Origin: Trichlorobacter lovleyi SZ
GTDB taxonomy: Bacteria; Desulfobacterota; Desulfuromonadia; Geobacterales; Pseudopelobacteraceae
Direction: 5' to 3'
Assembly (NCBI RefSeq): GCF_000020385.1
Contig: NC_010814.1
Location: 1,890,001 to 1,922,000, forward strand
Length of the DNA: 32,000 nucleotides
Below the pieces are notes generated by a model, which was not told the origin of the DNA, made no database searches, and saw only the letters and a list, made by a program, of their open reading frames with translations. Below, piece by piece: positions 1 through 32,000 of the stretch (positions within the stretch are counted from its first letter, which is position 1; each line of letters starts with the position of its first letter). The translations under genes were made by a program, and so were the position numbers.

Positions 1-2
1 TC

Positions 3-128
3 TGGGAACGAGGGTATCTGGAGGTGCGCAAGGAGCTGCGGGGCAGGTATCCCAAGCATCCCTGGCCAGATGATCCCTGGAATGCGGTGGCGACCCATAA
101 GACCAAGAAGGCGCTGGATAAAAGATAA
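3..128 (+). CDS. 3' end of an upstream gene (C-terminal fragment, unknown family)
   Basis: Frame 3 is open from the window edge ([41 protein letters not shown]) and ends at TAA 126-128. No family recognised. Confidence 0.3.
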
Positions 129-138
129 GGAGATCTCC

Positions 139-1644
139 ATGCTGTTTGAGATGCATTGCCATACTGCGGAAAAATCAAGCTGCAGTTCTGTCCCGGCAGT
201 TGAGCTGATCCGCAGGGTACAGGCCCGCGGACTGCAGGGGATTGTGCTGACCGATCATCACGCCATCTGGGAGGCTGAAGAGCTGGCAGCGATCCGGCAG
301 CAGGCCGGGGTGCCGGAGCACTTCCTGATCCTCTCCGCACAGGAGGTGACCACTGCTGCCCATGGCGATCTGTTGGTCTACGGCGCCGCAACAGCCATTC
401 CCAAAGGCACGCCGTTGTCTGAGATCAGGCAGTCCTGGCCCGATGCCGCCCTGGTATTGGCCCATGCCTACCGTAAGGGGCGCCGTCCCACTGATCAGCA
501 GCTGACCGATCCGCTGCTGAATGGTGTGGAAATCTTCAGCTCAAACCATGGTGTGGCTGAAAACAGCCGCGGTCTGGCAGACTGGCATCGCCTGCGTTTT
601 ACCGCCATCAGCGGCACTGACACCCATGGTGTGCAGTACGCCGGTTCCTATCCCACCATTTTTGACCATCCGGTTCAGTCGATGCAGGAATTGGTTGGCG
701 AGCTGCGAGCCGGCCGCTGCCGCCCGTTTTTTAAAGAAATTCCCCGTTCCGGCGCCAATGCCGTGGTGACTGAGGTGACCTTCGGCACCAAGGAAGGTGA
801 CGAAAACCGGGAACGGATTATTATCCGTACCCTGAGTGATGCAAAGAAATGGAAAGGCACCGAACGGGCCGAGACCATCATGGCAGCAGTGGCAGAAGCG
901 GGCTTCAGTGCAGGTCGATACCGGGTTCCGAAACCGATCGAGATCGATCAGGAACGGATGACCATCATTGAGCAGGGGATCAGGGGACGTTCACTGCATG
1001 ATAAACTGCTGGCAGCCGGTCATACCGATGCCTGCTGGTACCTTGAGCTGACCGGCCGTTGGCTGGCCCGTCTGCATAAGGCGCGGCTGGCTGTAACAGC
1101 AGCAGATGAGTTTGAACAGCGCGAAGAAGCCAGAATAAGAAATTACCTGTCGCGCTTTGAAGCAATCAACCATCGCCATAGCGACCGAGCCCGGCAGATT
1201 GCTGAAGCGATCATTGCTGCGGAACATGATCTGTCGTGCGGGCACGACTGTCTGGTACAGGGACATGGTGATTTTCATCCCAAGAATGTGATGGTCGGCC
1301 AGGACAGTCAGGAAAACCGTGACACACTCTTTGTGGCGGCCATTGACTTCGGCAGCTCACTACAACTGCCGCCTGCCTTTGATGTGGGTACCTTTCTGGC
1401 CCAGTACCGCAACCAACTGTTCAGCCATCAGGAGCTGCTTGAGCGCCTACCGGAATCAATCTTTCTGGACGCCTACCTTGATGAGGGGCCGCCGGTGGGA
1501 GATGATTTCCTCTGGCAGGTTGAGCTGTTTCGGGCCCGCACCAACCTGAGTATAGCGGCCTTCCTGATCCGGGTGGGGATGGGCGAGAGCGAGGATCTCT
1601 GGCGGGTGCTGGTGGAGGCGGAACAGGGGATGAGCCAGATATGA
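139..1644 (+). CDS. PHP-domain metal-dependent phosphoesterase fused to an APH/choline-kinase-like phosphotransferase domain
   Basis: The N-terminus MLFEMHCHTAEKSSCS...LTDHH...GTDTHG matches the PHP His/Asp metal motifs. The C-terminal half carries the Brenner-type catalytic loop HGDFHPKNVMV and a DFG-like AIDFGSS. AAGGAG at 126-131 lies 7 nt before ATG 139, so the track start at 70 is rejected. The stop overlaps the next gene (ATGA at 1641-1644). Confidence 0.75.
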   Translation: MLFEMHCHTAEKSSCSSVPAVELIRRVQARGLQGIVLTDHHAIWEAEELAAIRQQAGVPEHFLILSAQEVTTAAHGDLLVYGAATAIPKGTPLSEIRQSWPDAALVLAHAYRKGRRPTDQQLTDPLLNGVEIFSSNHGVAENSRGLADWHRLRFTAISGTDTHGVQYAGSYPTIFDHPVQSMQELVGELRAGRCRPFFKEIPRSGANAVVTEVTFGTKEGDENRERIIIRTLSDAKKWKGTERAETIMAAVAEAGFSAGRYRVPKPIEIDQERMTIIEQGIRGRSLHDKLLAAGHTDACWYLELTGRWLARLHKARLAVTAADEFEQREEARIRNYLSRFEAINHRHSDRARQIAEAIIAAEHDLSCGHDCLVQGHGDFHPKNVMVGQDSQENRDTLFVAAIDFGSSLQLPPAFDVGTFLAQYRNQLFSHQELLERLPESIFLDAYLDEGPPVGDDFLWQVELFRARTNLSIAAFLIRVGMGESEDLWRVLVEAEQGMSQI

Positions 1645-2984
1645 TCGACAGCCGGAGACTGCACAATCTGAACAACTGTCCGATCAGACCGGGGCCGGTG
1701 GTGTACTGGATGAGCAGGGAACAGCGGGTTGCTGATAACTGGGGACTGTATCATGCCCAGCAACTGGCGCTGGAACGTCAGGCAGCGCTGTTGGTGGTCT
1801 TCATCCTGGCGGACGGTTTCCTGGGGGCTACGCTGCGGCAGTACGGTTTTATGCTGCAGGGACTGGAGCAGGTTGCCCGCAAGCTGGACGGGCTGAATAT
1901 ACCGTTTCTGCTGCTGGAGGGGGAGCCACGGCATTCAATGCTGCAGTTCATTGCGCAAGAACAGACCGGTTGCGTGGTCTGCGACTTTGATCCGCTGCGG
2001 ATCAAGCGGCAGTGGTTTGACGGCGTGGCGGCAGCCGCCACGGTGGCAGTCCTGGAAGTGGATGGCCACAATATCGTCCCGTGCAGGATTGCTTCGGTTA
2101 AACGAGAGTTCGGTGCCTATACCCTGCGGCCGAAGTTGCGGCGCGTATTGCCTGAGTTTCTGGTGTCAATTCCGCAGGTGGTGCAGCACCCGTTTGCCTG
2201 GAAAAAGACGGTCGCTATTCCTGATACAGAGCAGGTGCAGATCCGTCTGAAGCCTGATGCCGGGGTAGGGGTGGTTCCCGGCTTCAGGCCCGGTGAGCAG
2301 GCAGCGTTTGAGGCCCTGGCGGACTTTATTGCGCAAGGTCTGAACGGCTATGCATCCCGGCGTAATGATCCCACCGTGCATGGGCAGTCCGGCCTATCTC
2401 CCTGGCTGCACTTCGGCCATCTGTCACCACAACGGATTGCGCTGGCCGTTGCGACACAGGGTGATTCAGAAGATGTGGAGGCGATGCTTGAAGAGTTGAT
2501 CGTAAGACGTGAACTTTCCGATAATTTCTGTTTATATTGCGCATCGTACGATACGCTTGATGCTGCACCGGACTGGGCGCACCGTACCCTGGAAAAGCAC
2601 CGTCATGATCCTCGCCGATTTTGTTATACGCAGCATGAGTTTGAGCAGGCAGCCACCCATGACCTGCTCTGGAACGCTGCCCAGACTGAAATGCTGGAGA
2701 CCGGCAAGATGCACGGTTATCTGCGGATGTACTGGGCCAAGAAGATTCTGGAATGGTCTGAGTCTCCGGAAGAGGCAATCAGTACAGCAATATACCTGAA
2801 TGACCGCTATTCTCTTGATGGCCGCGATCCCAACGGGTACGCCGGTATTGCCTGGTCTATCTGTGGTGTCCATGACCGTGCCTGGGGGGAACGTCCGGTA
2901 TTTGGCAGCATCCGCTTTATGAGCTATGATGGATGCAAACGAAAATTCAAGGTAGATGAATATATCAGGCATTGGAGGAAGTAG
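1641..2984 (+). CDS. phr: Class II CPD deoxyribodipyrimidine photolyase
   Basis: 447 aa. The C-terminal FAD-binding region is characteristic of class II photolyases: MHGYLRMYWAKKILEW...YLNDRYSLDGRDPNGYAGIAWSICGVHDRAWGERPVFGSIRFMSYDGCKRKF. The start overlaps the upstream stop. Confidence 0.9.
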   Translation: MIDSRRLHNLNNCPIRPGPVVYWMSREQRVADNWGLYHAQQLALERQAALLVVFILADGFLGATLRQYGFMLQGLEQVARKLDGLNIPFLLLEGEPRHSMLQFIAQEQTGCVVCDFDPLRIKRQWFDGVAAAATVAVLEVDGHNIVPCRIASVKREFGAYTLRPKLRRVLPEFLVSIPQVVQHPFAWKKTVAIPDTEQVQIRLKPDAGVGVVPGFRPGEQAAFEALADFIAQGLNGYASRRNDPTVHGQSGLSPWLHFGHLSPQRIALAVATQGDSEDVEAMLEELIVRRELSDNFCLYCASYDTLDAAPDWAHRTLEKHRHDPRRFCYTQHEFEQAATHDLLWNAAQTEMLETGKMHGYLRMYWAKKILEWSESPEEAISTAIYLNDRYSLDGRDPNGYAGIAWSICGVHDRAWGERPVFGSIRFMSYDGCKRKFKVDEYIRHWRK

Positions 2985-4960
2985 TGGAGTTTAACTTGCT
3001 GAAAGATCTGGTCTTGCTGTTTGGTCTGGCCCTGGTGACGGTGGTGCTGTTCCGGCAGTTCAGGCTGCCTTCCATCATCGGTTTTCTCTGTACCGGTGTG
3101 GTGGCCGGTCCCTATGCGCTGGGGCTGATCAAGGATACCCATCAGGTTGAACAGATGGCTGAGATCGGCGTTGTTCTGCTGCTGTTTACCATCGGGATTG
3201 AGTTCTCGCTGAAGGAGCTGTTGCGGATCAAGCACCTGGTGTTGTGGGGCGGCGGTCTGCAGGTGGGGGTCTCCATCGGCGTGGTGGCCCTGCTCTGGAT
3301 CGCCCTGGGTTTTTCCTGGCAGCAGTCAGTCTTTTTCGGCTTTCTGGTATCGCTCTCCTCAACCGCCATCCTGATGAAGTTGCTGATGGATGCCGGTGAG
3401 ATGGATTCTCCCCACGGCAAGACCTGTCTGGGGATATTGATCTTTCAGGATCTCTGCGTCGTGCCGCTGATGTTGTTTACCCCGTTTCTCGGCGGGGCGG
3501 GCAACGGGCTGACCGGGATTGTGATCGTCTCTGCCAAGGCGCTGGTGGTGGTGGTGGTCTCCCATTTCAGCGCCCGTTTTGCCGTGCCCTGGATCTTTAA
3601 TCAGGTGGTGCGGGCCAAAAGCCGTGAACTGTTTATTCTGACCATCATCTTTGTCGGCTTCGGTACCGCCTTCTTAACGGCGCAGGTCGGGCTTTCCCTG
3701 GCATTGGGGGCCTTTATTGCCGGTCTGGCCATTTCTGAATCGGAATACAGCCATCAGGTTATGGGGGACATCATTCCCTTCCGGGATGCCTTCATGAGCC
3801 TTTTTTTCATCTCGGTCGGCATGTTGCTGGACCCTACTGTGGTGTTGCGTCATCCCCTGATCGTTGTGTTGCTGGTGGCCGGTATCATTCTGATCAAGTG
3901 GCTGGTTGCCGCCGCTGCAGCTCTGGTACTCGGCTTTCCCCCCAAACCTGCCTTTATCAGCGGGCTGCTGCTGGCCCAGGTGGGTGAGTTTGCCTTTGTG
4001 CTGACCCATTCAGGACAGCAGTTCGGTCTGCTGACACCTGACCAGTACCAGCTCTTTCTGGCAGCCTCGGTCGGTACCATGGCGTTAACGCCGTTTTCCC
4101 TACGCTTTGCCGAGCCGATTGCCGGCTGGATTGCCGCCCGTTTACCGACTGCCCTGAAACACGGCAGCCGTACCACCGGCGTGAGCCATGACCGCTTCCC
4201 GATGGATGACCATGTGATCATTGTCGGCTTCGGGGTCAATGGCAAGAACCTGGCCCGGGTGCTGAACGGCAACGGGATCCGCTATATCGCCATTGAAACC
4301 AATCATCATACGGTCAAGGCTGAACGCAAAAAAGGAACCCGGATCATCTTCGGCGATGCCTCCAAGCCGGAAATTCTGCACCATGCCCTGATTGAAAAGG
4401 CCCGGATCATGGTTATTGCCATCTCCGATGCCACCGCTACCCGCAGGATTGCCGCCATTGCACGGCAGATGCGCCCCAACATCCATCTGATTGTCCGTAC
4501 CCGCTATGTGGCTGAGATGGAGCCGCTTTTTCAGTTGGGGGTCAATGATGTGGTGCCGGAGGAGTTTGAAACCTCTGTTGAGATCTTTTCACGGGTGTTG
4601 CGTACCTATCTGATCCCCCATGACCAGATAGATCACTGCATTGCTGAAATCCGGCGGGACTCCTACCAGATGTTCCGCACCATCAGCCGTCGTCACAGTC
4701 ATGCCACCGGCATCTCCGGCTATCTGTCCGGGGTTGAACTGGCCACTTTCCGGGTACAGCCGGGCTCCTCCATTGTCGGCACCCAACTGCGGGACGGTTT
4801 GCTGCGCGAACGTTCCGGTGCTTCTGCCCTGGTGATCAAGCGGGGAGATGAGGTCAACTCCAACCCTGATCCGGTCTGGCAGTTTGAGGTGGATGATATT
4901 GTGCTGGTGCTGGGTAAGCCTGATCAACTGGTCTTTGCGGCTCACCTGTTTGAAACTTAG
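2972..4960 (+). CDS. CPA2-family monovalent cation/H+ antiporter with C-terminal RCK (TrkA-N and TrkA-C) domains (Kef/YbaL-like)
   Basis: About 12 hydrophobic segments, then the Rossmann motif IIVGFGVNGKNLARVL, then a TrkA-C-like tail (VQPGSSIVGTQLRD...DDIVLVLG). The track start is TTG 2972. An in-frame GTG at 2984, 5 nt after GGAGG (2974-2978), is an equally good start. Confidence 0.85.
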   Translation: MEEVVEFNLLKDLVLLFGLALVTVVLFRQFRLPSIIGFLCTGVVAGPYALGLIKDTHQVEQMAEIGVVLLLFTIGIEFSLKELLRIKHLVLWGGGLQVGVSIGVVALLWIALGFSWQQSVFFGFLVSLSSTAILMKLLMDAGEMDSPHGKTCLGILIFQDLCVVPLMLFTPFLGGAGNGLTGIVIVSAKALVVVVVSHFSARFAVPWIFNQVVRAKSRELFILTIIFVGFGTAFLTAQVGLSLALGAFIAGLAISESEYSHQVMGDIIPFRDAFMSLFFISVGMLLDPTVVLRHPLIVVLLVAGIILIKWLVAAAAALVLGFPPKPAFISGLLLAQVGEFAFVLTHSGQQFGLLTPDQYQLFLAASVGTMALTPFSLRFAEPIAGWIAARLPTALKHGSRTTGVSHDRFPMDDHVIIVGFGVNGKNLARVLNGNGIRYIAIETNHHTVKAERKKGTRIIFGDASKPEILHHALIEKARIMVIAISDATATRRIAAIARQMRPNIHLIVRTRYVAEMEPLFQLGVNDVVPEEFETSVEIFSRVLRTYLIPHDQIDHCIAEIRRDSYQMFRTISRRHSHATGISGYLSGVELATFRVQPGSSIVGTQLRDGLLRERSGASALVIKRGDEVNSNPDPVWQFEVDDIVLVLGKPDQLVFAAHLFET

Positions 4961-4991
4961 GGGGTGTTGCGGTGCAACATGTTGCAGGGTA

Positions 4992-5020
4992 TTGACATAA
5001 TATCTGTATATTCATATATT
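4992..5020 (+). promoter_or_regulatory. Candidate sigma70 promoter for the FeS/cytochrome b pair
   Basis: TTGACA (4992-4997), a 17-nt spacer, then TATATT (5015-5020), all within an AT-rich gap. AAGGAG at 5037-5042 lies 8 nt before ATG 5051. Confidence 0.45.
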
Positions 5021-5050
5021 GTTTAAAAATGTAGTAAGGAGCTGATTTTC

Positions 5051-6082
5051 ATGCAACATAATCAAGAAGCAGGTGCTCTTTCACGCCGCGGCCTGTTCAA
5101 GGTTTCCGCGGCATTTCTGGCTGGTGTGAGCGGTCTAGCAACATTGCCCAAACAGCTTCTGGCAGCCCCGCTGGAAGGAAAATTGGTGACTCTGATTGAC
5201 CTGTCCCTCTGTGACGGCTGTGCAGACCGGCCTCAACCGGCCTGTGTCACTTCCTGTAAACAGGAGAAGAACCATACCATCCCGAAGCCGGTTGATCCGA
5301 TTCCATCACCGTTTCCCACTAACATCATTGAAGACTGGTCTAAAAAACAGGAAGTGGCAAACCGCCTGACCCCCTATAACCGGATATTTGTGCAAAAGGC
5401 ACTGGTCACCGTTAATGGGCAGGAAAAGAATCTCTCCATCCCCCGGCGCTGCATGCACTGTGATAACCCTGCCTGTGCCACCATCTGCCCCTTTTCTGCC
5501 AACACCAAGGACAAAAATGGTGCCGTGGTGATTGATCAGGAGCTCTGTTTTGGCGGCGCCAAGTGCAAGACGGTCTGTCCCTGGCAGATTCCCCAGCGTC
5601 AGTCCGGAGTGGGGATTTACCTGAAGGTTGCCAAGGAGTTTATGGGCAATGGGGTGATGTATAAGTGTGATCTTTGCATTGACCGCCTGAGAGCGGGCAG
5701 GACACCGGCCTGTATGGAGGCCTGTCCGAAAAAGGCGATGCTGATCGGTCCCCGTGACCAGATCCATGCTGAAGCAGAAAAACGGGCTGCTGCGTTGGGC
5801 GGCCATATCTTTGGCAGGCAGGAAAACGGTGGCACCTCCACCCTGTATGTTTCATCGGTAGCTTTCAAAGAGCTGGAGCAGAAGCTGTCCCCGGTCTCTG
5901 CTGATCCAAAGAAGGGGCAGCCGCTGCTGAAGCCGGGTGTGAAGCGCAAGATGGCTGAGAGCGACGGACTGGGCAAGGCTGTGCTGGCTGCACCTGCCAT
6001 CGGCCTGGTTGCCGGCCTGGTGGGCGCCTTTGGTAAACTATCGCAACGCAAGGCAGAAAATGCCGGGAAGGAGGAACGCTGA
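5051..6082 (+). CDS. Tat-exported 4x[4Fe-4S] ferredoxin-type subunit (HybA/DmsB/NrfC-like) with a C-terminal membrane anchor
   Basis: Twin-arginine signal SRRGLFKVSAAFLAG. Four Cys clusters: CDGCADRPQPACVTSC, CMHCDNPACATICP, CFGGAKCKTVCP, CDLCIDRLRAGRTPACMEACP. Hydrophobic C-terminal helix AVLAAPAIGLVAGLVGAF. Confidence 0.8.
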   Translation: MQHNQEAGALSRRGLFKVSAAFLAGVSGLATLPKQLLAAPLEGKLVTLIDLSLCDGCADRPQPACVTSCKQEKNHTIPKPVDPIPSPFPTNIIEDWSKKQEVANRLTPYNRIFVQKALVTVNGQEKNLSIPRRCMHCDNPACATICPFSANTKDKNGAVVIDQELCFGGAKCKTVCPWQIPQRQSGVGIYLKVAKEFMGNGVMYKCDLCIDRLRAGRTPACMEACPKKAMLIGPRDQIHAEAEKRAAALGGHIFGRQENGGTSTLYVSSVAFKELEQKLSPVSADPKKGQPLLKPGVKRKMAESDGLGKAVLAAPAIGLVAGLVGAFGKLSQRKAENAGKEER

Positions 6083-6747
6083 TGTCGGCTACGAAACTGG
6101 TAAAACGTCATGAGCTGATTGTTATGCTGGAACATTGGGGCATTGCGATCTCCGGGATAGTGCTGCTGATGAGCGGCATTTTCCAACTGCCCTCGGCTGC
6201 CCGTTACAAGATTACCGCCATTCCCGGTTTCTGGTGGTCGGGCGAGTTCTTTTTCACCCTCAAACTGCACTATATCGCTTCAGTGGTTTTTGTGGGGCTG
6301 GTGCTGTTTCACCTGGTCTACCACCTGTTGTTGCAGGAACGGGCCATGATTCCCCAAAGTGGTGACGTTTCGGAATCCGTCAAGGTGTTAAAAACCTTTA
6401 TCACCAATCAGCCGGAGCCTCCCTTTGGCAAGTATCTGCCTGAGCAACGGCTGGCCTATGTGGCCATTGCAATTCCGGTGCTGATGCTGGTGATTTCCGG
6501 CCTGATCAAGACTTGGAAAAATATCTACACTCCGGACATGGACCGCACCCTGTTGCTTTGGGCCACCTGGGTGCATAACGTTGGCTTTATCCTGTTCTTT
6601 ATGGCCTTTCTGGGACATCTTGCTGCCCTGTTGATCAAACCTAATCGTCCCATGCTGCGGGGGATGCTGACCGGCAAAGTAACGCGGGAGTATGCCGAGC
6701 ACCGCCATCCCCTCTGGGTGAATGAAATAGAGAAAAAGGAGGCTTGA
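6082..6747 (+). CDS. Membrane b-type cytochrome subunit (FdnI / Ni-Fe hydrogenase cytochrome b-like)
   Basis: Four predicted TM helices with conserved His residues (EHWGIAISG, LHYIASVVF..FHLVYH, WVHNVGF..LGHLAAL). The start overlaps the upstream stop by 1 nt (TGATG). Confidence 0.7.
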   Translation: MSATKLVKRHELIVMLEHWGIAISGIVLLMSGIFQLPSAARYKITAIPGFWWSGEFFFTLKLHYIASVVFVGLVLFHLVYHLLLQERAMIPQSGDVSESVKVLKTFITNQPEPPFGKYLPEQRLAYVAIAIPVLMLVISGLIKTWKNIYTPDMDRTLLLWATWVHNVGFILFFMAFLGHLAALLIKPNRPMLRGMLTGKVTREYAEHRHPLWVNEIEKKEA

Positions 6748-6796
6748 CTCTATATCTTGTGTTGTGATAGATAGTTATCCACAACATATTCTGCTG
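6747..6796 (+). promoter_or_regulatory. Candidate tandem NrdR boxes overlapping a candidate nrdD promoter
   Basis: Box 1, ACTCTATATCTTGTGT (6747-6762), matches 14/16 of the published NrdR consensus acaCwAtATaTwGtgt. Box 2, ACAACATATTCTGCTG (6781-6796), is weaker at about 9/16. The candidate promoter is TTGTGA (6762-6767), 17 nt, CATATT (6785-6790), which places the transcription start just before the riboswitch. Confidence 0.4.
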
Positions 6797-6799
6797 TTG

Positions 6800-6976
6800 G
6801 TTGGCAGAAGCACAATACATGATCAACGGTGCCCGCAAGGGCTTGATAGGGAAGTGAGGTGAAATTCCTCCACGGACCCGCCGCTGTAAGCGACGACAAA
6901 GGGCAACACAACCACTGACTGTCAAAGTCGGGAAGGTGCCTGGAGGATGACTCGCAAGTCAGAAGACCTGCCTTGA
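6800..6976 (+). promoter_or_regulatory. Cobalamin (B12) riboswitch aptamer in the nrdD leader
   Basis: Conserved core reads GGTGCC..ATAGGGAAGTGAGGTGAAATTCC..CGGACCCGCCGCTGTAAGC..ACCACTG..GGGAAGG. The B12 box is AGTCAGAAGACCTGCC (6957-6972). P1 can form between GGCAG (6803-6807) and CTGCC (6968-6972). Confidence 0.85.
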
Positions 6977-7040
6977 TCTTACATCATGAAACTCTCCGGG
7001 GATTGGGAGTTGACGCGAGATCAGGCGACGTTAAATTCGG

Positions 7041-7085
7041 AACGTCCGCATGCTGTTTCAGGCAGCTGCGGACGTTTTCAGTTTC
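7041..7085 (+). terminator. Intrinsic terminator / riboswitch expression platform
   Basis: AACGTCCGCA (7041-7050) pairs perfectly with TGCGGACGTT (7067-7076). The stem is extended by GCTG/CAGC and followed by TTCAGTTTC. It lies between the aptamer and the nrdD RBS. Confidence 0.6.
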
Positions 7086-7133
7086 TGCCACCGCACCCCT
7101 TCCCGGACTCCACAAACAAAGGAGTCTTAAGCC

Positions 7134-9143
7134 ATGACCAAACCCGTTCTTGCAGCACCGTTTTTCGTCCTTAAACGCGACGGCACCCGTGCCCCCTTTG
7201 AGGCTTCCCGCATCCAGTCTGCCATCCAGCGGGCAGGCACGGCCACTGCAGAGTTTGGCGATGATGAGGCCATGCTCATCACCAGTCAGGTACTGAAGGT
7301 GCTGCGCCACCGTTTTCCCCAGGAACCGCCCACCATTGAGCAGATTCAGGATGTGGTGGAACAGGCCCTGATCTCGGCCAACCACTTTGCCACCCTGCGG
7401 GCCTATGCGGTCTACCGCGAACAGCGCAGCCGTCTGCGCCAGGACCGCAAAACCGTGGTGGATGTAACCGCCTCGGTCAACGAGTACCTTGACCAGAGCG
7501 ACTGGCGGGTCAGTGCCAATGCCAATCAGGGCTATTCCCTGGGGGGGCTGATCCTGAATCTGTCCGGCAAGGTGATTGCCAACTACTGGCTGAGTCAGGT
7601 CTATCCGTCAGAAGTAGGGGAGGCCCACCGCGACGGTAGCATCCATATCCATGACCTGGATATGCTGTCCGGCTACTGCGCCGGCTGGTCGTTGCGGATG
7701 CTGCTGGCCGAAGGGTTCAACGGTGTGCCGGGCAAGGTGGAGGCAGCGCCGCCCAGACATCTTTCCAGCGCCGTGGGGCAGATCGTCAACTTTCTGGGAA
7801 CCCTGCAGAACGAATGGGCCGGGGCCCAGGCCTTCAGTTCTTTTGATACCTATCTGGCCCCCTATATCCGCAAGGATAGCCTGACCTACGAGGAGGTCAG
7901 ACAGCAGATGCAGGAGCTGATCTTCAACCTGAACGTGCCGTCCCGCTGGGGCACCCAGACCCCCTTTACCAACCTGACCTTTGACTGGACCTGCCCGGAT
8001 GATCTGAAGCAGCAGGTGCCGGTGATTGCCGGTGAAGAGATGCCGTTTACCTACGGCGAGCTGCAGGCCGAAATGGACCTTATCAACCGGGTCTATATCG
8101 AGGTGATGACTGCCGGAGATGCCAAGGGCAGGATCTTTACCTTTCCGATCCCCACCTACAACATCACCCCGGACTTCCCCTGGGAGAGCGAGAATGCCGG
8201 TCTGCTGTTTGCCATGACCGCCCGCTACGGCCTGCCGTACTTCCAGAACTTTGTCAATTCAGAGCTGACCCCCAACATGGTTCGCTCTATGTGCTGCCGC
8301 CTGCAACTTGATCTGAGGGAGCTGCTGAAACGGGGCAACGGCCTGTTCGGTTCAGCCGAGCAGACCGGGTCGCTGGGGGTGGTCACCATCAACTGCGCCC
8401 GCTTGGGGCATCAGCACCAGGGGGATGAGGCAGGGCTGCTGCAACGGCTGGATCAGCTGCTGGAAATCAGCCGCACCAGCCTGGAGATCAAGCGCAAGGT
8501 GATCCAGCGCCATATTGACAACGGCCTGTTTCCCTACACCAAGCGCTACCTGGGCACCCTGCGCAACCACTTCTCCACCATCGGGGTCAACGGCATCAAT
8601 GAAATGATCCGTAACTTCAGCGCGGATCAGGAGGATATCACCACCCCGGCGGGCCACGCCCTGGCCGTACGGCTGCTGGATCACTTGCGCACAAAAATGG
8701 TGGAATTTCAGGAACAGACCGGCCACCTCTACAACCTGGAGGCCACCCCGGCGGAAGGCACCACCTACCGCTTTGCCAGAGAGGACAAGAAACGCTTCCC
8801 GCAGATCCTGCAGGCCGGTACTGCAGATGCGCCTTATTACACCAACTCATCCCAGCTTCCGGTGGGCTTTACCGATGACCCGTTTGAGGCGTTGCAACGC
8901 CAGGAAGAACTGCAGCGCAAGTATACCGGCGGCACGGTGCTGCATCTGTATCTGGGGGAACAGGTCTCCAGTGTGGAGGCCTGCAAAAATCTGGTGCGGC
9001 GCTCGCTGGAGCGGTTCAGGCTGCCCTATGTCACGGTAACGCCGACCTTTTCCATCTGCCCCAAGCATGGCTACTTAAGTGGCGAACACCAGTTCTGCCC
9101 ATTGTGCGATGAAGAACTATCCCGCAGTCAATCCCAACAATAG
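7134..9143 (+). CDS. nrdD: Anaerobic (class III) ribonucleoside-triphosphate reductase, large polypeptide lacking the glycyl-radical segment
   Basis: N-terminal ATP-cone (VLKRDGTRAPFEASRIQSAIQRA...). Long NrdD core with a C-terminal Zn-ribbon-like CPKHGYLSGEHQFCPLC. The ORF stops at TAG 9141-9143, before any RxxGY glycyl-radical motif. AAAGGAG at 7118-7124 precedes ATG 7134. Confidence 0.9.
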   Translation: MTKPVLAAPFFVLKRDGTRAPFEASRIQSAIQRAGTATAEFGDDEAMLITSQVLKVLRHRFPQEPPTIEQIQDVVEQALISANHFATLRAYAVYREQRSRLRQDRKTVVDVTASVNEYLDQSDWRVSANANQGYSLGGLILNLSGKVIANYWLSQVYPSEVGEAHRDGSIHIHDLDMLSGYCAGWSLRMLLAEGFNGVPGKVEAAPPRHLSSAVGQIVNFLGTLQNEWAGAQAFSSFDTYLAPYIRKDSLTYEEVRQQMQELIFNLNVPSRWGTQTPFTNLTFDWTCPDDLKQQVPVIAGEEMPFTYGELQAEMDLINRVYIEVMTAGDAKGRIFTFPIPTYNITPDFPWESENAGLLFAMTARYGLPYFQNFVNSELTPNMVRSMCCRLQLDLRELLKRGNGLFGSAEQTGSLGVVTINCARLGHQHQGDEAGLLQRLDQLLEISRTSLEIKRKVIQRHIDNGLFPYTKRYLGTLRNHFSTIGVNGINEMIRNFSADQEDITTPAGHALAVRLLDHLRTKMVEFQEQTGHLYNLEATPAEGTTYRFAREDKKRFPQILQAGTADAPYYTNSSQLPVGFTDDPFEALQRQEELQRKYTGGTVLHLYLGEQVSSVEACKNLVRRSLERFRLPYVTVTPTFSICPKHGYLSGEHQFCPLCDEELSRSQSQQ

Positions 9144-9156
9144 AAAGGATCGGATT

Positions 9157-9333
9157 ATGAACTCAAAACAACCGCAAACCGCCATCCCTCAGGAACAACG
9201 CCAACCCTGCGAGGTCTGGACCCGCGTGATGGGTTACCACCGCCCGGTGGCATCATTTAACACCGGCAAGAAGTCAGAGTATGCCGATAGACAGTTTTTC
9301 AAGGAAGCTGCATGCTCAGCATCGGCGGACTGA
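9157..9333 (+). CDS. Small ORF (58 aa) encoding the NrdD-type glycyl-radical segment
   Basis: MNSKQPQTAIPQEQRQPCEVWTRVMGYHRPVASFNTGKKSEYADRQFF carries the class III RNR C-terminal signature (RV-GY--PV--(W/F)N-GK--E---R). Its frame is shifted +1 relative to nrdD. AAAGGA at 9144-9149 lies 7 nt before ATG 9157. The 3' end overlaps the nrdG start. Confidence 0.6.
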   Translation: MNSKQPQTAIPQEQRQPCEVWTRVMGYHRPVASFNTGKKSEYADRQFFKEAACSASAD

Positions 9334-9893
9334 CGCCGTTCACCACCATTGATTATCCCGGCAAGCTGGCCGCAGTGGTCTTCTGCCAGGGCTGCCCCTG
9401 GCGCTGCAGCTACTGCCACAACCAGCATCTGCTGGATGCTGGCCAGTCTGGGACAGTGACGTGGCAGGAGATCATCAGGTTTCTTGAACAGCGGCGCAGC
9501 CTGCTGGATGCGGTGGTGTTCAGCGGAGGTGAACCGACTATGCAGCCCACATTGCCGGAGGCTCTGCAAGCGATACGGAGGATGGGGTTTCTGACCGGCC
9601 TCCATACCGGTGGGCCGTACCCGCAACGGCTTGCTGCCTGTCTATCGCAGCTGGATTGGGTGGGAATGGACCTGAAGGCACCCTTTAAACTGTATGATCA
9701 GATCACCGGGGTTGCCGGCAGTGGCACCCTGGCAGAACAGAGTGCAGAACTTTTACGGGCAAGCGGTGTCAGCCATCAGTTCCGCACGACGGTTGATCCG
9801 TTTTTGCTTGCAGACAACAGAATTGAAAAAATGCGGCTGATGGTTGAAGGATTTGGTGCCAAGCTGTTGTTACAACAAGCTTTGCTCCGTTAA
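9312..9893 (+). CDS. nrdG: Anaerobic ribonucleotide reductase activating enzyme (radical SAM)
   Basis: The radical-SAM cluster motif CPWRCSYCHN sits near the N-terminus (IDYPGKLAAVVFCQGCPWRCSYCHN). Size and position, directly after nrdD, are typical. Confidence 0.9.
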   Translation: MLSIGGLTPFTTIDYPGKLAAVVFCQGCPWRCSYCHNQHLLDAGQSGTVTWQEIIRFLEQRRSLLDAVVFSGGEPTMQPTLPEALQAIRRMGFLTGLHTGGPYPQRLAACLSQLDWVGMDLKAPFKLYDQITGVAGSGTLAEQSAELLRASGVSHQFRTTVDPFLLADNRIEKMRLMVEGFGAKLLLQQALLR

Positions 9894-10091
9894 GTCAAGC
9901 TCGTGTTTGCCTGCTTGTCTTTTTCAGTAGATCTGCCTGAACAAAAAACAGGTTGCGCTGATATCCGTTGCCATGGTAGTTGGTGTTACGAAATATCAAA
10001 ACGTGCTACCAGCTGTGACGCTGCTTTCATTATACTATTGACACGAGTTGGTTTGTACCAGCAGGATATCAGGCGATTTGAGGAGATGATC

Positions 10092-10886
10092 ATGCAGCCA
10101 GTTCATTCAACCACCCTTGTGCTTTGTCTTGCCCTTGTAACTGCCGGTTCGGCTTTTGCCGGACCTCCCCTTGCCACTGATGATGCCGGTACGGTTGATG
10201 TCGGCAAGGTAGAGATTGAGCTGAACAGCTCCTACGGCTACGACAGGCAGACTGTTAATGGATCAACCACCAGGACCAACACCGCTGACGGAGAAGTCAA
10301 GATCACCACCGGCCTGTATAAGGATCTTGGCATCTCCCTGGCGATTCCCTACCTATTCAATGAGCGTTCCAATCTGGATGGTGCAGTGTCCAACACCGAC
10401 GGTTTCGGTGACATGACCCTGGAGGTGAAATACCGCTTTGCAGAGCTGGCCGGCATCAATCTGGCGATCAAGCCCACGGCCATCATCCCCACCGGCAAGT
10501 ACAGCAATGGCCTGTCCGAGGGGCGTTGGCAATTCGGCGGCACCCTGATTGCCACCAAAGAGTTTGCAGATGGCGCCTACGCCCTGCATGCCAATCTTGG
10601 GTATGAATACCACCACTACCGTGAAGATGAAGGCACACAGCGCAGAAACCTCTGGTCAGGCTCCATTGCCGGTGAGGCAGAGGTTGCCAAGGGGCTGTTT
10701 GCTGTGGCTGATTTCGGTCTGGCCACCAACCCGGACAAGAGCTCAAATGAGCTGCCGGTCTATGCCCTGACCGGTCTGCGGTACGAAATCAATGATCATC
10801 TGGATGTTGATGCCGGTATCAAGTTCGGTCTGACCAGGCCGGAGACCGACGTAACCGCACTGTACGGCCTGGTGCTGAAGTTCTAA
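10092..10886 (+). CDS. Outer-membrane beta-barrel channel, copy 1 (MetA-pathway/'Phenol_MetA_deg'-like transporter family)
   Basis: Signal peptide MQPVHSTTLVLCLALVTAGSAFA. Alternating beta-strand pattern with a C-terminal aromatic residue (LVLKF). GAGGAG lies 7 nt before ATG 10092. The track's 9903 start is an upstream extension. The protein is identical to the ORF at 14677..15471. Confidence 0.8.
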   Translation: MQPVHSTTLVLCLALVTAGSAFAGPPLATDDAGTVDVGKVEIELNSSYGYDRQTVNGSTTRTNTADGEVKITTGLYKDLGISLAIPYLFNERSNLDGAVSNTDGFGDMTLEVKYRFAELAGINLAIKPTAIIPTGKYSNGLSEGRWQFGGTLIATKEFADGAYALHANLGYEYHHYREDEGTQRRNLWSGSIAGEAEVAKGLFAVADFGLATNPDKSSNELPVYALTGLRYEINDHLDVDAGIKFGLTRPETDVTALYGLVLKF

Positions 10887-10889
10887 CAC
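10092..10889 (+). repeat. Left arm of a perfect 798-bp inverted repeat
   Basis: Reverse complement of 14674-15471; paired coordinates sum to 25563. Both ends were checked by eye. Nested ORFs in other frames (10349-10558/15005-15214, 10353-10616/14947-15210, 10483-10746/14817-15080, 10549-10770/14793-15014) translate identically. Identity starts exactly at the ATG and ends 3 nt after the TAA. Confidence 0.9.
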
Positions 10890-10915
10890 AGCGGAATGAG
10901 CAACAATATCGCATT

Positions 10916-11677
10916 TCAGCATTCATCAGAGATGGTGGCTACCCGGTTTCTCCCTGCATGCTTTGCCCGGTAAAGCGCTTTATCAGCTTCAGCAACCAAC
11001 TGCTCAAAATTACCGCCAGGCAGCAAGGCCGCGCTGCCGATACTGACGGTCAGCAGACCGCAGGCATCATAGGGTGGAAACGTAATACTTTCCACCCGCC
11101 TGCGGATCCGGTCTGCAATCTGAAACGCCTCTTCCTCTACGGTCCCCCGCAATAACACCAGAAACTCCTCACCCCCCCAACGGCAGAGCATATCACATCT
11201 GCGTAATGCACTACCCGCAACCTGGGCAAACTTCTTGAGTATCTGGTCTCCGGCAGTATGACCAAAGGTATCATTTACCTTTTTAAAATGATCAATATCT
11301 GCCATCAGCACAGCCAGCGGCAGCTCCTGGTCAGCATATCTGCGTATTTCATGCCGCAGGATCATGTTGGCTGCATGGCGGTTCAGGCAGCCGGTCAGCT
11401 GGTCATAGTTGGCCATATCCCGAAGCGTTTCAAAGTGGCTTTTGATCGGTCGTACGACAATATGGGCAGCCAGCGTGAGGGGGAATGCCAGGCGTGTGCC
11501 GTCAAGGCCCAGCACAACTTTGTGGCTGACCAGCGGGTCAAAATGCAGCATGTCCACCATTCTGCCTTCGCGCAGCCCCATGTCGCGTAATCGTCTGGTG
11601 TCTGAACAATTGCTGTTTATGGCAACGATTTCAGCGGTCTCCCCGGTGTATAGTTCGTTAATGTGGAGTAATGCCAA
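10916..11677 (-). CDS. FeoA-domain / GGDEF-domain fusion (predicted diguanylate cyclase)
   Basis: The N-terminal FeoA-like SH3 domain reads LYTGETAEIVAI...RRLRDMGLREGRMVDML...LGLDGTRLAFPLTLAAHIVV. The C-terminal GGDEF domain has an intact GGEEF active site and an RxxD I-site 5 residues upstream (RRCDMLCRWGGEEF). AAGGAG (11689-11684) lies 6 nt before TTG 11677, so the track start at 11698, which contains the SD, is rejected. Confidence 0.85.
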   Translation of the reverse strand: MALLHINELYTGETAEIVAINSNCSDTRRLRDMGLREGRMVDMLHFDPLVSHKVVLGLDGTRLAFPLTLAAHIVVRPIKSHFETLRDMANYDQLTGCLNRHAANMILRHEIRRYADQELPLAVLMADIDHFKKVNDTFGHTAGDQILKKFAQVAGSALRRCDMLCRWGGEEFLVLLRGTVEEEAFQIADRIRRRVESITFPPYDACGLLTVSIGSAALLPGGNFEQLVAEADKALYRAKHAGRNRVATISDEC

Positions 11678-11692
11678 GGTTATCTCCTTTAA

Positions 11693-11753
11693 TAACAACG
11701 CAGCCAGCCGAAACGGCTCCGAAAGTCTCCTGTTTTGGCTGGCTGCGTTGTTA
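11693..11753 (-). other. Long intercistronic hairpin just upstream of the FeoA-GGDEF RBS
   Basis: 17 perfect base pairs (TAACAACGCAGCCAGCC at 11693-11709 with GGCTGGCTGCGTTGTTA at 11737-11753). The stem extends to about 23 bp if G-U pairs are allowed. No U-tract follows on the minus-strand RNA; the next bases are AUUAAAGGAG. Confidence 0.5.
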
Positions 11754-11777
11754 ACGTGGCTGGCGAGTATTCAGTTG

Positions 11778-11906
11778 TCAGTGGTTGCAGCTTCCTCCGC
11801 AACCGTCGCTGCCACAGCAGCCCTTCTTTTTCCAGAGTGAGCAATAGAGGAGCCATACGGCTCCTCCTGCGATCAGGATCATCAAACTTACATCAAACCA
11901 TCTCAT
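11778..11906 (-). CDS. FeoB-associated Cys-rich small membrane protein (42 aa)
   Basis: Hand translation gives MRWFDVSLMILIAGGAVWLLYCSLWKKKGCCGSDGCGGSCNH. That is one TM helix, a KKK stretch and a Gly/Cys-rich tail, matching the known FeoB-associated Cys-rich family. It starts 8 nt after the feoB stop and is below the ORF-track length cutoff. Confidence 0.75.
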   Translation of the reverse strand: MRWFDVSLMILIAGGAVWLLYCSLWKKKGCCGSDGCGGSCNH

Positions 11907-11913
11907 GGTCGCC

Positions 11914-14055
11914 TCACAGTCCCAGGAGCCTGCCGCTCTGATAGATAATCAGCGCCACCAGCCAGGCCAGCACGGTTGAGTAGGCAAAGGCCACACCGGC
12001 CCATTTCCAGGTGCCAAACTCCTGCCGCATGGCAGCTCCTACCACCACGCAGGGCATATAGAGCAGGACAAAGGCCATGAAGCTGAATGAGCTGAGAGGG
12101 GTGAATTGACCTTGCAGCGCTGTTTTCAAGGCTGATTGTTCTTCTTCCGGCTCATCTTGCTGCGGCAGATAGAACAGGGTGCTGAAAGCCTTCTTCACTG
12201 CCCCGCCAAAGGAGACCACAAGCTCTTTCAGGTCTTCGCCAAGGGTCGGCATCTCCTTTTTCTCTTCTTCTTTCCTGGGGGCGTAGATCTCGCCCATGGT
12301 GCCCACCACGATCTCTTTGGCAATCACGCCGGTAATCAGCGATGAAGCGGCCTCCCAGGTACCGAACCCAACCGGCTGGAAGACAGGAGCAATGGCAGCG
12401 CCGGCCTTGCCCAGGTAGGAGTCGCGTTTATGCTCTACCCCCCAGGGCAGGTTCAGCATGAACCAGACCAGTACTGAGACCGCAAAGATATAGGTGCCGG
12501 CCTTGATCAGGAAGTGTTTGCCTTTCTCCCAGGTGTGCAGGCAGAGGCTGGTAAGGGAGGGCATCCGGTAGGGGGGCAGCTCCATGATGAACATGGGCGC
12601 CTCGCCCCTGAACAGGGTCTTTTTGAAGATAAAACCCATCAACACTGCCAGCAGCATGCCCAGAATGTACAGTATCCAGATCACGGTGCCGGAGTTGTTG
12701 GGGAAGAACACACCCACAAACAGCACATAGACCGGTAACCGGGCGCCGCAGGACATCAAGGGTATCAAGAGGGCGGTCAGGATCTTGTCTTTGGGGTTTT
12801 CCAGGGTGCGGGTGGCATAGATGCCCGGCACGTTGCAGCCGAAACCCAGCAGCATCGGGATAAAGGATTTGCCGTGCAGTCCAATGGCATGCATGGCCCG
12901 GTCCATCACAAAGGCGGCCCGCGCCATGTAGCCGCTGCCTTCCAGGAAGGTGATGAAGAACATCATGGCAAAGATCACCGGTACAAAGACCAGCACCGAG
13001 CCGACCCCGGCGATCACACCGTCGTTCACCAGCGACACGGTCCAGTCCGGCGCATTGATGCTGCCCAGCATGGCTGCAACCCAACGCTTGAGCGGCCCGC
13101 CCGTCATCTCGTCGATCCAGTCGCTAAATGGTGATGAGAGATCAAAGGTCAGTTTGAACAACAACCACATGGCTGCTGCAAAGATCGGAATACCCAGGAA
13201 GCGGTTCAGCACGATCCGGTCGATCCGTTCAGTCAGCTCAATGTTGCGTTTTTCAGGTCTGGATAAAACTTCACGGCACAGGCCGTTGGACAGTGCATAG
13301 CGTACATCGGCCAGAATACTCTCGATATCATCGCCGTGGGCACGCAGCAGATGTTCAAACAGCTGGGCCGGTAATGAGCCAACCGAAATGTTTGCTGCTT
13401 TGTAGACCAGACTGTCTCCTTCCAGCAGTTTTAACAACAACCAGCGCTGTGGATATTTTTCCAGCAGGCCGCCCTGTTCACGTTGGATATACTCCCGCAG
13501 TCCGGTCAGGACGGTTTCAATATCATCACCATAATTGAGTGTTCTGGGGCTGTTCCGCTTGTCTGCAACCACCGCCTTGAGCAGCTGGTCAAGGCCGGTC
13601 TTTCTGGTGGCAGAGGTAGGGATCACCGCAATACCCAGAGTCTCTTCCATCTGCCTGGTGTTGATCTTGTAACCCTTGGCCTCAGCCTCATCAAAGATGT
13701 TGAGTGCCATTATCATTGGGATGCCAAGTTCAAGCAGCTGCATGGTCAGGTACAGGTTGCGCTCAAGGTTGGTGGCGTCCACTACGTTGATGATCAGGTC
13801 AGGCTTTTCAGTGACCAGATAATCGCGGGTGATGATCTCTTCCTGGCTGTAGGGTGACAGTGAGTAACAGCCGGGCAGGTCAACCAGCCGGATACTGCGT
13901 CCATCAACATCGAACAGGGCCTCTTTTTTCTCTACTGTGACGCCGGGCCAGTTACCCACATGCAGGCGGCTGCCGGCAATGGCATTGATCAGGGTGGATT
14001 TGCCGGCATTGGGGTTTCCGGCAACAGCGACTACCAACGGTTTGTGCTGGCTCAT
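11914..14055 (-). CDS. feoB: Ferrous iron transporter FeoB
   Basis: N-terminal G-domain with GNPNAGKST (G1), DLPG (G3) and NIFD (G4-like), followed by a large polytopic membrane domain. 713 aa. The start overlaps the feoA stop (ATGA). Confidence 0.95.
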   Translation of the reverse strand: MSQHKPLVVAVAGNPNAGKSTLINAIAGSRLHVGNWPGVTVEKKEALFDVDGRSIRLVDLPGCYSLSPYSQEEIITRDYLVTEKPDLIINVVDATNLERNLYLTMQLLELGIPMIMALNIFDEAEAKGYKINTRQMEETLGIAVIPTSATRKTGLDQLLKAVVADKRNSPRTLNYGDDIETVLTGLREYIQREQGGLLEKYPQRWLLLKLLEGDSLVYKAANISVGSLPAQLFEHLLRAHGDDIESILADVRYALSNGLCREVLSRPEKRNIELTERIDRIVLNRFLGIPIFAAAMWLLFKLTFDLSSPFSDWIDEMTGGPLKRWVAAMLGSINAPDWTVSLVNDGVIAGVGSVLVFVPVIFAMMFFITFLEGSGYMARAAFVMDRAMHAIGLHGKSFIPMLLGFGCNVPGIYATRTLENPKDKILTALLIPLMSCGARLPVYVLFVGVFFPNNSGTVIWILYILGMLLAVLMGFIFKKTLFRGEAPMFIMELPPYRMPSLTSLCLHTWEKGKHFLIKAGTYIFAVSVLVWFMLNLPWGVEHKRDSYLGKAGAAIAPVFQPVGFGTWEAASSLITGVIAKEIVVGTMGEIYAPRKEEEKKEMPTLGEDLKELVVSFGGAVKKAFSTLFYLPQQDEPEEEQSALKTALQGQFTPLSSFSFMAFVLLYMPCVVVGAAMRQEFGTWKWAGVAFAYSTVLAWLVALIIYQSGRLLGL

Positions 14056-14282
14056 GGGCAGACCTCGATTTCAATCCCCTTGGCTTCATTCTTGCGCAGC
14101 GAGAGGTTGTAGCTTTTGATTGATACCTCTATCGGATCACCCATCGGCGCCACCTTTTCTACCTTAACGGTCTCGCCGGGGATTACACCCATATCCATCA
14201 GACGGCGACGGATCGGGCCGATGCTGCTGTCGAGTTTCAAAATTTTACCCTGTTGGCCAGGTTTCAGATTGCTCAGGTTCAT
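14052..14282 (-). CDS. feoA: FeoA
   Basis: 76-aa SH3-like FeoA: LSNLKPGQQGKILKL...RRRLMDMGVIPGETVKVEKVAPMGDPIEV. Overlaps both neighbouring genes. Confidence 0.9.
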   Translation of the reverse strand: MNLSNLKPGQQGKILKLDSSIGPIRRRLMDMGVIPGETVKVEKVAPMGDPIEVSIKSYNLSLRKNEAKGIEIEVCP

Positions 14283-14575
14283 GCCATAACTCCCTTCACC
14301 TTGATGCTGCGTGCCATGCGGCGGTCAATGGCGATCCGGGCTTCGTCCACCAGTAATAGCAGCAGATTGCCGTCATTGCTCAGGACTTCCACCTGCTTGC
14401 CCACCCGTAGCCCCATTTCTTCTGCCCTGGTGGCAGTGGCTTTTTTGTGGTGATGGCCGTGATCATGGTGATGAGACTGTCCGTGACTATGGCATCCGCC
14501 GCCACAACCACCGCAGTGTCTGATTTCAAAAATTTCGCCCCGTTCTCCCGGGGTAAGCAGTTCAAGTGGCATCAT
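14279..14575 (-). CDS. FeoA paralog with an internal Cys/His-rich insertion
   Basis: FeoA-like ends (LELLTPGERGEIFEI ... EEMGLRVGKQVEVLSNDGNLLLLLVDEARIAIDRRMA) are interrupted by HCGGCGGGCHSHGQSHHHDHGHHHKK. GGAGG (14585-14581) lies 5 nt before ATG 14575. Confidence 0.8.
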   Translation of the reverse strand: MMPLELLTPGERGEIFEIRHCGGCGGGCHSHGQSHHHDHGHHHKKATATRAEEMGLRVGKQVEVLSNDGNLLLLLVDEARIAIDRRMARSIKVKGVMA

Positions 14576-14673
14576 TCATTCCTCCGCTGAGAAGTTGGCC
14601 GCAAAAGATCACGGAGATCTCAAAAAAATCTATTACTTCCTTTGTGTTCCTTGCGTTCTTTTGCGGCAATCAG

Positions 14674-15471
14674 GTGTTAGAACTTCAGCACCAGGCCGTA
14701 CAGTGCGGTTACGTCGGTCTCCGGCCTGGTCAGACCGAACTTGATACCGGCATCAACATCCAGATGATCATTGATTTCGTACCGCAGACCGGTCAGGGCA
14801 TAGACCGGCAGCTCATTTGAGCTCTTGTCCGGGTTGGTGGCCAGACCGAAATCAGCCACAGCAAACAGCCCCTTGGCAACCTCTGCCTCACCGGCAATGG
14901 AGCCTGACCAGAGGTTTCTGCGCTGTGTGCCTTCATCTTCACGGTAGTGGTGGTATTCATACCCAAGATTGGCATGCAGGGCGTAGGCGCCATCTGCAAA
15001 CTCTTTGGTGGCAATCAGGGTGCCGCCGAATTGCCAACGCCCCTCGGACAGGCCATTGCTGTACTTGCCGGTGGGGATGATGGCCGTGGGCTTGATCGCC
15101 AGATTGATGCCGGCCAGCTCTGCAAAGCGGTATTTCACCTCCAGGGTCATGTCACCGAAACCGTCGGTGTTGGACACTGCACCATCCAGATTGGAACGCT
15201 CATTGAATAGGTAGGGAATCGCCAGGGAGATGCCAAGATCCTTATACAGGCCGGTGGTGATCTTGACTTCTCCGTCAGCGGTGTTGGTCCTGGTGGTTGA
15301 TCCATTAACAGTCTGCCTGTCGTAGCCGTAGGAGCTGTTCAGCTCAATCTCTACCTTGCCGACATCAACCGTACCGGCATCATCAGTGGCAAGGGGAGGT
15401 CCGGCAAAAGCCGAACCGGCAGTTACAAGGGCAAGACAAAGCACAAGGGTGGTTGAATGAACTGGCTGCAT
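14674..15471 (-). repeat. Right arm of the perfect 798-bp inverted repeat
   Basis: See the left arm. Flanking sequence diverges immediately outside the ATG and at stop+3 on both sides. Confidence 0.9.
14677..15471 (-). CDS. Outer-membrane beta-barrel channel, copy 2 (identical to copy 1), first gene upstream of feoA/feoB on the same strand
   Basis: 264 aa, identical to the product of 10092..10886. GGAG lies in the leader, 7 nt before ATG 15471. Confidence 0.8.
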   Translation of the reverse strand: MQPVHSTTLVLCLALVTAGSAFAGPPLATDDAGTVDVGKVEIELNSSYGYDRQTVNGSTTRTNTADGEVKITTGLYKDLGISLAIPYLFNERSNLDGAVSNTDGFGDMTLEVKYRFAELAGINLAIKPTAIIPTGKYSNGLSEGRWQFGGTLIATKEFADGAYALHANLGYEYHHYREDEGTQRRNLWSGSIAGEAEVAKGLFAVADFGLATNPDKSSNELPVYALTGLRYEINDHLDVDAGIKFGLTRPETDVTALYGLVLKF

Positions 15472-15472
15472 A

Positions 15473-15536
15473 AGGTGTCTCCTTTTGTTGTCAAAATTTG
15501 AAATTAGGGCTGGCTATATGGTGAGTGGAGACACCT
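15473..15536 (-). promoter_or_regulatory. SD-sequestering hairpin in the leader of porin copy 2
   Basis: On the minus-strand RNA, AGGUGUCUCC (complement of 15536-15527) pairs perfectly with GGAGACACCU (complement of 15482-15473). The second arm contains the Shine-Dalgarno GGAG and ends 1 nt before the AUG. The loop is 44 nt. Confidence 0.5.
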
Positions 15537-15552
15537 GTGGCTGGCTTACGCG

Positions 15553-15678
15553 TTATTTGGTTAAGATAAGTTTGTTGTTGCCGGTAATCCTTAAACGGTA
15601 TTCTTCATCCGCGTGCAGGATGAAGATTTCCTGCTGGTTACCAAACAGATCTGCACTGGTGATGACCCGCTTTTCCAT
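15553..15678 (-). CDS. hemP: HemP/HmuP-family small protein (41 aa)
   Basis: Hand translation gives MEKRVITSADLFGNQQEIFILHADEEYRLRITGNNKLILTK. The pattern (I-H-----Y-LR-T--(G/N)KLILTK at the C-terminus) is the hemin-uptake HemP signature. The ATG lies 1 nt after the upstream TAA. It is below the ORF-track length cutoff. Confidence 0.8.
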   Translation of the reverse strand: MEKRVITSADLFGNQQEIFILHADEEYRLRITGNNKLILTK

Positions 15679-15679
15679 C

Positions 15680-16018
15680 TTAGGTCTGTGCCTCCTTTCC
15701 TGATTGACTGCAGATAGCAGATGCCGGTTGTTGCTGTATCAAGCTGACGCAGTTGAGGCATTCACGCAAGGTACAGACACCGCAGGCGTGGTGCATGAAC
15801 ACCGGAATTCCCTGTTTTTTAGCAGCAGACACCGCTTCATTACGTGCCTGGTGCGATACCTTGTTGGTAAAGATGACAACAGCATCGGCATGTCTGATCT
15901 TGCTGCCCATGTTTTGCTCGGCCCGGCTGAAAATCCGCAGATTCATCCCCTGCTTTTTCGCCTCTTTCAGGTACTGCTCTCCTAACCGGTCCATACCTCC
16001 CACCAGTATGATGCTCAT
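15680..16018 (-). CDS. DUF2325-like protein with a C-terminal CxxC-x4-CxxC
   Basis: MSIILVGGMDRLGEQY...ADAVVIFTNKVSHQARNEAV...GIPV matches my recollection of the DUF2325 family. The tail is ACGVCTLRECLNC. ATGA overlap with the upstream gene. Confidence 0.65.
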   Translation of the reverse strand: MSIILVGGMDRLGEQYLKEAKKQGMNLRIFSRAEQNMGSKIRHADAVVIFTNKVSHQARNEAVSAAKKQGIPVFMHHACGVCTLRECLNCVSLIQQQPASAICSQSGKEAQT

Positions 16019-16740
16019 AGTTTCGCTCCATGAAGAAGATGAAAATCGATATCATTATTCTGGCAAAAAAAAGGGTGCTCAGGATCTCCAATTTCAAGCA
16101 TCCGCCGGTTGCCGGTGGCGAGAATTGCGCCCATACGTTGACGACAGCAGCGGTAGTCTTCTGCCAGACGCAGACTGTGTACCGGATTGCCGTAGATCTT
16201 CCAGAGTGCCTGGCAGGTAAACGGCAGTTTCACCAGCCCCATAAAAGCAGCCACATCCTTAGGGGGGTAGCCGATGAACAGGCCGATCTCGTGCGGGAAA
16301 CCGTCATGCTCAACAATCCGCTGTGTCAGCAGATCAAACAGTTCGTCCAGGCAGGCCTGTGGTTTGTAGCCGGCCTTGTGAAGCAGCGTGCGGATACCGG
16401 CATGGGACATATGCTGTTCCAGCTGTTTACGGTCAAAGCAGAGCAGCAGGAAGGCCTTTGGTTTGTTCTGCAGCACAATAAACTCAAGGTTGCCGAATCG
16501 GCAGGCTATCTGCTGCTGATGGGCCTGCCAGAGATGGTACAGATTTCTGCCGCAGGGCCGGGTCCTGTTAACCAGCGGAACGAGGTTGGCCGGTTTGGCT
16601 CCGGCAAGCACTTCAGAACACTCCAACATCAGATGTGCAGTCAGGCAATCCAGGGGGGATTCATATTTTGCAAGCAGTTCAGGAACGGCATGAACCATGG
16701 GTCGTGTGGTGTGTTTTCGGTCGGATCGGTAAAAACCCAT
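16015..16740 (-). CDS. DUF3793-like protein
   Basis: The motifs GAKPANL, FPHEIGLFIGYPPKDVAAFMG and WKIYGNP resemble the DUF3793 family as I recall it. First gene after the Fur-box region. Confidence 0.65.
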   Translation of the reverse strand: MGFYRSDRKHTTRPMVHAVPELLAKYESPLDCLTAHLMLECSEVLAGAKPANLVPLVNRTRPCGRNLYHLWQAHQQQIACRFGNLEFIVLQNKPKAFLLLCFDRKQLEQHMSHAGIRTLLHKAGYKPQACLDELFDLLTQRIVEHDGFPHEIGLFIGYPPKDVAAFMGLVKLPFTCQALWKIYGNPVHSLRLAEDYRCCRQRMGAILATGNRRMLEIGDPEHPFFCQNNDIDFHLLHGAKL

Positions 16741-16756
16741 GGGGGCGCCCTTTCTT

Positions 16757-16775
16757 GTAAATGATTTTTGTTATC
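16757..16775 (-). promoter_or_regulatory. Candidate Fur box upstream of the DUF3793-to-feo operon
   Basis: The minus strand reads GATAACAAAAATCATTTAC, a 14/19 match to the classical Fur consensus GATAATGATAATCATTATC. It lies 17-35 nt upstream of ATG 16740 and overlaps a candidate -10 (TATTGA). Confidence 0.45.
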
Positions 16776-16783
16776 AATAGTGT

Positions 16784-16803
16784 GTTGACAAATATATGTC
16801 AAC
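16784..16803. promoter_or_regulatory. 20-bp near-perfect palindrome GTTGACAAATATATGTCAAC (candidate operator; also supplies a TTGACA -35 on the minus strand)
   Basis: 9 of 10 positions are self-complementary. On the minus strand, TTGACA (16802-16797) lies 17 nt upstream of TATTGA (16779-16774). Confidence 0.4.
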
Positions 16804-16859
16804 TGTTTTTTGTGACTGCAGATAAAACGGTGAGTGGGACGTCTGCGGTCTACGAGAGG

Positions 16860-17312
16860 TCAGTGGTCTGAACAGCTTTTGCAAACGCCATACATAACGA
16901 TGGTTTTTGAATCTATCTGTCCCCATTGAGCAACATCGGCAGGTGGTTCCAGCGTATCTACAACAGGCCACTGAAAGTCTACAACGCGCTTGCACTGGCT
17001 GCAAATCAGGTGATGGTGGGGTGCGTAAACCGCCTCAAAACGTGCCTGGCTTTCAGCTGTTTGAATGCGTGCAACCAACTGGTGTTCCTCCAGGGTGGTC
17101 AGGGTGCGATAGACCGTATCAAGTGAGATGGTCGGGAGTGTCGCCAACAAACGCTTGTGGAGTGTCTCGGCAGTGGGGTGATCAGGCTGATTGACCAATT
17201 GTCGGTAGATTTCTGTACGTTGATGGGTGACTTTCAGACCGGCGTCTCTGCAGGCAGTCACAAACTGTTCCATCATCTGTTTAGGCTGTTCCTGACTACA
17301 GGTGGTTGCCAT
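16860..17312 (-). CDS. Fur-family metalloregulator (Fur or PerR type)
   Basis: Winged-helix region LKVTHQRTEIYRQL...HPTAETLHKRL...ISLDTVYRTLTTLEE. Metal sites HHHLICSQC and GVCKSC. 150 aa. Confidence 0.85.
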   Translation of the reverse strand: MATTCSQEQPKQMMEQFVTACRDAGLKVTHQRTEIYRQLVNQPDHPTAETLHKRLLATLPTISLDTVYRTLTTLEEHQLVARIQTAESQARFEAVYAPHHHLICSQCKRVVDFQWPVVDTLEPPADVAQWGQIDSKTIVMYGVCKSCSDH

Positions 17313-17339
17313 GGCAATACTCCATTTTTCTATTACTTG

Positions 17340-17353
17340 GTAAGAATCATTAC
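17340..17353 (-). promoter_or_regulatory. Candidate autoregulatory operator GTAATGATTCTTAC (minus-strand reading)
   Basis: Identical at 12/14 positions to the 14-mer at 18867-18880. It overlaps a candidate -10 (AATGAT) located 17 nt downstream of a minus-strand TTGACA (17374-17369). Confidence 0.4.
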
Positions 17354-17497
17354 TTCTTGCACCGCTTTTGTCAAGAAAACTGTTGCAGGTTCAACTGAAC
17401 GTGTGACGCTCCTGTAGCTTGCATGATTCTGTTTTCAGGTTACACTCAAGAAAACGTGTTGTGCTTATTTCAGGGTTCTTGAACAGGGAGGAGATGT

Positions 17498-18208
17498 ATG
17501 CCGGATAATTTACTGATTCCGTCGGTTGATTTGCGGGTAGGGGCGCTGGAGGAATATAATCGTACCCAGAAACAGAAGGCGATGCTGCGTCATAAAAAGC
17601 CGAAGCCACGTCCATGCGTGACAATTTCGCGCCAATTCGGGTGTCTTGGGTATCCGGTTGCAGAACGGGTTTGTGAGCTGATGAGCCATAAAAGTGGTGA
17701 GCAGTGGTTGTTGATCGATCGGGCCGTACTTGATGAAGTGGCAAAGCACCATAATATTTCAAAAGATATTCTTGAGAGTCTGGGGGAAAAGAACCGTCTT
17801 CTGGATGATATACTGGCAACCTTTTCTCCACGCTGGACCCATAGTCAGGACTGTTTCAGGCTGCTGTGCAAACATGTGGTCAGCCTTGCAGAACAGGGGA
17901 ATGTCATCATTATGGAACTGGGCGGGGCAATCATCACCAGGCATTTTGAACATTCAAAGCATTTCAGGATCTACGGATCAATGGATTTCAAGGTGCGGGC
18001 CATAGCACAGCGGCTTCAGATTGAGTATGCGGCTGCGGAAAAAATGGTGATCAAGCAGCAGAAGCAACGCGATGCCTTTACCAGGGATTTTCTGGATCAG
18101 GATGATCATAACCCTGCTCTGTACGAGTTGCTGTTCAATAATGATCGTAATTCCGTTGAAAAAATTGCCGCCACCATAGTCGCCTATGTTGCGGATGAAC
18201 TGTTGTGA
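17498..18208 (+). CDS. Cytidylate-kinase-like family (P-loop-like) protein
   Basis: PCVTISRQFGCLGYPVAERVCELM... resembles the 'cytidylate kinase-like family' N-terminus. GGGAGGAG precedes ATG 17498. Confidence 0.6.
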   Translation: MPDNLLIPSVDLRVGALEEYNRTQKQKAMLRHKKPKPRPCVTISRQFGCLGYPVAERVCELMSHKSGEQWLLIDRAVLDEVAKHHNISKDILESLGEKNRLLDDILATFSPRWTHSQDCFRLLCKHVVSLAEQGNVIIMELGGAIITRHFEHSKHFRIYGSMDFKVRAIAQRLQIEYAAAEKMVIKQQKQRDAFTRDFLDQDDHNPALYELLFNNDRNSVEKIAATIVAYVADELL

Positions 18209-18298
18209 AATTAATTATTGACATTTTACTAGATAGGTATTATTCCTAACAAACCGATTCCGGTCGGTGCTACTACTTTCAAACTGGAGGACGTTCCC

Positions 18299-18805
18299 AT
18301 GGCTAATGGACCAAAATCTGAAAAAAATCTACAGGATGCTTTTGCCGGTGAATCCCAGGCTAACCGTAAATATCTGGCATTTGCCAAGCAGGCTGATAAA
18401 GAAGGTTTCCCTCAGGTCGCCCGCCTGTTCCGTGCTGCTGCCGAGGCAGAGACGGTGCATGCCCATAATCACTTGAAGGCGCTTGGCGGGATCAAAACCA
18501 CCAGGGAAAACCTGGTGGAGGCAATTGGCGGCGAGACCCATGAGTTTAAAGAGATGTATCCACCCATGATTGAAGCTGCCAAGGAAGATGGCGCTGCTGA
18601 AGCCCTGCGTTCCTTTACCTATGCCAATACTGTGGAAAAGACCCATGCCGAGCTGTATCAAAAGGCCTTTGATACCCTTGGCCAGACTGGTGAACAGTTT
18701 GATTACTATGTTTGTCCGATCTGCGGTCATACGGTAGAAAAGGGTGCGCCGGACAAGTGCGAGGTCTGTGGAGCTGCCGGTTCGGTATTTGTGCAGATTA
18801 AGTAG
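18299..18805 (+). CDS. rbr: Rubrerythrin (ferritin-like diiron domain plus C-terminal rubredoxin-like CxxC...CxxC)
   Basis: LQDAFAGESQANRKYLAFA...EAETVHAHNH..., then CPICGH...CEVCGA. Confidence 0.9.
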   Translation: MANGPKSEKNLQDAFAGESQANRKYLAFAKQADKEGFPQVARLFRAAAEAETVHAHNHLKALGGIKTTRENLVEAIGGETHEFKEMYPPMIEAAKEDGAAEALRSFTYANTVEKTHAELYQKAFDTLGQTGEQFDYYVCPICGHTVEKGAPDKCEVCGAAGSVFVQIK

Positions 18806-18817
18806 ATTTTTTTAGGG

Positions 18818-18856
18818 AAGCGGGTTGCATCAAGAGATGCACCCGCTTTGATTTTG
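18818..18856 (+). terminator. Rho-independent terminator after rbr
   Basis: AAGCGGGTTGCATC / loop AAGA / GATGCACCCGCTT forms 13 bp with one bulged base. It is followed by TGATTTTG. Confidence 0.7.
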
Positions 18857-18866
18857 TCTTTTAGTA

Positions 18867-18880
18867 GTAATTATTATTAC
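18867..18880 (+). promoter_or_regulatory. Candidate operator GTAATTATTATTAC upstream of katG
   Basis: 14-bp palindrome with 6/7 self-complementary pairs. It overlaps a candidate -10, TATTAT (18872-18877), located 18 nt after TTGATT (18848-18853). It matches 17340-17353 at 12/14 positions. Confidence 0.4.
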
Positions 18881-18908
18881 CTAAAAAATATTGTGCTATT
18901 GACATTAG

Positions 18909-21221
<2,313 letters not shown>

Positions 21222-21260
21222 AGTTGTCGAAGAATTACATTATAGGTCAGGAGGTATTCT

Positions 21261-21701
21261 GTGTCGTATCTTTCCATTATCTATCGTCTGTTGATCGCCT
21301 TCTGGGTAGGGGGGGCGGCTCTTTTCACCTTTATCCTGACGCCCACCCTGTTCAAGAGCTTTGACCGTGATATGGCCGGTAACATTGTCGGGATACTATT
21401 CCCCGGCTATTTCAAATGGGGCCTGATCTGCGGCATTCTTGCCATTGGGTGTCTGTTGTTTGTCAGGGGCAAGCACTGGATGGCATCTTCCCTGATTATT
21501 GTTGCCATGCTGGTGGTTACCTCGCTGCAGGCCTTTGTGATCGAACCAAAGGCAGCAGCTATTAAAAAGGAAATTCCTTCCTTTGTTAGCACGCCCAAAG
21601 ATCATCCGTTGCGGCAGCAGTTCAAAAAGCTGCACGGTCTGTCGGCTGCCGGTAACCTGGGGGTTATTGGCGGTGGTATCGCTCTGATAATTTTGCTATA
21701 A
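21261..21701 (+). CDS. DUF4149-like small membrane protein
   Basis: Four hydrophobic segments. The N-terminus LIAFWVGGAALFTFILTPTLFKSF resembles DUF4149. GGAGG lies 6 nt before GTG 21261. Confidence 0.6.
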   Translation: MSYLSIIYRLLIAFWVGGAALFTFILTPTLFKSFDRDMAGNIVGILFPGYFKWGLICGILAIGCLLFVRGKHWMASSLIIVAMLVVTSLQAFVIEPKAAAIKKEIPSFVSTPKDHPLRQQFKKLHGLSAAGNLGVIGGGIALIILL

Positions 21702-21733
21702 AAAAACAACTTGATATGAAAGGAGAGTTTTAG

Positions 21734-22312
21734 ATGTCCAAGTCAGTCAAAGGCACCAAGACCGAACAGAACCTGCTGAAATCATTTGCCGGTGAGAGTC
21801 AGGCACGCATGCGCTATACCTACTTTTCCGCTGCTGCCAAAAAAGAAGGCTACGTGCAGATCGCTGATATCTTTGAGGAGACCGCCAACCAGGAAAAGGA
21901 ACACGCCAAGCGCTTTTTCAAATTTCTGGAAGGTGGCATGGTGGAGATCACCGCCTGTTTTCCGGCCGGTGTGATCGGTACCACAGCCGAGAACCTGCTG
22001 GCAGCTGCCAATGGTGAGCATGAAGAACACACTGAGCTGTATCCTGCCTTTGCTGCAGTTGCCAAGGAAGAGGGGTTTGCCGAGATTGCAGCTGTCTGGA
22101 ACGCAATATCAGTAGCAGAAAAACAACATGAAAAGCGCTATCGCGATCTGTTGGCAAATATTGAGGCCGGCCGCGTCTTCCAGCGGGAAGAGATTGTGGT
22201 CTGGCGCTGCCGTAACTGTGGCTACCTGCACAGCAATAAATCAGCACCGGAACTGTGTCCGGCCTGTGCCCATCCGATGGCTCACTTTGAACTACTGGGT
22301 GAAAACTGGTAG
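21734..22312 (+). CDS. rbr: Rubrerythrin (classical ~191-aa type)
   Basis: KGTKTEQNLLKSFAGESQARMRYTYFSAAAKKEGYVQIADIFEETANQEKEHAKRFFKFLEGG. C-terminal CRNCGY...CPACAH. Confidence 0.95.
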   Translation: MSKSVKGTKTEQNLLKSFAGESQARMRYTYFSAAAKKEGYVQIADIFEETANQEKEHAKRFFKFLEGGMVEITACFPAGVIGTTAENLLAAANGEHEEHTELYPAFAAVAKEEGFAEIAAVWNAISVAEKQHEKRYRDLLANIEAGRVFQREEIVVWRCRNCGYLHSNKSAPELCPACAHPMAHFELLGENW

Positions 22313-22342
22313 TTTAACCTGTTGATATGGTTGCTTGATCTG

Positions 22343-22370
22343 GCCGCTTCCGATGAGGAAGCGGCTTTTT
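22343..22370 (+). terminator. Rho-independent terminator
   Basis: GCCGCTTCC / loop GATGA / GGAAGCGGC is a perfect 9-bp stem, followed by TTTTT. Confidence 0.8.
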
Positions 22371-22376
22371 GATTTC

Positions 22377-22877
22377 CTAGTGCTGATGCCCCGGCATCAT
22401 GCCCGGTTTCATCTGGCCGTTCATCGGCATTGCAGCGCTATCGGCGGTTGCCTGGTGTACGGTCAGCTTCCAGCCCTCTTTGGTCCTGGTCCAGACATGG
22501 GTGTAGAGGTTGACCTGGTTGACCATCGGTTTCTCCATCCCCTTGCGGTAGGCCACCATCCTGAATTTACCGGTGCTGACAGCCGTGTCTCCGTAGACCC
22601 GTACCTGTACCTTCATCGGCGTAATCGGGTCATGCCTGCGCAGACCGCTCTCCAAAGAGTCGATATACTCGTTTTTGCCTTCAATCCGGCCGGTGGCGTG
22701 GACATGGTAGAGGTTGTCAGCCAGCAGCCTGTTCAGGGTGGCAACATCACCCTTACCGGCGGCCTCACCCCATTGGATGTCCAGGGCAGTAATCTCCTCC
22801 TCAACAGAGCCGGCAAAGGCCGGCAGGGCAGTAGTAACAACAATCATAAACAACAAAAAAACAATACGCTTGGACAT
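22377..22877 (-). CDS. Secreted NTF2-like (SnoaL/DUF4440-like) protein with a Met/His-rich C-terminal tail
   Basis: Signal peptide MSKRIVFLLFMIVVTTALPAFA. NTF2-like core DIQWGEAAGKGDVATLNRLLADN...THVWTRTKEGWKLTVHQAT. Tail MPMNGQMKPGMMPGHQH. Confidence 0.65.
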   Translation of the reverse strand: MSKRIVFLLFMIVVTTALPAFAGSVEEEITALDIQWGEAAGKGDVATLNRLLADNLYHVHATGRIEGKNEYIDSLESGLRRHDPITPMKVQVRVYGDTAVSTGKFRMVAYRKGMEKPMVNQVNLYTHVWTRTKEGWKLTVHQATADSAAMPMNGQMKPGMMPGHQH

Positions 22878-22910
22878 GGCAACTCCTTTCCCGGTTGGTA
22901 TTTGTTCTGA

Positions 22911-24194
22911 TTAGAAAAAGTAGCGTACCCGCAGTTCAATCCGGGCATCATTCTGCTTTTCGCCGTATTCGCTTCCGGGGGCTCCGAGTACCGCAGTCCC
23001 TTTCAGACGCAGTTCAAGGTTGGTAATGCCGGTGTAGAGCAGCTCCGGTGTGACAGAAAAACTTGCATCCTGCAGGTTGGCAATCGTGGTAAGGGCCGGA
23101 GTGAAGTACAGAATATCAAACGGTTCCTTCTGGCTGACCCTGGCATAGAGATAGTCGCGCATGGGAGCTGTCCGGCCATAGCTTTGAGCCTGTCCCAGCC
23201 GCTGCAACTGAGCGGCATTGCCGTTCTGCTGCCAGGTTGCCCAGGCCAGCTCAACCTGCTGGAAATAGGTGTCCATTTCATCGCTGTAGTAGCCGTTACC
23301 ATTGCGATAGTATTCGGCAATCCAGGTAGTGTCCTGTTCTGTCAGGTACCGCAGCCCCAGCAGCCAGCTGATGCTGTCACCACGGGTCAACGACGGTTGT
23401 CCGTTTGACGTGATGACCGGTCTGGTGCTGTTGACGAGCCAGGCCAGTTCACCATGCAGTTCAAAGTTAGTGGTCAGATTGCGGGAAAAATCAAGGCCGT
23501 AGCCGGCATTGCGGCTGCCCCGTCCCATCATGATCAGGTCGATGTCGGTGTCATACAGCAAAAAGTACAGCTTGCCGCCCCAGTTGATCTGGTTGCCGTT
23601 TCCGAAATCCCGGTTCAGGTCATGGTCCTGCGGCAGCAACAACGGTGTGACTGCCAATGTTTTGAGCGGTCCGTCAAAGCTCTGGATAACATCAGCTGTT
23701 GCCAGCCAGTAGCCTTCCAGGGAGAGTTCCGGGTCATCCGGGTTTTTGGGGCGGTCAAAAAAGGCCACCGGGTTCCAGGCGTAGCCCTTGCCCCAGCGTA
23801 ATGAACGTTTTCCTGCCAGCACCTTAAGCGCGTCGCTAGGCTTAACCTGAAACCAGGCTTCATACCACGATAACTTCAGGTAATTGTTTAAACGTGTATT
23901 GCTATAATCCAGATTTGGCTGAAGAAATAATTTTGCCCAATTTTTTTCAAGGCTGCCTTCCAGCAAGAGCTTGCCATTAAAATCCGTCAGATTGTCATCA
24001 ACATGGCGTCCATAGTAGCGCAACCTGGTCTGGGCAGCATCCTGGTCCAGCAGATTCAGAGCAGGACGGGCCTCGACATAGCCACCCAGATGCCAGATCT
24101 TCTTTTCAATTTCAGCATCTGCAAACGTGAACTCTTCAGCTGGTGCCGGACCAGCAAAGATGAGCAGAGCTGCTATGATGAAAAAACGCAGCAT
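22911..24194 (-). CDS. Predicted outer-membrane beta-barrel protein (family not recognised)
   Basis: Signal peptide MLRFFIIAALLIFAGPAPA. Rich in aromatic/Gly alternating strands. The C-terminus ...ELRVRYFF ends in Phe, typical of BAM substrates. Confidence 0.6.
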   Translation of the reverse strand: MLRFFIIAALLIFAGPAPAEEFTFADAEIEKKIWHLGGYVEARPALNLLDQDAAQTRLRYYGRHVDDNLTDFNGKLLLEGSLEKNWAKLFLQPNLDYSNTRLNNYLKLSWYEAWFQVKPSDALKVLAGKRSLRWGKGYAWNPVAFFDRPKNPDDPELSLEGYWLATADVIQSFDGPLKTLAVTPLLLPQDHDLNRDFGNGNQINWGGKLYFLLYDTDIDLIMMGRGSRNAGYGLDFSRNLTTNFELHGELAWLVNSTRPVITSNGQPSLTRGDSISWLLGLRYLTEQDTTWIAEYYRNGNGYYSDEMDTYFQQVELAWATWQQNGNAAQLQRLGQAQSYGRTAPMRDYLYARVSQKEPFDILYFTPALTTIANLQDASFSVTPELLYTGITNLELRLKGTAVLGAPGSEYGEKQNDARIELRVRYFF

Positions 24195-24920
24195 CTATCT
24201 CAGCGAGTCCAGGGAGGTCATGGCATTCAGGGTGAATACCTCGTCCCTGAAACTGCGCTTTTTCAGTTTGGCATACAGCATGACCGATTTGTACCCCTTG
24301 TAGAGCGGGGAATCGGTTTCCACGGTGGCAGGACGGCTGATGCCGCCAAAATTTTTGATATCCTTGAAGTGGAGCGTCTTGATCAACATGCCGGCTTCAG
24401 TCAGACATTCAATCCGTGATGGCAGTTTTCTGGCTTTGTCGGCGAGAATCCGTACCCGGTCATAGGCCACGCTTTTATTTTTGGCCTTCAGGTGCAGCAG
24501 GTAGTCCTCACCTTTCTCCTCCACCTTTTCCACCCGGTATTCCGCATCGTAATCAAGCTGCAGGATATCGGCGTTGTTGAATACGCCGCCCACCACCGAC
24601 TGCAGTGAGGTGATCCGCACCGGCTTGCCCACATTGGGGATATTCAACCAGAGGTTGTCACCCAGCCGCAGGGTGCTGCGGCCTTTGTCACTGGCAGGAG
24701 CCAGAAACAGCGAGGCCACCTTGTCAGTCCCCTTTTTGATGGTATAGAGCGTAAACTCTTTACGAGTGCCATCCGGTTCGATGTTGATCAGCTTTCGGTA
24801 CGATTCGTAACTTTCAGGATTCAGGTTGCGGTCGATCTGCTTCAGGAGCTGCTGGCCGTCCAGTGCGAAAGCGGGCAGGGCTGATAACAGGGCAATGATG
24901 CAAAAGGCAATAAAACGCAT
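24195..24920 (-). CDS. LolA-like 'outer membrane lipoprotein-sorting' family periplasmic protein
   Basis: Signal peptide MRFIAFCIIALLSALPAFA. The body (QLLKQIDRNLNPESYESYRKLINIEPDGTRKEFTLYTIKKG...) resembles the LolA_like family. Confidence 0.7.
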   Translation of the reverse strand: MRFIAFCIIALLSALPAFALDGQQLLKQIDRNLNPESYESYRKLINIEPDGTRKEFTLYTIKKGTDKVASLFLAPASDKGRSTLRLGDNLWLNIPNVGKPVRITSLQSVVGGVFNNADILQLDYDAEYRVEKVEEKGEDYLLHLKAKNKSVAYDRVRILADKARKLPSRIECLTEAGMLIKTLHFKDIKNFGGISRPATVETDSPLYKGYKSVMLYAKLKKRSFRDEVFTLNAMTSLDSLR

Positions 24921-24929
24921 GGCTGGCTC

Positions 24930-26177
24930 CTATACATGACGCAGTGCGTCGATTGGTTCCATCTTTGAGGCCTTTATGGCCGGCTGCAGGGTTGCCAGCA
25001 CCGAAACAATCACGACAATGACCGAGACCATCAGGATATCGGCCGGCGCAATGGAGGCCTTCAGGATCAGGCCGGTCTGCTGTCCAAAGGAGAAGGTGAT
25101 CTGTGACAGATTGACGATCCCGATGATGATGATGCCGATCAGATTTCCCAGTACTGCGCCGAACAGCCCCAGACAGAGACCTTCCACCAGGAACAGGGAG
25201 CGGATGGTTGCGGGCGGTGTGCCGATGGCGGCAATGGTACCGATCTCGCGAATCCGCTCAAAGACCGCCATGATCATGACATTCATGATGCTGACCAGTA
25301 CGATCGCAATCAACATCACCTTGATGAAGACGGTCATCAGATTCAACATCTTGGCAACCTTGGCAAAGGGGGAAAGGTCTTCCCAGCTGTGCAGCTCAAA
25401 CAGCGGCTTGCCCATCGGATTCTTCTCTGCCGCCACCACCTGGCGCAAGCTCTTTGCAACCTTGTTCAGTGCGCTGAACTTCTTCAGCCTGACTGCCACT
25501 TCACTGATCTCTGGTTGTTCCATGCGCAGCAGTTCGATGGCATCATCAAAATGAACATAGCCGTCGCGACCGCCCGGGCCGGTGGCACTTTCCAGGATGC
25601 CGCTGATCCGGAACTGTTTGCCGTTGACCGAGCCGTTCTGGTTGGTGGCCACAATCACCACGGTATCGCCGACTTTGACGTTCATGCCGCGTGCCAGCAG
25701 CTCCGGTACCAGAATATCCCCTTTTTTGAGCGATTTTTCTCCGCTGATGATCCGGTCCGGCAAAAGCGGGACCGTTGCGAACTCTTTCTGCGGATCAATA
25801 CCGTTCAGGCGGATATTGGTGGTTTCCATGAAGTTGCTGAACATGCCGCCGAACTTGATCCGGGGGGAATAGGCGGCAACCCCTTGTTCCTGCTTGAGCA
25901 GTTTTTCCAGTTTGTCAAAGCCGGCCTGTTTCATGTTCATGTTGAGCGGCAGGCTCTCAATGGCCGCCACATAGCCTTTGCGGTGAATCTGCAGGTGCCC
26001 CAGCATGGAGTCGGTGATCTGGCTGATCATCATCTGCTTGAATGAGCCGGCAATCGAGGTGAAAACCAGTACAAAGATCACCCCCAGGGTCACCAGGGTA
26101 GCGGTCAGGGCGGTGCGGCGCTTGTAGCGCAACAGGTTGCGCAATGCAATCTTGAAGACACTAGTCATGGCTGCCAT
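24930..26177 (-). CDS. MacB/FtsX-type ABC transporter permease
   Basis: N-terminus FKIALRNLLRYKRRTALT, a large periplasmic loop, then three C-terminal TM helices ending in the typical ...KASKMEPIDALRHV. An alternative start is ATG 26168. Confidence 0.85.
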   Translation of the reverse strand: MAAMTSVFKIALRNLLRYKRRTALTATLVTLGVIFVLVFTSIAGSFKQMMISQITDSMLGHLQIHRKGYVAAIESLPLNMNMKQAGFDKLEKLLKQEQGVAAYSPRIKFGGMFSNFMETTNIRLNGIDPQKEFATVPLLPDRIISGEKSLKKGDILVPELLARGMNVKVGDTVVIVATNQNGSVNGKQFRISGILESATGPGGRDGYVHFDDAIELLRMEQPEISEVAVRLKKFSALNKVAKSLRQVVAAEKNPMGKPLFELHSWEDLSPFAKVAKMLNLMTVFIKVMLIAIVLVSIMNVMIMAVFERIREIGTIAAIGTPPATIRSLFLVEGLCLGLFGAVLGNLIGIIIIGIVNLSQITFSFGQQTGLILKASIAPADILMVSVIVVIVSVLATLQPAIKASKMEPIDALRHV

Positions 26178-26865
26178 CCCCCTTCTGCTCGCTTTCTTTC
26201 AACAGGCCATCCTCCAGATGATGAATCACCTCAGCCTCGCCAACAATGCGGGGATCATGGGTGGAAAAGACAAAGGTGGTGCCAAACTGGTCACGCATCT
26301 GCTTCATCAGGTTGATCACCATAAAGGCGGTGGCGTGGTCAAGATTGGCGGTCGGTTCATCTGCCAGCACCAGCTTGGGATTGGTTACCAGGGCCCGCGC
26401 CACGGCTACCCGCTGTTTCTGACCACCGGAAATCTGGTCGGGATGTTTCAGGGCCTGGTCAGTCATCCCGACTGCCTCCAGAAGCGCCATGACACGTTTA
26501 CGGCGCTCTGTCTCTGCAGTCCGCTGGATCATCAAGAGCGGATATTCAATGTTTTCATAGACTGATAAGACCGGCAACAGGTTGAAATCCTGAAAGATGA
26601 AACCGATCTCGCTGCCTCTGAAGGCCGCGCCGCTGGTGCGGTTCAGTGTGGCAACATCGGTACCGGCAACAGTCAGACTGCCTGCGGTGGGGGCATCCAG
26701 GCAGCCGATCAGGTTCAGCAGGGTGGTCTTGCCACTTCCTGATGGTCCTACAAAAGAGACAAAAGAACCGGCACCGATCTGAAAGCTGACACCTTTCAGT
26801 GCCTCAACTTCCGTTTCGCCGCTGCGATAGAGCTTACGCACCTGTTCCGCTATGACCAGTGACAT
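26161..26865 (-). CDS. ABC transporter ATP-binding protein (MacB/LolD-like)
   Basis: Walker A GPSGSGKTT, signature ISGGQKQRVAVARA, Walker B LVLADEPT. ATG 26865 (MSLVIAEQV...) is preferred over the track start at 26943. Confidence 0.9.
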   Translation of the reverse strand: MSLVIAEQVRKLYRSGETEVEALKGVSFQIGAGSFVSFVGPSGSGKTTLLNLIGCLDAPTAGSLTVAGTDVATLNRTSGAAFRGSEIGFIFQDFNLLPVLSVYENIEYPLLMIQRTAETERRKRVMALLEAVGMTDQALKHPDQISGGQKQRVAVARALVTNPKLVLADEPTANLDHATAFMVINLMKQMRDQFGTTFVFSTHDPRIVGEAEVIHHLEDGLLKESEQKGDGSHD

Positions 26866-26969
26866 AGGGGGAGTTCCTTTCAATCTGTCTAATGGTGATG
26901 GTGGAGCTGTATAACAGACTACCGTGAATATGCTGTGACGCAATTATGAAGAATTGTGAAGATGAAATG

Positions 26970-27008
26970 CACAAAACAGCCGCTCCCTGATTCCGGGAAC
27001 GGCTGTTT
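26970..27008 (-). terminator. Candidate intrinsic terminator after the cytochrome gene
   Basis: The minus-strand RNA reads AAACAGCCGUUCCC / GGAAUCA / GGGAGCGGCUGUUU, giving 14 bp with one G-U pair. It runs into UUUUGUG. Confidence 0.6.
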
Positions 27009-27032
27009 GAACTGCATTACTACGCTCGATGT

Positions 27033-28217
27033 TTATTCGTAGTAGTTTGGTGGGGCCATATCGCCGGCGCCGGCACCGCCCTTACGCGGGTTCTTCGGGA
27101 AGGTGTGGGAGCGGACGAACAGGTTGCCGGCGGTCTGACCGGTGTTGGGCATGTATTTCTCAACGGTTACTGATTTGTCATGGCACTTGATGCAGGCATC
27201 CTTCTGTACCTTTTTGATCTTTCCTTTACCGGCATGGGGGGAGTGACAGGTGATGCAGGAAACCGTGCCGCTCTGGTAGTGCTTGGACTGCAGGAAGCCT
27301 TGATACTGCTGGTGGTGCTTGGCTTCTTCATAGATACCATTGGCCTTGGCATGGTCGTCAAGTTTGAACAGTCCCTTCAGGTCGCCGGCATACTCTTTGT
27401 TGGCGGGCTGATCGGCATGCACACCGGGAATGATGGCCTGTTGGGGATACCAGGTGGTCCAGTCGTCGCCGGCCTTGTAGCTGTCTCCAACCTTGGGTGC
27501 CGGCAGGTCTTCACGGGGCTTGCCCTGGGCGGTCATGAACTTCTCGTTTTCGACGCGAATGTGACAGTAGCCGCAGACCTTGGACTGGGCCTTGATGTCG
27601 GCATTTGCCGGGTTGAAGATGGTCTTCTTCCTGTCCTTACCCTTGGCGGCGATATGCTTGGCGCCAGGACCGTGGCAGGCCTCGCAACCGACGTTCATCT
27701 CGCTGTAGCTATCCTTGACCGTCCGGCCATGCTTGCCGAATTTTTCGTCATACTCCATAATCCGGTAGCCGGTGGTGTGGCAGGTGCCGCAGTTGGTGTT
27801 CCAGTCATTGGCGTTGCCATAGTTTTCCCACTTGCCGGTGTAGCGGTTGAACTGCTTGTTCAGGAACTGCAGTCCGCCGGTCTGCTCGTTTTTAACCAGA
27901 TAGCGCTGTTTCCAGCGTGAACCGACGACATACTGGACATCATCAAGGCTGAACTTGCTCTTGGTTACGTTACTGGTGGTGGGGCCTTCATTGGTGCCGT
28001 CAGTTGCCCAGCGTTCCACGGCTTCCTTCAGAATTGCCTCTTTTTTGGGACGTACCATCTTGCTGTGGTAGGTCTCTTTCCAGCTCTTGTACTCGACAGC
28101 ATGGCATTTCTTACACGTATCGGAGCCGACAAACTCCTTTTTGGGGTCAGCGGCAAACGCCTGTGCCGCCAGCAGGGTTACGCAGCCTGCCAACATCAGT
28201 GTCATCATCTTCTTCAT
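27033..28217 (-). CDS. Periplasmic hexahaem c-type cytochrome
   Basis: Six CXXCH motifs: CKKCH, CGTCH, CEACH, CGYCH, CITCH, CIKCH. Signal peptide MKKMMTLMLAGCVTLLAAQAFA. GGAGG lies 5 nt before ATG 28217; the track's GTG 28232 start would contain the SD. Confidence 0.85.
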   Translation of the reverse strand: MKKMMTLMLAGCVTLLAAQAFAADPKKEFVGSDTCKKCHAVEYKSWKETYHSKMVRPKKEAILKEAVERWATDGTNEGPTTSNVTKSKFSLDDVQYVVGSRWKQRYLVKNEQTGGLQFLNKQFNRYTGKWENYGNANDWNTNCGTCHTTGYRIMEYDEKFGKHGRTVKDSYSEMNVGCEACHGPGAKHIAAKGKDRKKTIFNPANADIKAQSKVCGYCHIRVENEKFMTAQGKPREDLPAPKVGDSYKAGDDWTTWYPQQAIIPGVHADQPANKEYAGDLKGLFKLDDHAKANGIYEEAKHHQQYQGFLQSKHYQSGTVSCITCHSPHAGKGKIKKVQKDACIKCHDKSVTVEKYMPNTGQTAGNLFVRSHTFPKNPRKGGAGAGDMAPPNYYE

Positions 28218-28307
28218 AGTGTCCTCCTTCACCTGATCAAGGTTCCCCGGAACGCTGAAAAATCGTTAACTACTGTGTAACAAGTTGCTTCGAAAAGGAC
28301 AACTGAC

Positions 28308-28335
28308 GCTTTTCTGACAAGTTTGTCAGAAAAGC
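28308..28335. repeat. 28-bp palindrome GCTTTTCTGACAA-GT-TTGTCAGAAAAGC
   Basis: Two perfect 13-bp arms with a 2-nt centre. It sits in the 137-nt gap between the fetB-like stop (28354) and the cytochrome start (28217). Confidence 0.6.
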
Positions 28336-28353
28336 AGACGGTGAAAAAGATCC

Positions 28354-29151
28354 TCAAGAAAGGGGATTATGCTGTCGCAACTGGTCAGCAGGAGTGAAAT
28401 AACTGCGGTAACCCTGCAGCAGGATCAGGAAGGCGGTGATGGCCACGCTGGCGGTAATAGCGCACATGATGGCGATCTGGTAGCGCACGGCCAGCATCGG
28501 TTCGGTGCCGGACAGGATCTGGCCGGTCATCATGCCGGGCAGGGCCACAATGCCGGTGGCAGCCATGGTGTTCATGGTGGGGATCAGGGCGGCCCGGTAG
28601 GCGGTACGCAGGGCCGGTTCCGCTGCCTGTCGGGCGGTGGCACCAAGGCAGAGCGCCGTCTCCAGCTCGTCATGGCGTTCCCGCATCTCGGCAGTCAACC
28701 GTTCTGCTGCCAGACTGGCGCCATTCATGGAGTTGCCGATGATCATACCGGCCAGGGGGATCAGGTAGCGCGGGTCATACCAGGGAGAATAGCCCACCAC
28801 CAGCAGACAGAAGTAAAAGGTGACTCCGCCGCAACCGATGATGATGGAGCTGCCCATGATCCGGTAAAAATGGGGCATATGCTGCCTGATACGGGAACCG
28901 ATCACCTGCAGCGAGAAGCCGGTCATGGTCAGCAGGATCAGGATCACCAGCAGCGGCGAACGGACCGTAAAGACAAGCTGTAACAGGTAGCCGACAGCCA
29001 GCAGCTGCACCACCATCCGCAGCGAGGCCCAGAGCATCTGTTGCTCCTGACCGATCTGCCTGAAGCGGGCCAGGCTGACCGAGAGCAGAATCAGGGCGTA
29101 GGCATAGACCAGTTGCAGCAGATCAAGATGTATCAGGGAGTTCTTTGTCAT
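28354..29151 (-). CDS. fetB: UPF0014/YbbM-type permease (FetB-like putative iron exporter)
   Basis: 265 aa, polytopic. The sequence resembles the YbbM/FetB family, and it is paired with a YbbL-like ATPase 3 nt upstream. Confidence 0.7.
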   Translation of the reverse strand: MTKNSLIHLDLLQLVYAYALILLSVSLARFRQIGQEQQMLWASLRMVVQLLAVGYLLQLVFTVRSPLLVILILLTMTGFSLQVIGSRIRQHMPHFYRIMGSSIIIGCGGVTFYFCLLVVGYSPWYDPRYLIPLAGMIIGNSMNGASLAAERLTAEMRERHDELETALCLGATARQAAEPALRTAYRAALIPTMNTMAATGIVALPGMMTGQILSGTEPMLAVRYQIAIMCAITASVAITAFLILLQGYRSYFTPADQLRQHNPLS

Positions 29152-29154
29152 AGG

Positions 29155-29934
29155 TTACTGCTCCTCTGCCGGTTCAGCGAGGAATCCTTGCAGTGCTTTA
29201 CTCTGCGGGGAGTGAAACAATTCTGCCGTTCTGCCCGCCTCCACAATCCGTCCGGCCTCAAGATAGATGGTCTGGTCGCTGATCCTCCGCGCCAGGCGCA
29301 GATCGTGGGTGACCATGATTACGGCCAGCCTCTCGGAACGGCAGATTTCCAGCAGGGTCTGGCCCAGGCTGTCGGTGGTGGGGCGGTCAAGGGCGCTGGT
29401 CGGTTCATCCAGCAGCAGCACCTCCGGCCGGTTGATCAGGGCCCGGGCCAGGTTGACCCGCTGTTGTTCGCCACCGGAAAGGGTACGGGCATCCCGTTGC
29501 AGGTAGTCGGGTGAAAGGCGGGCCAGGCTGAGGCACTGCAGCAGGTGCGGGTCATCAGCCCCGGGCAGCGCCGTTTTGCGATACCGGAACGGCTGCTGCA
29601 GGTTGTCGAGTACGCTGCCCTGAAACATATGGGCCTTTTGCAGCATCATGCCGACCCGTTGTCGCAACAGGGGTGGGGGGATCTCGTTGATATCCGTCCC
29701 GGCCAGCAGGATACGGCCCTGCTGCGGTTCTTCCAGCCGGTTGATCAGGCGGATCAAAGAGCTTTTGCCGCCCCCCGATGGTCCGATCAGCGCAGTCAGT
29801 GCAGCTGCCTGACATGAGCAGGTAATGCCGGTCAGAAACGGCGTGATCTGGCCCTGCGGTCCCTTTCTGGCCGTTGCAATCTGTTCAAGCTGCAGTAATG
29901 GTACGGATGCGGGTTCTGGAGGGAGAGCGCTCAT
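29155..29934 (-). CDS. fetA: ABC ATPase, YbbL/FetA-like
   Basis: Walker A GPSGGGKSS, signature LSGGEQQRVNLARA, Walker B LLLDEPTSALD. Partner of the UPF0014 permease. Confidence 0.75.
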   Translation of the reverse strand: MSALPPEPASVPLLQLEQIATARKGPQGQITPFLTGITCSCQAAALTALIGPSGGGKSSLIRLINRLEEPQQGRILLAGTDINEIPPPLLRQRVGMMLQKAHMFQGSVLDNLQQPFRYRKTALPGADDPHLLQCLSLARLSPDYLQRDARTLSGGEQQRVNLARALINRPEVLLLDEPTSALDRPTTDSLGQTLLEICRSERLAVIMVTHDLRLARRISDQTIYLEAGRIVEAGRTAELFHSPQSKALQGFLAEPAEEQ

Positions 29935-29967
29935 GGTGGTGTTATACCATGATGATCAGCAGCGGAA

Positions 29968-31335
29968 TCAACTGTCTTGTTTTGCTGAGGGGAAAATAAC
30001 CCGGAACAGGGCGCCGCCGCCAGGATTATCAAGGATGGTGACCAGGCCGCCATGGGCTTCGACAGCGGCCTTGGTGATGGAGAGCCCCAGGCCGGTGCCC
30101 CCCATTTCACGGGATCTGCCGTTATCGAGGCGGTAAAAGCGGCCAAAGATCCGTTCCTTTTCGGCGTCAGGAATACCTGGGCCGTTATCGGCCACGTCCA
30201 CCACGGTGTTGTCATGGCTGTCACGGTACAGGGCAACCTGAATGGTGGTCTGCTCCGGAGAGTACTTGATGGCGTTATCCACCAGATTCAGGAAGGCGCG
30301 TCTGAGCATGCAACGGTCGGCAGGGATCGTGAAGTCCGTACGCCGTTCAAACAGGATCTGCTGCTGCTTCTCCTCAGCCAGTACCGAGAGGAATTCAACC
30401 ACATCTGCCAGCAGTTCGCCGATTTCTGCCGGTTCTTTTTGTAGGGTAGAACCGTCGGCGCGGCTTAACAGCAGCAGCGATTCAATGGTCTGCACCAGCC
30501 GGTCGGTCTCTTCCAGCATGCTGCCGATGGTCTCGCGGCATGCCGGGTCGCCAGACTGTTGCTGCAGGGCGGTCTCGCCAATACTGCGTATGGCGGTCAG
30601 TGGCGTGCGTAGCTCATGTGAGGCATCACTGGTAAAGCGTCGCATTTGCTCAAATGAACCTTCCAGTCGGCTGAAGGTCTGATTGAAAATCGTTGCCAAT
30701 TGACTGAATTCATTGCTGTCGGTGCTGACCGGAAGGCGTGCCGAGAGGTTTTCAGCGCTGATTTCCTGTGCCTTTGAGGTGATCGCTGTCACCGGTGCCA
30801 GTACCCGTCCTGCAATCAGATAACCGACCGCCAGGGAGAGGATAATTGAGACCGGCATGATCAACAGGATAATCAGTGCCAGGGTGTTCAGGGTGCGGCG
30901 GTAGCTGCTCTTTTCATGGGCTACCACGATCTGGTAGAGATGCTCACCCCGGGTGACCAGCTGGCTTTGAATCCGGTACAACTGTTTTTCCTGATTGCTG
31001 ATTGTAAGCGGTGTTGGGGCCGGGTTACCGTCACTCAATACGGCGTCAAGCCCTGCCTTCTGCCACTCCAGTGATATTGCCAGAGGCCGATTGCCATCCC
31101 GCACCCTGAAGAGATGTACCGGTCCCATCACGGCAAGTTTCTGGAGTCCGTTCGGGTCCTGATGTAGATAGCCGGTCAGGGTCAGCAGATCTTTACGCAG
31201 GTGGTTGTTGATCTGCCCGATCAGCATCTGCTGGACGAAAAAGTAGATGCCGCTTGAGAACAGCAGCACCGTTGCAATCAGGGCAGCGCCATACAAGAAG
31301 GTAAAGCGGAGGCGAATGTTACTGAGCCGCGGCAT
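29968..31335 (-). CDS. Sensor histidine kinase, heavy-metal (CusS-like) architecture
   Basis: Two TM helices flank a periplasmic domain. HAMP domain, H-box SHELRTPLTAI, N/G boxes DNAIKYSP and GTGLGLSI. The start could be ATG 31335, 31341 or 31371; MPRLSNIRLRFTF fits the family N-terminus. Overlaps the regulator gene. Confidence 0.85.
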   Translation of the reverse strand: MPRLSNIRLRFTFLYGAALIATVLLFSSGIYFFVQQMLIGQINNHLRKDLLTLTGYLHQDPNGLQKLAVMGPVHLFRVRDGNRPLAISLEWQKAGLDAVLSDGNPAPTPLTISNQEKQLYRIQSQLVTRGEHLYQIVVAHEKSSYRRTLNTLALIILLIMPVSIILSLAVGYLIAGRVLAPVTAITSKAQEISAENLSARLPVSTDSNEFSQLATIFNQTFSRLEGSFEQMRRFTSDASHELRTPLTAIRSIGETALQQQSGDPACRETIGSMLEETDRLVQTIESLLLLSRADGSTLQKEPAEIGELLADVVEFLSVLAEEKQQQILFERRTDFTIPADRCMLRRAFLNLVDNAIKYSPEQTTIQVALYRDSHDNTVVDVADNGPGIPDAEKERIFGRFYRLDNGRSREMGGTGLGLSITKAAVEAHGGLVTILDNPGGGALFRVIFPSAKQDS

Positions 31336-32000
31336 GATCATCCTCGGCAGTTGCCATAAAACCGACACCACGGATGGTGCGGATCAGTTTCAGCGGGAAG
31401 GGGCCATCCAGCTTACGGCGCAGACGGGCGATATTGACGTCAATGACATTGTCAAGCGGTGTGGAGCGCTCTCGCACCTTCCAGACATCATGGGCCAGCA
31501 TCTCGCGGGATACCACATGTCCCTGATGCCGCAGCAGATATTCCAGCAGTTCGAATTCACGGGAGGTCAGGTCAAGCAGCTGCCCGTCACGGAGGGCCTG
31601 GTGGGTCGGCAGGTTCAGTTCAAGGTCTGCCAGCGTCAGCACGTTAGCCGTTTCATGTCTGCCGCGCCGCAATAATAGACGTATCCGTGCCAGCAACTCA
31701 GGAAAGGCAAACGGCTTGACCAGGTAGTCATCGGCACCGCTGTCCAGGCCCAAGACCCGGTCTTCAACCGTGTCCCGCCCTGTCAGAATCAGTACTGGCA
31801 GGGTAAAACCCTTGGCCCGCAACGTCTGTAATACTTCCAGACCATCATGGCCCGGCAGCATCAGATCAAGCAGCATCAGATCAAAATAGTCGGCATTCAG
31901 GCAAAAAAATCCCTCTTCACCGCTGGCTGCGGTGACCACCTGATAGCCTTCTGCCTCAAGCCCCAGCTTCAGTGCTTCAGCAATCTTGCGCTCATCTTCA
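31319..32000 (-). CDS. OmpR-family response regulator (CusR-like), 5' end beyond the window
   Basis: The receiver domain continues upstream of the track's GTG (...EDERKIAEALKLGLEAEGYQVVTAASGEEG..., phospho-acceptor context DLMLLDLMLPG). The winged-helix output reads LTSREFELLEYLL...IRTIRGVGF. Confidence 0.9.
   Translation of the reverse strand, partial: EDERKIAEALKLGLEAEGYQVVTAASGEEGFFCLNADYFDLMLLDLMLPGHDGLEVLQTLRAKGFTLPVLILTGRDTVEDRVLGLDSGADDYLVKPFAFPELLARIRLLLRRGRHETANVLTLADLELNLPTHQALRDGQLLDLTSREFELLEYLLRHQGHVVSREMLAHDVWKVRERSTPLDNVIDVNIARLRRKLDGPFPLKLIRTIRGVGFMATAEDDHAAAQ

Follow-up and report, generated by a model that had tools for sequence, protein, structure and literature searches.

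A probable two-polypeptide class III ribonucleotide reductase with its glycyl-radical loop encoded by a separate small gene in Trichlorobacter lovleyi SZ

The class III ribonucleotide reductase (RNR) locus in the stretch of DNA analysed here (32,000 nucleotides, hereafter the window) consists of two genes with independent translation signals, one for a 669-aa large subunit (nrdD) and one, in a different frame, for a 58-aa peptide carrying the glycyl-radical loop. Judging from the sequence comparisons reported below, the enzyme is very probably assembled from two polypeptides made from these two genes, and the overall reading of the locus as a split class III RNR, with a radical element that would act in trans, is considered highly likely. 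Peptide genes of the same type, without a nearby large subunit or nrdG, were also found in phages and in some bacterial genomes. The features of the locus are the following:

7134..9143, + strand, nrdD, large (catalytic) subunit of 669 aa, with ATP-cone, alpha/beta barrel and Zn ribbon and without glycyl-radical loop
7164..7430, + strand, ATP-cone, residues 11-99 of the large subunit (PF03477, E = 1.3e-22)
8289..8300, + strand, MCCR motif, residues 386-389, read from the translation (...VRSMCCRLQLD...)
9057..9107, + strand, Zn ribbon C642-x2-H645-x9-C655-x2-C658, last conserved element of the large subunit
9144..9149, + strand, Shine-Dalgarno (SD) sequence AAAGGA of the small ORF, 7 nt upstream of ATG 9157
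9157..9333, + strand, small subunit of 58 aa, ATG start, +1 frame relative to nrdD, glycyl-radical loop
9312..9893, + strand, nrdG, radical-SAM activase of 193 aa (TIGR02495, NrdG2, 193.5 bits; cut-off 131)

The large ORF matched NF006126 with 1132.7 bits (cut-off 548) over profile positions 5-651 of 684, and Pfam NRDD (PF13597) with 578 bits over positions 2-529 of 562; its fold matches the solved NrdD structures. Between strands betaE and betaF, MCCR replaces the SCCR motif that carries the essential cysteines in T. maritima NrdD, a variant characteristic of the NrdDh4 group of Aurelius et al. 2015 (PMC4493059), a group further defined by Phe at the position equivalent to T. maritima Ile359. 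The Zn ribbon, which in class III NrdDs follows the last barrel strand and precedes the radical loop, was found at this place and aligns with that of T. maritima (4COI residues 547-610), whose CxxxHx6CxxC motif (Cys3His site) was shown to bind Zn (PMC4493059). Among relatives, C655 is invariant and C642 and C658 nearly so. As a preliminary description of this locus had proposed, the TAG at 9141-9143 closes the nrdD ORF right behind this ribbon (C-terminal residues ...FSICPKHGYLSGEHQFCPLCDEELSRSQSQQ). The RVxGY motif, expected in a class III NrdD on the polypeptide of the barrel itself, is absent from the 669-aa ORF and occurs solely in the 58-aa ORF, hence being present in the system taken as a whole. 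The adjoining activase expected for a class III NrdD is also present, the nrdG product matching Pfam Radical_SAM and Fer4_12 in addition to the NrdG2 model, and nrdG begins 22 nt before the small ORF ends.

The small ORF (translation: MNSKQPQTAIPQEQRQPCEVWTRVMGYHRPVASFNTGKKSEYADRQFFKEAACSASAD) comprises a variable N-terminus (residues 1-14), an invariant glycyl-radical core (R15-R45) and a variable tail, with the codon of the radical Gly26 (GGT) at 9232-9234. Its start is placed at ATG 9157, where homologues align and where the SD at the spacing reported above had already been pointed out in the preliminary description, and not at position 9079, also given there, which is merely the first GTG of the stop-to-stop frame. 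Scans against Pfam and NCBIfam (E <= 0.01) retrieved NrdD models only, with the peptide covering positions 648-683 of 684 in NF006126 and 531-562 of 562 in Pfam NRDD, so that the two ORFs abut on both profiles and the split point is clean. In the fused NrdD of T. maritima the ribbon (residue 610) is followed after only about 3 residues by the radical strand (residue 614); relative to fused forms, the junction of the split NrdD contains about 27 additional residues, the large subunit being longer by about 11 at its end and the peptide by about 17 at its N-terminus, plus the SD. When the two sequences were joined in silico as one chain, AF2 returned a confident model (pLDDT 89.1, pTM 0.82), which matches solved NrdDs and in which the peptide core folds as a beta-hairpin whose tip holds Gly. 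Cys18 of the peptide was also considered as a fourth Zn ligand stapling both chains, and set aside as a general mechanism: judged from T. maritima, the Cys3His ribbon of the large subunit is already complete, and residue 18, which is Cys in 81/81 of the close genomic set, is Thr in one clade (L094) and Val in 2 viral copies.

An identical 58-aa protein was found on at least 22 independent contigs, each with the same 669+58+193 aa layout, a recurrence far beyond chance. More broadly, the stand-alone peptide was matched in at least 600 species genomes, and the peptide search returned 4,834 matching clusters, the best 120 of which are all 44-90 aa long; the length among relatives ranges from 43 to 80 aa. 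The split form was found in Geobacter, Cupriavidus, Thauera, Pseudomonas spp. and gut Sutterellaceae. The same layout occurs on C. necator pHG1, with a 676-aa CDS, a 66-aa CDS labelled 'nrdD' and an activase; C. necator H16 is reported to need its nrdDG locus for anaerobic denitrifying growth (PMC2864759), which lends indirect support to ribonucleotide reduction by enzymes of this layout. The stop, SD and ATG, whose comparison among relatives was suggested in the preliminary description, were compared over 77 split loci. In these, the small ORF starts with ATG in all cases (77/77), preceded by an SD match of 4 nt or more in 74/77, while the stop codon of the large subunit varies (TGA 43, TAA 20, TAG 14) and the gap between the ORFs spans from -26 to +298 nt (median 31 nt, 8 overlaps).

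Codon comparisons of the 31-codon peptide core in 66 genomes point to strong purifying selection on the peptide within its own frame, with 29 variable third positions and 8 variable second positions, and with 757 synonymous vs 346 non-synonymous codon differences. Twelve residues (R23, V24, M25, G26, Y27, R29, P30, N35, G37, K38, E41 and R45) are the same in every one of the 81 genomic and 80 viral copies. The suggestion of a genuine two-polypeptide NrdD, one of three put forward in the preliminary description, is therefore supported by the conservation over species, the small ORF's own ATG and SD, the selection acting on it, the C. necator pHG1 locus and the lone phage copies described below.

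Split and fused forms coexist within the NrdD family. Among the 150 nearest cluster representatives, about 61 stop after the ribbon, as opposed to about 46 fused ones, and the two forms are interleaved on the NrdD tree with about 17 state changes over 97 taxa, this being a rough NJ tree that leaves the number of independent fissions uncertain. In each of 3 distant NrdD clades inspected, an ORF of 43-64 aa matching NRDD lies immediately 3' of the large gene. The MCCR motif was considered as a marker of the split and rejected, since both states occur with it (22 fused and 30 split among MCCR representatives). A candidate for a natural in-frame fused relative (L058) was also discarded, being a long-read MAG in which nrdD is spread over three frames through indels.

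The peptide is also encoded on 324 viral contigs (IMG/VR contigs may contain host flanks). In 73 of the best 80 viral loci no large NrdD or NrdG was present in the available sequence, although 13 of these have less than 2.2 kb of sequence upstream of the peptide gene and another 15 have less than 700 bp behind it, where the large subunit or nrdG could lie just beyond the available stretch. Neighbouring genes encode endolysins, spanins, integrases, terminases and virion proteins. The clearest orphan case is that of Parasutterella prophages, where holin, lysozyme and a 123-aa ORF are followed by the peptide and then by integrase or host DNA. Unlinked orphan copies are found in bacteria as well, as in one genome (L030) where the peptide gene lies between those for UvrD and a rubrerythrin. 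The radical glycine and the entire activation motif are present in 80/80 viral copies, as in the chromosomal ones. Cluster and contig look-ups did not retrieve any genome or contig in which an orphan copy accompanies a canonical locus, co-occurrence being seen at the genus level only, in Parasutterella. The prophage-type peptide had no tblastn match in 50,697 GenBank phage records; the carriers are therefore uncultured or prophage sequences.

The 669-aa subunit holds the ten-stranded barrel, in which the MCCR cysteines lie, along with the ATP-cone and the Zn ribbon; the 58-aa peptide, with its own SD and ATG, holds the glycyl-radical loop (RVMG26Y) and the C-terminal tail. In the mechanism we propose, NrdG would activate the peptide by taking an H atom from Gly26, and the hairpin would dock into the barrel, as predicted from homology and from the AF2 model of the joined single chain. 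Oxygen cuts glycyl-radical proteins at the radical glycine; a cell or phage could therefore re-arm the 669-aa subunit by swapping a part of about 60 aa. By analogy with GrcA, such an exchange of the peptide after oxygen damage may take place, though we stop short of calling it probable. A wider proposal, which we put forward tentatively, sees the peptide as a freely exchangeable radical cartridge: after O2 cleavage at Gly26 a fresh peptide, activated by NrdG, would restore the intact 669-aa subunit to use. Phages, both temperate and virulent, would bring their own copies beside lysis or integrase genes and so sustain the anaerobic dNTP supply of the host, and the repeated fissions at exactly this site of NrdD would have been selected for repairability.

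A serious competitor of this proposal, to which we give comparable but not predominant credit, is neutral gene fission, where the peptide would be permanently bound and stoichiometric, the split would lack adaptive meaning and the enzyme would behave just as a fused NrdD does, the peptide serving neither exchange nor repair. In accordance with it, the genes lie side by side, are co-transcribed and in many cases translationally coupled, as the short median gap and the overlaps indicate, the large subunit would be inoperative without the peptide, and fused relatives occur in the same clade, both forms being thus viable. Indeed, with the radical loop missing from the large subunit, the peptide is obligatory in canonical loci and need never be exchanged. 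Against neutrality, the same cut point recurs in several distant clades and the split form persists in at least 600 species. The main counterpoint comes from the intact and conserved lone peptide genes in phages and some bacterial genomes, which would make sense only if the peptide were able to join a large subunit encoded elsewhere, with some benefit.

The stand-alone peptides, especially the phage-borne ones, might instead be regulators or decoys occupying the large subunit or NrdG, for example to halt anaerobic dNTP synthesis of the host. A phage could profit from manipulating host nucleotide metabolism, and the orphan copies do lie in moron-like positions; however, the full conservation of the radical Gly and of the whole activation motif in the viral copies is unexpected for a pure blocker, even if a tight turn might need the glycine, and makes this explanation very improbable.

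A programmed frameshift had also been put forward as an option in the preliminary description. A +1 ribosomal shift, or stop read-through, would give one fused NrdD with the small ORF not translated alone, and in T. lovleyi the +1 frame is indeed open from 9079, so that one shift ahead of the TAG could join both ORFs. Across relatives neither a conserved frame relationship nor a conserved overlap was found: the three relative frames are used about equally (28/26/23 in the 77 loci, i.e., at random), gaps reach 298 nt, and in 34/77 loci an intergenic stop in the frame of the small ORF blocks a single-shift fusion. Together with the almost universal ATG and SD of the small ORFs and the orphan copies devoid of an upstream fusion partner, this refutes the proposal, to which we assign a very small residual likelihood. 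Finally, the last possibility raised in the preliminary description was a frameshift mutation or sequencing error, by which an nrdD that is normally fused would appear here as a pseudogene or as an artefact of sequencing or assembly. Conceivable given indel-ridden assemblies such as the MAG discarded above, it is refuted by the identical layout in at least 22 independent assemblies from different projects, by the additional junction residues and SD, and by the purifying selection on the small ORF.

The split class III RNR is best compared with the fused NrdDs of the NrdDh subclass (T. maritima 4COI/4U3E; N. bacilliformis), with which it shares the family by profile (NF006126, PF13597), the fold, the same type of Cys/His Zn ribbon, the [S/M]CCR motif, the RVxGY loop and the adjoining radical-SAM activase, and from which it differs in having the radical loop and C-terminal tail as a separate gene product. 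Like E. coli GrcA/YfiD and phage T4 Y06I, the peptide is small and stands alone, its N-terminus being variable or disordered and leading into the glycyl-radical loop, of which it mainly consists (43-80 aa, with an invariant RVMGY core), and activation by the activase of the parent enzyme is presumed to be common to both. A phage-encoded version is known for the GrcA-type cofactor too, namely Y06I (PMC13450708; PMC8683613). The likeness to GrcA drawn in the preliminary description holds for function only: the peptide matches NRDD and not the PFL-type Gly_radical or GrcA models, with no homology at the family level, and while GrcA (about 14 kDa) serves as a backup for a PFL already equipped with a radical domain, the chromosomal large NrdD has none, making the canonical peptide an obligate component rather than a spare.

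Other RNRs are divided between polypeptides in different ways. In the split class II RNR NrdJa/NrdJb of Pseudomonas aeruginosa, two adjacent genes likewise place a C-terminal functional module on a second polypeptide (PMC9669993), although in another RNR class with a B12 cofactor and with a second module that is not the radical carrier. Class I NrdA/NrdB also has the radical on a polypeptide apart from the catalytic barrel, but NrdB is a ferritin-like metalloprotein with an O2-made radical and long-distance transfer, whereas here a short loop would be expected to enter the barrel directly.

To our knowledge, NrdD is treated in the field as a single polypeptide. No published description of an NrdD with a separate radical peptide, and no solved or biochemically studied NrdD of the two-chain type, was found in the sources searched, although older work on A. 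eutrophus nrdDG or N. bacilliformis NrdD may mention it. Whether spare-part proteins exist for glycyl radical enzymes besides PFL is an explicit question of the field (PMC8683613, 2021; PMC13450708), and a review of June 2026 lists them for formate lyases only (PMC13450708). A very common natural system with the class III RNR radical element as a peptide of about 6 kDa makes this question testable, and if the cartridge proposal were true, the peptide would for the first time extend spare-part-type proteins to a glycyl radical enzyme besides pyruvate formate-lyase. The split NrdD concerns well-studied and medically relevant bacteria. It bears on annotation, the 66-aa CDS of C. necator being named 'nrdD' by RefSeq and passed over in genome papers; on phylogenies, where length-filtered or C-terminus-scored sequence sets will mis-score split NrdDs; and on heterologous expression, where the large nrdD gene by itself would be predicted to yield an inactive product. 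The phage family phrog_4132 ('unknown function') gains a candidate role as an auxiliary metabolic gene.

As for the surroundings of the locus, the preliminary description had indicated an oxygen-stress neighbourhood; two rubrerythrins and a KatG-type peroxidase are indeed encoded 9-12 kb downstream, a circumstantial association. The leader of nrdD contains:

6747-6762 (1 mismatch) and 6779-6794 (3 mismatches), + strand, two NrdR-box-like palindromes with centres 32 bp apart
6809..6989, + strand, cobalamin riboswitch (RF00174, 109.4 bits, gathering score 31.5, E = 9.3e-28, full model 1-189)

The leader position and spacing of the palindromes are suggestive of putative repressor sites of the operon, the NrdR-box-like pattern being found 8 times over the whole window vs 9.3 expected, i.e., not above chance. 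The cobalamin riboswitch stands in front of the operon, whose gene order is large subunit, small peptide and nrdG.

The class III RNR operon of the window encodes a two-gene catalytic protein followed by its activase:

7134–9143, forward strand: nrdD large ORF, 669 aa, C-terminus ...FSICPKHGYLSGEHQFCPLCDEELSRSQSQQ, stop TAG 9141–9143
9144–9149, forward strand: SD of the small ORF, AAAGGA, 7 nt ahead of ATG 9157
9157–9333, forward strand: small ORF, 58 aa, MNSKQPQTAIPQEQRQPCEVWTRVMGYHRPVASFNTGKKSEYADRQFFKEAACSASAD, in the +1 frame, ATG 9157, stop 9331–9333
from 9312, forward strand: nrdG, 193 aa, 22-nt overlap with the small ORF

The TAG, the AAAGGA and the +1-frame ATG are where the preliminary description had placed them. 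With curated profiles, the large ORF was identified as NrdD (NF006126, 1132.7 bits, profile positions 5–651 of 684; Pfam NRDD, positions 2–529 of 562, with the ATP-cone also matched) and the third ORF as the activase NrdG (TIGR02495, 193.5 bits). The small ORF matched solely the extreme C-terminus of the large ORF's models (NF006126 648–683, NRDD 531–562); since the profile ranges abut, the two ORFs are exactly complementary pieces of one family model. In an alignment to PDB 4COI, the Zn ribbon (T. maritima residue 610) is the end of the large ORF and the peptide resumes at the radical strand (614); where the fused T. maritima NrdD has about 3 residues, the window has a stop, a restart and about 27 residues more. 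The ribbon reads C-x2-H...C-x2-C, and Zn binding has been shown for the corresponding CxxxHx6CxxC motif of T. maritima (PMC4493059). Just ahead of the radical strand, Cys18 of the peptide (RQPCEVW, window 9208–9210) was present in 81/81 genomic and 78/80 viral copies, its equivalent being common in fused relatives too (a few copies have Thr or Val instead); the ribbon already has four ligands without it.

The large subunit and the peptide were joined in silico into a single chain and modelled with AlphaFold2 on a 30-row alignment (mean pLDDT 89.1, pTM 0.82). The large-subunit tail (656–669) was modelled as helical, the peptide N-terminus as coil (pLDDT ~78) and the peptide core as a beta-hairpin (688–693, 696–699) whose tip holds the radical Gly (model residue 695), and the model matched the solved NrdDs of P. 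copri, S. thermophilus, T. maritima and T4 (E 1e-32 to 1e-22). This single-chain prediction supports a peptide that would plug into the barrel like the fused loop.

A peptide homology search retrieved 4,834 clusters, the best 120 of which were all 44–90 aa, with matches including RefSeq proteins of Geobacter, G. sulfurreducens, Cupriavidus metallidurans, Thauera and others. At least 600 peptide matches were obtained in a scan with one genome per species; going by their record titles, the matches listed comprise Beta-, Gamma- and Alphaproteobacteria, Geobacterales and Desulfovibrionaceae, as well as MAGs labelled Elusimicrobiota, Verrucomicrobiota, Parachlamydiales and Obscuribacteraceae. Junctions were compared at 77 loci having both genes, a check on stop, SD and ATG that the preliminary description had proposed. 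The separate gene was kept with independent translation signals (ATG in 77/77, SD match in 74/77), and the stop codon of the large gene varied (TGA 43, TAA 20, TAG 14). A programmed frameshift, offered earlier as one explanation, is ruled out by the relative frames of the small ORF (+1 in 28 loci, +2 in 26, 0 in 23), by gaps ranging from a 26-nt overlap to 298 nt (median 31) and by 34 of the 77 loci, where a single-frameshift fusion is impossible because of an intergenic stop in the small-ORF frame. Mutation or sequencing error, the other such explanation, is refuted by the conserved peptide and by the identical 58-aa protein, which independent assemblies from NCBI, ENA, JGI and Logan place on at least 22 contigs, every one with the 669+58+193 aa layout.

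Over a 31-codon core compared in 66 genomes, 29 third positions were variable vs 8 second positions, 18 residue columns were invariant, and codon differences from the window were synonymous in 757 cases vs 346 non-synonymous. An alignment of 24 peptides gave the invariant core RQPCEVWTRVMGYHRPV..FN.GK..E...R, with N-terminus and tail varying freely. These codon patterns indicate that selection is acting on the small frame itself and, together with the separate conserved gene and its own ATG and SD, support the two-polypeptide NrdD first put forward as a possibility.

One Geobacteraceae MAG locus (L011, 3766–5554), whose large subunit is 95% identical to that of the window, carries an insertion of ~1.2 kb encoding a 312-aa protein with a PEP-CTERM-like end (4356–5294), which splits the small-ORF/nrdG junction. 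On one side lie a first small-ORF copy (RQAC for RQPC) and a truncated nrdG start, on the other a second, N-terminally truncated small-ORF copy overlapping an intact nrdG; the junction was hence duplicated around the insertion.

An exhaustive search of the large subunit against 1.84 billion cluster representatives gave 7,121 matches at E <= 1e-3, and C-termini were classified in the best 150 of these. About 61 showed split-type ends (0–44 residues past the ribbon, radical motif absent) and about 46 were fused (ribbon, 3–8 residues, EV[YW]SR[VI]xGY), the remainder being fragments, indel-damaged, of variant ribbon (CPxHG...CPYxH) without radical loop, or with a C-terminal redoxin-like domain. 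The last group (P0136, P0141, P0157, P0172, P0187, P0196) ends in a glutaredoxin/NrdH-like domain (TCPNC...), and no radical motif was found in its last 120 residues. The variant ribbon (CPVHGYIPGxHxxCPYxH, followed by a long acidic/helical tail) occurred in P0146, P0147, P0151, P0161, P0174, P0178, P0183 and L096; this clade is split too, L096 having a 60-aa peptide gene 90 nt downstream. Many representatives reach 1,000–1,880 aa because of inteins: the long ones (P0121–P0270) aligned in 2–5 stretches, Intein_splicing or LAGLIDADG matches were found in L094 and L097, and from such sequence matches inteins are evidently very common in this NrdD group. When intein-free cores from 97 taxa were placed on a rough NJ tree, nearly all of the window's clade was split, with three fused exceptions; outside it split and fused forms were interleaved, with ~17 parsimony changes. 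Three distant 'split-looking' clades each had a 43–64 aa ORF immediately downstream, with an NRDD Pfam match and a strong SD. The MCCR motif places the window enzyme in the NrdDh4 group of Aurelius et al. 2015, whose definition paper is silent on the C-terminus (PMC4493059); as a marker of the split form MCCR is not specific, being found in fused enzymes also.

The 386-nt nrdD leader and its upstream region contain candidate control elements:

6747–6762 and 6779–6794, forward strand: two NrdR-box-like palindromes closely preceding the riboswitch, 32 bp from centre to centre
6809–6989, forward strand: full-length cobalamin riboswitch (RF00174), 109.4 bits, E = 9.3e-28, within the leader

The riboswitch implies a putative B12-dependent shut-off of the B12-independent anaerobic RNR. 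The NrdR-box-like pattern was not enriched over the whole window, position and spacing alone being suggestive, and no promoter-like or terminator-like site was found between the large and small ORFs. Judged by these elements, the control layout is that of a working B12-independent RNR. On the C. necator H16 megaplasmid pHG1, the RefSeq annotation gives 676 aa to the 'ribonucleoside triphosphate reductase' and names a distinct 66-aa CDS 'nrdD', together with an activase that overlaps. H16 nrdDG, with this same layout, is reported to be essential for complete denitrification, its defect being rescued by cobalamin via NrdJ (PMC2864759), which indirectly supports a two-gene arrangement that is functional in vivo. 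The same C. metallidurans CH34 genome paper gives the CH34 genes as Rmet_5137 and Rmet_5139, with the intervening Rmet_5138 unmentioned (PMC2864759). On a B. japonicum plasmid (L092, NZ_CP066353.1) two places matched the peptide; the gene table lists a small 'nrdD' and an activase. Over the 2.6 kb ahead of them it gives no CDS for a large subunit, and a pseudogene or a gene missing from the table may lie there.

Trans-encoded copies were also met: in eight genome loci the peptide gene was not preceded by an intact large subunit, and all eight peptides kept the invariant core. In seven (L023, L030, L039, L051, L061, L070, L082) the large subunit was undetectable across the ~8 kb examined. L030 (4001–4756) and L051 (3821–4583) lack both large subunit and nrdG and have the order UvrD-like helicase, orphan peptide, rubrerythrin, with the peptide 37–44 nt upstream of rubrerythrin; from this adjacency, spare peptide copies may be connected with oxidative stress. 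Neighbours were unrelated in two Sutterella MAGs (L039, L082), a phage lysozyme gene lies directly upstream in L070, the L023 peptide gene is preceded by a class I/II RNR barrel fragment and followed by SSB, and nrdG alone is retained in L061. The eighth locus (L036, 2990–6372) is a decaying nrdD, in which the large subunit survives only as fragments and the peptide gene is intact; a radical-SAM gene has been inserted, and nrdG is truncated, its cluster cysteines being altered.

In IMG/VR, 324 viral contigs encode the peptide. Among the best 80, profile HMMs found large NrdD in 7 and NrdG in none, and 73 had neither in the contig sequence examined; in 45 of these the peptide gene is flanked by 2.2 kb or more on its upstream side and 700 bp or more on its downstream side. 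The 73 orphans represent 55 distinct intact ORFs of 48–90 aa, and radical glycine and motif were conserved in 80/80. Neighbours pooled from 51 non-redundant orphan loci included endolysins, Rz-like spanins, integrases, terminases, portal and head-tail adaptor proteins, and at two loci the gene lies within tail and head modules. The PHROGs family of the peptide, phrog_4132, is labelled 'unknown function', and a tblastn search with a prophage-type peptide gave no match in 50,697 GenBank records of cultured phages. Large NrdD stands beside the peptide in L109, L110, L111, L121, L133, L136 and L177 (several of 64–108 kb; fused in L177), with no NrdG-like gene in the sequence examined. One orphan type, the Parasutterella RefSeq protein WP_283387710.1, is on 892 contigs, including the 2.77-Mb chromosome GCA_027494185.1. 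Its gene follows a holin gene, a phage lysozyme gene and a 123-aa ORF, in that order, in ten-plus contexts, and next to it comes either host DNA (RNase R ... S6-S18-L9-DnaB) or a phage integrase. Parasutterella also has a canonical chromosomal system (large subunit P0551, named 'Parasutterella secunda'; closely related canonical loci L098–L107), a co-occurrence observed at genus level.

Phage peptide genes that come without large subunit or NrdG make sense only if the peptide is able to pair with the large subunit and activase of the host; these copies are the strongest argument for a putatively modular, trans-acting peptide. From family knowledge, NrdG would put the radical on Gly26, the hairpin would insert into the barrel and the radical would pass to the cysteine loop. 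Glycyl-radical proteins are cleaved by oxygen at the radical glycine (stated for GREs, PMC13450708), so a separate peptide would confine damage to a ~6-kDa part, and by analogy the peptide may be exchanged on the large subunit. For chromosomal copies, a permanently bound subunit derived from neutral fission is plausible.

The peptide resembles GrcA/YfiD in function, as suggested in the preliminary description, but profile scans do not place it in that family, and the canonical large subunit here has no radical loop of its own. The T4 GrcA homologue Y06I parallels the phage-borne NrdD peptide (PMC8683613). In every testable feature except 'one polypeptide' the window system is a class III RNR, and the only split RNRs known are NrdJa/NrdJb of class II (PMC9669993). 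A June 2026 review names formate lyases as the sole GREs with identified spare-part proteins, and leaves the existence of others to be determined (PMC13450708). Split NrdD was unmentioned in the 8 million full texts and the specialist papers searched, a coverage that is incomplete and makes novelty less certain. The sequence fact is not new, the small CDS being visible in public annotation; what appears to be new is its recognition as an architecture in its own right, one that is widespread and has copies in phages.

The oxygen-stress-rich neighbourhood proposed earlier is present as an oxidative-stress cluster, given in the first two entries below, 9–12 kb downstream of the RNR operon; its surroundings otherwise look anaerobic, and Feo iron uptake and multihaem cytochromes are encoded there:

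18299–18805 and 21734–22312: two rubrerythrins
18966–21221: KatG-type catalase-peroxidase, between them
10916–11698, reverse strand: FeoA (N-terminal) plus GGDEF diguanylate cyclase domain protein, adjoining feoB and two outer-membrane Phenol_MetA_deg-family genes

Follow-up and report, generated by a model that had tools for sequence, protein, structure and literature searches.

In the 32,000-nucleotide stretch of Trichlorobacter lovleyi SZ DNA analysed here (the window), two identical porin genes in inverse orientation enclose a feo (Fe(II) uptake) module. The arrangement is probably an old inverted duplication, the arms of which have been homogenised by gene conversion, with crossovers between them flipping the feo segment as a by-product.

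Organization of the locus

The repeat search revealed a single long inverted repeat across the whole window, 10092-10889 versus 14674-15471, with two arms of 798 nt which are 100% complementary and have 3784 nt between them. Both ends were read directly. Identity sets in with the A of the ATG, before which one copy has c (...gaggagatgatc before ATG) and the other t (...aaaaggagacacctt before ATG), and stops 3 nt beyond the TAA; the last identical letters, TAA+CAC, are followed by agcgg in one arm and ctgat in the other, in unrelated flanks. A preliminary description had claimed exact reverse-complement arms from ATG to stop+3 with unrelated flanks, and these data bear it out. The identical nested off-frame ORFs which it also mentioned are present as duplicated ORFs of 52, 69, 87, 87 and 73 aa, a trivial result of the identity of the arms. 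Chance cannot yield a perfect match of 798 nt.

Arm 1 (10092..10889, plus strand) consists of the porin copy 1 ORF (10092-10886, 264 aa) and 3 nt. It is preceded by a 198-nt leader (9894..10091, plus strand; SD GAGGAG) and by nrdD (anaerobic ribonucleotide reductase, 7134-9143; Pfam NRDD/ATP-cone), a small NRDD C-terminal ORF (9157-9333; Pfam) and nrdG (activase, 9312-9893; Pfam Radical_SAM/Fer4_12), which together occupy 7134..9893 on the plus strand and are also found in public gene calls. Before nrdD lies a full-length cobalamin riboswitch (6809..6989, plus strand; Rfam RF00174, 109.4 bits against a gathering threshold of 31.5), which sets the regulatory unit holding copy 1.

Sequence reading places a spacer of 26 nt (10890..10915) between the copy 1 stop and the convergent stop of a FeoA-GGDEF diguanylate cyclase gene (10916..11698, minus strand; Pfam GGDEF 4.6e-44, FeoA 4.2e-12; NCBIfam), the last gene of the putatively invertible segment. 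Some strains have a 10-nt deletion (10898-10907) within this spacer. Also on the minus strand are feoB (11914-14055), feoA (14052-14282) and feoA' (14279-14575), the last with a His/Cys-rich insert. The enclosed gene content listed in the preliminary description (FeoA', FeoA, FeoB, FeoA-GGDEF) was thus recovered with Pfam, all on the minus strand. Its Cys-rich peptide corresponds to a 42-aa ORF (11778..11906, minus strand; three-frame translation) whose product combines a transmembrane segment with a Cys-rich tail; the ORF is there but has no HMM support, Pfam and NCBIfam profile searches being without a match. It overlaps a 55-aa ORF (11689-11856) of public annotations.

A spacer (14576..14673, minus strand) with a long predicted hairpin (-27.2 kcal/mol, z = -2.25) separates feoA' from arm 2 (14674..15471, minus strand), which contains porin copy 2 (ORF 14677-15471) heading feoA'-feoA-feoB. 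Beyond the copy 2 leader (15472..15552), and likewise on the minus strand, follow hemP (15553-15678), a DUF2325 gene (15680-16018), a DUF3793 gene (16015-16740), a candidate promoter at 16755-16791 that contains a weak Fur-box-like site (promoter and Fur-box scans) and fur (16860-17312), the genes being assigned with Pfam.

The porin matches PF13557 (Phenol_MetA_deg) with 74.7 bits (cut-off 22) over profile positions 11-242 of 242. Its AF2 model (pLDDT 79) has 12 strands and corresponds to a 12-strand outer-membrane channel; Foldseek matched it with FapF and with 4RL8, the solved COG4313 channel (E 5.6e-9, TM 0.67-0.68), and a sequence search against the PDB was without match at the sequence level.

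Ancestral order and age of the duplication

The order Fur-DUF3793-DUF2325-hemP-porin-feoA'-feoA-feoB is found at about 30 related Geobacteraceae loci and is ancestral. The order nrdG-porin was not found in related loci beyond the species of the window and a sister lineage, more distant relatives having nrdG without a downstream porin paralogue. From these comparisons copy 2 is the ancestral head of hemP-porin-feoA'-feoA-feoB and copy 1 the extra copy. In another, further relative two inverted PF13557 genes also bracket feoA'-feoA-feoB.

The sister lineage is represented by a JGI contig of 94.5 kb (Ga0209749_1000206), ca. 92-94% identical to the window and colinear over the entire arrangement. 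Between its arms, which begin at the ATG and run about 45 nt beyond the stop, identity is 90.8% (72 mismatches in 830 nt); here too the homology is approximately limited to the ORF, in inverse orientation between unrelated flanks. The duplication is therefore old and the orientation seen in the window is ancestral, a comparison of synteny and arm divergence in relatives having recovered the same architecture. The ATG edge is likewise ancestral and the stop+3 edge secondary. The spacer between copy 2 and feoA' differs from that of the sister lineage, so that identity in the window ends at stop+3; the earlier statement that the repeat is trimmed exactly to this point is correct for the window but describes a secondary edge.

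We envisage that an extra PF13557/COG4313 copy was set tail-to-tail with the feo module, behind the riboswitch-controlled nrdDG. With copy 1 behind nrdDG and copy 2 in the hemP operon, the same channel would be expressed from two regulatory units.

Concerted evolution of the arms

Among strains of the same species the arms differ from each other at 0, about 1 or 36 sites, the last in sample ERZ27237442. Two allele types, A and B, are distinguished by 36 sites, of which 23 lie inside a patch at arm nt 510-570 (10601..10661, plus strand, in arm 1; 14902-14962, minus strand, in arm 2) recognized by allele comparison. The amino acid changes between the alleles (aa 178-189) map to what the AF2 model predicts to be the extracellular loop joining strands 7 and 8, which in the family consensus is the most variable segment family-wide.

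Several arms are mosaics. The nrdG-linked arm of the MAG GCA_021849865.1 changes from A-type (1-413) to B-type (441-570), the pattern given also for contig L071, with A-type again at 703, and L033-type arms are B-type in their 5' part and A-type in their 3' part; the positions of the breakpoints vary among strains. Sample ERZ27247094 has 120G/234C in both arms, where the window has other bases, and over the first 236 nt its arms differ from each other at position 97 only. The B patch matches the nrdG-linked copy of the sister lineage at 27 of 37 sites; the A patch agrees at 29/37 with the hemP-linked copy of that lineage and at 23-25/37 with single-copy outgroups.

Each of the window arms has 69-77 differences in 798 positions from the sister-lineage copies, against 71/798 between the sister arms themselves and none between the window arms. 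Within-genome paralogues are thus closer than between-lineage orthologues in this comparison, despite a duplication which predates the split. By comparison, in T. lovleyi GCA_050171295.1 the hemP flank is 99.7% identical and the porin ORF 21.5% different; since the porin locus evolves this fast, perfect identity in one genome demands intragenomic homogenisation. The arms evolve in concert. The preliminary description had offered three causes for the zero divergence, very recent duplication, ongoing gene conversion and active homologous inversion, of which the mosaics and the allele data favour gene conversion and not very recent duplication. The ORF-length arms would recombine with each other through the general homologous recombination machinery of the cell, and non-reciprocal exchange (gene conversion) would homogenise them repeatedly. 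On the sequence comparisons, the perfect identity in the window is best read as such a recent homogenisation, in which all differences would have been erased in this strain.

Orientation of the feo segment

Reciprocal exchange (crossover) between inverted arms would necessarily flip the 3.8-kb feo segment, and both orientations would therefore be expected, and are apparently seen, in natural genomes. As the preliminary description correctly stated, an inversion would keep both porin ORFs whole and shift feoA'-feoA-feoB from behind copy 2 to behind nrdDG-copy 1. Among public contigs the inverted junctions are nrdG-arm-feoA' in L003, L052, L067 and L071, and hemP-arm-GGDEF in L006 and L008; window-type junctions occur in L005, L001/L002, L033, L035-37, L061 and the sister contig. 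In ERZ27237442 the A and B patches are exchanged between the arms, a swap which needs reciprocal exchange and suggests past crossovers, although ectopic recombination with imported DNA could also produce it.

These junctions must be read with care. Short reads cannot phase identical 798-nt arms, and L003, L052, L005, L006 and L008 may be arbitrary graph paths, L008 having a k-mer coverage of just 0.83. The two inverted contigs that seem to be phased are not fully secure either. Contig L067 stops exactly 140 nt past the final A/B difference, and the junction in L071 may be over 141 nt away from the final site that tells the alleles apart. Moreover, in ERZ27237442 both arms lead into the feoA' flank (L067, and L061 for the other arm), which is impossible for one genome and points to strain mixture, artefacts of iterative-k assembly or a 96-nt extension of an arm.

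It is possible, if rather unlikely, that the copies are static inverted paralogues which undergo conversion only, inversion being negligible or purged and the "inverted" contigs reflecting mis-threading or strain mixtures. The inability of short reads to phase identical arms and the mutually incompatible junctions of ERZ27237442 are in keeping with this, as is the ratio of arm-crossing contigs in the window-type strain, about three inverted to two window-type (plus the window), which resembles random path choice. Every securely phased or long-read-like junction contig (the sister contig, L001/L002 and probably the L033 type) has the window orientation, and inversions between the Salmonella tuf genes cost fitness (PMC6735719). 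On the other hand, crossovers accompany a large share of tuf conversion events, sequential non-reciprocal conversion in one genome cannot make the patch swap of ERZ27237442, and the inverted junctions come from six independent assemblies, two of them on arms with strain-specific SNPs. Active inversion is likely, in that recombination between the copies may sometimes flip the iron genes, as a putative inversion polymorphism.

Leaders and possible regulatory consequences

The two leaders are unrelated in sequence and very different in predicted structure. That of copy 1 is predicted to fold without stable structure (z = +1.59), and scans of it found no sigma-70-like promoter, no Fur box and no AGCCAGCC boxes. 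In the copy 2 leader two invariant AGCCAGCC boxes (15508-15546) flank a small hairpin, and the SD lies inside a 10-bp predicted anti-SD/SD stem, GGUGUCUCC/GGAGACACC (leader z = -1.85), in agreement with the sequestered copy 2 SD and open copy 1 SD of the preliminary description. Its Fur-box operon is represented by a candidate at 16755-16771 which overlaps a promoter-like site and is a weak match of 13/17; about 3.5 sites of at least 12/17 are expected by chance in the window. It had also placed copy 1 downstream of nrdDG, rightly as to position but overlooking that this is a cobalamin-riboswitch unit. B12 elements upstream of nrdDG are known in delta-proteobacteria (PMC545781). A flip would exchange the hemP/Fur side for the B12-riboswitch/nrdDG side as the driver of feo, copy 2 heading the hemP-side operon.

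Such an exchange, the promoter-swap switch of the preliminary description, might be selected, the inversion being kept to toggle feoA'-feoA-feoB, the Cys-rich peptide and FeoA-GGDEF between the hemP/Fur-side leader, with its structured SD and AGCCAGCC boxes, and the B12-riboswitch nrdDG-porin unit as bet-hedging in Fe(II) uptake. We consider this unlikely. The geometry fits, the leaders differ strongly, public data hold both junction types, the architecture has outlasted a species-level split, and the further relative noted above has its PF13557 genes similarly placed. Against this, there is no dedicated recombinase; the sister-lineage arms have drifted to 9%, enough to cripple recombination, which implies that selection does not consistently maintain arm identity; feoA', feoA and most of feoB, together with nrdDG and copy 1, have been lost from a conspecific strain; and the copy 1 leader has no detectable promoter or Fur box. 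A site-specific invertible element was rejected, Pfam scans of the substantial ORFs in the window having found no recombinase domain, the arms being complete ORFs of 798 nt and the breakpoints varying.

A more elaborate version, doubtful in our opinion, would have the twin ORFs serve as "portable homology" arms of a RecA-driven shuttle, by which, in part of the population, feoA'-feoA-feoB would be transferred along with the Cys-rich peptide and FeoA-GGDEF from the iron-responsive hemP leader to the riboswitch nrdDG-porin unit. If true, Fe(II) uptake and c-di-GMP signalling would be coupled to B12 status, and conversion would keep the switch competent while shuffling a phage- or bacteriocin-exposed loop between the channel copies. 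We regard inversion as a by-product of the recombination, presumably of the RecA type, which maintains the arms, and not as a dedicated switch.

Other explanations

That the porin ORF was duplicated very recently, as proposed in the preliminary description and suggested by 798 nt of 100% identity, is refuted by a lineage of 6-8% divergence which has the duplicate at the same position and with the same ATG edge, its arms differing by 9%, and by the conspecific strain with 36 between-arm differences. An error in the source assembly (a repeat collapsed or duplicated, or a chimeric join) is equally hard to credit. Misassembly classically yields perfect long inverted repeats, but both arms, each with its unique outer flank, turn up in numerous assemblies made independently with different pipelines from different samples. 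More than 20 public contigs, independent of one another, either stop at an arm edge, which is what a genuine two-copy repeat predicts, or include one arm with its unique flank; Logan k=31 contig L004 crosses an entire arm without a variant bubble, and the 94-kb contig with diverged arms covers the entire structure. The artefact considered in the preliminary description is thereby answered. Lastly, although identical inverted arms bracket a cargo segment, a composite transposon or mobile element with porin genes as arms can be dismissed, as the preliminary description held, since the arms code for a PF13557 channel and not a transposase, the substantial ORFs of the 32-kb window were all without a transposase, recombinase, integrase or invertase domain in Pfam scans, target-site duplications are absent in the flanking bases, and in all strains, as in the sister lineage, the locus keeps one position, between cytb and fur.

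Comparison with known systems

Geobacter possesses Fur-regulon operons of the type porin-feoA-feoA-feoB (Rodionov et al. 2004, PMC545781), and as in these an outer-membrane channel gene stands at the head of feoA-feoA-feoB. The G. sulfurreducens porin belongs to the OprB family whereas that described here is PF13557/COG4313, and a duplicated inverted copy is not described for the Geobacter operons (PMC545781).

In Staphylococcus aureus chromosome inversions between inverted repeats switch phenotype (Guerillot et al. 2019, PMC6778178). They are reversible, arise by homologous recombination and give mixed populations, and the twin-porin locus may be likened to them. Those inversions are megabase-scale and pleiotropic, whereas a 3.8-kb segment with a specific operon is concerned here. 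The Hin, FimB/E, Bacteroides inverton and shufflon systems employ short (10-30 bp) repeats and a dedicated recombinase. The likeness to these is geometric, inverted repeats bordering a segment whose orientation alters expression; the repeats here are 798-bp ORFs with no nearby recombinase gene.

At the sap locus of Campylobacter fetus, RecA-dependent inversion occurs between the conserved 5' regions of opposed S-layer genes. There, as would be the case here, homologous rather than site-specific inversion between gene-derived repeats re-pairs promoters with coding sequences. The sap segment carries a single promoter and its repeats are the 5' parts of different genes, in contrast to whole identical ORFs with the promoters outside and a movable downstream operon.

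The locus is of the kind known from tufA/tufB of Salmonella and E. coli, with concerted evolution of inverted duplicate genes. Concerted evolution of tufA/tufB was reportedly dealt with by Abdulkarim and Hughes in 1996 and by Hughes in 2000. In Salmonella the two genes lie in inverse orientation and convert each other, with inversion in up to about half of selected events (PMC5485169, PMC6735719). The resemblance (Paulsson et al. 2017, PMC5485169; Brandis et al. 2019, PMC6735719) extends to inverse full-length ORFs with homology approximately confined to the coding sequence, unrelated flanks and near-identity upheld by gene conversion; in tufA/tufB the same recombination inverts the intervening DNA, exchanging promoter and terminator contexts. 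The arms are 3.8 kb apart here and 762 kb there, and a fast-evolving surface channel with a hypervariable loop takes the place of a conserved, essential gene. Here the segment is the body of one operon and lacks a promoter, so that inversion would reconnect that operon and not reorder many.

The inverted repeat and the genes it encloses

A repeat search of the 32-kb window found a single long inverted repeat, composed of 10092-10889 (porin copy 1, + strand) and 14674-15471 (porin copy 2, - strand), each arm being 798 nt in length and 100% complementary to the other, at a distance of 3784 nt. Both ends were read directly: arm identity starts at the A of the ATG, which is preceded by gaggagatgatc in copy 1 and aaaaggagacacctt in copy 2, and the last identical bases are TAA-CAC, the flanks beyond either end being unrelated between the copies. 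The perfect inverted porin duplication around the feo module reported in the preliminary description is thus confirmed; the nested off-frame ORFs, which are also duplicated, are a trivial consequence of the identity of the arms. Pfam assigns the 264 aa arm ORF to PF13557 (Phenol_MetA_deg). Its AlphaFold model is a 12-strand barrel (pLDDT 79) resembling FapF and the solved COG4313 channel 4RL8 in a fold search, while a sequence search against the PDB gave no match. By Pfam, nrdD-nrdG lie 5' of copy 1 and fur-DUF3793-DUF2325-hemP 5' of copy 2; FeoA' (with a His/Cys-rich insert), FeoA, FeoB and a FeoA-GGDEF cyclase are specified between the arms on the minus strand.

Public annotations call a 55-aa ORF without a domain at 11689-11856 (-). 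It overlaps, in a different frame, a 42-aa peptide ORF (11778-11906, -) that combines a transmembrane helix with a CCGSDGCGGSC tail and found no match in Pfam or NCBIfam; we take it to resemble the FeoB-associated Cys-rich peptides, and as such it is the more plausible of the two. Two weak direct repeats of 72% identity (26326-26432/29374-29480 and 18551-18600/22034-22083) correspond to paralogous ABC-transporter ATPase and paralogous rubrerythrin genes, and are unconnected with the porin arms.

Dozens of independent assemblies contain the locus by exact-protein look-up. Conspecific contigs were traced with a conserved 58-aa NRDD fragment as query; an NrdG relative (P0121, 99% identical) and the L057 strain's own porin allele (P0025, 80% identical) are both labelled T. 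lovleyi by NCBI. Many contigs consist of the internal segment plus k-1 bases per arm (3784-4066 nt), and others, entering from the nrdG or hemP side, end 30, 55 or 141 nt inside an arm. Such breaks at the arm edges are expected of a true two-copy repeat, and the earlier doubt that the second arm might be an assembly artefact is thereby removed. As a practical matter, short-read metagenome assemblies will break or mis-thread the porin-feo locus.

Concerted evolution of the arms

Among the three causes offered previously for the zero divergence of the arms, ongoing gene conversion is borne out by mosaic arms, by strains with 0 and 36 differing sites, and by a hypervariable background. The within-species comparison uses a table of 39 variable arm sites, at which A-type and B-type alleles were recognized. 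The arms of the window strain have 0 differences. In sample ERZ27247094 both arms carry 120G/234C, unlike the window, and differ from each other within the first 236 nt only at site 97; both contigs stop 140 nt past this site, as a k=141 graph predicts. The arms in sample ERZ27237442 differ at 36 sites, one being A-type and one B-type, and the nrdG-linked arm of MAG GCA_021849865.1 is a mosaic, A-type at 1-413, B-type at 441-570 and A-type again at 703. Arm nucleotides 510-570 contain 23 of the 36 A/B differences, and the amino-acid differences (aa 178-189) fall on the long loop that joins strands 7 and 8; standard barrel topology predicts this loop to face the cell exterior. Comparison of T. 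lovleyi GCA_050171295.1 (L057) with the window gave 13 mismatches in 4207 nt of flank, the hemP flank being 99.7% identical, and 172 in the porin ORF. Since the porin is hypervariable between strains yet identical at 798 of 798 positions within one genome, recent intragenomic homogenisation, i.e. gene conversion, is required.

The 346-kb contig L057, together with contigs L056 and L059, was compared with 14644-19678 and 5421-6754 of the window. The porin ORF of the L057 strain is 21.5% different, from about nt 59-120 through the stop; feoA', feoA, most of feoB, nrdDG, porin copy 1 and FeoA-GGDEF are absent, a 220-bp feoB 3' remnant (86% identity) is retained, and a CCP_MauG peroxidase gene adjoins cytb in place of the missing genes. 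The porin-feo locus is a hotspot where alleles are replaced and genes lost.

Very recent duplication is refuted by a sister lineage with the same structure and 9% arm divergence, and by conspecific arms 36 sites apart. The 94.5 kb JGI contig Ga0209749_1000206, representing this lineage, is 92-94% identical to and colinear with the window over the entire structure, and its arms are 90.8% identical (72 mismatches over 830 nt). Population snapshots thus exist with arms at 0, about 1, 36 and 72 differences, plus intermediate mosaics. In the sister contig arm homology likewise starts exactly at the ATG and ends about 45 nt past the stop; of the trimming described previously the ATG edge therefore stands, and the stop+3 edge is secondary, arising because the spacer between porin copy 2 and feoA' in the window's lineage is different and hairpin-forming. 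This spacer (14588-14673, -) has a long hairpin as its predicted fold (-27.2 kcal/mol, z = -2.25), unrelated sequence takes its place in the sister lineage, and it is possibly an attenuator or a small insertion.

Possible reciprocal exchange and segment orientation

Of 37 sites, the B patch agrees with the sister lineage's nrdG-linked copy at 27, and the A patch with the sister hemP-linked copy at 29 and with single-copy outgroups at 23-25. In ERZ27237442 the patches are reversed, A lying behind nrdG and B behind hemP. Because sequential non-reciprocal conversion in one genome cannot swap alleles, this points to reciprocal exchange, which between inverted arms would constitute an inversion, a later re-inversion leaving the patches swapped. 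Import of foreign DNA is the alternative explanation for the swap.

Junctions in public contigs (L numbers) bear on an inversion of the segment. The window-type junction nrdG-arm-GGDEF occurs in L005 and the sister contig, and hemP-arm-feoA' in L001/L002, L033, L035-37, L061 and the sister contig; the inverted junction nrdG-arm-feoA' is found in L003 (GCA_047291845.1), L052 (JGI 3300050186), L067 and L071, and hemP-arm-GGDEF in L006 and L008, which share an end base and may come from one sample, L008 having a coverage of 0.83. L001 and L002 were dropped as separate long-read witnesses and counted as one observation, since, compared bin by bin, they share almost the same error pattern. Phasing across identical 798-nt arms is impossible with short reads, and all spanning contigs with secure phasing are oriented as in the window. 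In ERZ27237442 contigs of both arm types continue into the feoA' flank, L067 over 45 nt and L061 over 96 nt, so that no single genome explains those contigs; one hypothesis considered is that the L061, L067 and L071 strains have arms lengthened by the 96-nt feoA' spacer, which would account for both arms leading to feoA' and for contig ends at 14578. A real inversion polymorphism of the feo segment is likely, though unproven. The orientation of this compact 3.8-kb segment may thus be polymorphic in environmental populations of Trichlorobacter, organisms of relevance to dechlorinating consortia for their organohalide respiration and corrinoid supply.

Ends of independent contigs recur inside the segment at about 13315 (L001, L002), 14578 (L061, L071), 11743 (L006, L008) and 14033 (L003), one of them 2 nt before the feoA' ATG. 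They may reflect structural differences between strains or, in some strains, longer repeats.

Ancestral order and placement of copy 1

The proposed comparison of synteny and arm divergence in relatives gave, besides the two-armed sister contig, the order Fur-DUF3793-DUF2325-hemP-porin-feoA'-feoA-feoB in about 30 Geobacteraceae loci (genome and metagenome scans), so that copy 2 and the window orientation represent the ancestral operon. Only the window's species and a single sister lineage show the nrdG-porin order. The genes behind nrdG in more distant relatives are TonB-receptor/btu genes or Fur and ZnuA; with PF13557 missing after nrdG there, an older paralogue at this position, converted to give the exact ATG boundary, is unsupported. 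PF13557 paralogues at other sites, before ZnuA (L074) and before cbiMNQO (T. thiogenes, L016), show homology beginning only past the signal peptide.

L074 (SRR26543737, 12.5 kb), from a more distant relative, carries inverted PF13557 genes at 3855-4649 (+) and 8634-9434 (-), which are 75% identical and enclose feoA'-feoA-feoB and znuA, the second gene heading znuA. This channel family has repeatedly been joined to divalent-metal uptake operons. The paralogues heading znuA and cbiMNQO operons suggest a general divalent-metal entry channel, a role which would provide a rationale for its expression under iron and B12/cobalt regimes. In L116 (JGI 3300076802, 4214-15401), from a relative, metE lies between nrdD and nrdG, and genes for a TonB-dependent receptor and a btuFCD-like ABC transporter come next; the arrangement resembles a composite operon for B12 sparing and B12 uptake.

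Proposed regulation of the two units

A full-length cobalamin riboswitch (RF00174, 109 bits) is located at 6809-6989 (+) upstream of nrdD, in agreement with Rodionov et al. (PMC545781), who described B12 elements ahead of nrdDG. Through it nrdDG, and probably porin copy 1, would be under B12 control, copy 1 having been recruited into this unit. The copy-1 leader has no predicted promoter, SD stem or AGCCAGCC boxes, and a promoter/terminator scan gave nothing convincing there or past either arm; copy 1 is thus probably transcribed by read-through from the riboswitch-nrdDG unit. Duplication can in this way put a metal-uptake channel under two regulons (iron, B12).

At copy 2, the SD lies inside a predicted 10-bp stem that is absent from the copy-1 leader, consistent with the sequestration proposed earlier. 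On the Fur-box operon proposed for this copy, searches with the E. coli 19-mer and delta-proteobacterial 17-mer consensus gave weak matches only, none in either porin leader, and the site overlapping the best promoter-like site (16791-16764) is a weak 13/17 match at 16755-16771, by itself not significant. Two AGCCAGCC boxes in the copy-2 leader (15508-15546, -) form a pair found nowhere else in the window (0 expected); they do not vary among 17 relatives and lie about 23 nt apart around a small variable hairpin in 17/17 hemP-porin leaders examined. The element also occurs just 5' of the porin ATG in contigs L087, L076, L078-L081, L084, L011, L012, L014, L015, L017, L018, L020, L031 and L074. 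Rfam has no family for it and covariation is weak (2/8 pairs). It could regulate the porin-feo operon, either as a binding site for a protein or at the RNA level.

With the segment oriented as in the window, feo and the hemP operon run in the same direction, and on our regulatory reading inversion would place feo behind the riboswitch-nrdDG unit. If inversion is frequent and regulatory, it would amount to a recombinase-free operon swap, otherwise to ordinary repeat biology. Such a switch seems unlikely. Strong selection for it is argued against by the 9% arm divergence tolerated in the sister lineage and by the conspecific strain that lost feoA', feoA, most of feoB, nrdDG and copy 1.

Mechanism and comparison with known systems

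Composite transposon and site-specific invertase both fail their defining tests, as no substantial ORF of the window has a transposase or recombinase domain (Pfam), the arm flanks lack target-site duplications and the position of the locus is fixed; the preliminary description was correct in rejecting the former. The closest known system is tufA/tufB, inversely oriented ORF-length duplicates which convert each other, with inversion in up to about half of selected recombination events, exchanging promoter and terminator contexts (PMC5485169, PMC6735719). Judged from sequence, the porin pair represents concerted evolution of inverted duplicates of the tuf kind, probably accompanied by homologous inversion, and a clear natural case of its ORF-delimited form outside the enterobacterial tuf paradigm. 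Like tuf, the porin arms display ORF-limited homology, concerted evolution and mosaics; unlike tuf, the locus is compact, its duplicated gene specifies a surface channel that evolves fast, and inversion would turn round a single operon body lacking a promoter.

Follow-up and report, generated by a model that had tools for sequence, protein, structure and literature searches.

The nine minus-strand genes that run from position 16740 down to 10916 raise the question of whether they form one unit for ferrous iron uptake, and whether such a unit is new. A preliminary description of the window (the whole 32,000-nt stretch of DNA that was analysed) had proposed an operon that had not been described before. 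All nine genes, the four gene junctions that it cited and the Fur-box-like site in front of them were found where it had placed them. From its sequence, the locus is probably an extended ferrous-iron uptake cluster of the Geobacter 'feoB-2' type. Its features are as follows.

16860 to 17312, minus strand: Fur-family regulator, PerR-leaning, with the katG/rubrerythrin genes on one side and the operon on the other (PF01475, 101 bits)
16759 to 16779, minus strand: Fur-box-like operator TATTGATAACAAAAATCATTT, overlapping the -10 of a TTGACA-17-TATTGA promoter
16015 to 16740, minus strand: DUF3793 protein, cytoplasmic (PF12672, 142 bits)
15680 to 16018, minus strand: DUF2325 protein with a small Rossmann/CheY-like fold (PF10087, 94 bits)
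15553 to 15678, minus strand: HemP/HmuP-family protein of 41 aa (PF10636, 68 bits, cut-off 25)
15508 to 15546, minus strand: two AGCCAGCC motifs that resemble HmuP-responsive elements (HPREs), within porin A's 81-nt leader
14674 to 15471, minus strand: porin A (ORF 14677-15471), a PF13557 beta-barrel (75 bits) and one arm of an inverted repeat
14576 to 14673, minus strand: structured 101-nt porin-feoA' spacer (fold z = -2.7), inside the repeat-bracketed segment
14279 to 14575, minus strand: FeoA' paralogue with a Cys/His-rich insert, CGGCGGGCHSH...HHHDHGHHH (PF04023, 45 bits)
14052 to 14282, minus strand: canonical FeoA (PF04023, 85 bits), overlapping feoB by 4 nt
11914 to 14055, minus strand: FeoB Fe(II) permease/GTPase (TIGR00437, 648 bits, cut-off 316)
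11778 to 11906, minus strand: FeoB-associated Cys-rich membrane peptide of 42 aa (PF12669, 11.7 bits, below the cut-off of 27)
11693 to 11764, minus strand: GCCAGCC/AGCCAGCC motifs and a 22-bp hairpin (z = -4.6)
10916 to 11677, minus strand: FeoA-GGDEF diguanylate cyclase (PF00990, 150 bits; PF04023, 46 bits)
10092 to 10889, plus strand: porin B (ORF 10092-10886), an identical second copy of the porin and the other repeat arm

The FeoB_N, FeoB_Cyto, Gate and FeoB_C domains of FeoB are complete (PF02421, PF17910, PF07670 and PF07664 all pass), and this architecture fits a Feo ferrous iron transporter, with FeoB as the predicted Fe(II) permease. The small SH3-like FeoA gene lies immediately upstream of feoB and the second paralogue further upstream. 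FeoA' with its Cys-containing insert is conserved in Geobacter sulfurreducens KN400 (L091), Geobacter sp. FeAm09 (L182) and an uncultured Geobacter (L011), and the His run is lineage-specific. Although the Cys-rich peptide scores below the profile cut-off, its position, its 42-aa length, its layout of a TM segment plus Cys tail and its phmmer similarity (8e-10 to 1e-14) argue for family membership; the position and length are the same as those of the L091 and L182 peptides, which pass the profile. The canonical feoABC system of Escherichia coli and other gamma-proteobacteria has FeoA, FeoB and Fur-type control. The window shares FeoA and FeoB with it but has no FeoC, and it has two FeoA paralogues, the Cys-rich membrane peptide and a dedicated outer-membrane channel, together with DUF3793, DUF2325, HemP and the FeoA-fused cyclase.

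Conservation of this linkage in related genomes had been set as a test, and it was borne out. The order DUF3793, DUF2325, (HemP), porin, FeoA', FeoA, FeoB, Cys peptide, FeoA-GGDEF is shared by L091, L182 and two MAGs (L184 and L011), allowing for genes that are found in only some of the four genomes: L182 has the order without DUF3793 and L011 without the GGDEF gene. A rearranged form occurs in Thermodesulfovibrio, and L093 and L185 are rearranged loci. For the window's orientation, the gene order of the feoB-2 cluster was found on one strand in comparison with L091, L182 and L184. The view that the arrangement had not been described as a unit did not hold, since accounts of parts of it had appeared in 2004 and 2012 (Rodionov et al. 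2004, PMC545781; Butler et al.). Fur control had been predicted for genX-genY and porin-feoA-feoA-feoB2 of G. sulfurreducens (PMC545781), and our reading of the KN400 DNA identifies genY as the DUF3793 counterpart. The window locus is one more member of a known, poorly characterised cluster type.

The feoB-2 cluster of G. sulfurreducens is the GSU3268 region (KN400 CP002031.1, L091), with the order DUF3793, DUF2325, porin, FeoA, FeoA, FeoB, 42-aa FeoB-associated peptide and FeoA-GGDEF, and with HemP near. Its porin is a 469-aa protein of the OprB family, whereas that of the window belongs to PF13557. In front of DUF3793, L091 has a monohaem cytochrome gene (GSU3274) and the window the Fur-family gene, and hemP follows an HD-GYP gene in L091 but precedes the porin in the window. 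Moreover, L091 has the HD-GYP partner and no duplicated porin, and the window is the reverse. Similar to the window, L182 and L184 (GCA_964509295.1) have a PF13557 porin, FeoA', FeoA, FeoB, Cys peptide and FeoA-GGDEF, and in addition L184 carries katG, a Fur-family gene and an identical operator core before DUF3793. Unlike the window, both have HD-GYP directly after FeoA-GGDEF, a single porin copy, no hemP and no AGCCAGCC motifs (motifs checked in L182).

In 28 of 80 species DUF3793 was found no more than 10 kb from feoB, compared with 0 of 80 control loci (Fisher p = 4e-10), the controls being generic GGDEF loci from a metagenome scan with the FeoA-GGDEF alignment that matched GGDEF-domain patterns only and had a mean length of 9.5 kb, shorter than the DUF3793 loci (16 kb). 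DUF2325 was within 300 nt of DUF3793 in 24 of the 80 species. In the genome contig scan the source species was not among the matches, and the best identity was 62%. Among the invariant residues of DUF3793 are C32, C63, H113, H150 and C199. Its AF2 core has a pLDDT above 90, but neither a PDB sequence match nor a known fold was found, the best fold match in the PDB (E = 0.028, TM = 0.25) not being meaningful, and therefore its role in the cluster is a guess. The CxxC-x4-CxxC tail that had been noticed on one of the DUF proteins is C79xxC82-x4-C87xxC90 of DUF2325, and it is conserved as part of the motif HHxCxxC-x4-CxxC. DUF2325 has no PDB sequence match either, and its AF2 model (pLDDT 80) gave only generic alpha/beta Rossmann/CheY-like fold matches. 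Both may be Cys/His proteins of the cytoplasm with a role in handling or sensing the incoming iron or its redox state. The DUF2325 protein Cj1384c of Campylobacter jejuni is PerR-regulated and adjoins katA (PMC9426514). The window resembles this case in its small Cys-rich DUF2325 protein, its Fur-family (PerR) regulator and its nearby catalase gene: DUF2325 is two genes from the PerR-like regulator, with katG beyond that regulator at a distance of about 3 kb. However, neither feo linkage nor a DUF3793 partner has been described for Cj1384c.

The Fur-box-like site ahead of the operon is real. TATTGATAACAAAAATCATTT lies 18 nt upstream of the DUF3793 ATG, and the -35 TTGACA of the promoter is at 16802-16797. 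The site has three mismatches to the delta-proteobacterial FUR box WTGAAAATNATTTTCAW; that was the only consensus matched, and there was no match to the E. coli Fur-box consensus within three mismatches. The 21-mer TATTGATAACNAAANTCATTT was found once each in L001-L006, L011, L015 and L184. It is upstream of the called DUF3793 start in all of these except L015, where it falls 48 nt within the longest ORF of the mechanical listing, implying a later true start. The predicted operator is thus conserved across four species, and as a FUR-box-like site that overlaps the promoter and is kept in orthologous loci it fits a predicted Fur regulon site. The adjacent Fur-family regulator leans towards PerR rather than Fur, with PerR as the top NCBIfam match and B. 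subtilis PerR 2fe3 as the top PDB match (3e-24, compared with 2e-19 for Fur). The order katG-FUR-DUF3793 is repeated in L184, and a different motif, GTAATnATTnTTAC, precedes both the regulator gene and katG. With 5 matches where 0.67 are expected, TATTGACA is enriched in the window; it was rejected as an operator and treated as an extended -35 element.

Two AGCCAGCC motifs lie between hemP and the porin gene; about 0.003 motifs are expected in the 81-nt spacer, and the chance of at least two is about 4e-6. Pairs also follow hemP in L011 and L091, and none was found in five checked loci without hemP. The motif is the same as that quoted for chuR (PMC9131926). In the HmuP/ChuP systems (Ensifer meliloti shmR; Chromobacterium violaceum chuR and vbuA), as in the window, a HemP-family gene is directly upstream of an outer-membrane transporter gene with a GCCAGCC/AGCCAGCC leader (PMC9131926). 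Those systems target TonB-dependent haem or siderophore receptors, whereas the putative targets in the window are a diffusion porin, a 264-aa PF13557 barrel and not a TonB-dependent haem receptor, and the c-di-GMP cyclase, whose gene is also preceded by GCCAGCC/AGCCAGCC motifs. In L011 the putative target is tonB-exbBD, again unlike the HmuP/ChuP receptor targets. The motif spacing also differs (23-31 nt in the window, about 4 nt in the HmuP/ChuP systems). By analogy, HemP may function as an activator at the post-transcriptional level on AGCCAGCC, raising porin expression, and perhaps also GGDEF expression, under iron limitation. An Rfam scan of positions 9000-18500 gave no match at E values up to 1; therefore the hairpins of the locus are not known riboswitches. 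The HPRE is not an Rfam family.

The FeoA-GGDEF gene begins at TTG 11677 with an AAGGAG ribosome-binding site upstream, and its product also scores 162 bits with TIGR00254. Among 32 family members, G168, G169, E171 and F172 of the active site RWGGEEF are invariant and E170 is nearly so (at least 90%), as are R159, R160 and D162 (invariant) of the RxxD I-site RRCD five residues upstream. The protein is apparently a catalytically competent cyclase. In six of the seven sampled contexts FeoA-GGDEF is inside a feo cluster, and in all six feo-linked relatives an HD-GYP (HD_5) gene overlaps its end. No HD-GYP gene follows it in the window, where 29 nt separate the cyclase stop from porin B's end.

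The claim that the junctions are overlapping or very short was true of the four cited ones, which are ATGA overlaps at 16015-16018, 14279-14282 and 14052-14055 and a TAA-g-ATG junction at 15682-15676. It did not hold for three of the eight junctions: the spacers are 81 nt from HemP to the porin, 101 nt from the porin to FeoA' and about 100 nt from the Cys peptide to FeoA-GGDEF. feoA', feoA, feoB and the Cys peptide are joined by overlapping or 7-nt junctions. The spacer before the GGDEF gene contains the 22-bp hairpin, which is terminator-like and homologous to the canonical L011 terminator, where it is followed by UUUUUUAUUU. The idea of a single nine-gene transcript is weakened because this hairpin precedes the GGDEF gene, because the closest relatives (L001 and L002) keep DUF3793-DUF2325-HemP-porin without the feo genes and with only a 220-nt feoB remnant, and because inverted repeats flank the feo segment.

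Porin A, which has a signal-peptide-like N-terminus and a C-terminal Phe and has no PDB sequence match, and porin B form a perfect 798-nt inverted repeat (100% identical) that is absent from the preliminary description. The repeat brackets the 3,784-nt feoA'-feoA-feoB-Cys peptide-FeoA-GGDEF segment, and this duplication of the porin gene around the feo segment is strain-specific. The region upstream of porin B has neither a Fur box nor a AGCCAGCC motif. A composite transposon was rejected as the origin of the repeat, since no transposase is present and the repeated sequence corresponds exactly to a single porin ORF. Among public assemblies with 100% identity to the window, the feo segment occurs in both orientations. 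Therefore, the nine genes are collinear, as had been claimed, in the window's orientation but not in the other isomer, and the orientation of the segment is not certain.

It is possible, though we favour it less, that the window's orientation is an assembly choice and not a fixed genomic fact. The actual or dominant order may then be nrdD-nrdG-porin-feoA'-feoA-feoB-Cys-GGDEF, with DUF3793-DUF2325-HemP-porin converging on it. With arms that are identical throughout, an inverted repeat would give the same assembly graph for both isomers, which short reads would leave undecided. Every contig with the window's FeoB is 2-5 kb long and stops at the repeat, and contigs from either flank break at the repeat edges. 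Furthermore, the assemblies differ in what follows nrdG-porin: in L094 (GCA_047291845.1) and L096 it continues into feoA' at 100% identity, and in L095 into the GGDEF end. Against this, L003, with a 95%-identical porin allele, runs from HemP through the porin to the feoA' leader, the feoB remnant of L001 and L002 is in the window's orientation, and the window's order occurs in every other species sampled.

Somewhat less probable is that the locus consists of two or three independent neighbouring modules: DUF3793-DUF2325-HemP-porin with a peroxide, haem or redox role under PerR-like control, porin-feoA'AB-Cys, and a separately expressed FeoA-GGDEF. The four-gene module without feo in L001 and L002, the feo cassette behind nrdDG-porin in the L094 and L096 assemblies and the terminator-like hairpin would fit this, as would the position of the PerR-like regulator, which is flanked by katG and rubrerythrin, the PerR-regulated Cj1384c beside katA (PMC9426514), and a FeoA-GGDEF homologue (L186) that stands alone beside a flavodoxin gene. 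However, DUF3793/DUF2325-feoAB linkage recurs in Geobacterales, Nitrospirota and Clostridia, in all of which DUF2325 accompanies DUF3793 or feo genes. In L001 and L002 a feoB remnant oriented as in the operon is retained downstream of the porin, and the operator resembles the FUR box that precedes feo genes (PMC545781).

A third reading, which we regard as improbable, is that feoA'-feoA-feoB-Cys-FeoA-GGDEF is an invertible cassette driven by recombination, with the identical porin genes as its 798-nt arms. By inverting the segment, homologous recombination could place it behind either the Fur-box promoter or the porin B promoter. Such a flip would shift transporter and cyclase from the Fur-box, HemP/HPRE-controlled promoter to one downstream of nrdDG without Fur box and HPRE, and a porin gene would still precede feoA' in both states. 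This would be an iron-uptake promoter-swap switch made from a duplicated structural gene, without a dedicated invertase. Similar to the fim/hin switches and the plastid inverted-repeat flip-flop, the segment is bounded by inverted repeats and inversion would exchange the reading promoter; both orientations were seen here in different assemblies, the short-read ones being unable to resolve this repeat. Unlike in the fim/hin switches, the repeats are of gene length and not short recombinase sites, and no recombinase gene was found among the neighbours within about 10 kb. The short repeats with an adjacent invertase or recombinase that characterise a site-specific invertible switch are thus lacking.

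It is very unlikely that the porin serves hydrophobic or aromatic compounds and is unrelated to iron, as might be suggested by the name that Pfam gives to PF13557 ('putative MetA-pathway of phenol degradation'). An outer-membrane barrel is at the same operon position in every relative, from two families (PF13557 in the window, L011, L182 and L184; OprB in L091, L093 and L185), which argues that the position needs some channel and not a particular one; Fur-regulated porins for Fe(II) have also been proposed (Rodionov et al., PMC545781).

In the locus, a promoter whose -10 lies under the conserved Fur-family operator stands before DUF3793-DUF2325-hemP, with the porin following after its 81-nt, two-AGCCAGCC leader, then feoA'-feoA-feoB-Cys peptide and, behind the terminator-like hairpin, FeoA-GGDEF. 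We propose that the dedicated beta-barrel would pass Fe(II) through the outer membrane and that FeoB would import it, with help from both FeoA paralogues and from the Cys-rich membrane peptide. In the cyclase, the FeoA domain may dock on FeoB or sense the signal of FeoA, and transport status would be converted into c-di-GMP. A route for Fe(II) from the outer membrane to the cytoplasm with a signalling output, as proposed in the preliminary description, can thus reasonably be inferred.

The window's own value is limited, as it is a further member of the cluster type; to that type it adds an unusual repeat-bracketed cassette and a clear HemP/HPRE arrangement. New here are the counts of DUF3793-feoB linkage, the conservation of the operator, the AGCCAGCC motifs, the absent HD-GYP partner and the PerR-like regulator. 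The cluster type gathers candidate answers to how FeoA controls FeoB and how Fe(II) passes the outer membrane in Gram-negative anaerobes. The candidates are a dedicated channel, two FeoA paralogues, a FeoA-fused cyclase (usually with an HD-GYP phosphodiesterase partner) and two uncharacterised Cys/His proteins. Since the cluster is present in the genetically tractable G. sulfurreducens KN400, these predictions are testable.

Gene calls were made from the ORF listing together with Pfam/NCBIfam scans. All genes named in the preliminary description, which had proposed nine collinear minus-strand Fe(II) genes following a Fur-box-like site, were present on the minus strand.

Features of the locus in window coordinates (source of the call in brackets)
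17312-16860, minus strand, Fur-family gene (ORF, Pfam/NCBIfam)
16740-16015, minus strand, DUF3793 (ORF, Pfam/NCBIfam)
16018-15680, minus strand, DUF2325 (ORF, Pfam/NCBIfam)
15678-15553, minus strand, HemP (ORF, Pfam/NCBIfam)
15471-14677, minus strand, PF13557 outer-membrane barrel, porin A (ORF, Pfam/NCBIfam)
14575-14279, minus strand, FeoA with a Cys/His-rich insert, FeoA' (ORF, Pfam/NCBIfam)
14282-14052, minus strand, FeoA (ORF, Pfam/NCBIfam)
14055-11914, minus strand, FeoB (ORF, Pfam/NCBIfam)
11906-11778, minus strand, Cys-rich peptide of 42 aa
11677-10916, minus strand, FeoA-GGDEF (ORF, Pfam/NCBIfam)

The junctions had all been described as overlapping or very short. The TAA-g-ATG junction and all three ATGA overlaps were confirmed exactly, but three spacers are long: HemP/porin (81 nt), porin/FeoA' (101 nt), and Cys peptide/FeoA-GGDEF (about 100 nt). 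A 22-bp hairpin in the last of these is homologous to a canonical terminator 3' of the Cys peptide in an uncultured Geobacter (L011), and the FeoA-GGDEF cyclase is probably expressed via read-through or independently.

Examination of gene neighborhoods showed that the DUF3793/DUF2325/feo linkage is kept in Geobacter relatives and beyond. G. sulfurreducens KN400 encodes, on one strand, DUF3793, DUF2325, an OprB porin, FeoA, FeoA, FeoB, the FeoB-associated peptide, FeoA-GGDEF, HD-GYP, and HemP. The order in Geobacter sp. FeAm09 is DUF2325, PF13557 porin, FeoA, FeoA, FeoB, peptide, FeoA-GGDEF, HD-GYP, and FUR, while L184 (MAG GCA_964509295.1) has katG, FUR, DUF3793, DUF2325, PF13557 porin, FeoA, FeoA, FeoB, peptide, FeoA-GGDEF, and HD-GYP. 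L011 has DUF3793, DUF2325, HemP, porin, FeoA', FeoA, FeoB, and peptide, and two Thermodesulfovibrio-like loci have DUF2325, OprB, FeoA-GGDEF, HD-GYP, FeoA, FeoA, and FeoB. The barrel at the same operon position comes from two unrelated families, which argues that the operon needs some channel and not a particular one. A DUF3793 profile scan with one genome per species gave 80 loci, mostly from Clostridia. FeoB was within the locus in 28 of them (less than 3 kb away in 24 of the 28), and DUF2325 was less than 300 nt from DUF3793 in 24 of the 80. FeoB, FeoA, DUF2325, and DUF3793 were found in none of 80 unrelated GGDEF control loci, and the DUF3793-FeoB linkage (28/80 vs 0/80) gave a Fisher p of 4e-10, with the caveat that control loci were shorter on average.

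A repeat search revealed a 798-nt inverted repeat, 100% complementary, that was missing from the preliminary description (arms at 10092-10889 and 14674-15471). Each arm is a single complete porin gene, from the ATG to 3 nt beyond the stop codon. The identical second copy, porin B, is on the plus strand downstream of nrdD-nrdG and convergent with the GGDEF gene, and the 3,784-nt feoA'-feoA-feoB-Cys-GGDEF segment lies between the arms. Since its edges coincide with the porin ORF, the repeat points to gene conversion between paralogues and not to random duplication of a segment. It is a genuine repeat, not an artefact of one assembly. Contigs with the exact FeoB protein were all 2-5 kb long, matched the window at 100% identity, and ended in the repeat, and contigs from the HemP flank and from the nrdG flank both terminate at the repeat edges. 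In the neighboring region, the anaerobic ribonucleotide reductase NrdD is seemingly split into a 669-aa ORF (7134-9143) and, in another frame, a 58-aa ORF (9157-9333). The shorter ORF includes the glycyl-radical motif (RVMGY) and extends into the start of nrdG. L094-L098 show the same split, which may be natural or may result from a frameshift or a sequencing error.

An inverted repeat would give the same assembly graph for either orientation of the middle segment, and thus short reads cannot fix the orientation. Indeed, public assemblies conflict on it, all at 100% identity: nrdG-porin is joined to feoA'-feoA in L094 (GCA_047291845.1) and L096, and to the GGDEF end in L095 and the window. General recombination across 798 nt of perfect homology would be expected to flip the segment at some frequency. 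In the close relative L003, a 95%-identical porin allele is continuous from HemP through the porin to the feoA' leader; L001 and L002 have a 220-nt feoB 3' remnant after the porin in the operon orientation; and the segment order of the window was found in every other species examined. Together these suggest that the nine-gene collinearity, and with it the window's orientation, is probably ancestral; this collinearity is not guaranteed for the genome studied here.

In the closest relatives, L001 and L002, the DUF3793 protein is the same as in the window and the flanking sequence matches it at about 99%, but nrdDG, porin B, and the feo genes are missing. The 7.9-kb block of the window (6755-14643, nrdD-nrdG-porinB-GGDEF-Cys-feoB-feoA-feoA') corresponds to 1.75 kb in these genomes (12104-13854), where the feoB 3' remnant is accompanied by a cytochrome c peroxidase gene (CCP_MauG). 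This difference is a replacement polymorphism. Since L001 and L002 keep DUF3793 without the feo genes, the linkage is not absolute. The porin gene (14677-15471; 11270-12070 in L001, L002, and L003) is a polymorphism hot spot in genomes otherwise about 99% identical. Over its first 128 nt, L001 and L003 match the window exactly and L002 differs at three positions; beyond this, identity is only about 80% for L001 and L002. The L003 porin is mosaic, and its single hypervariable patch falls at roughly 14900-14960 of the window. The variation is suggestive of allelic replacement or of diversifying selection acting on a surface protein.

Upstream of the operon, a predicted 21-mer operator, TATTGATAACAAAAATCATTT (16779-16759), coincides in part with the -10 of a TTGACA-17-TATTGA promoter. 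The 21-mer occurs once, ahead of DUF3793, in L011, L015, and L184, and has three mismatches to the delta-proteobacterial FUR box (consensus from PMC545781). The -35 TTGACA of this promoter lies within a perfect 7-6-7 palindrome, GTTGACAAATATATGTCAAC (plus strand, 16784-16803), which is not conserved in L011 or L184. The regulator gene beside the operon scored best as PerR, and katG and rubrerythrin genes are on its far side. A 14-nt motif distinct from the DUF3793 box, GTAATnATTnTTAC, lies ahead of the Fur-family gene (17340-17353, minus strand, overlapping the predicted -10) and ahead of katG (18867-18880, plus strand), with three matches at the two sites vs 0.05 expected. This motif may be the operator to which the PerR-like regulator binds.

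Two AGCCAGCC motifs are in the HemP-porin spacer, and one GCCAGCC and one AGCCAGCC are directly ahead of FeoA-GGDEF. These motifs correspond to the core of the HmuP-responsive element (HPRE) quoted for Chromobacterium violaceum chuR and vbuA, where ChuP is a HemP-family post-transcriptional activator (PMC9131926). Motif pairs follow each hemP copy in L011 and KN400, and five loci lacking hemP had no such pairs. Both the TATTGATAACAAAAATCATTT operator and HPRE-like motifs are missing at porin B. In L011 (region 15518-17388), a second hemP copy has its own AGCCAGCC pair and is followed by genes read by eye as tonB-exbB-exbD, which suggests that HemP/HPRE control may reach an energy-transducing complex there.

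Among the individual components, FeoA' is a distinct paralogue kept across these clusters; its Cys-containing insert is common to other Geobacterales, and the His run is confined to this lineage. The FeoA-GGDEF family comprises roughly 85 clusters at 90% identity from Geobacter, Desulfuromonadaceae, Nitrospirales, and Thermodesulfovibrio. RRxD and GGEEF are conserved among 32 aligned members, with only E170 not fully invariant. The gene is in feo clusters in 6 of the 7 other sampled contexts, followed by an overlapping HD-GYP gene in 6 of 6; this gene is absent in the window. A close homolog outside a feo cluster (L186, 8001-9271, 73% identity) adjoins a flavodoxin gene. Flavodoxin is classically induced by iron starvation. 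Fur control of Desulfovibrio flavodoxin has been predicted (PMC545781). The core of DUF3793 was modelled confidently, and no fold relative was found. DUF2325, which carries an HHxCxxC-x4-CxxC motif, is modelled as a small Rossmann/CheY-like domain.

The preliminary description was aware of no account of the arrangement as a unit, and its novelty is not supported: the cluster type occurs in known genomes and was partly described. Rodionov et al. (2004) predicted Fur control for genX-genY and porin-feoA-feoA-feoB2 in G. sulfurreducens (PMC545781), and from the KN400 DNA genX could be identified as the monohaem cytochrome GSU3274 and genY as the counterpart of DUF3793. The KN400 homolog of GSU3274 (L091, 3797-4284), a small CxxCH gene upstream of DUF3793, carries a Fur box, GTGAAAAACATTTTCAA; its ORF has an in-frame TGA near the start, and the gene may be a pseudogene in this strain. 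Butler et al. (2012) mentioned a hybrid iron transport/cell signalling protein with a phosphohydrolase downstream. A full-text literature search returned no paper connecting DUF3793 or DUF2325 with Feo and none on a FeoA-domain cyclase. The locus therefore adds a new member to this incompletely described type. Within the literature searched, no earlier description was found of the cross-phylum DUF3793/DUF2325-Feo linkage, of the repeat-bracketed cassette, or of the HemP/HPRE arrangement.
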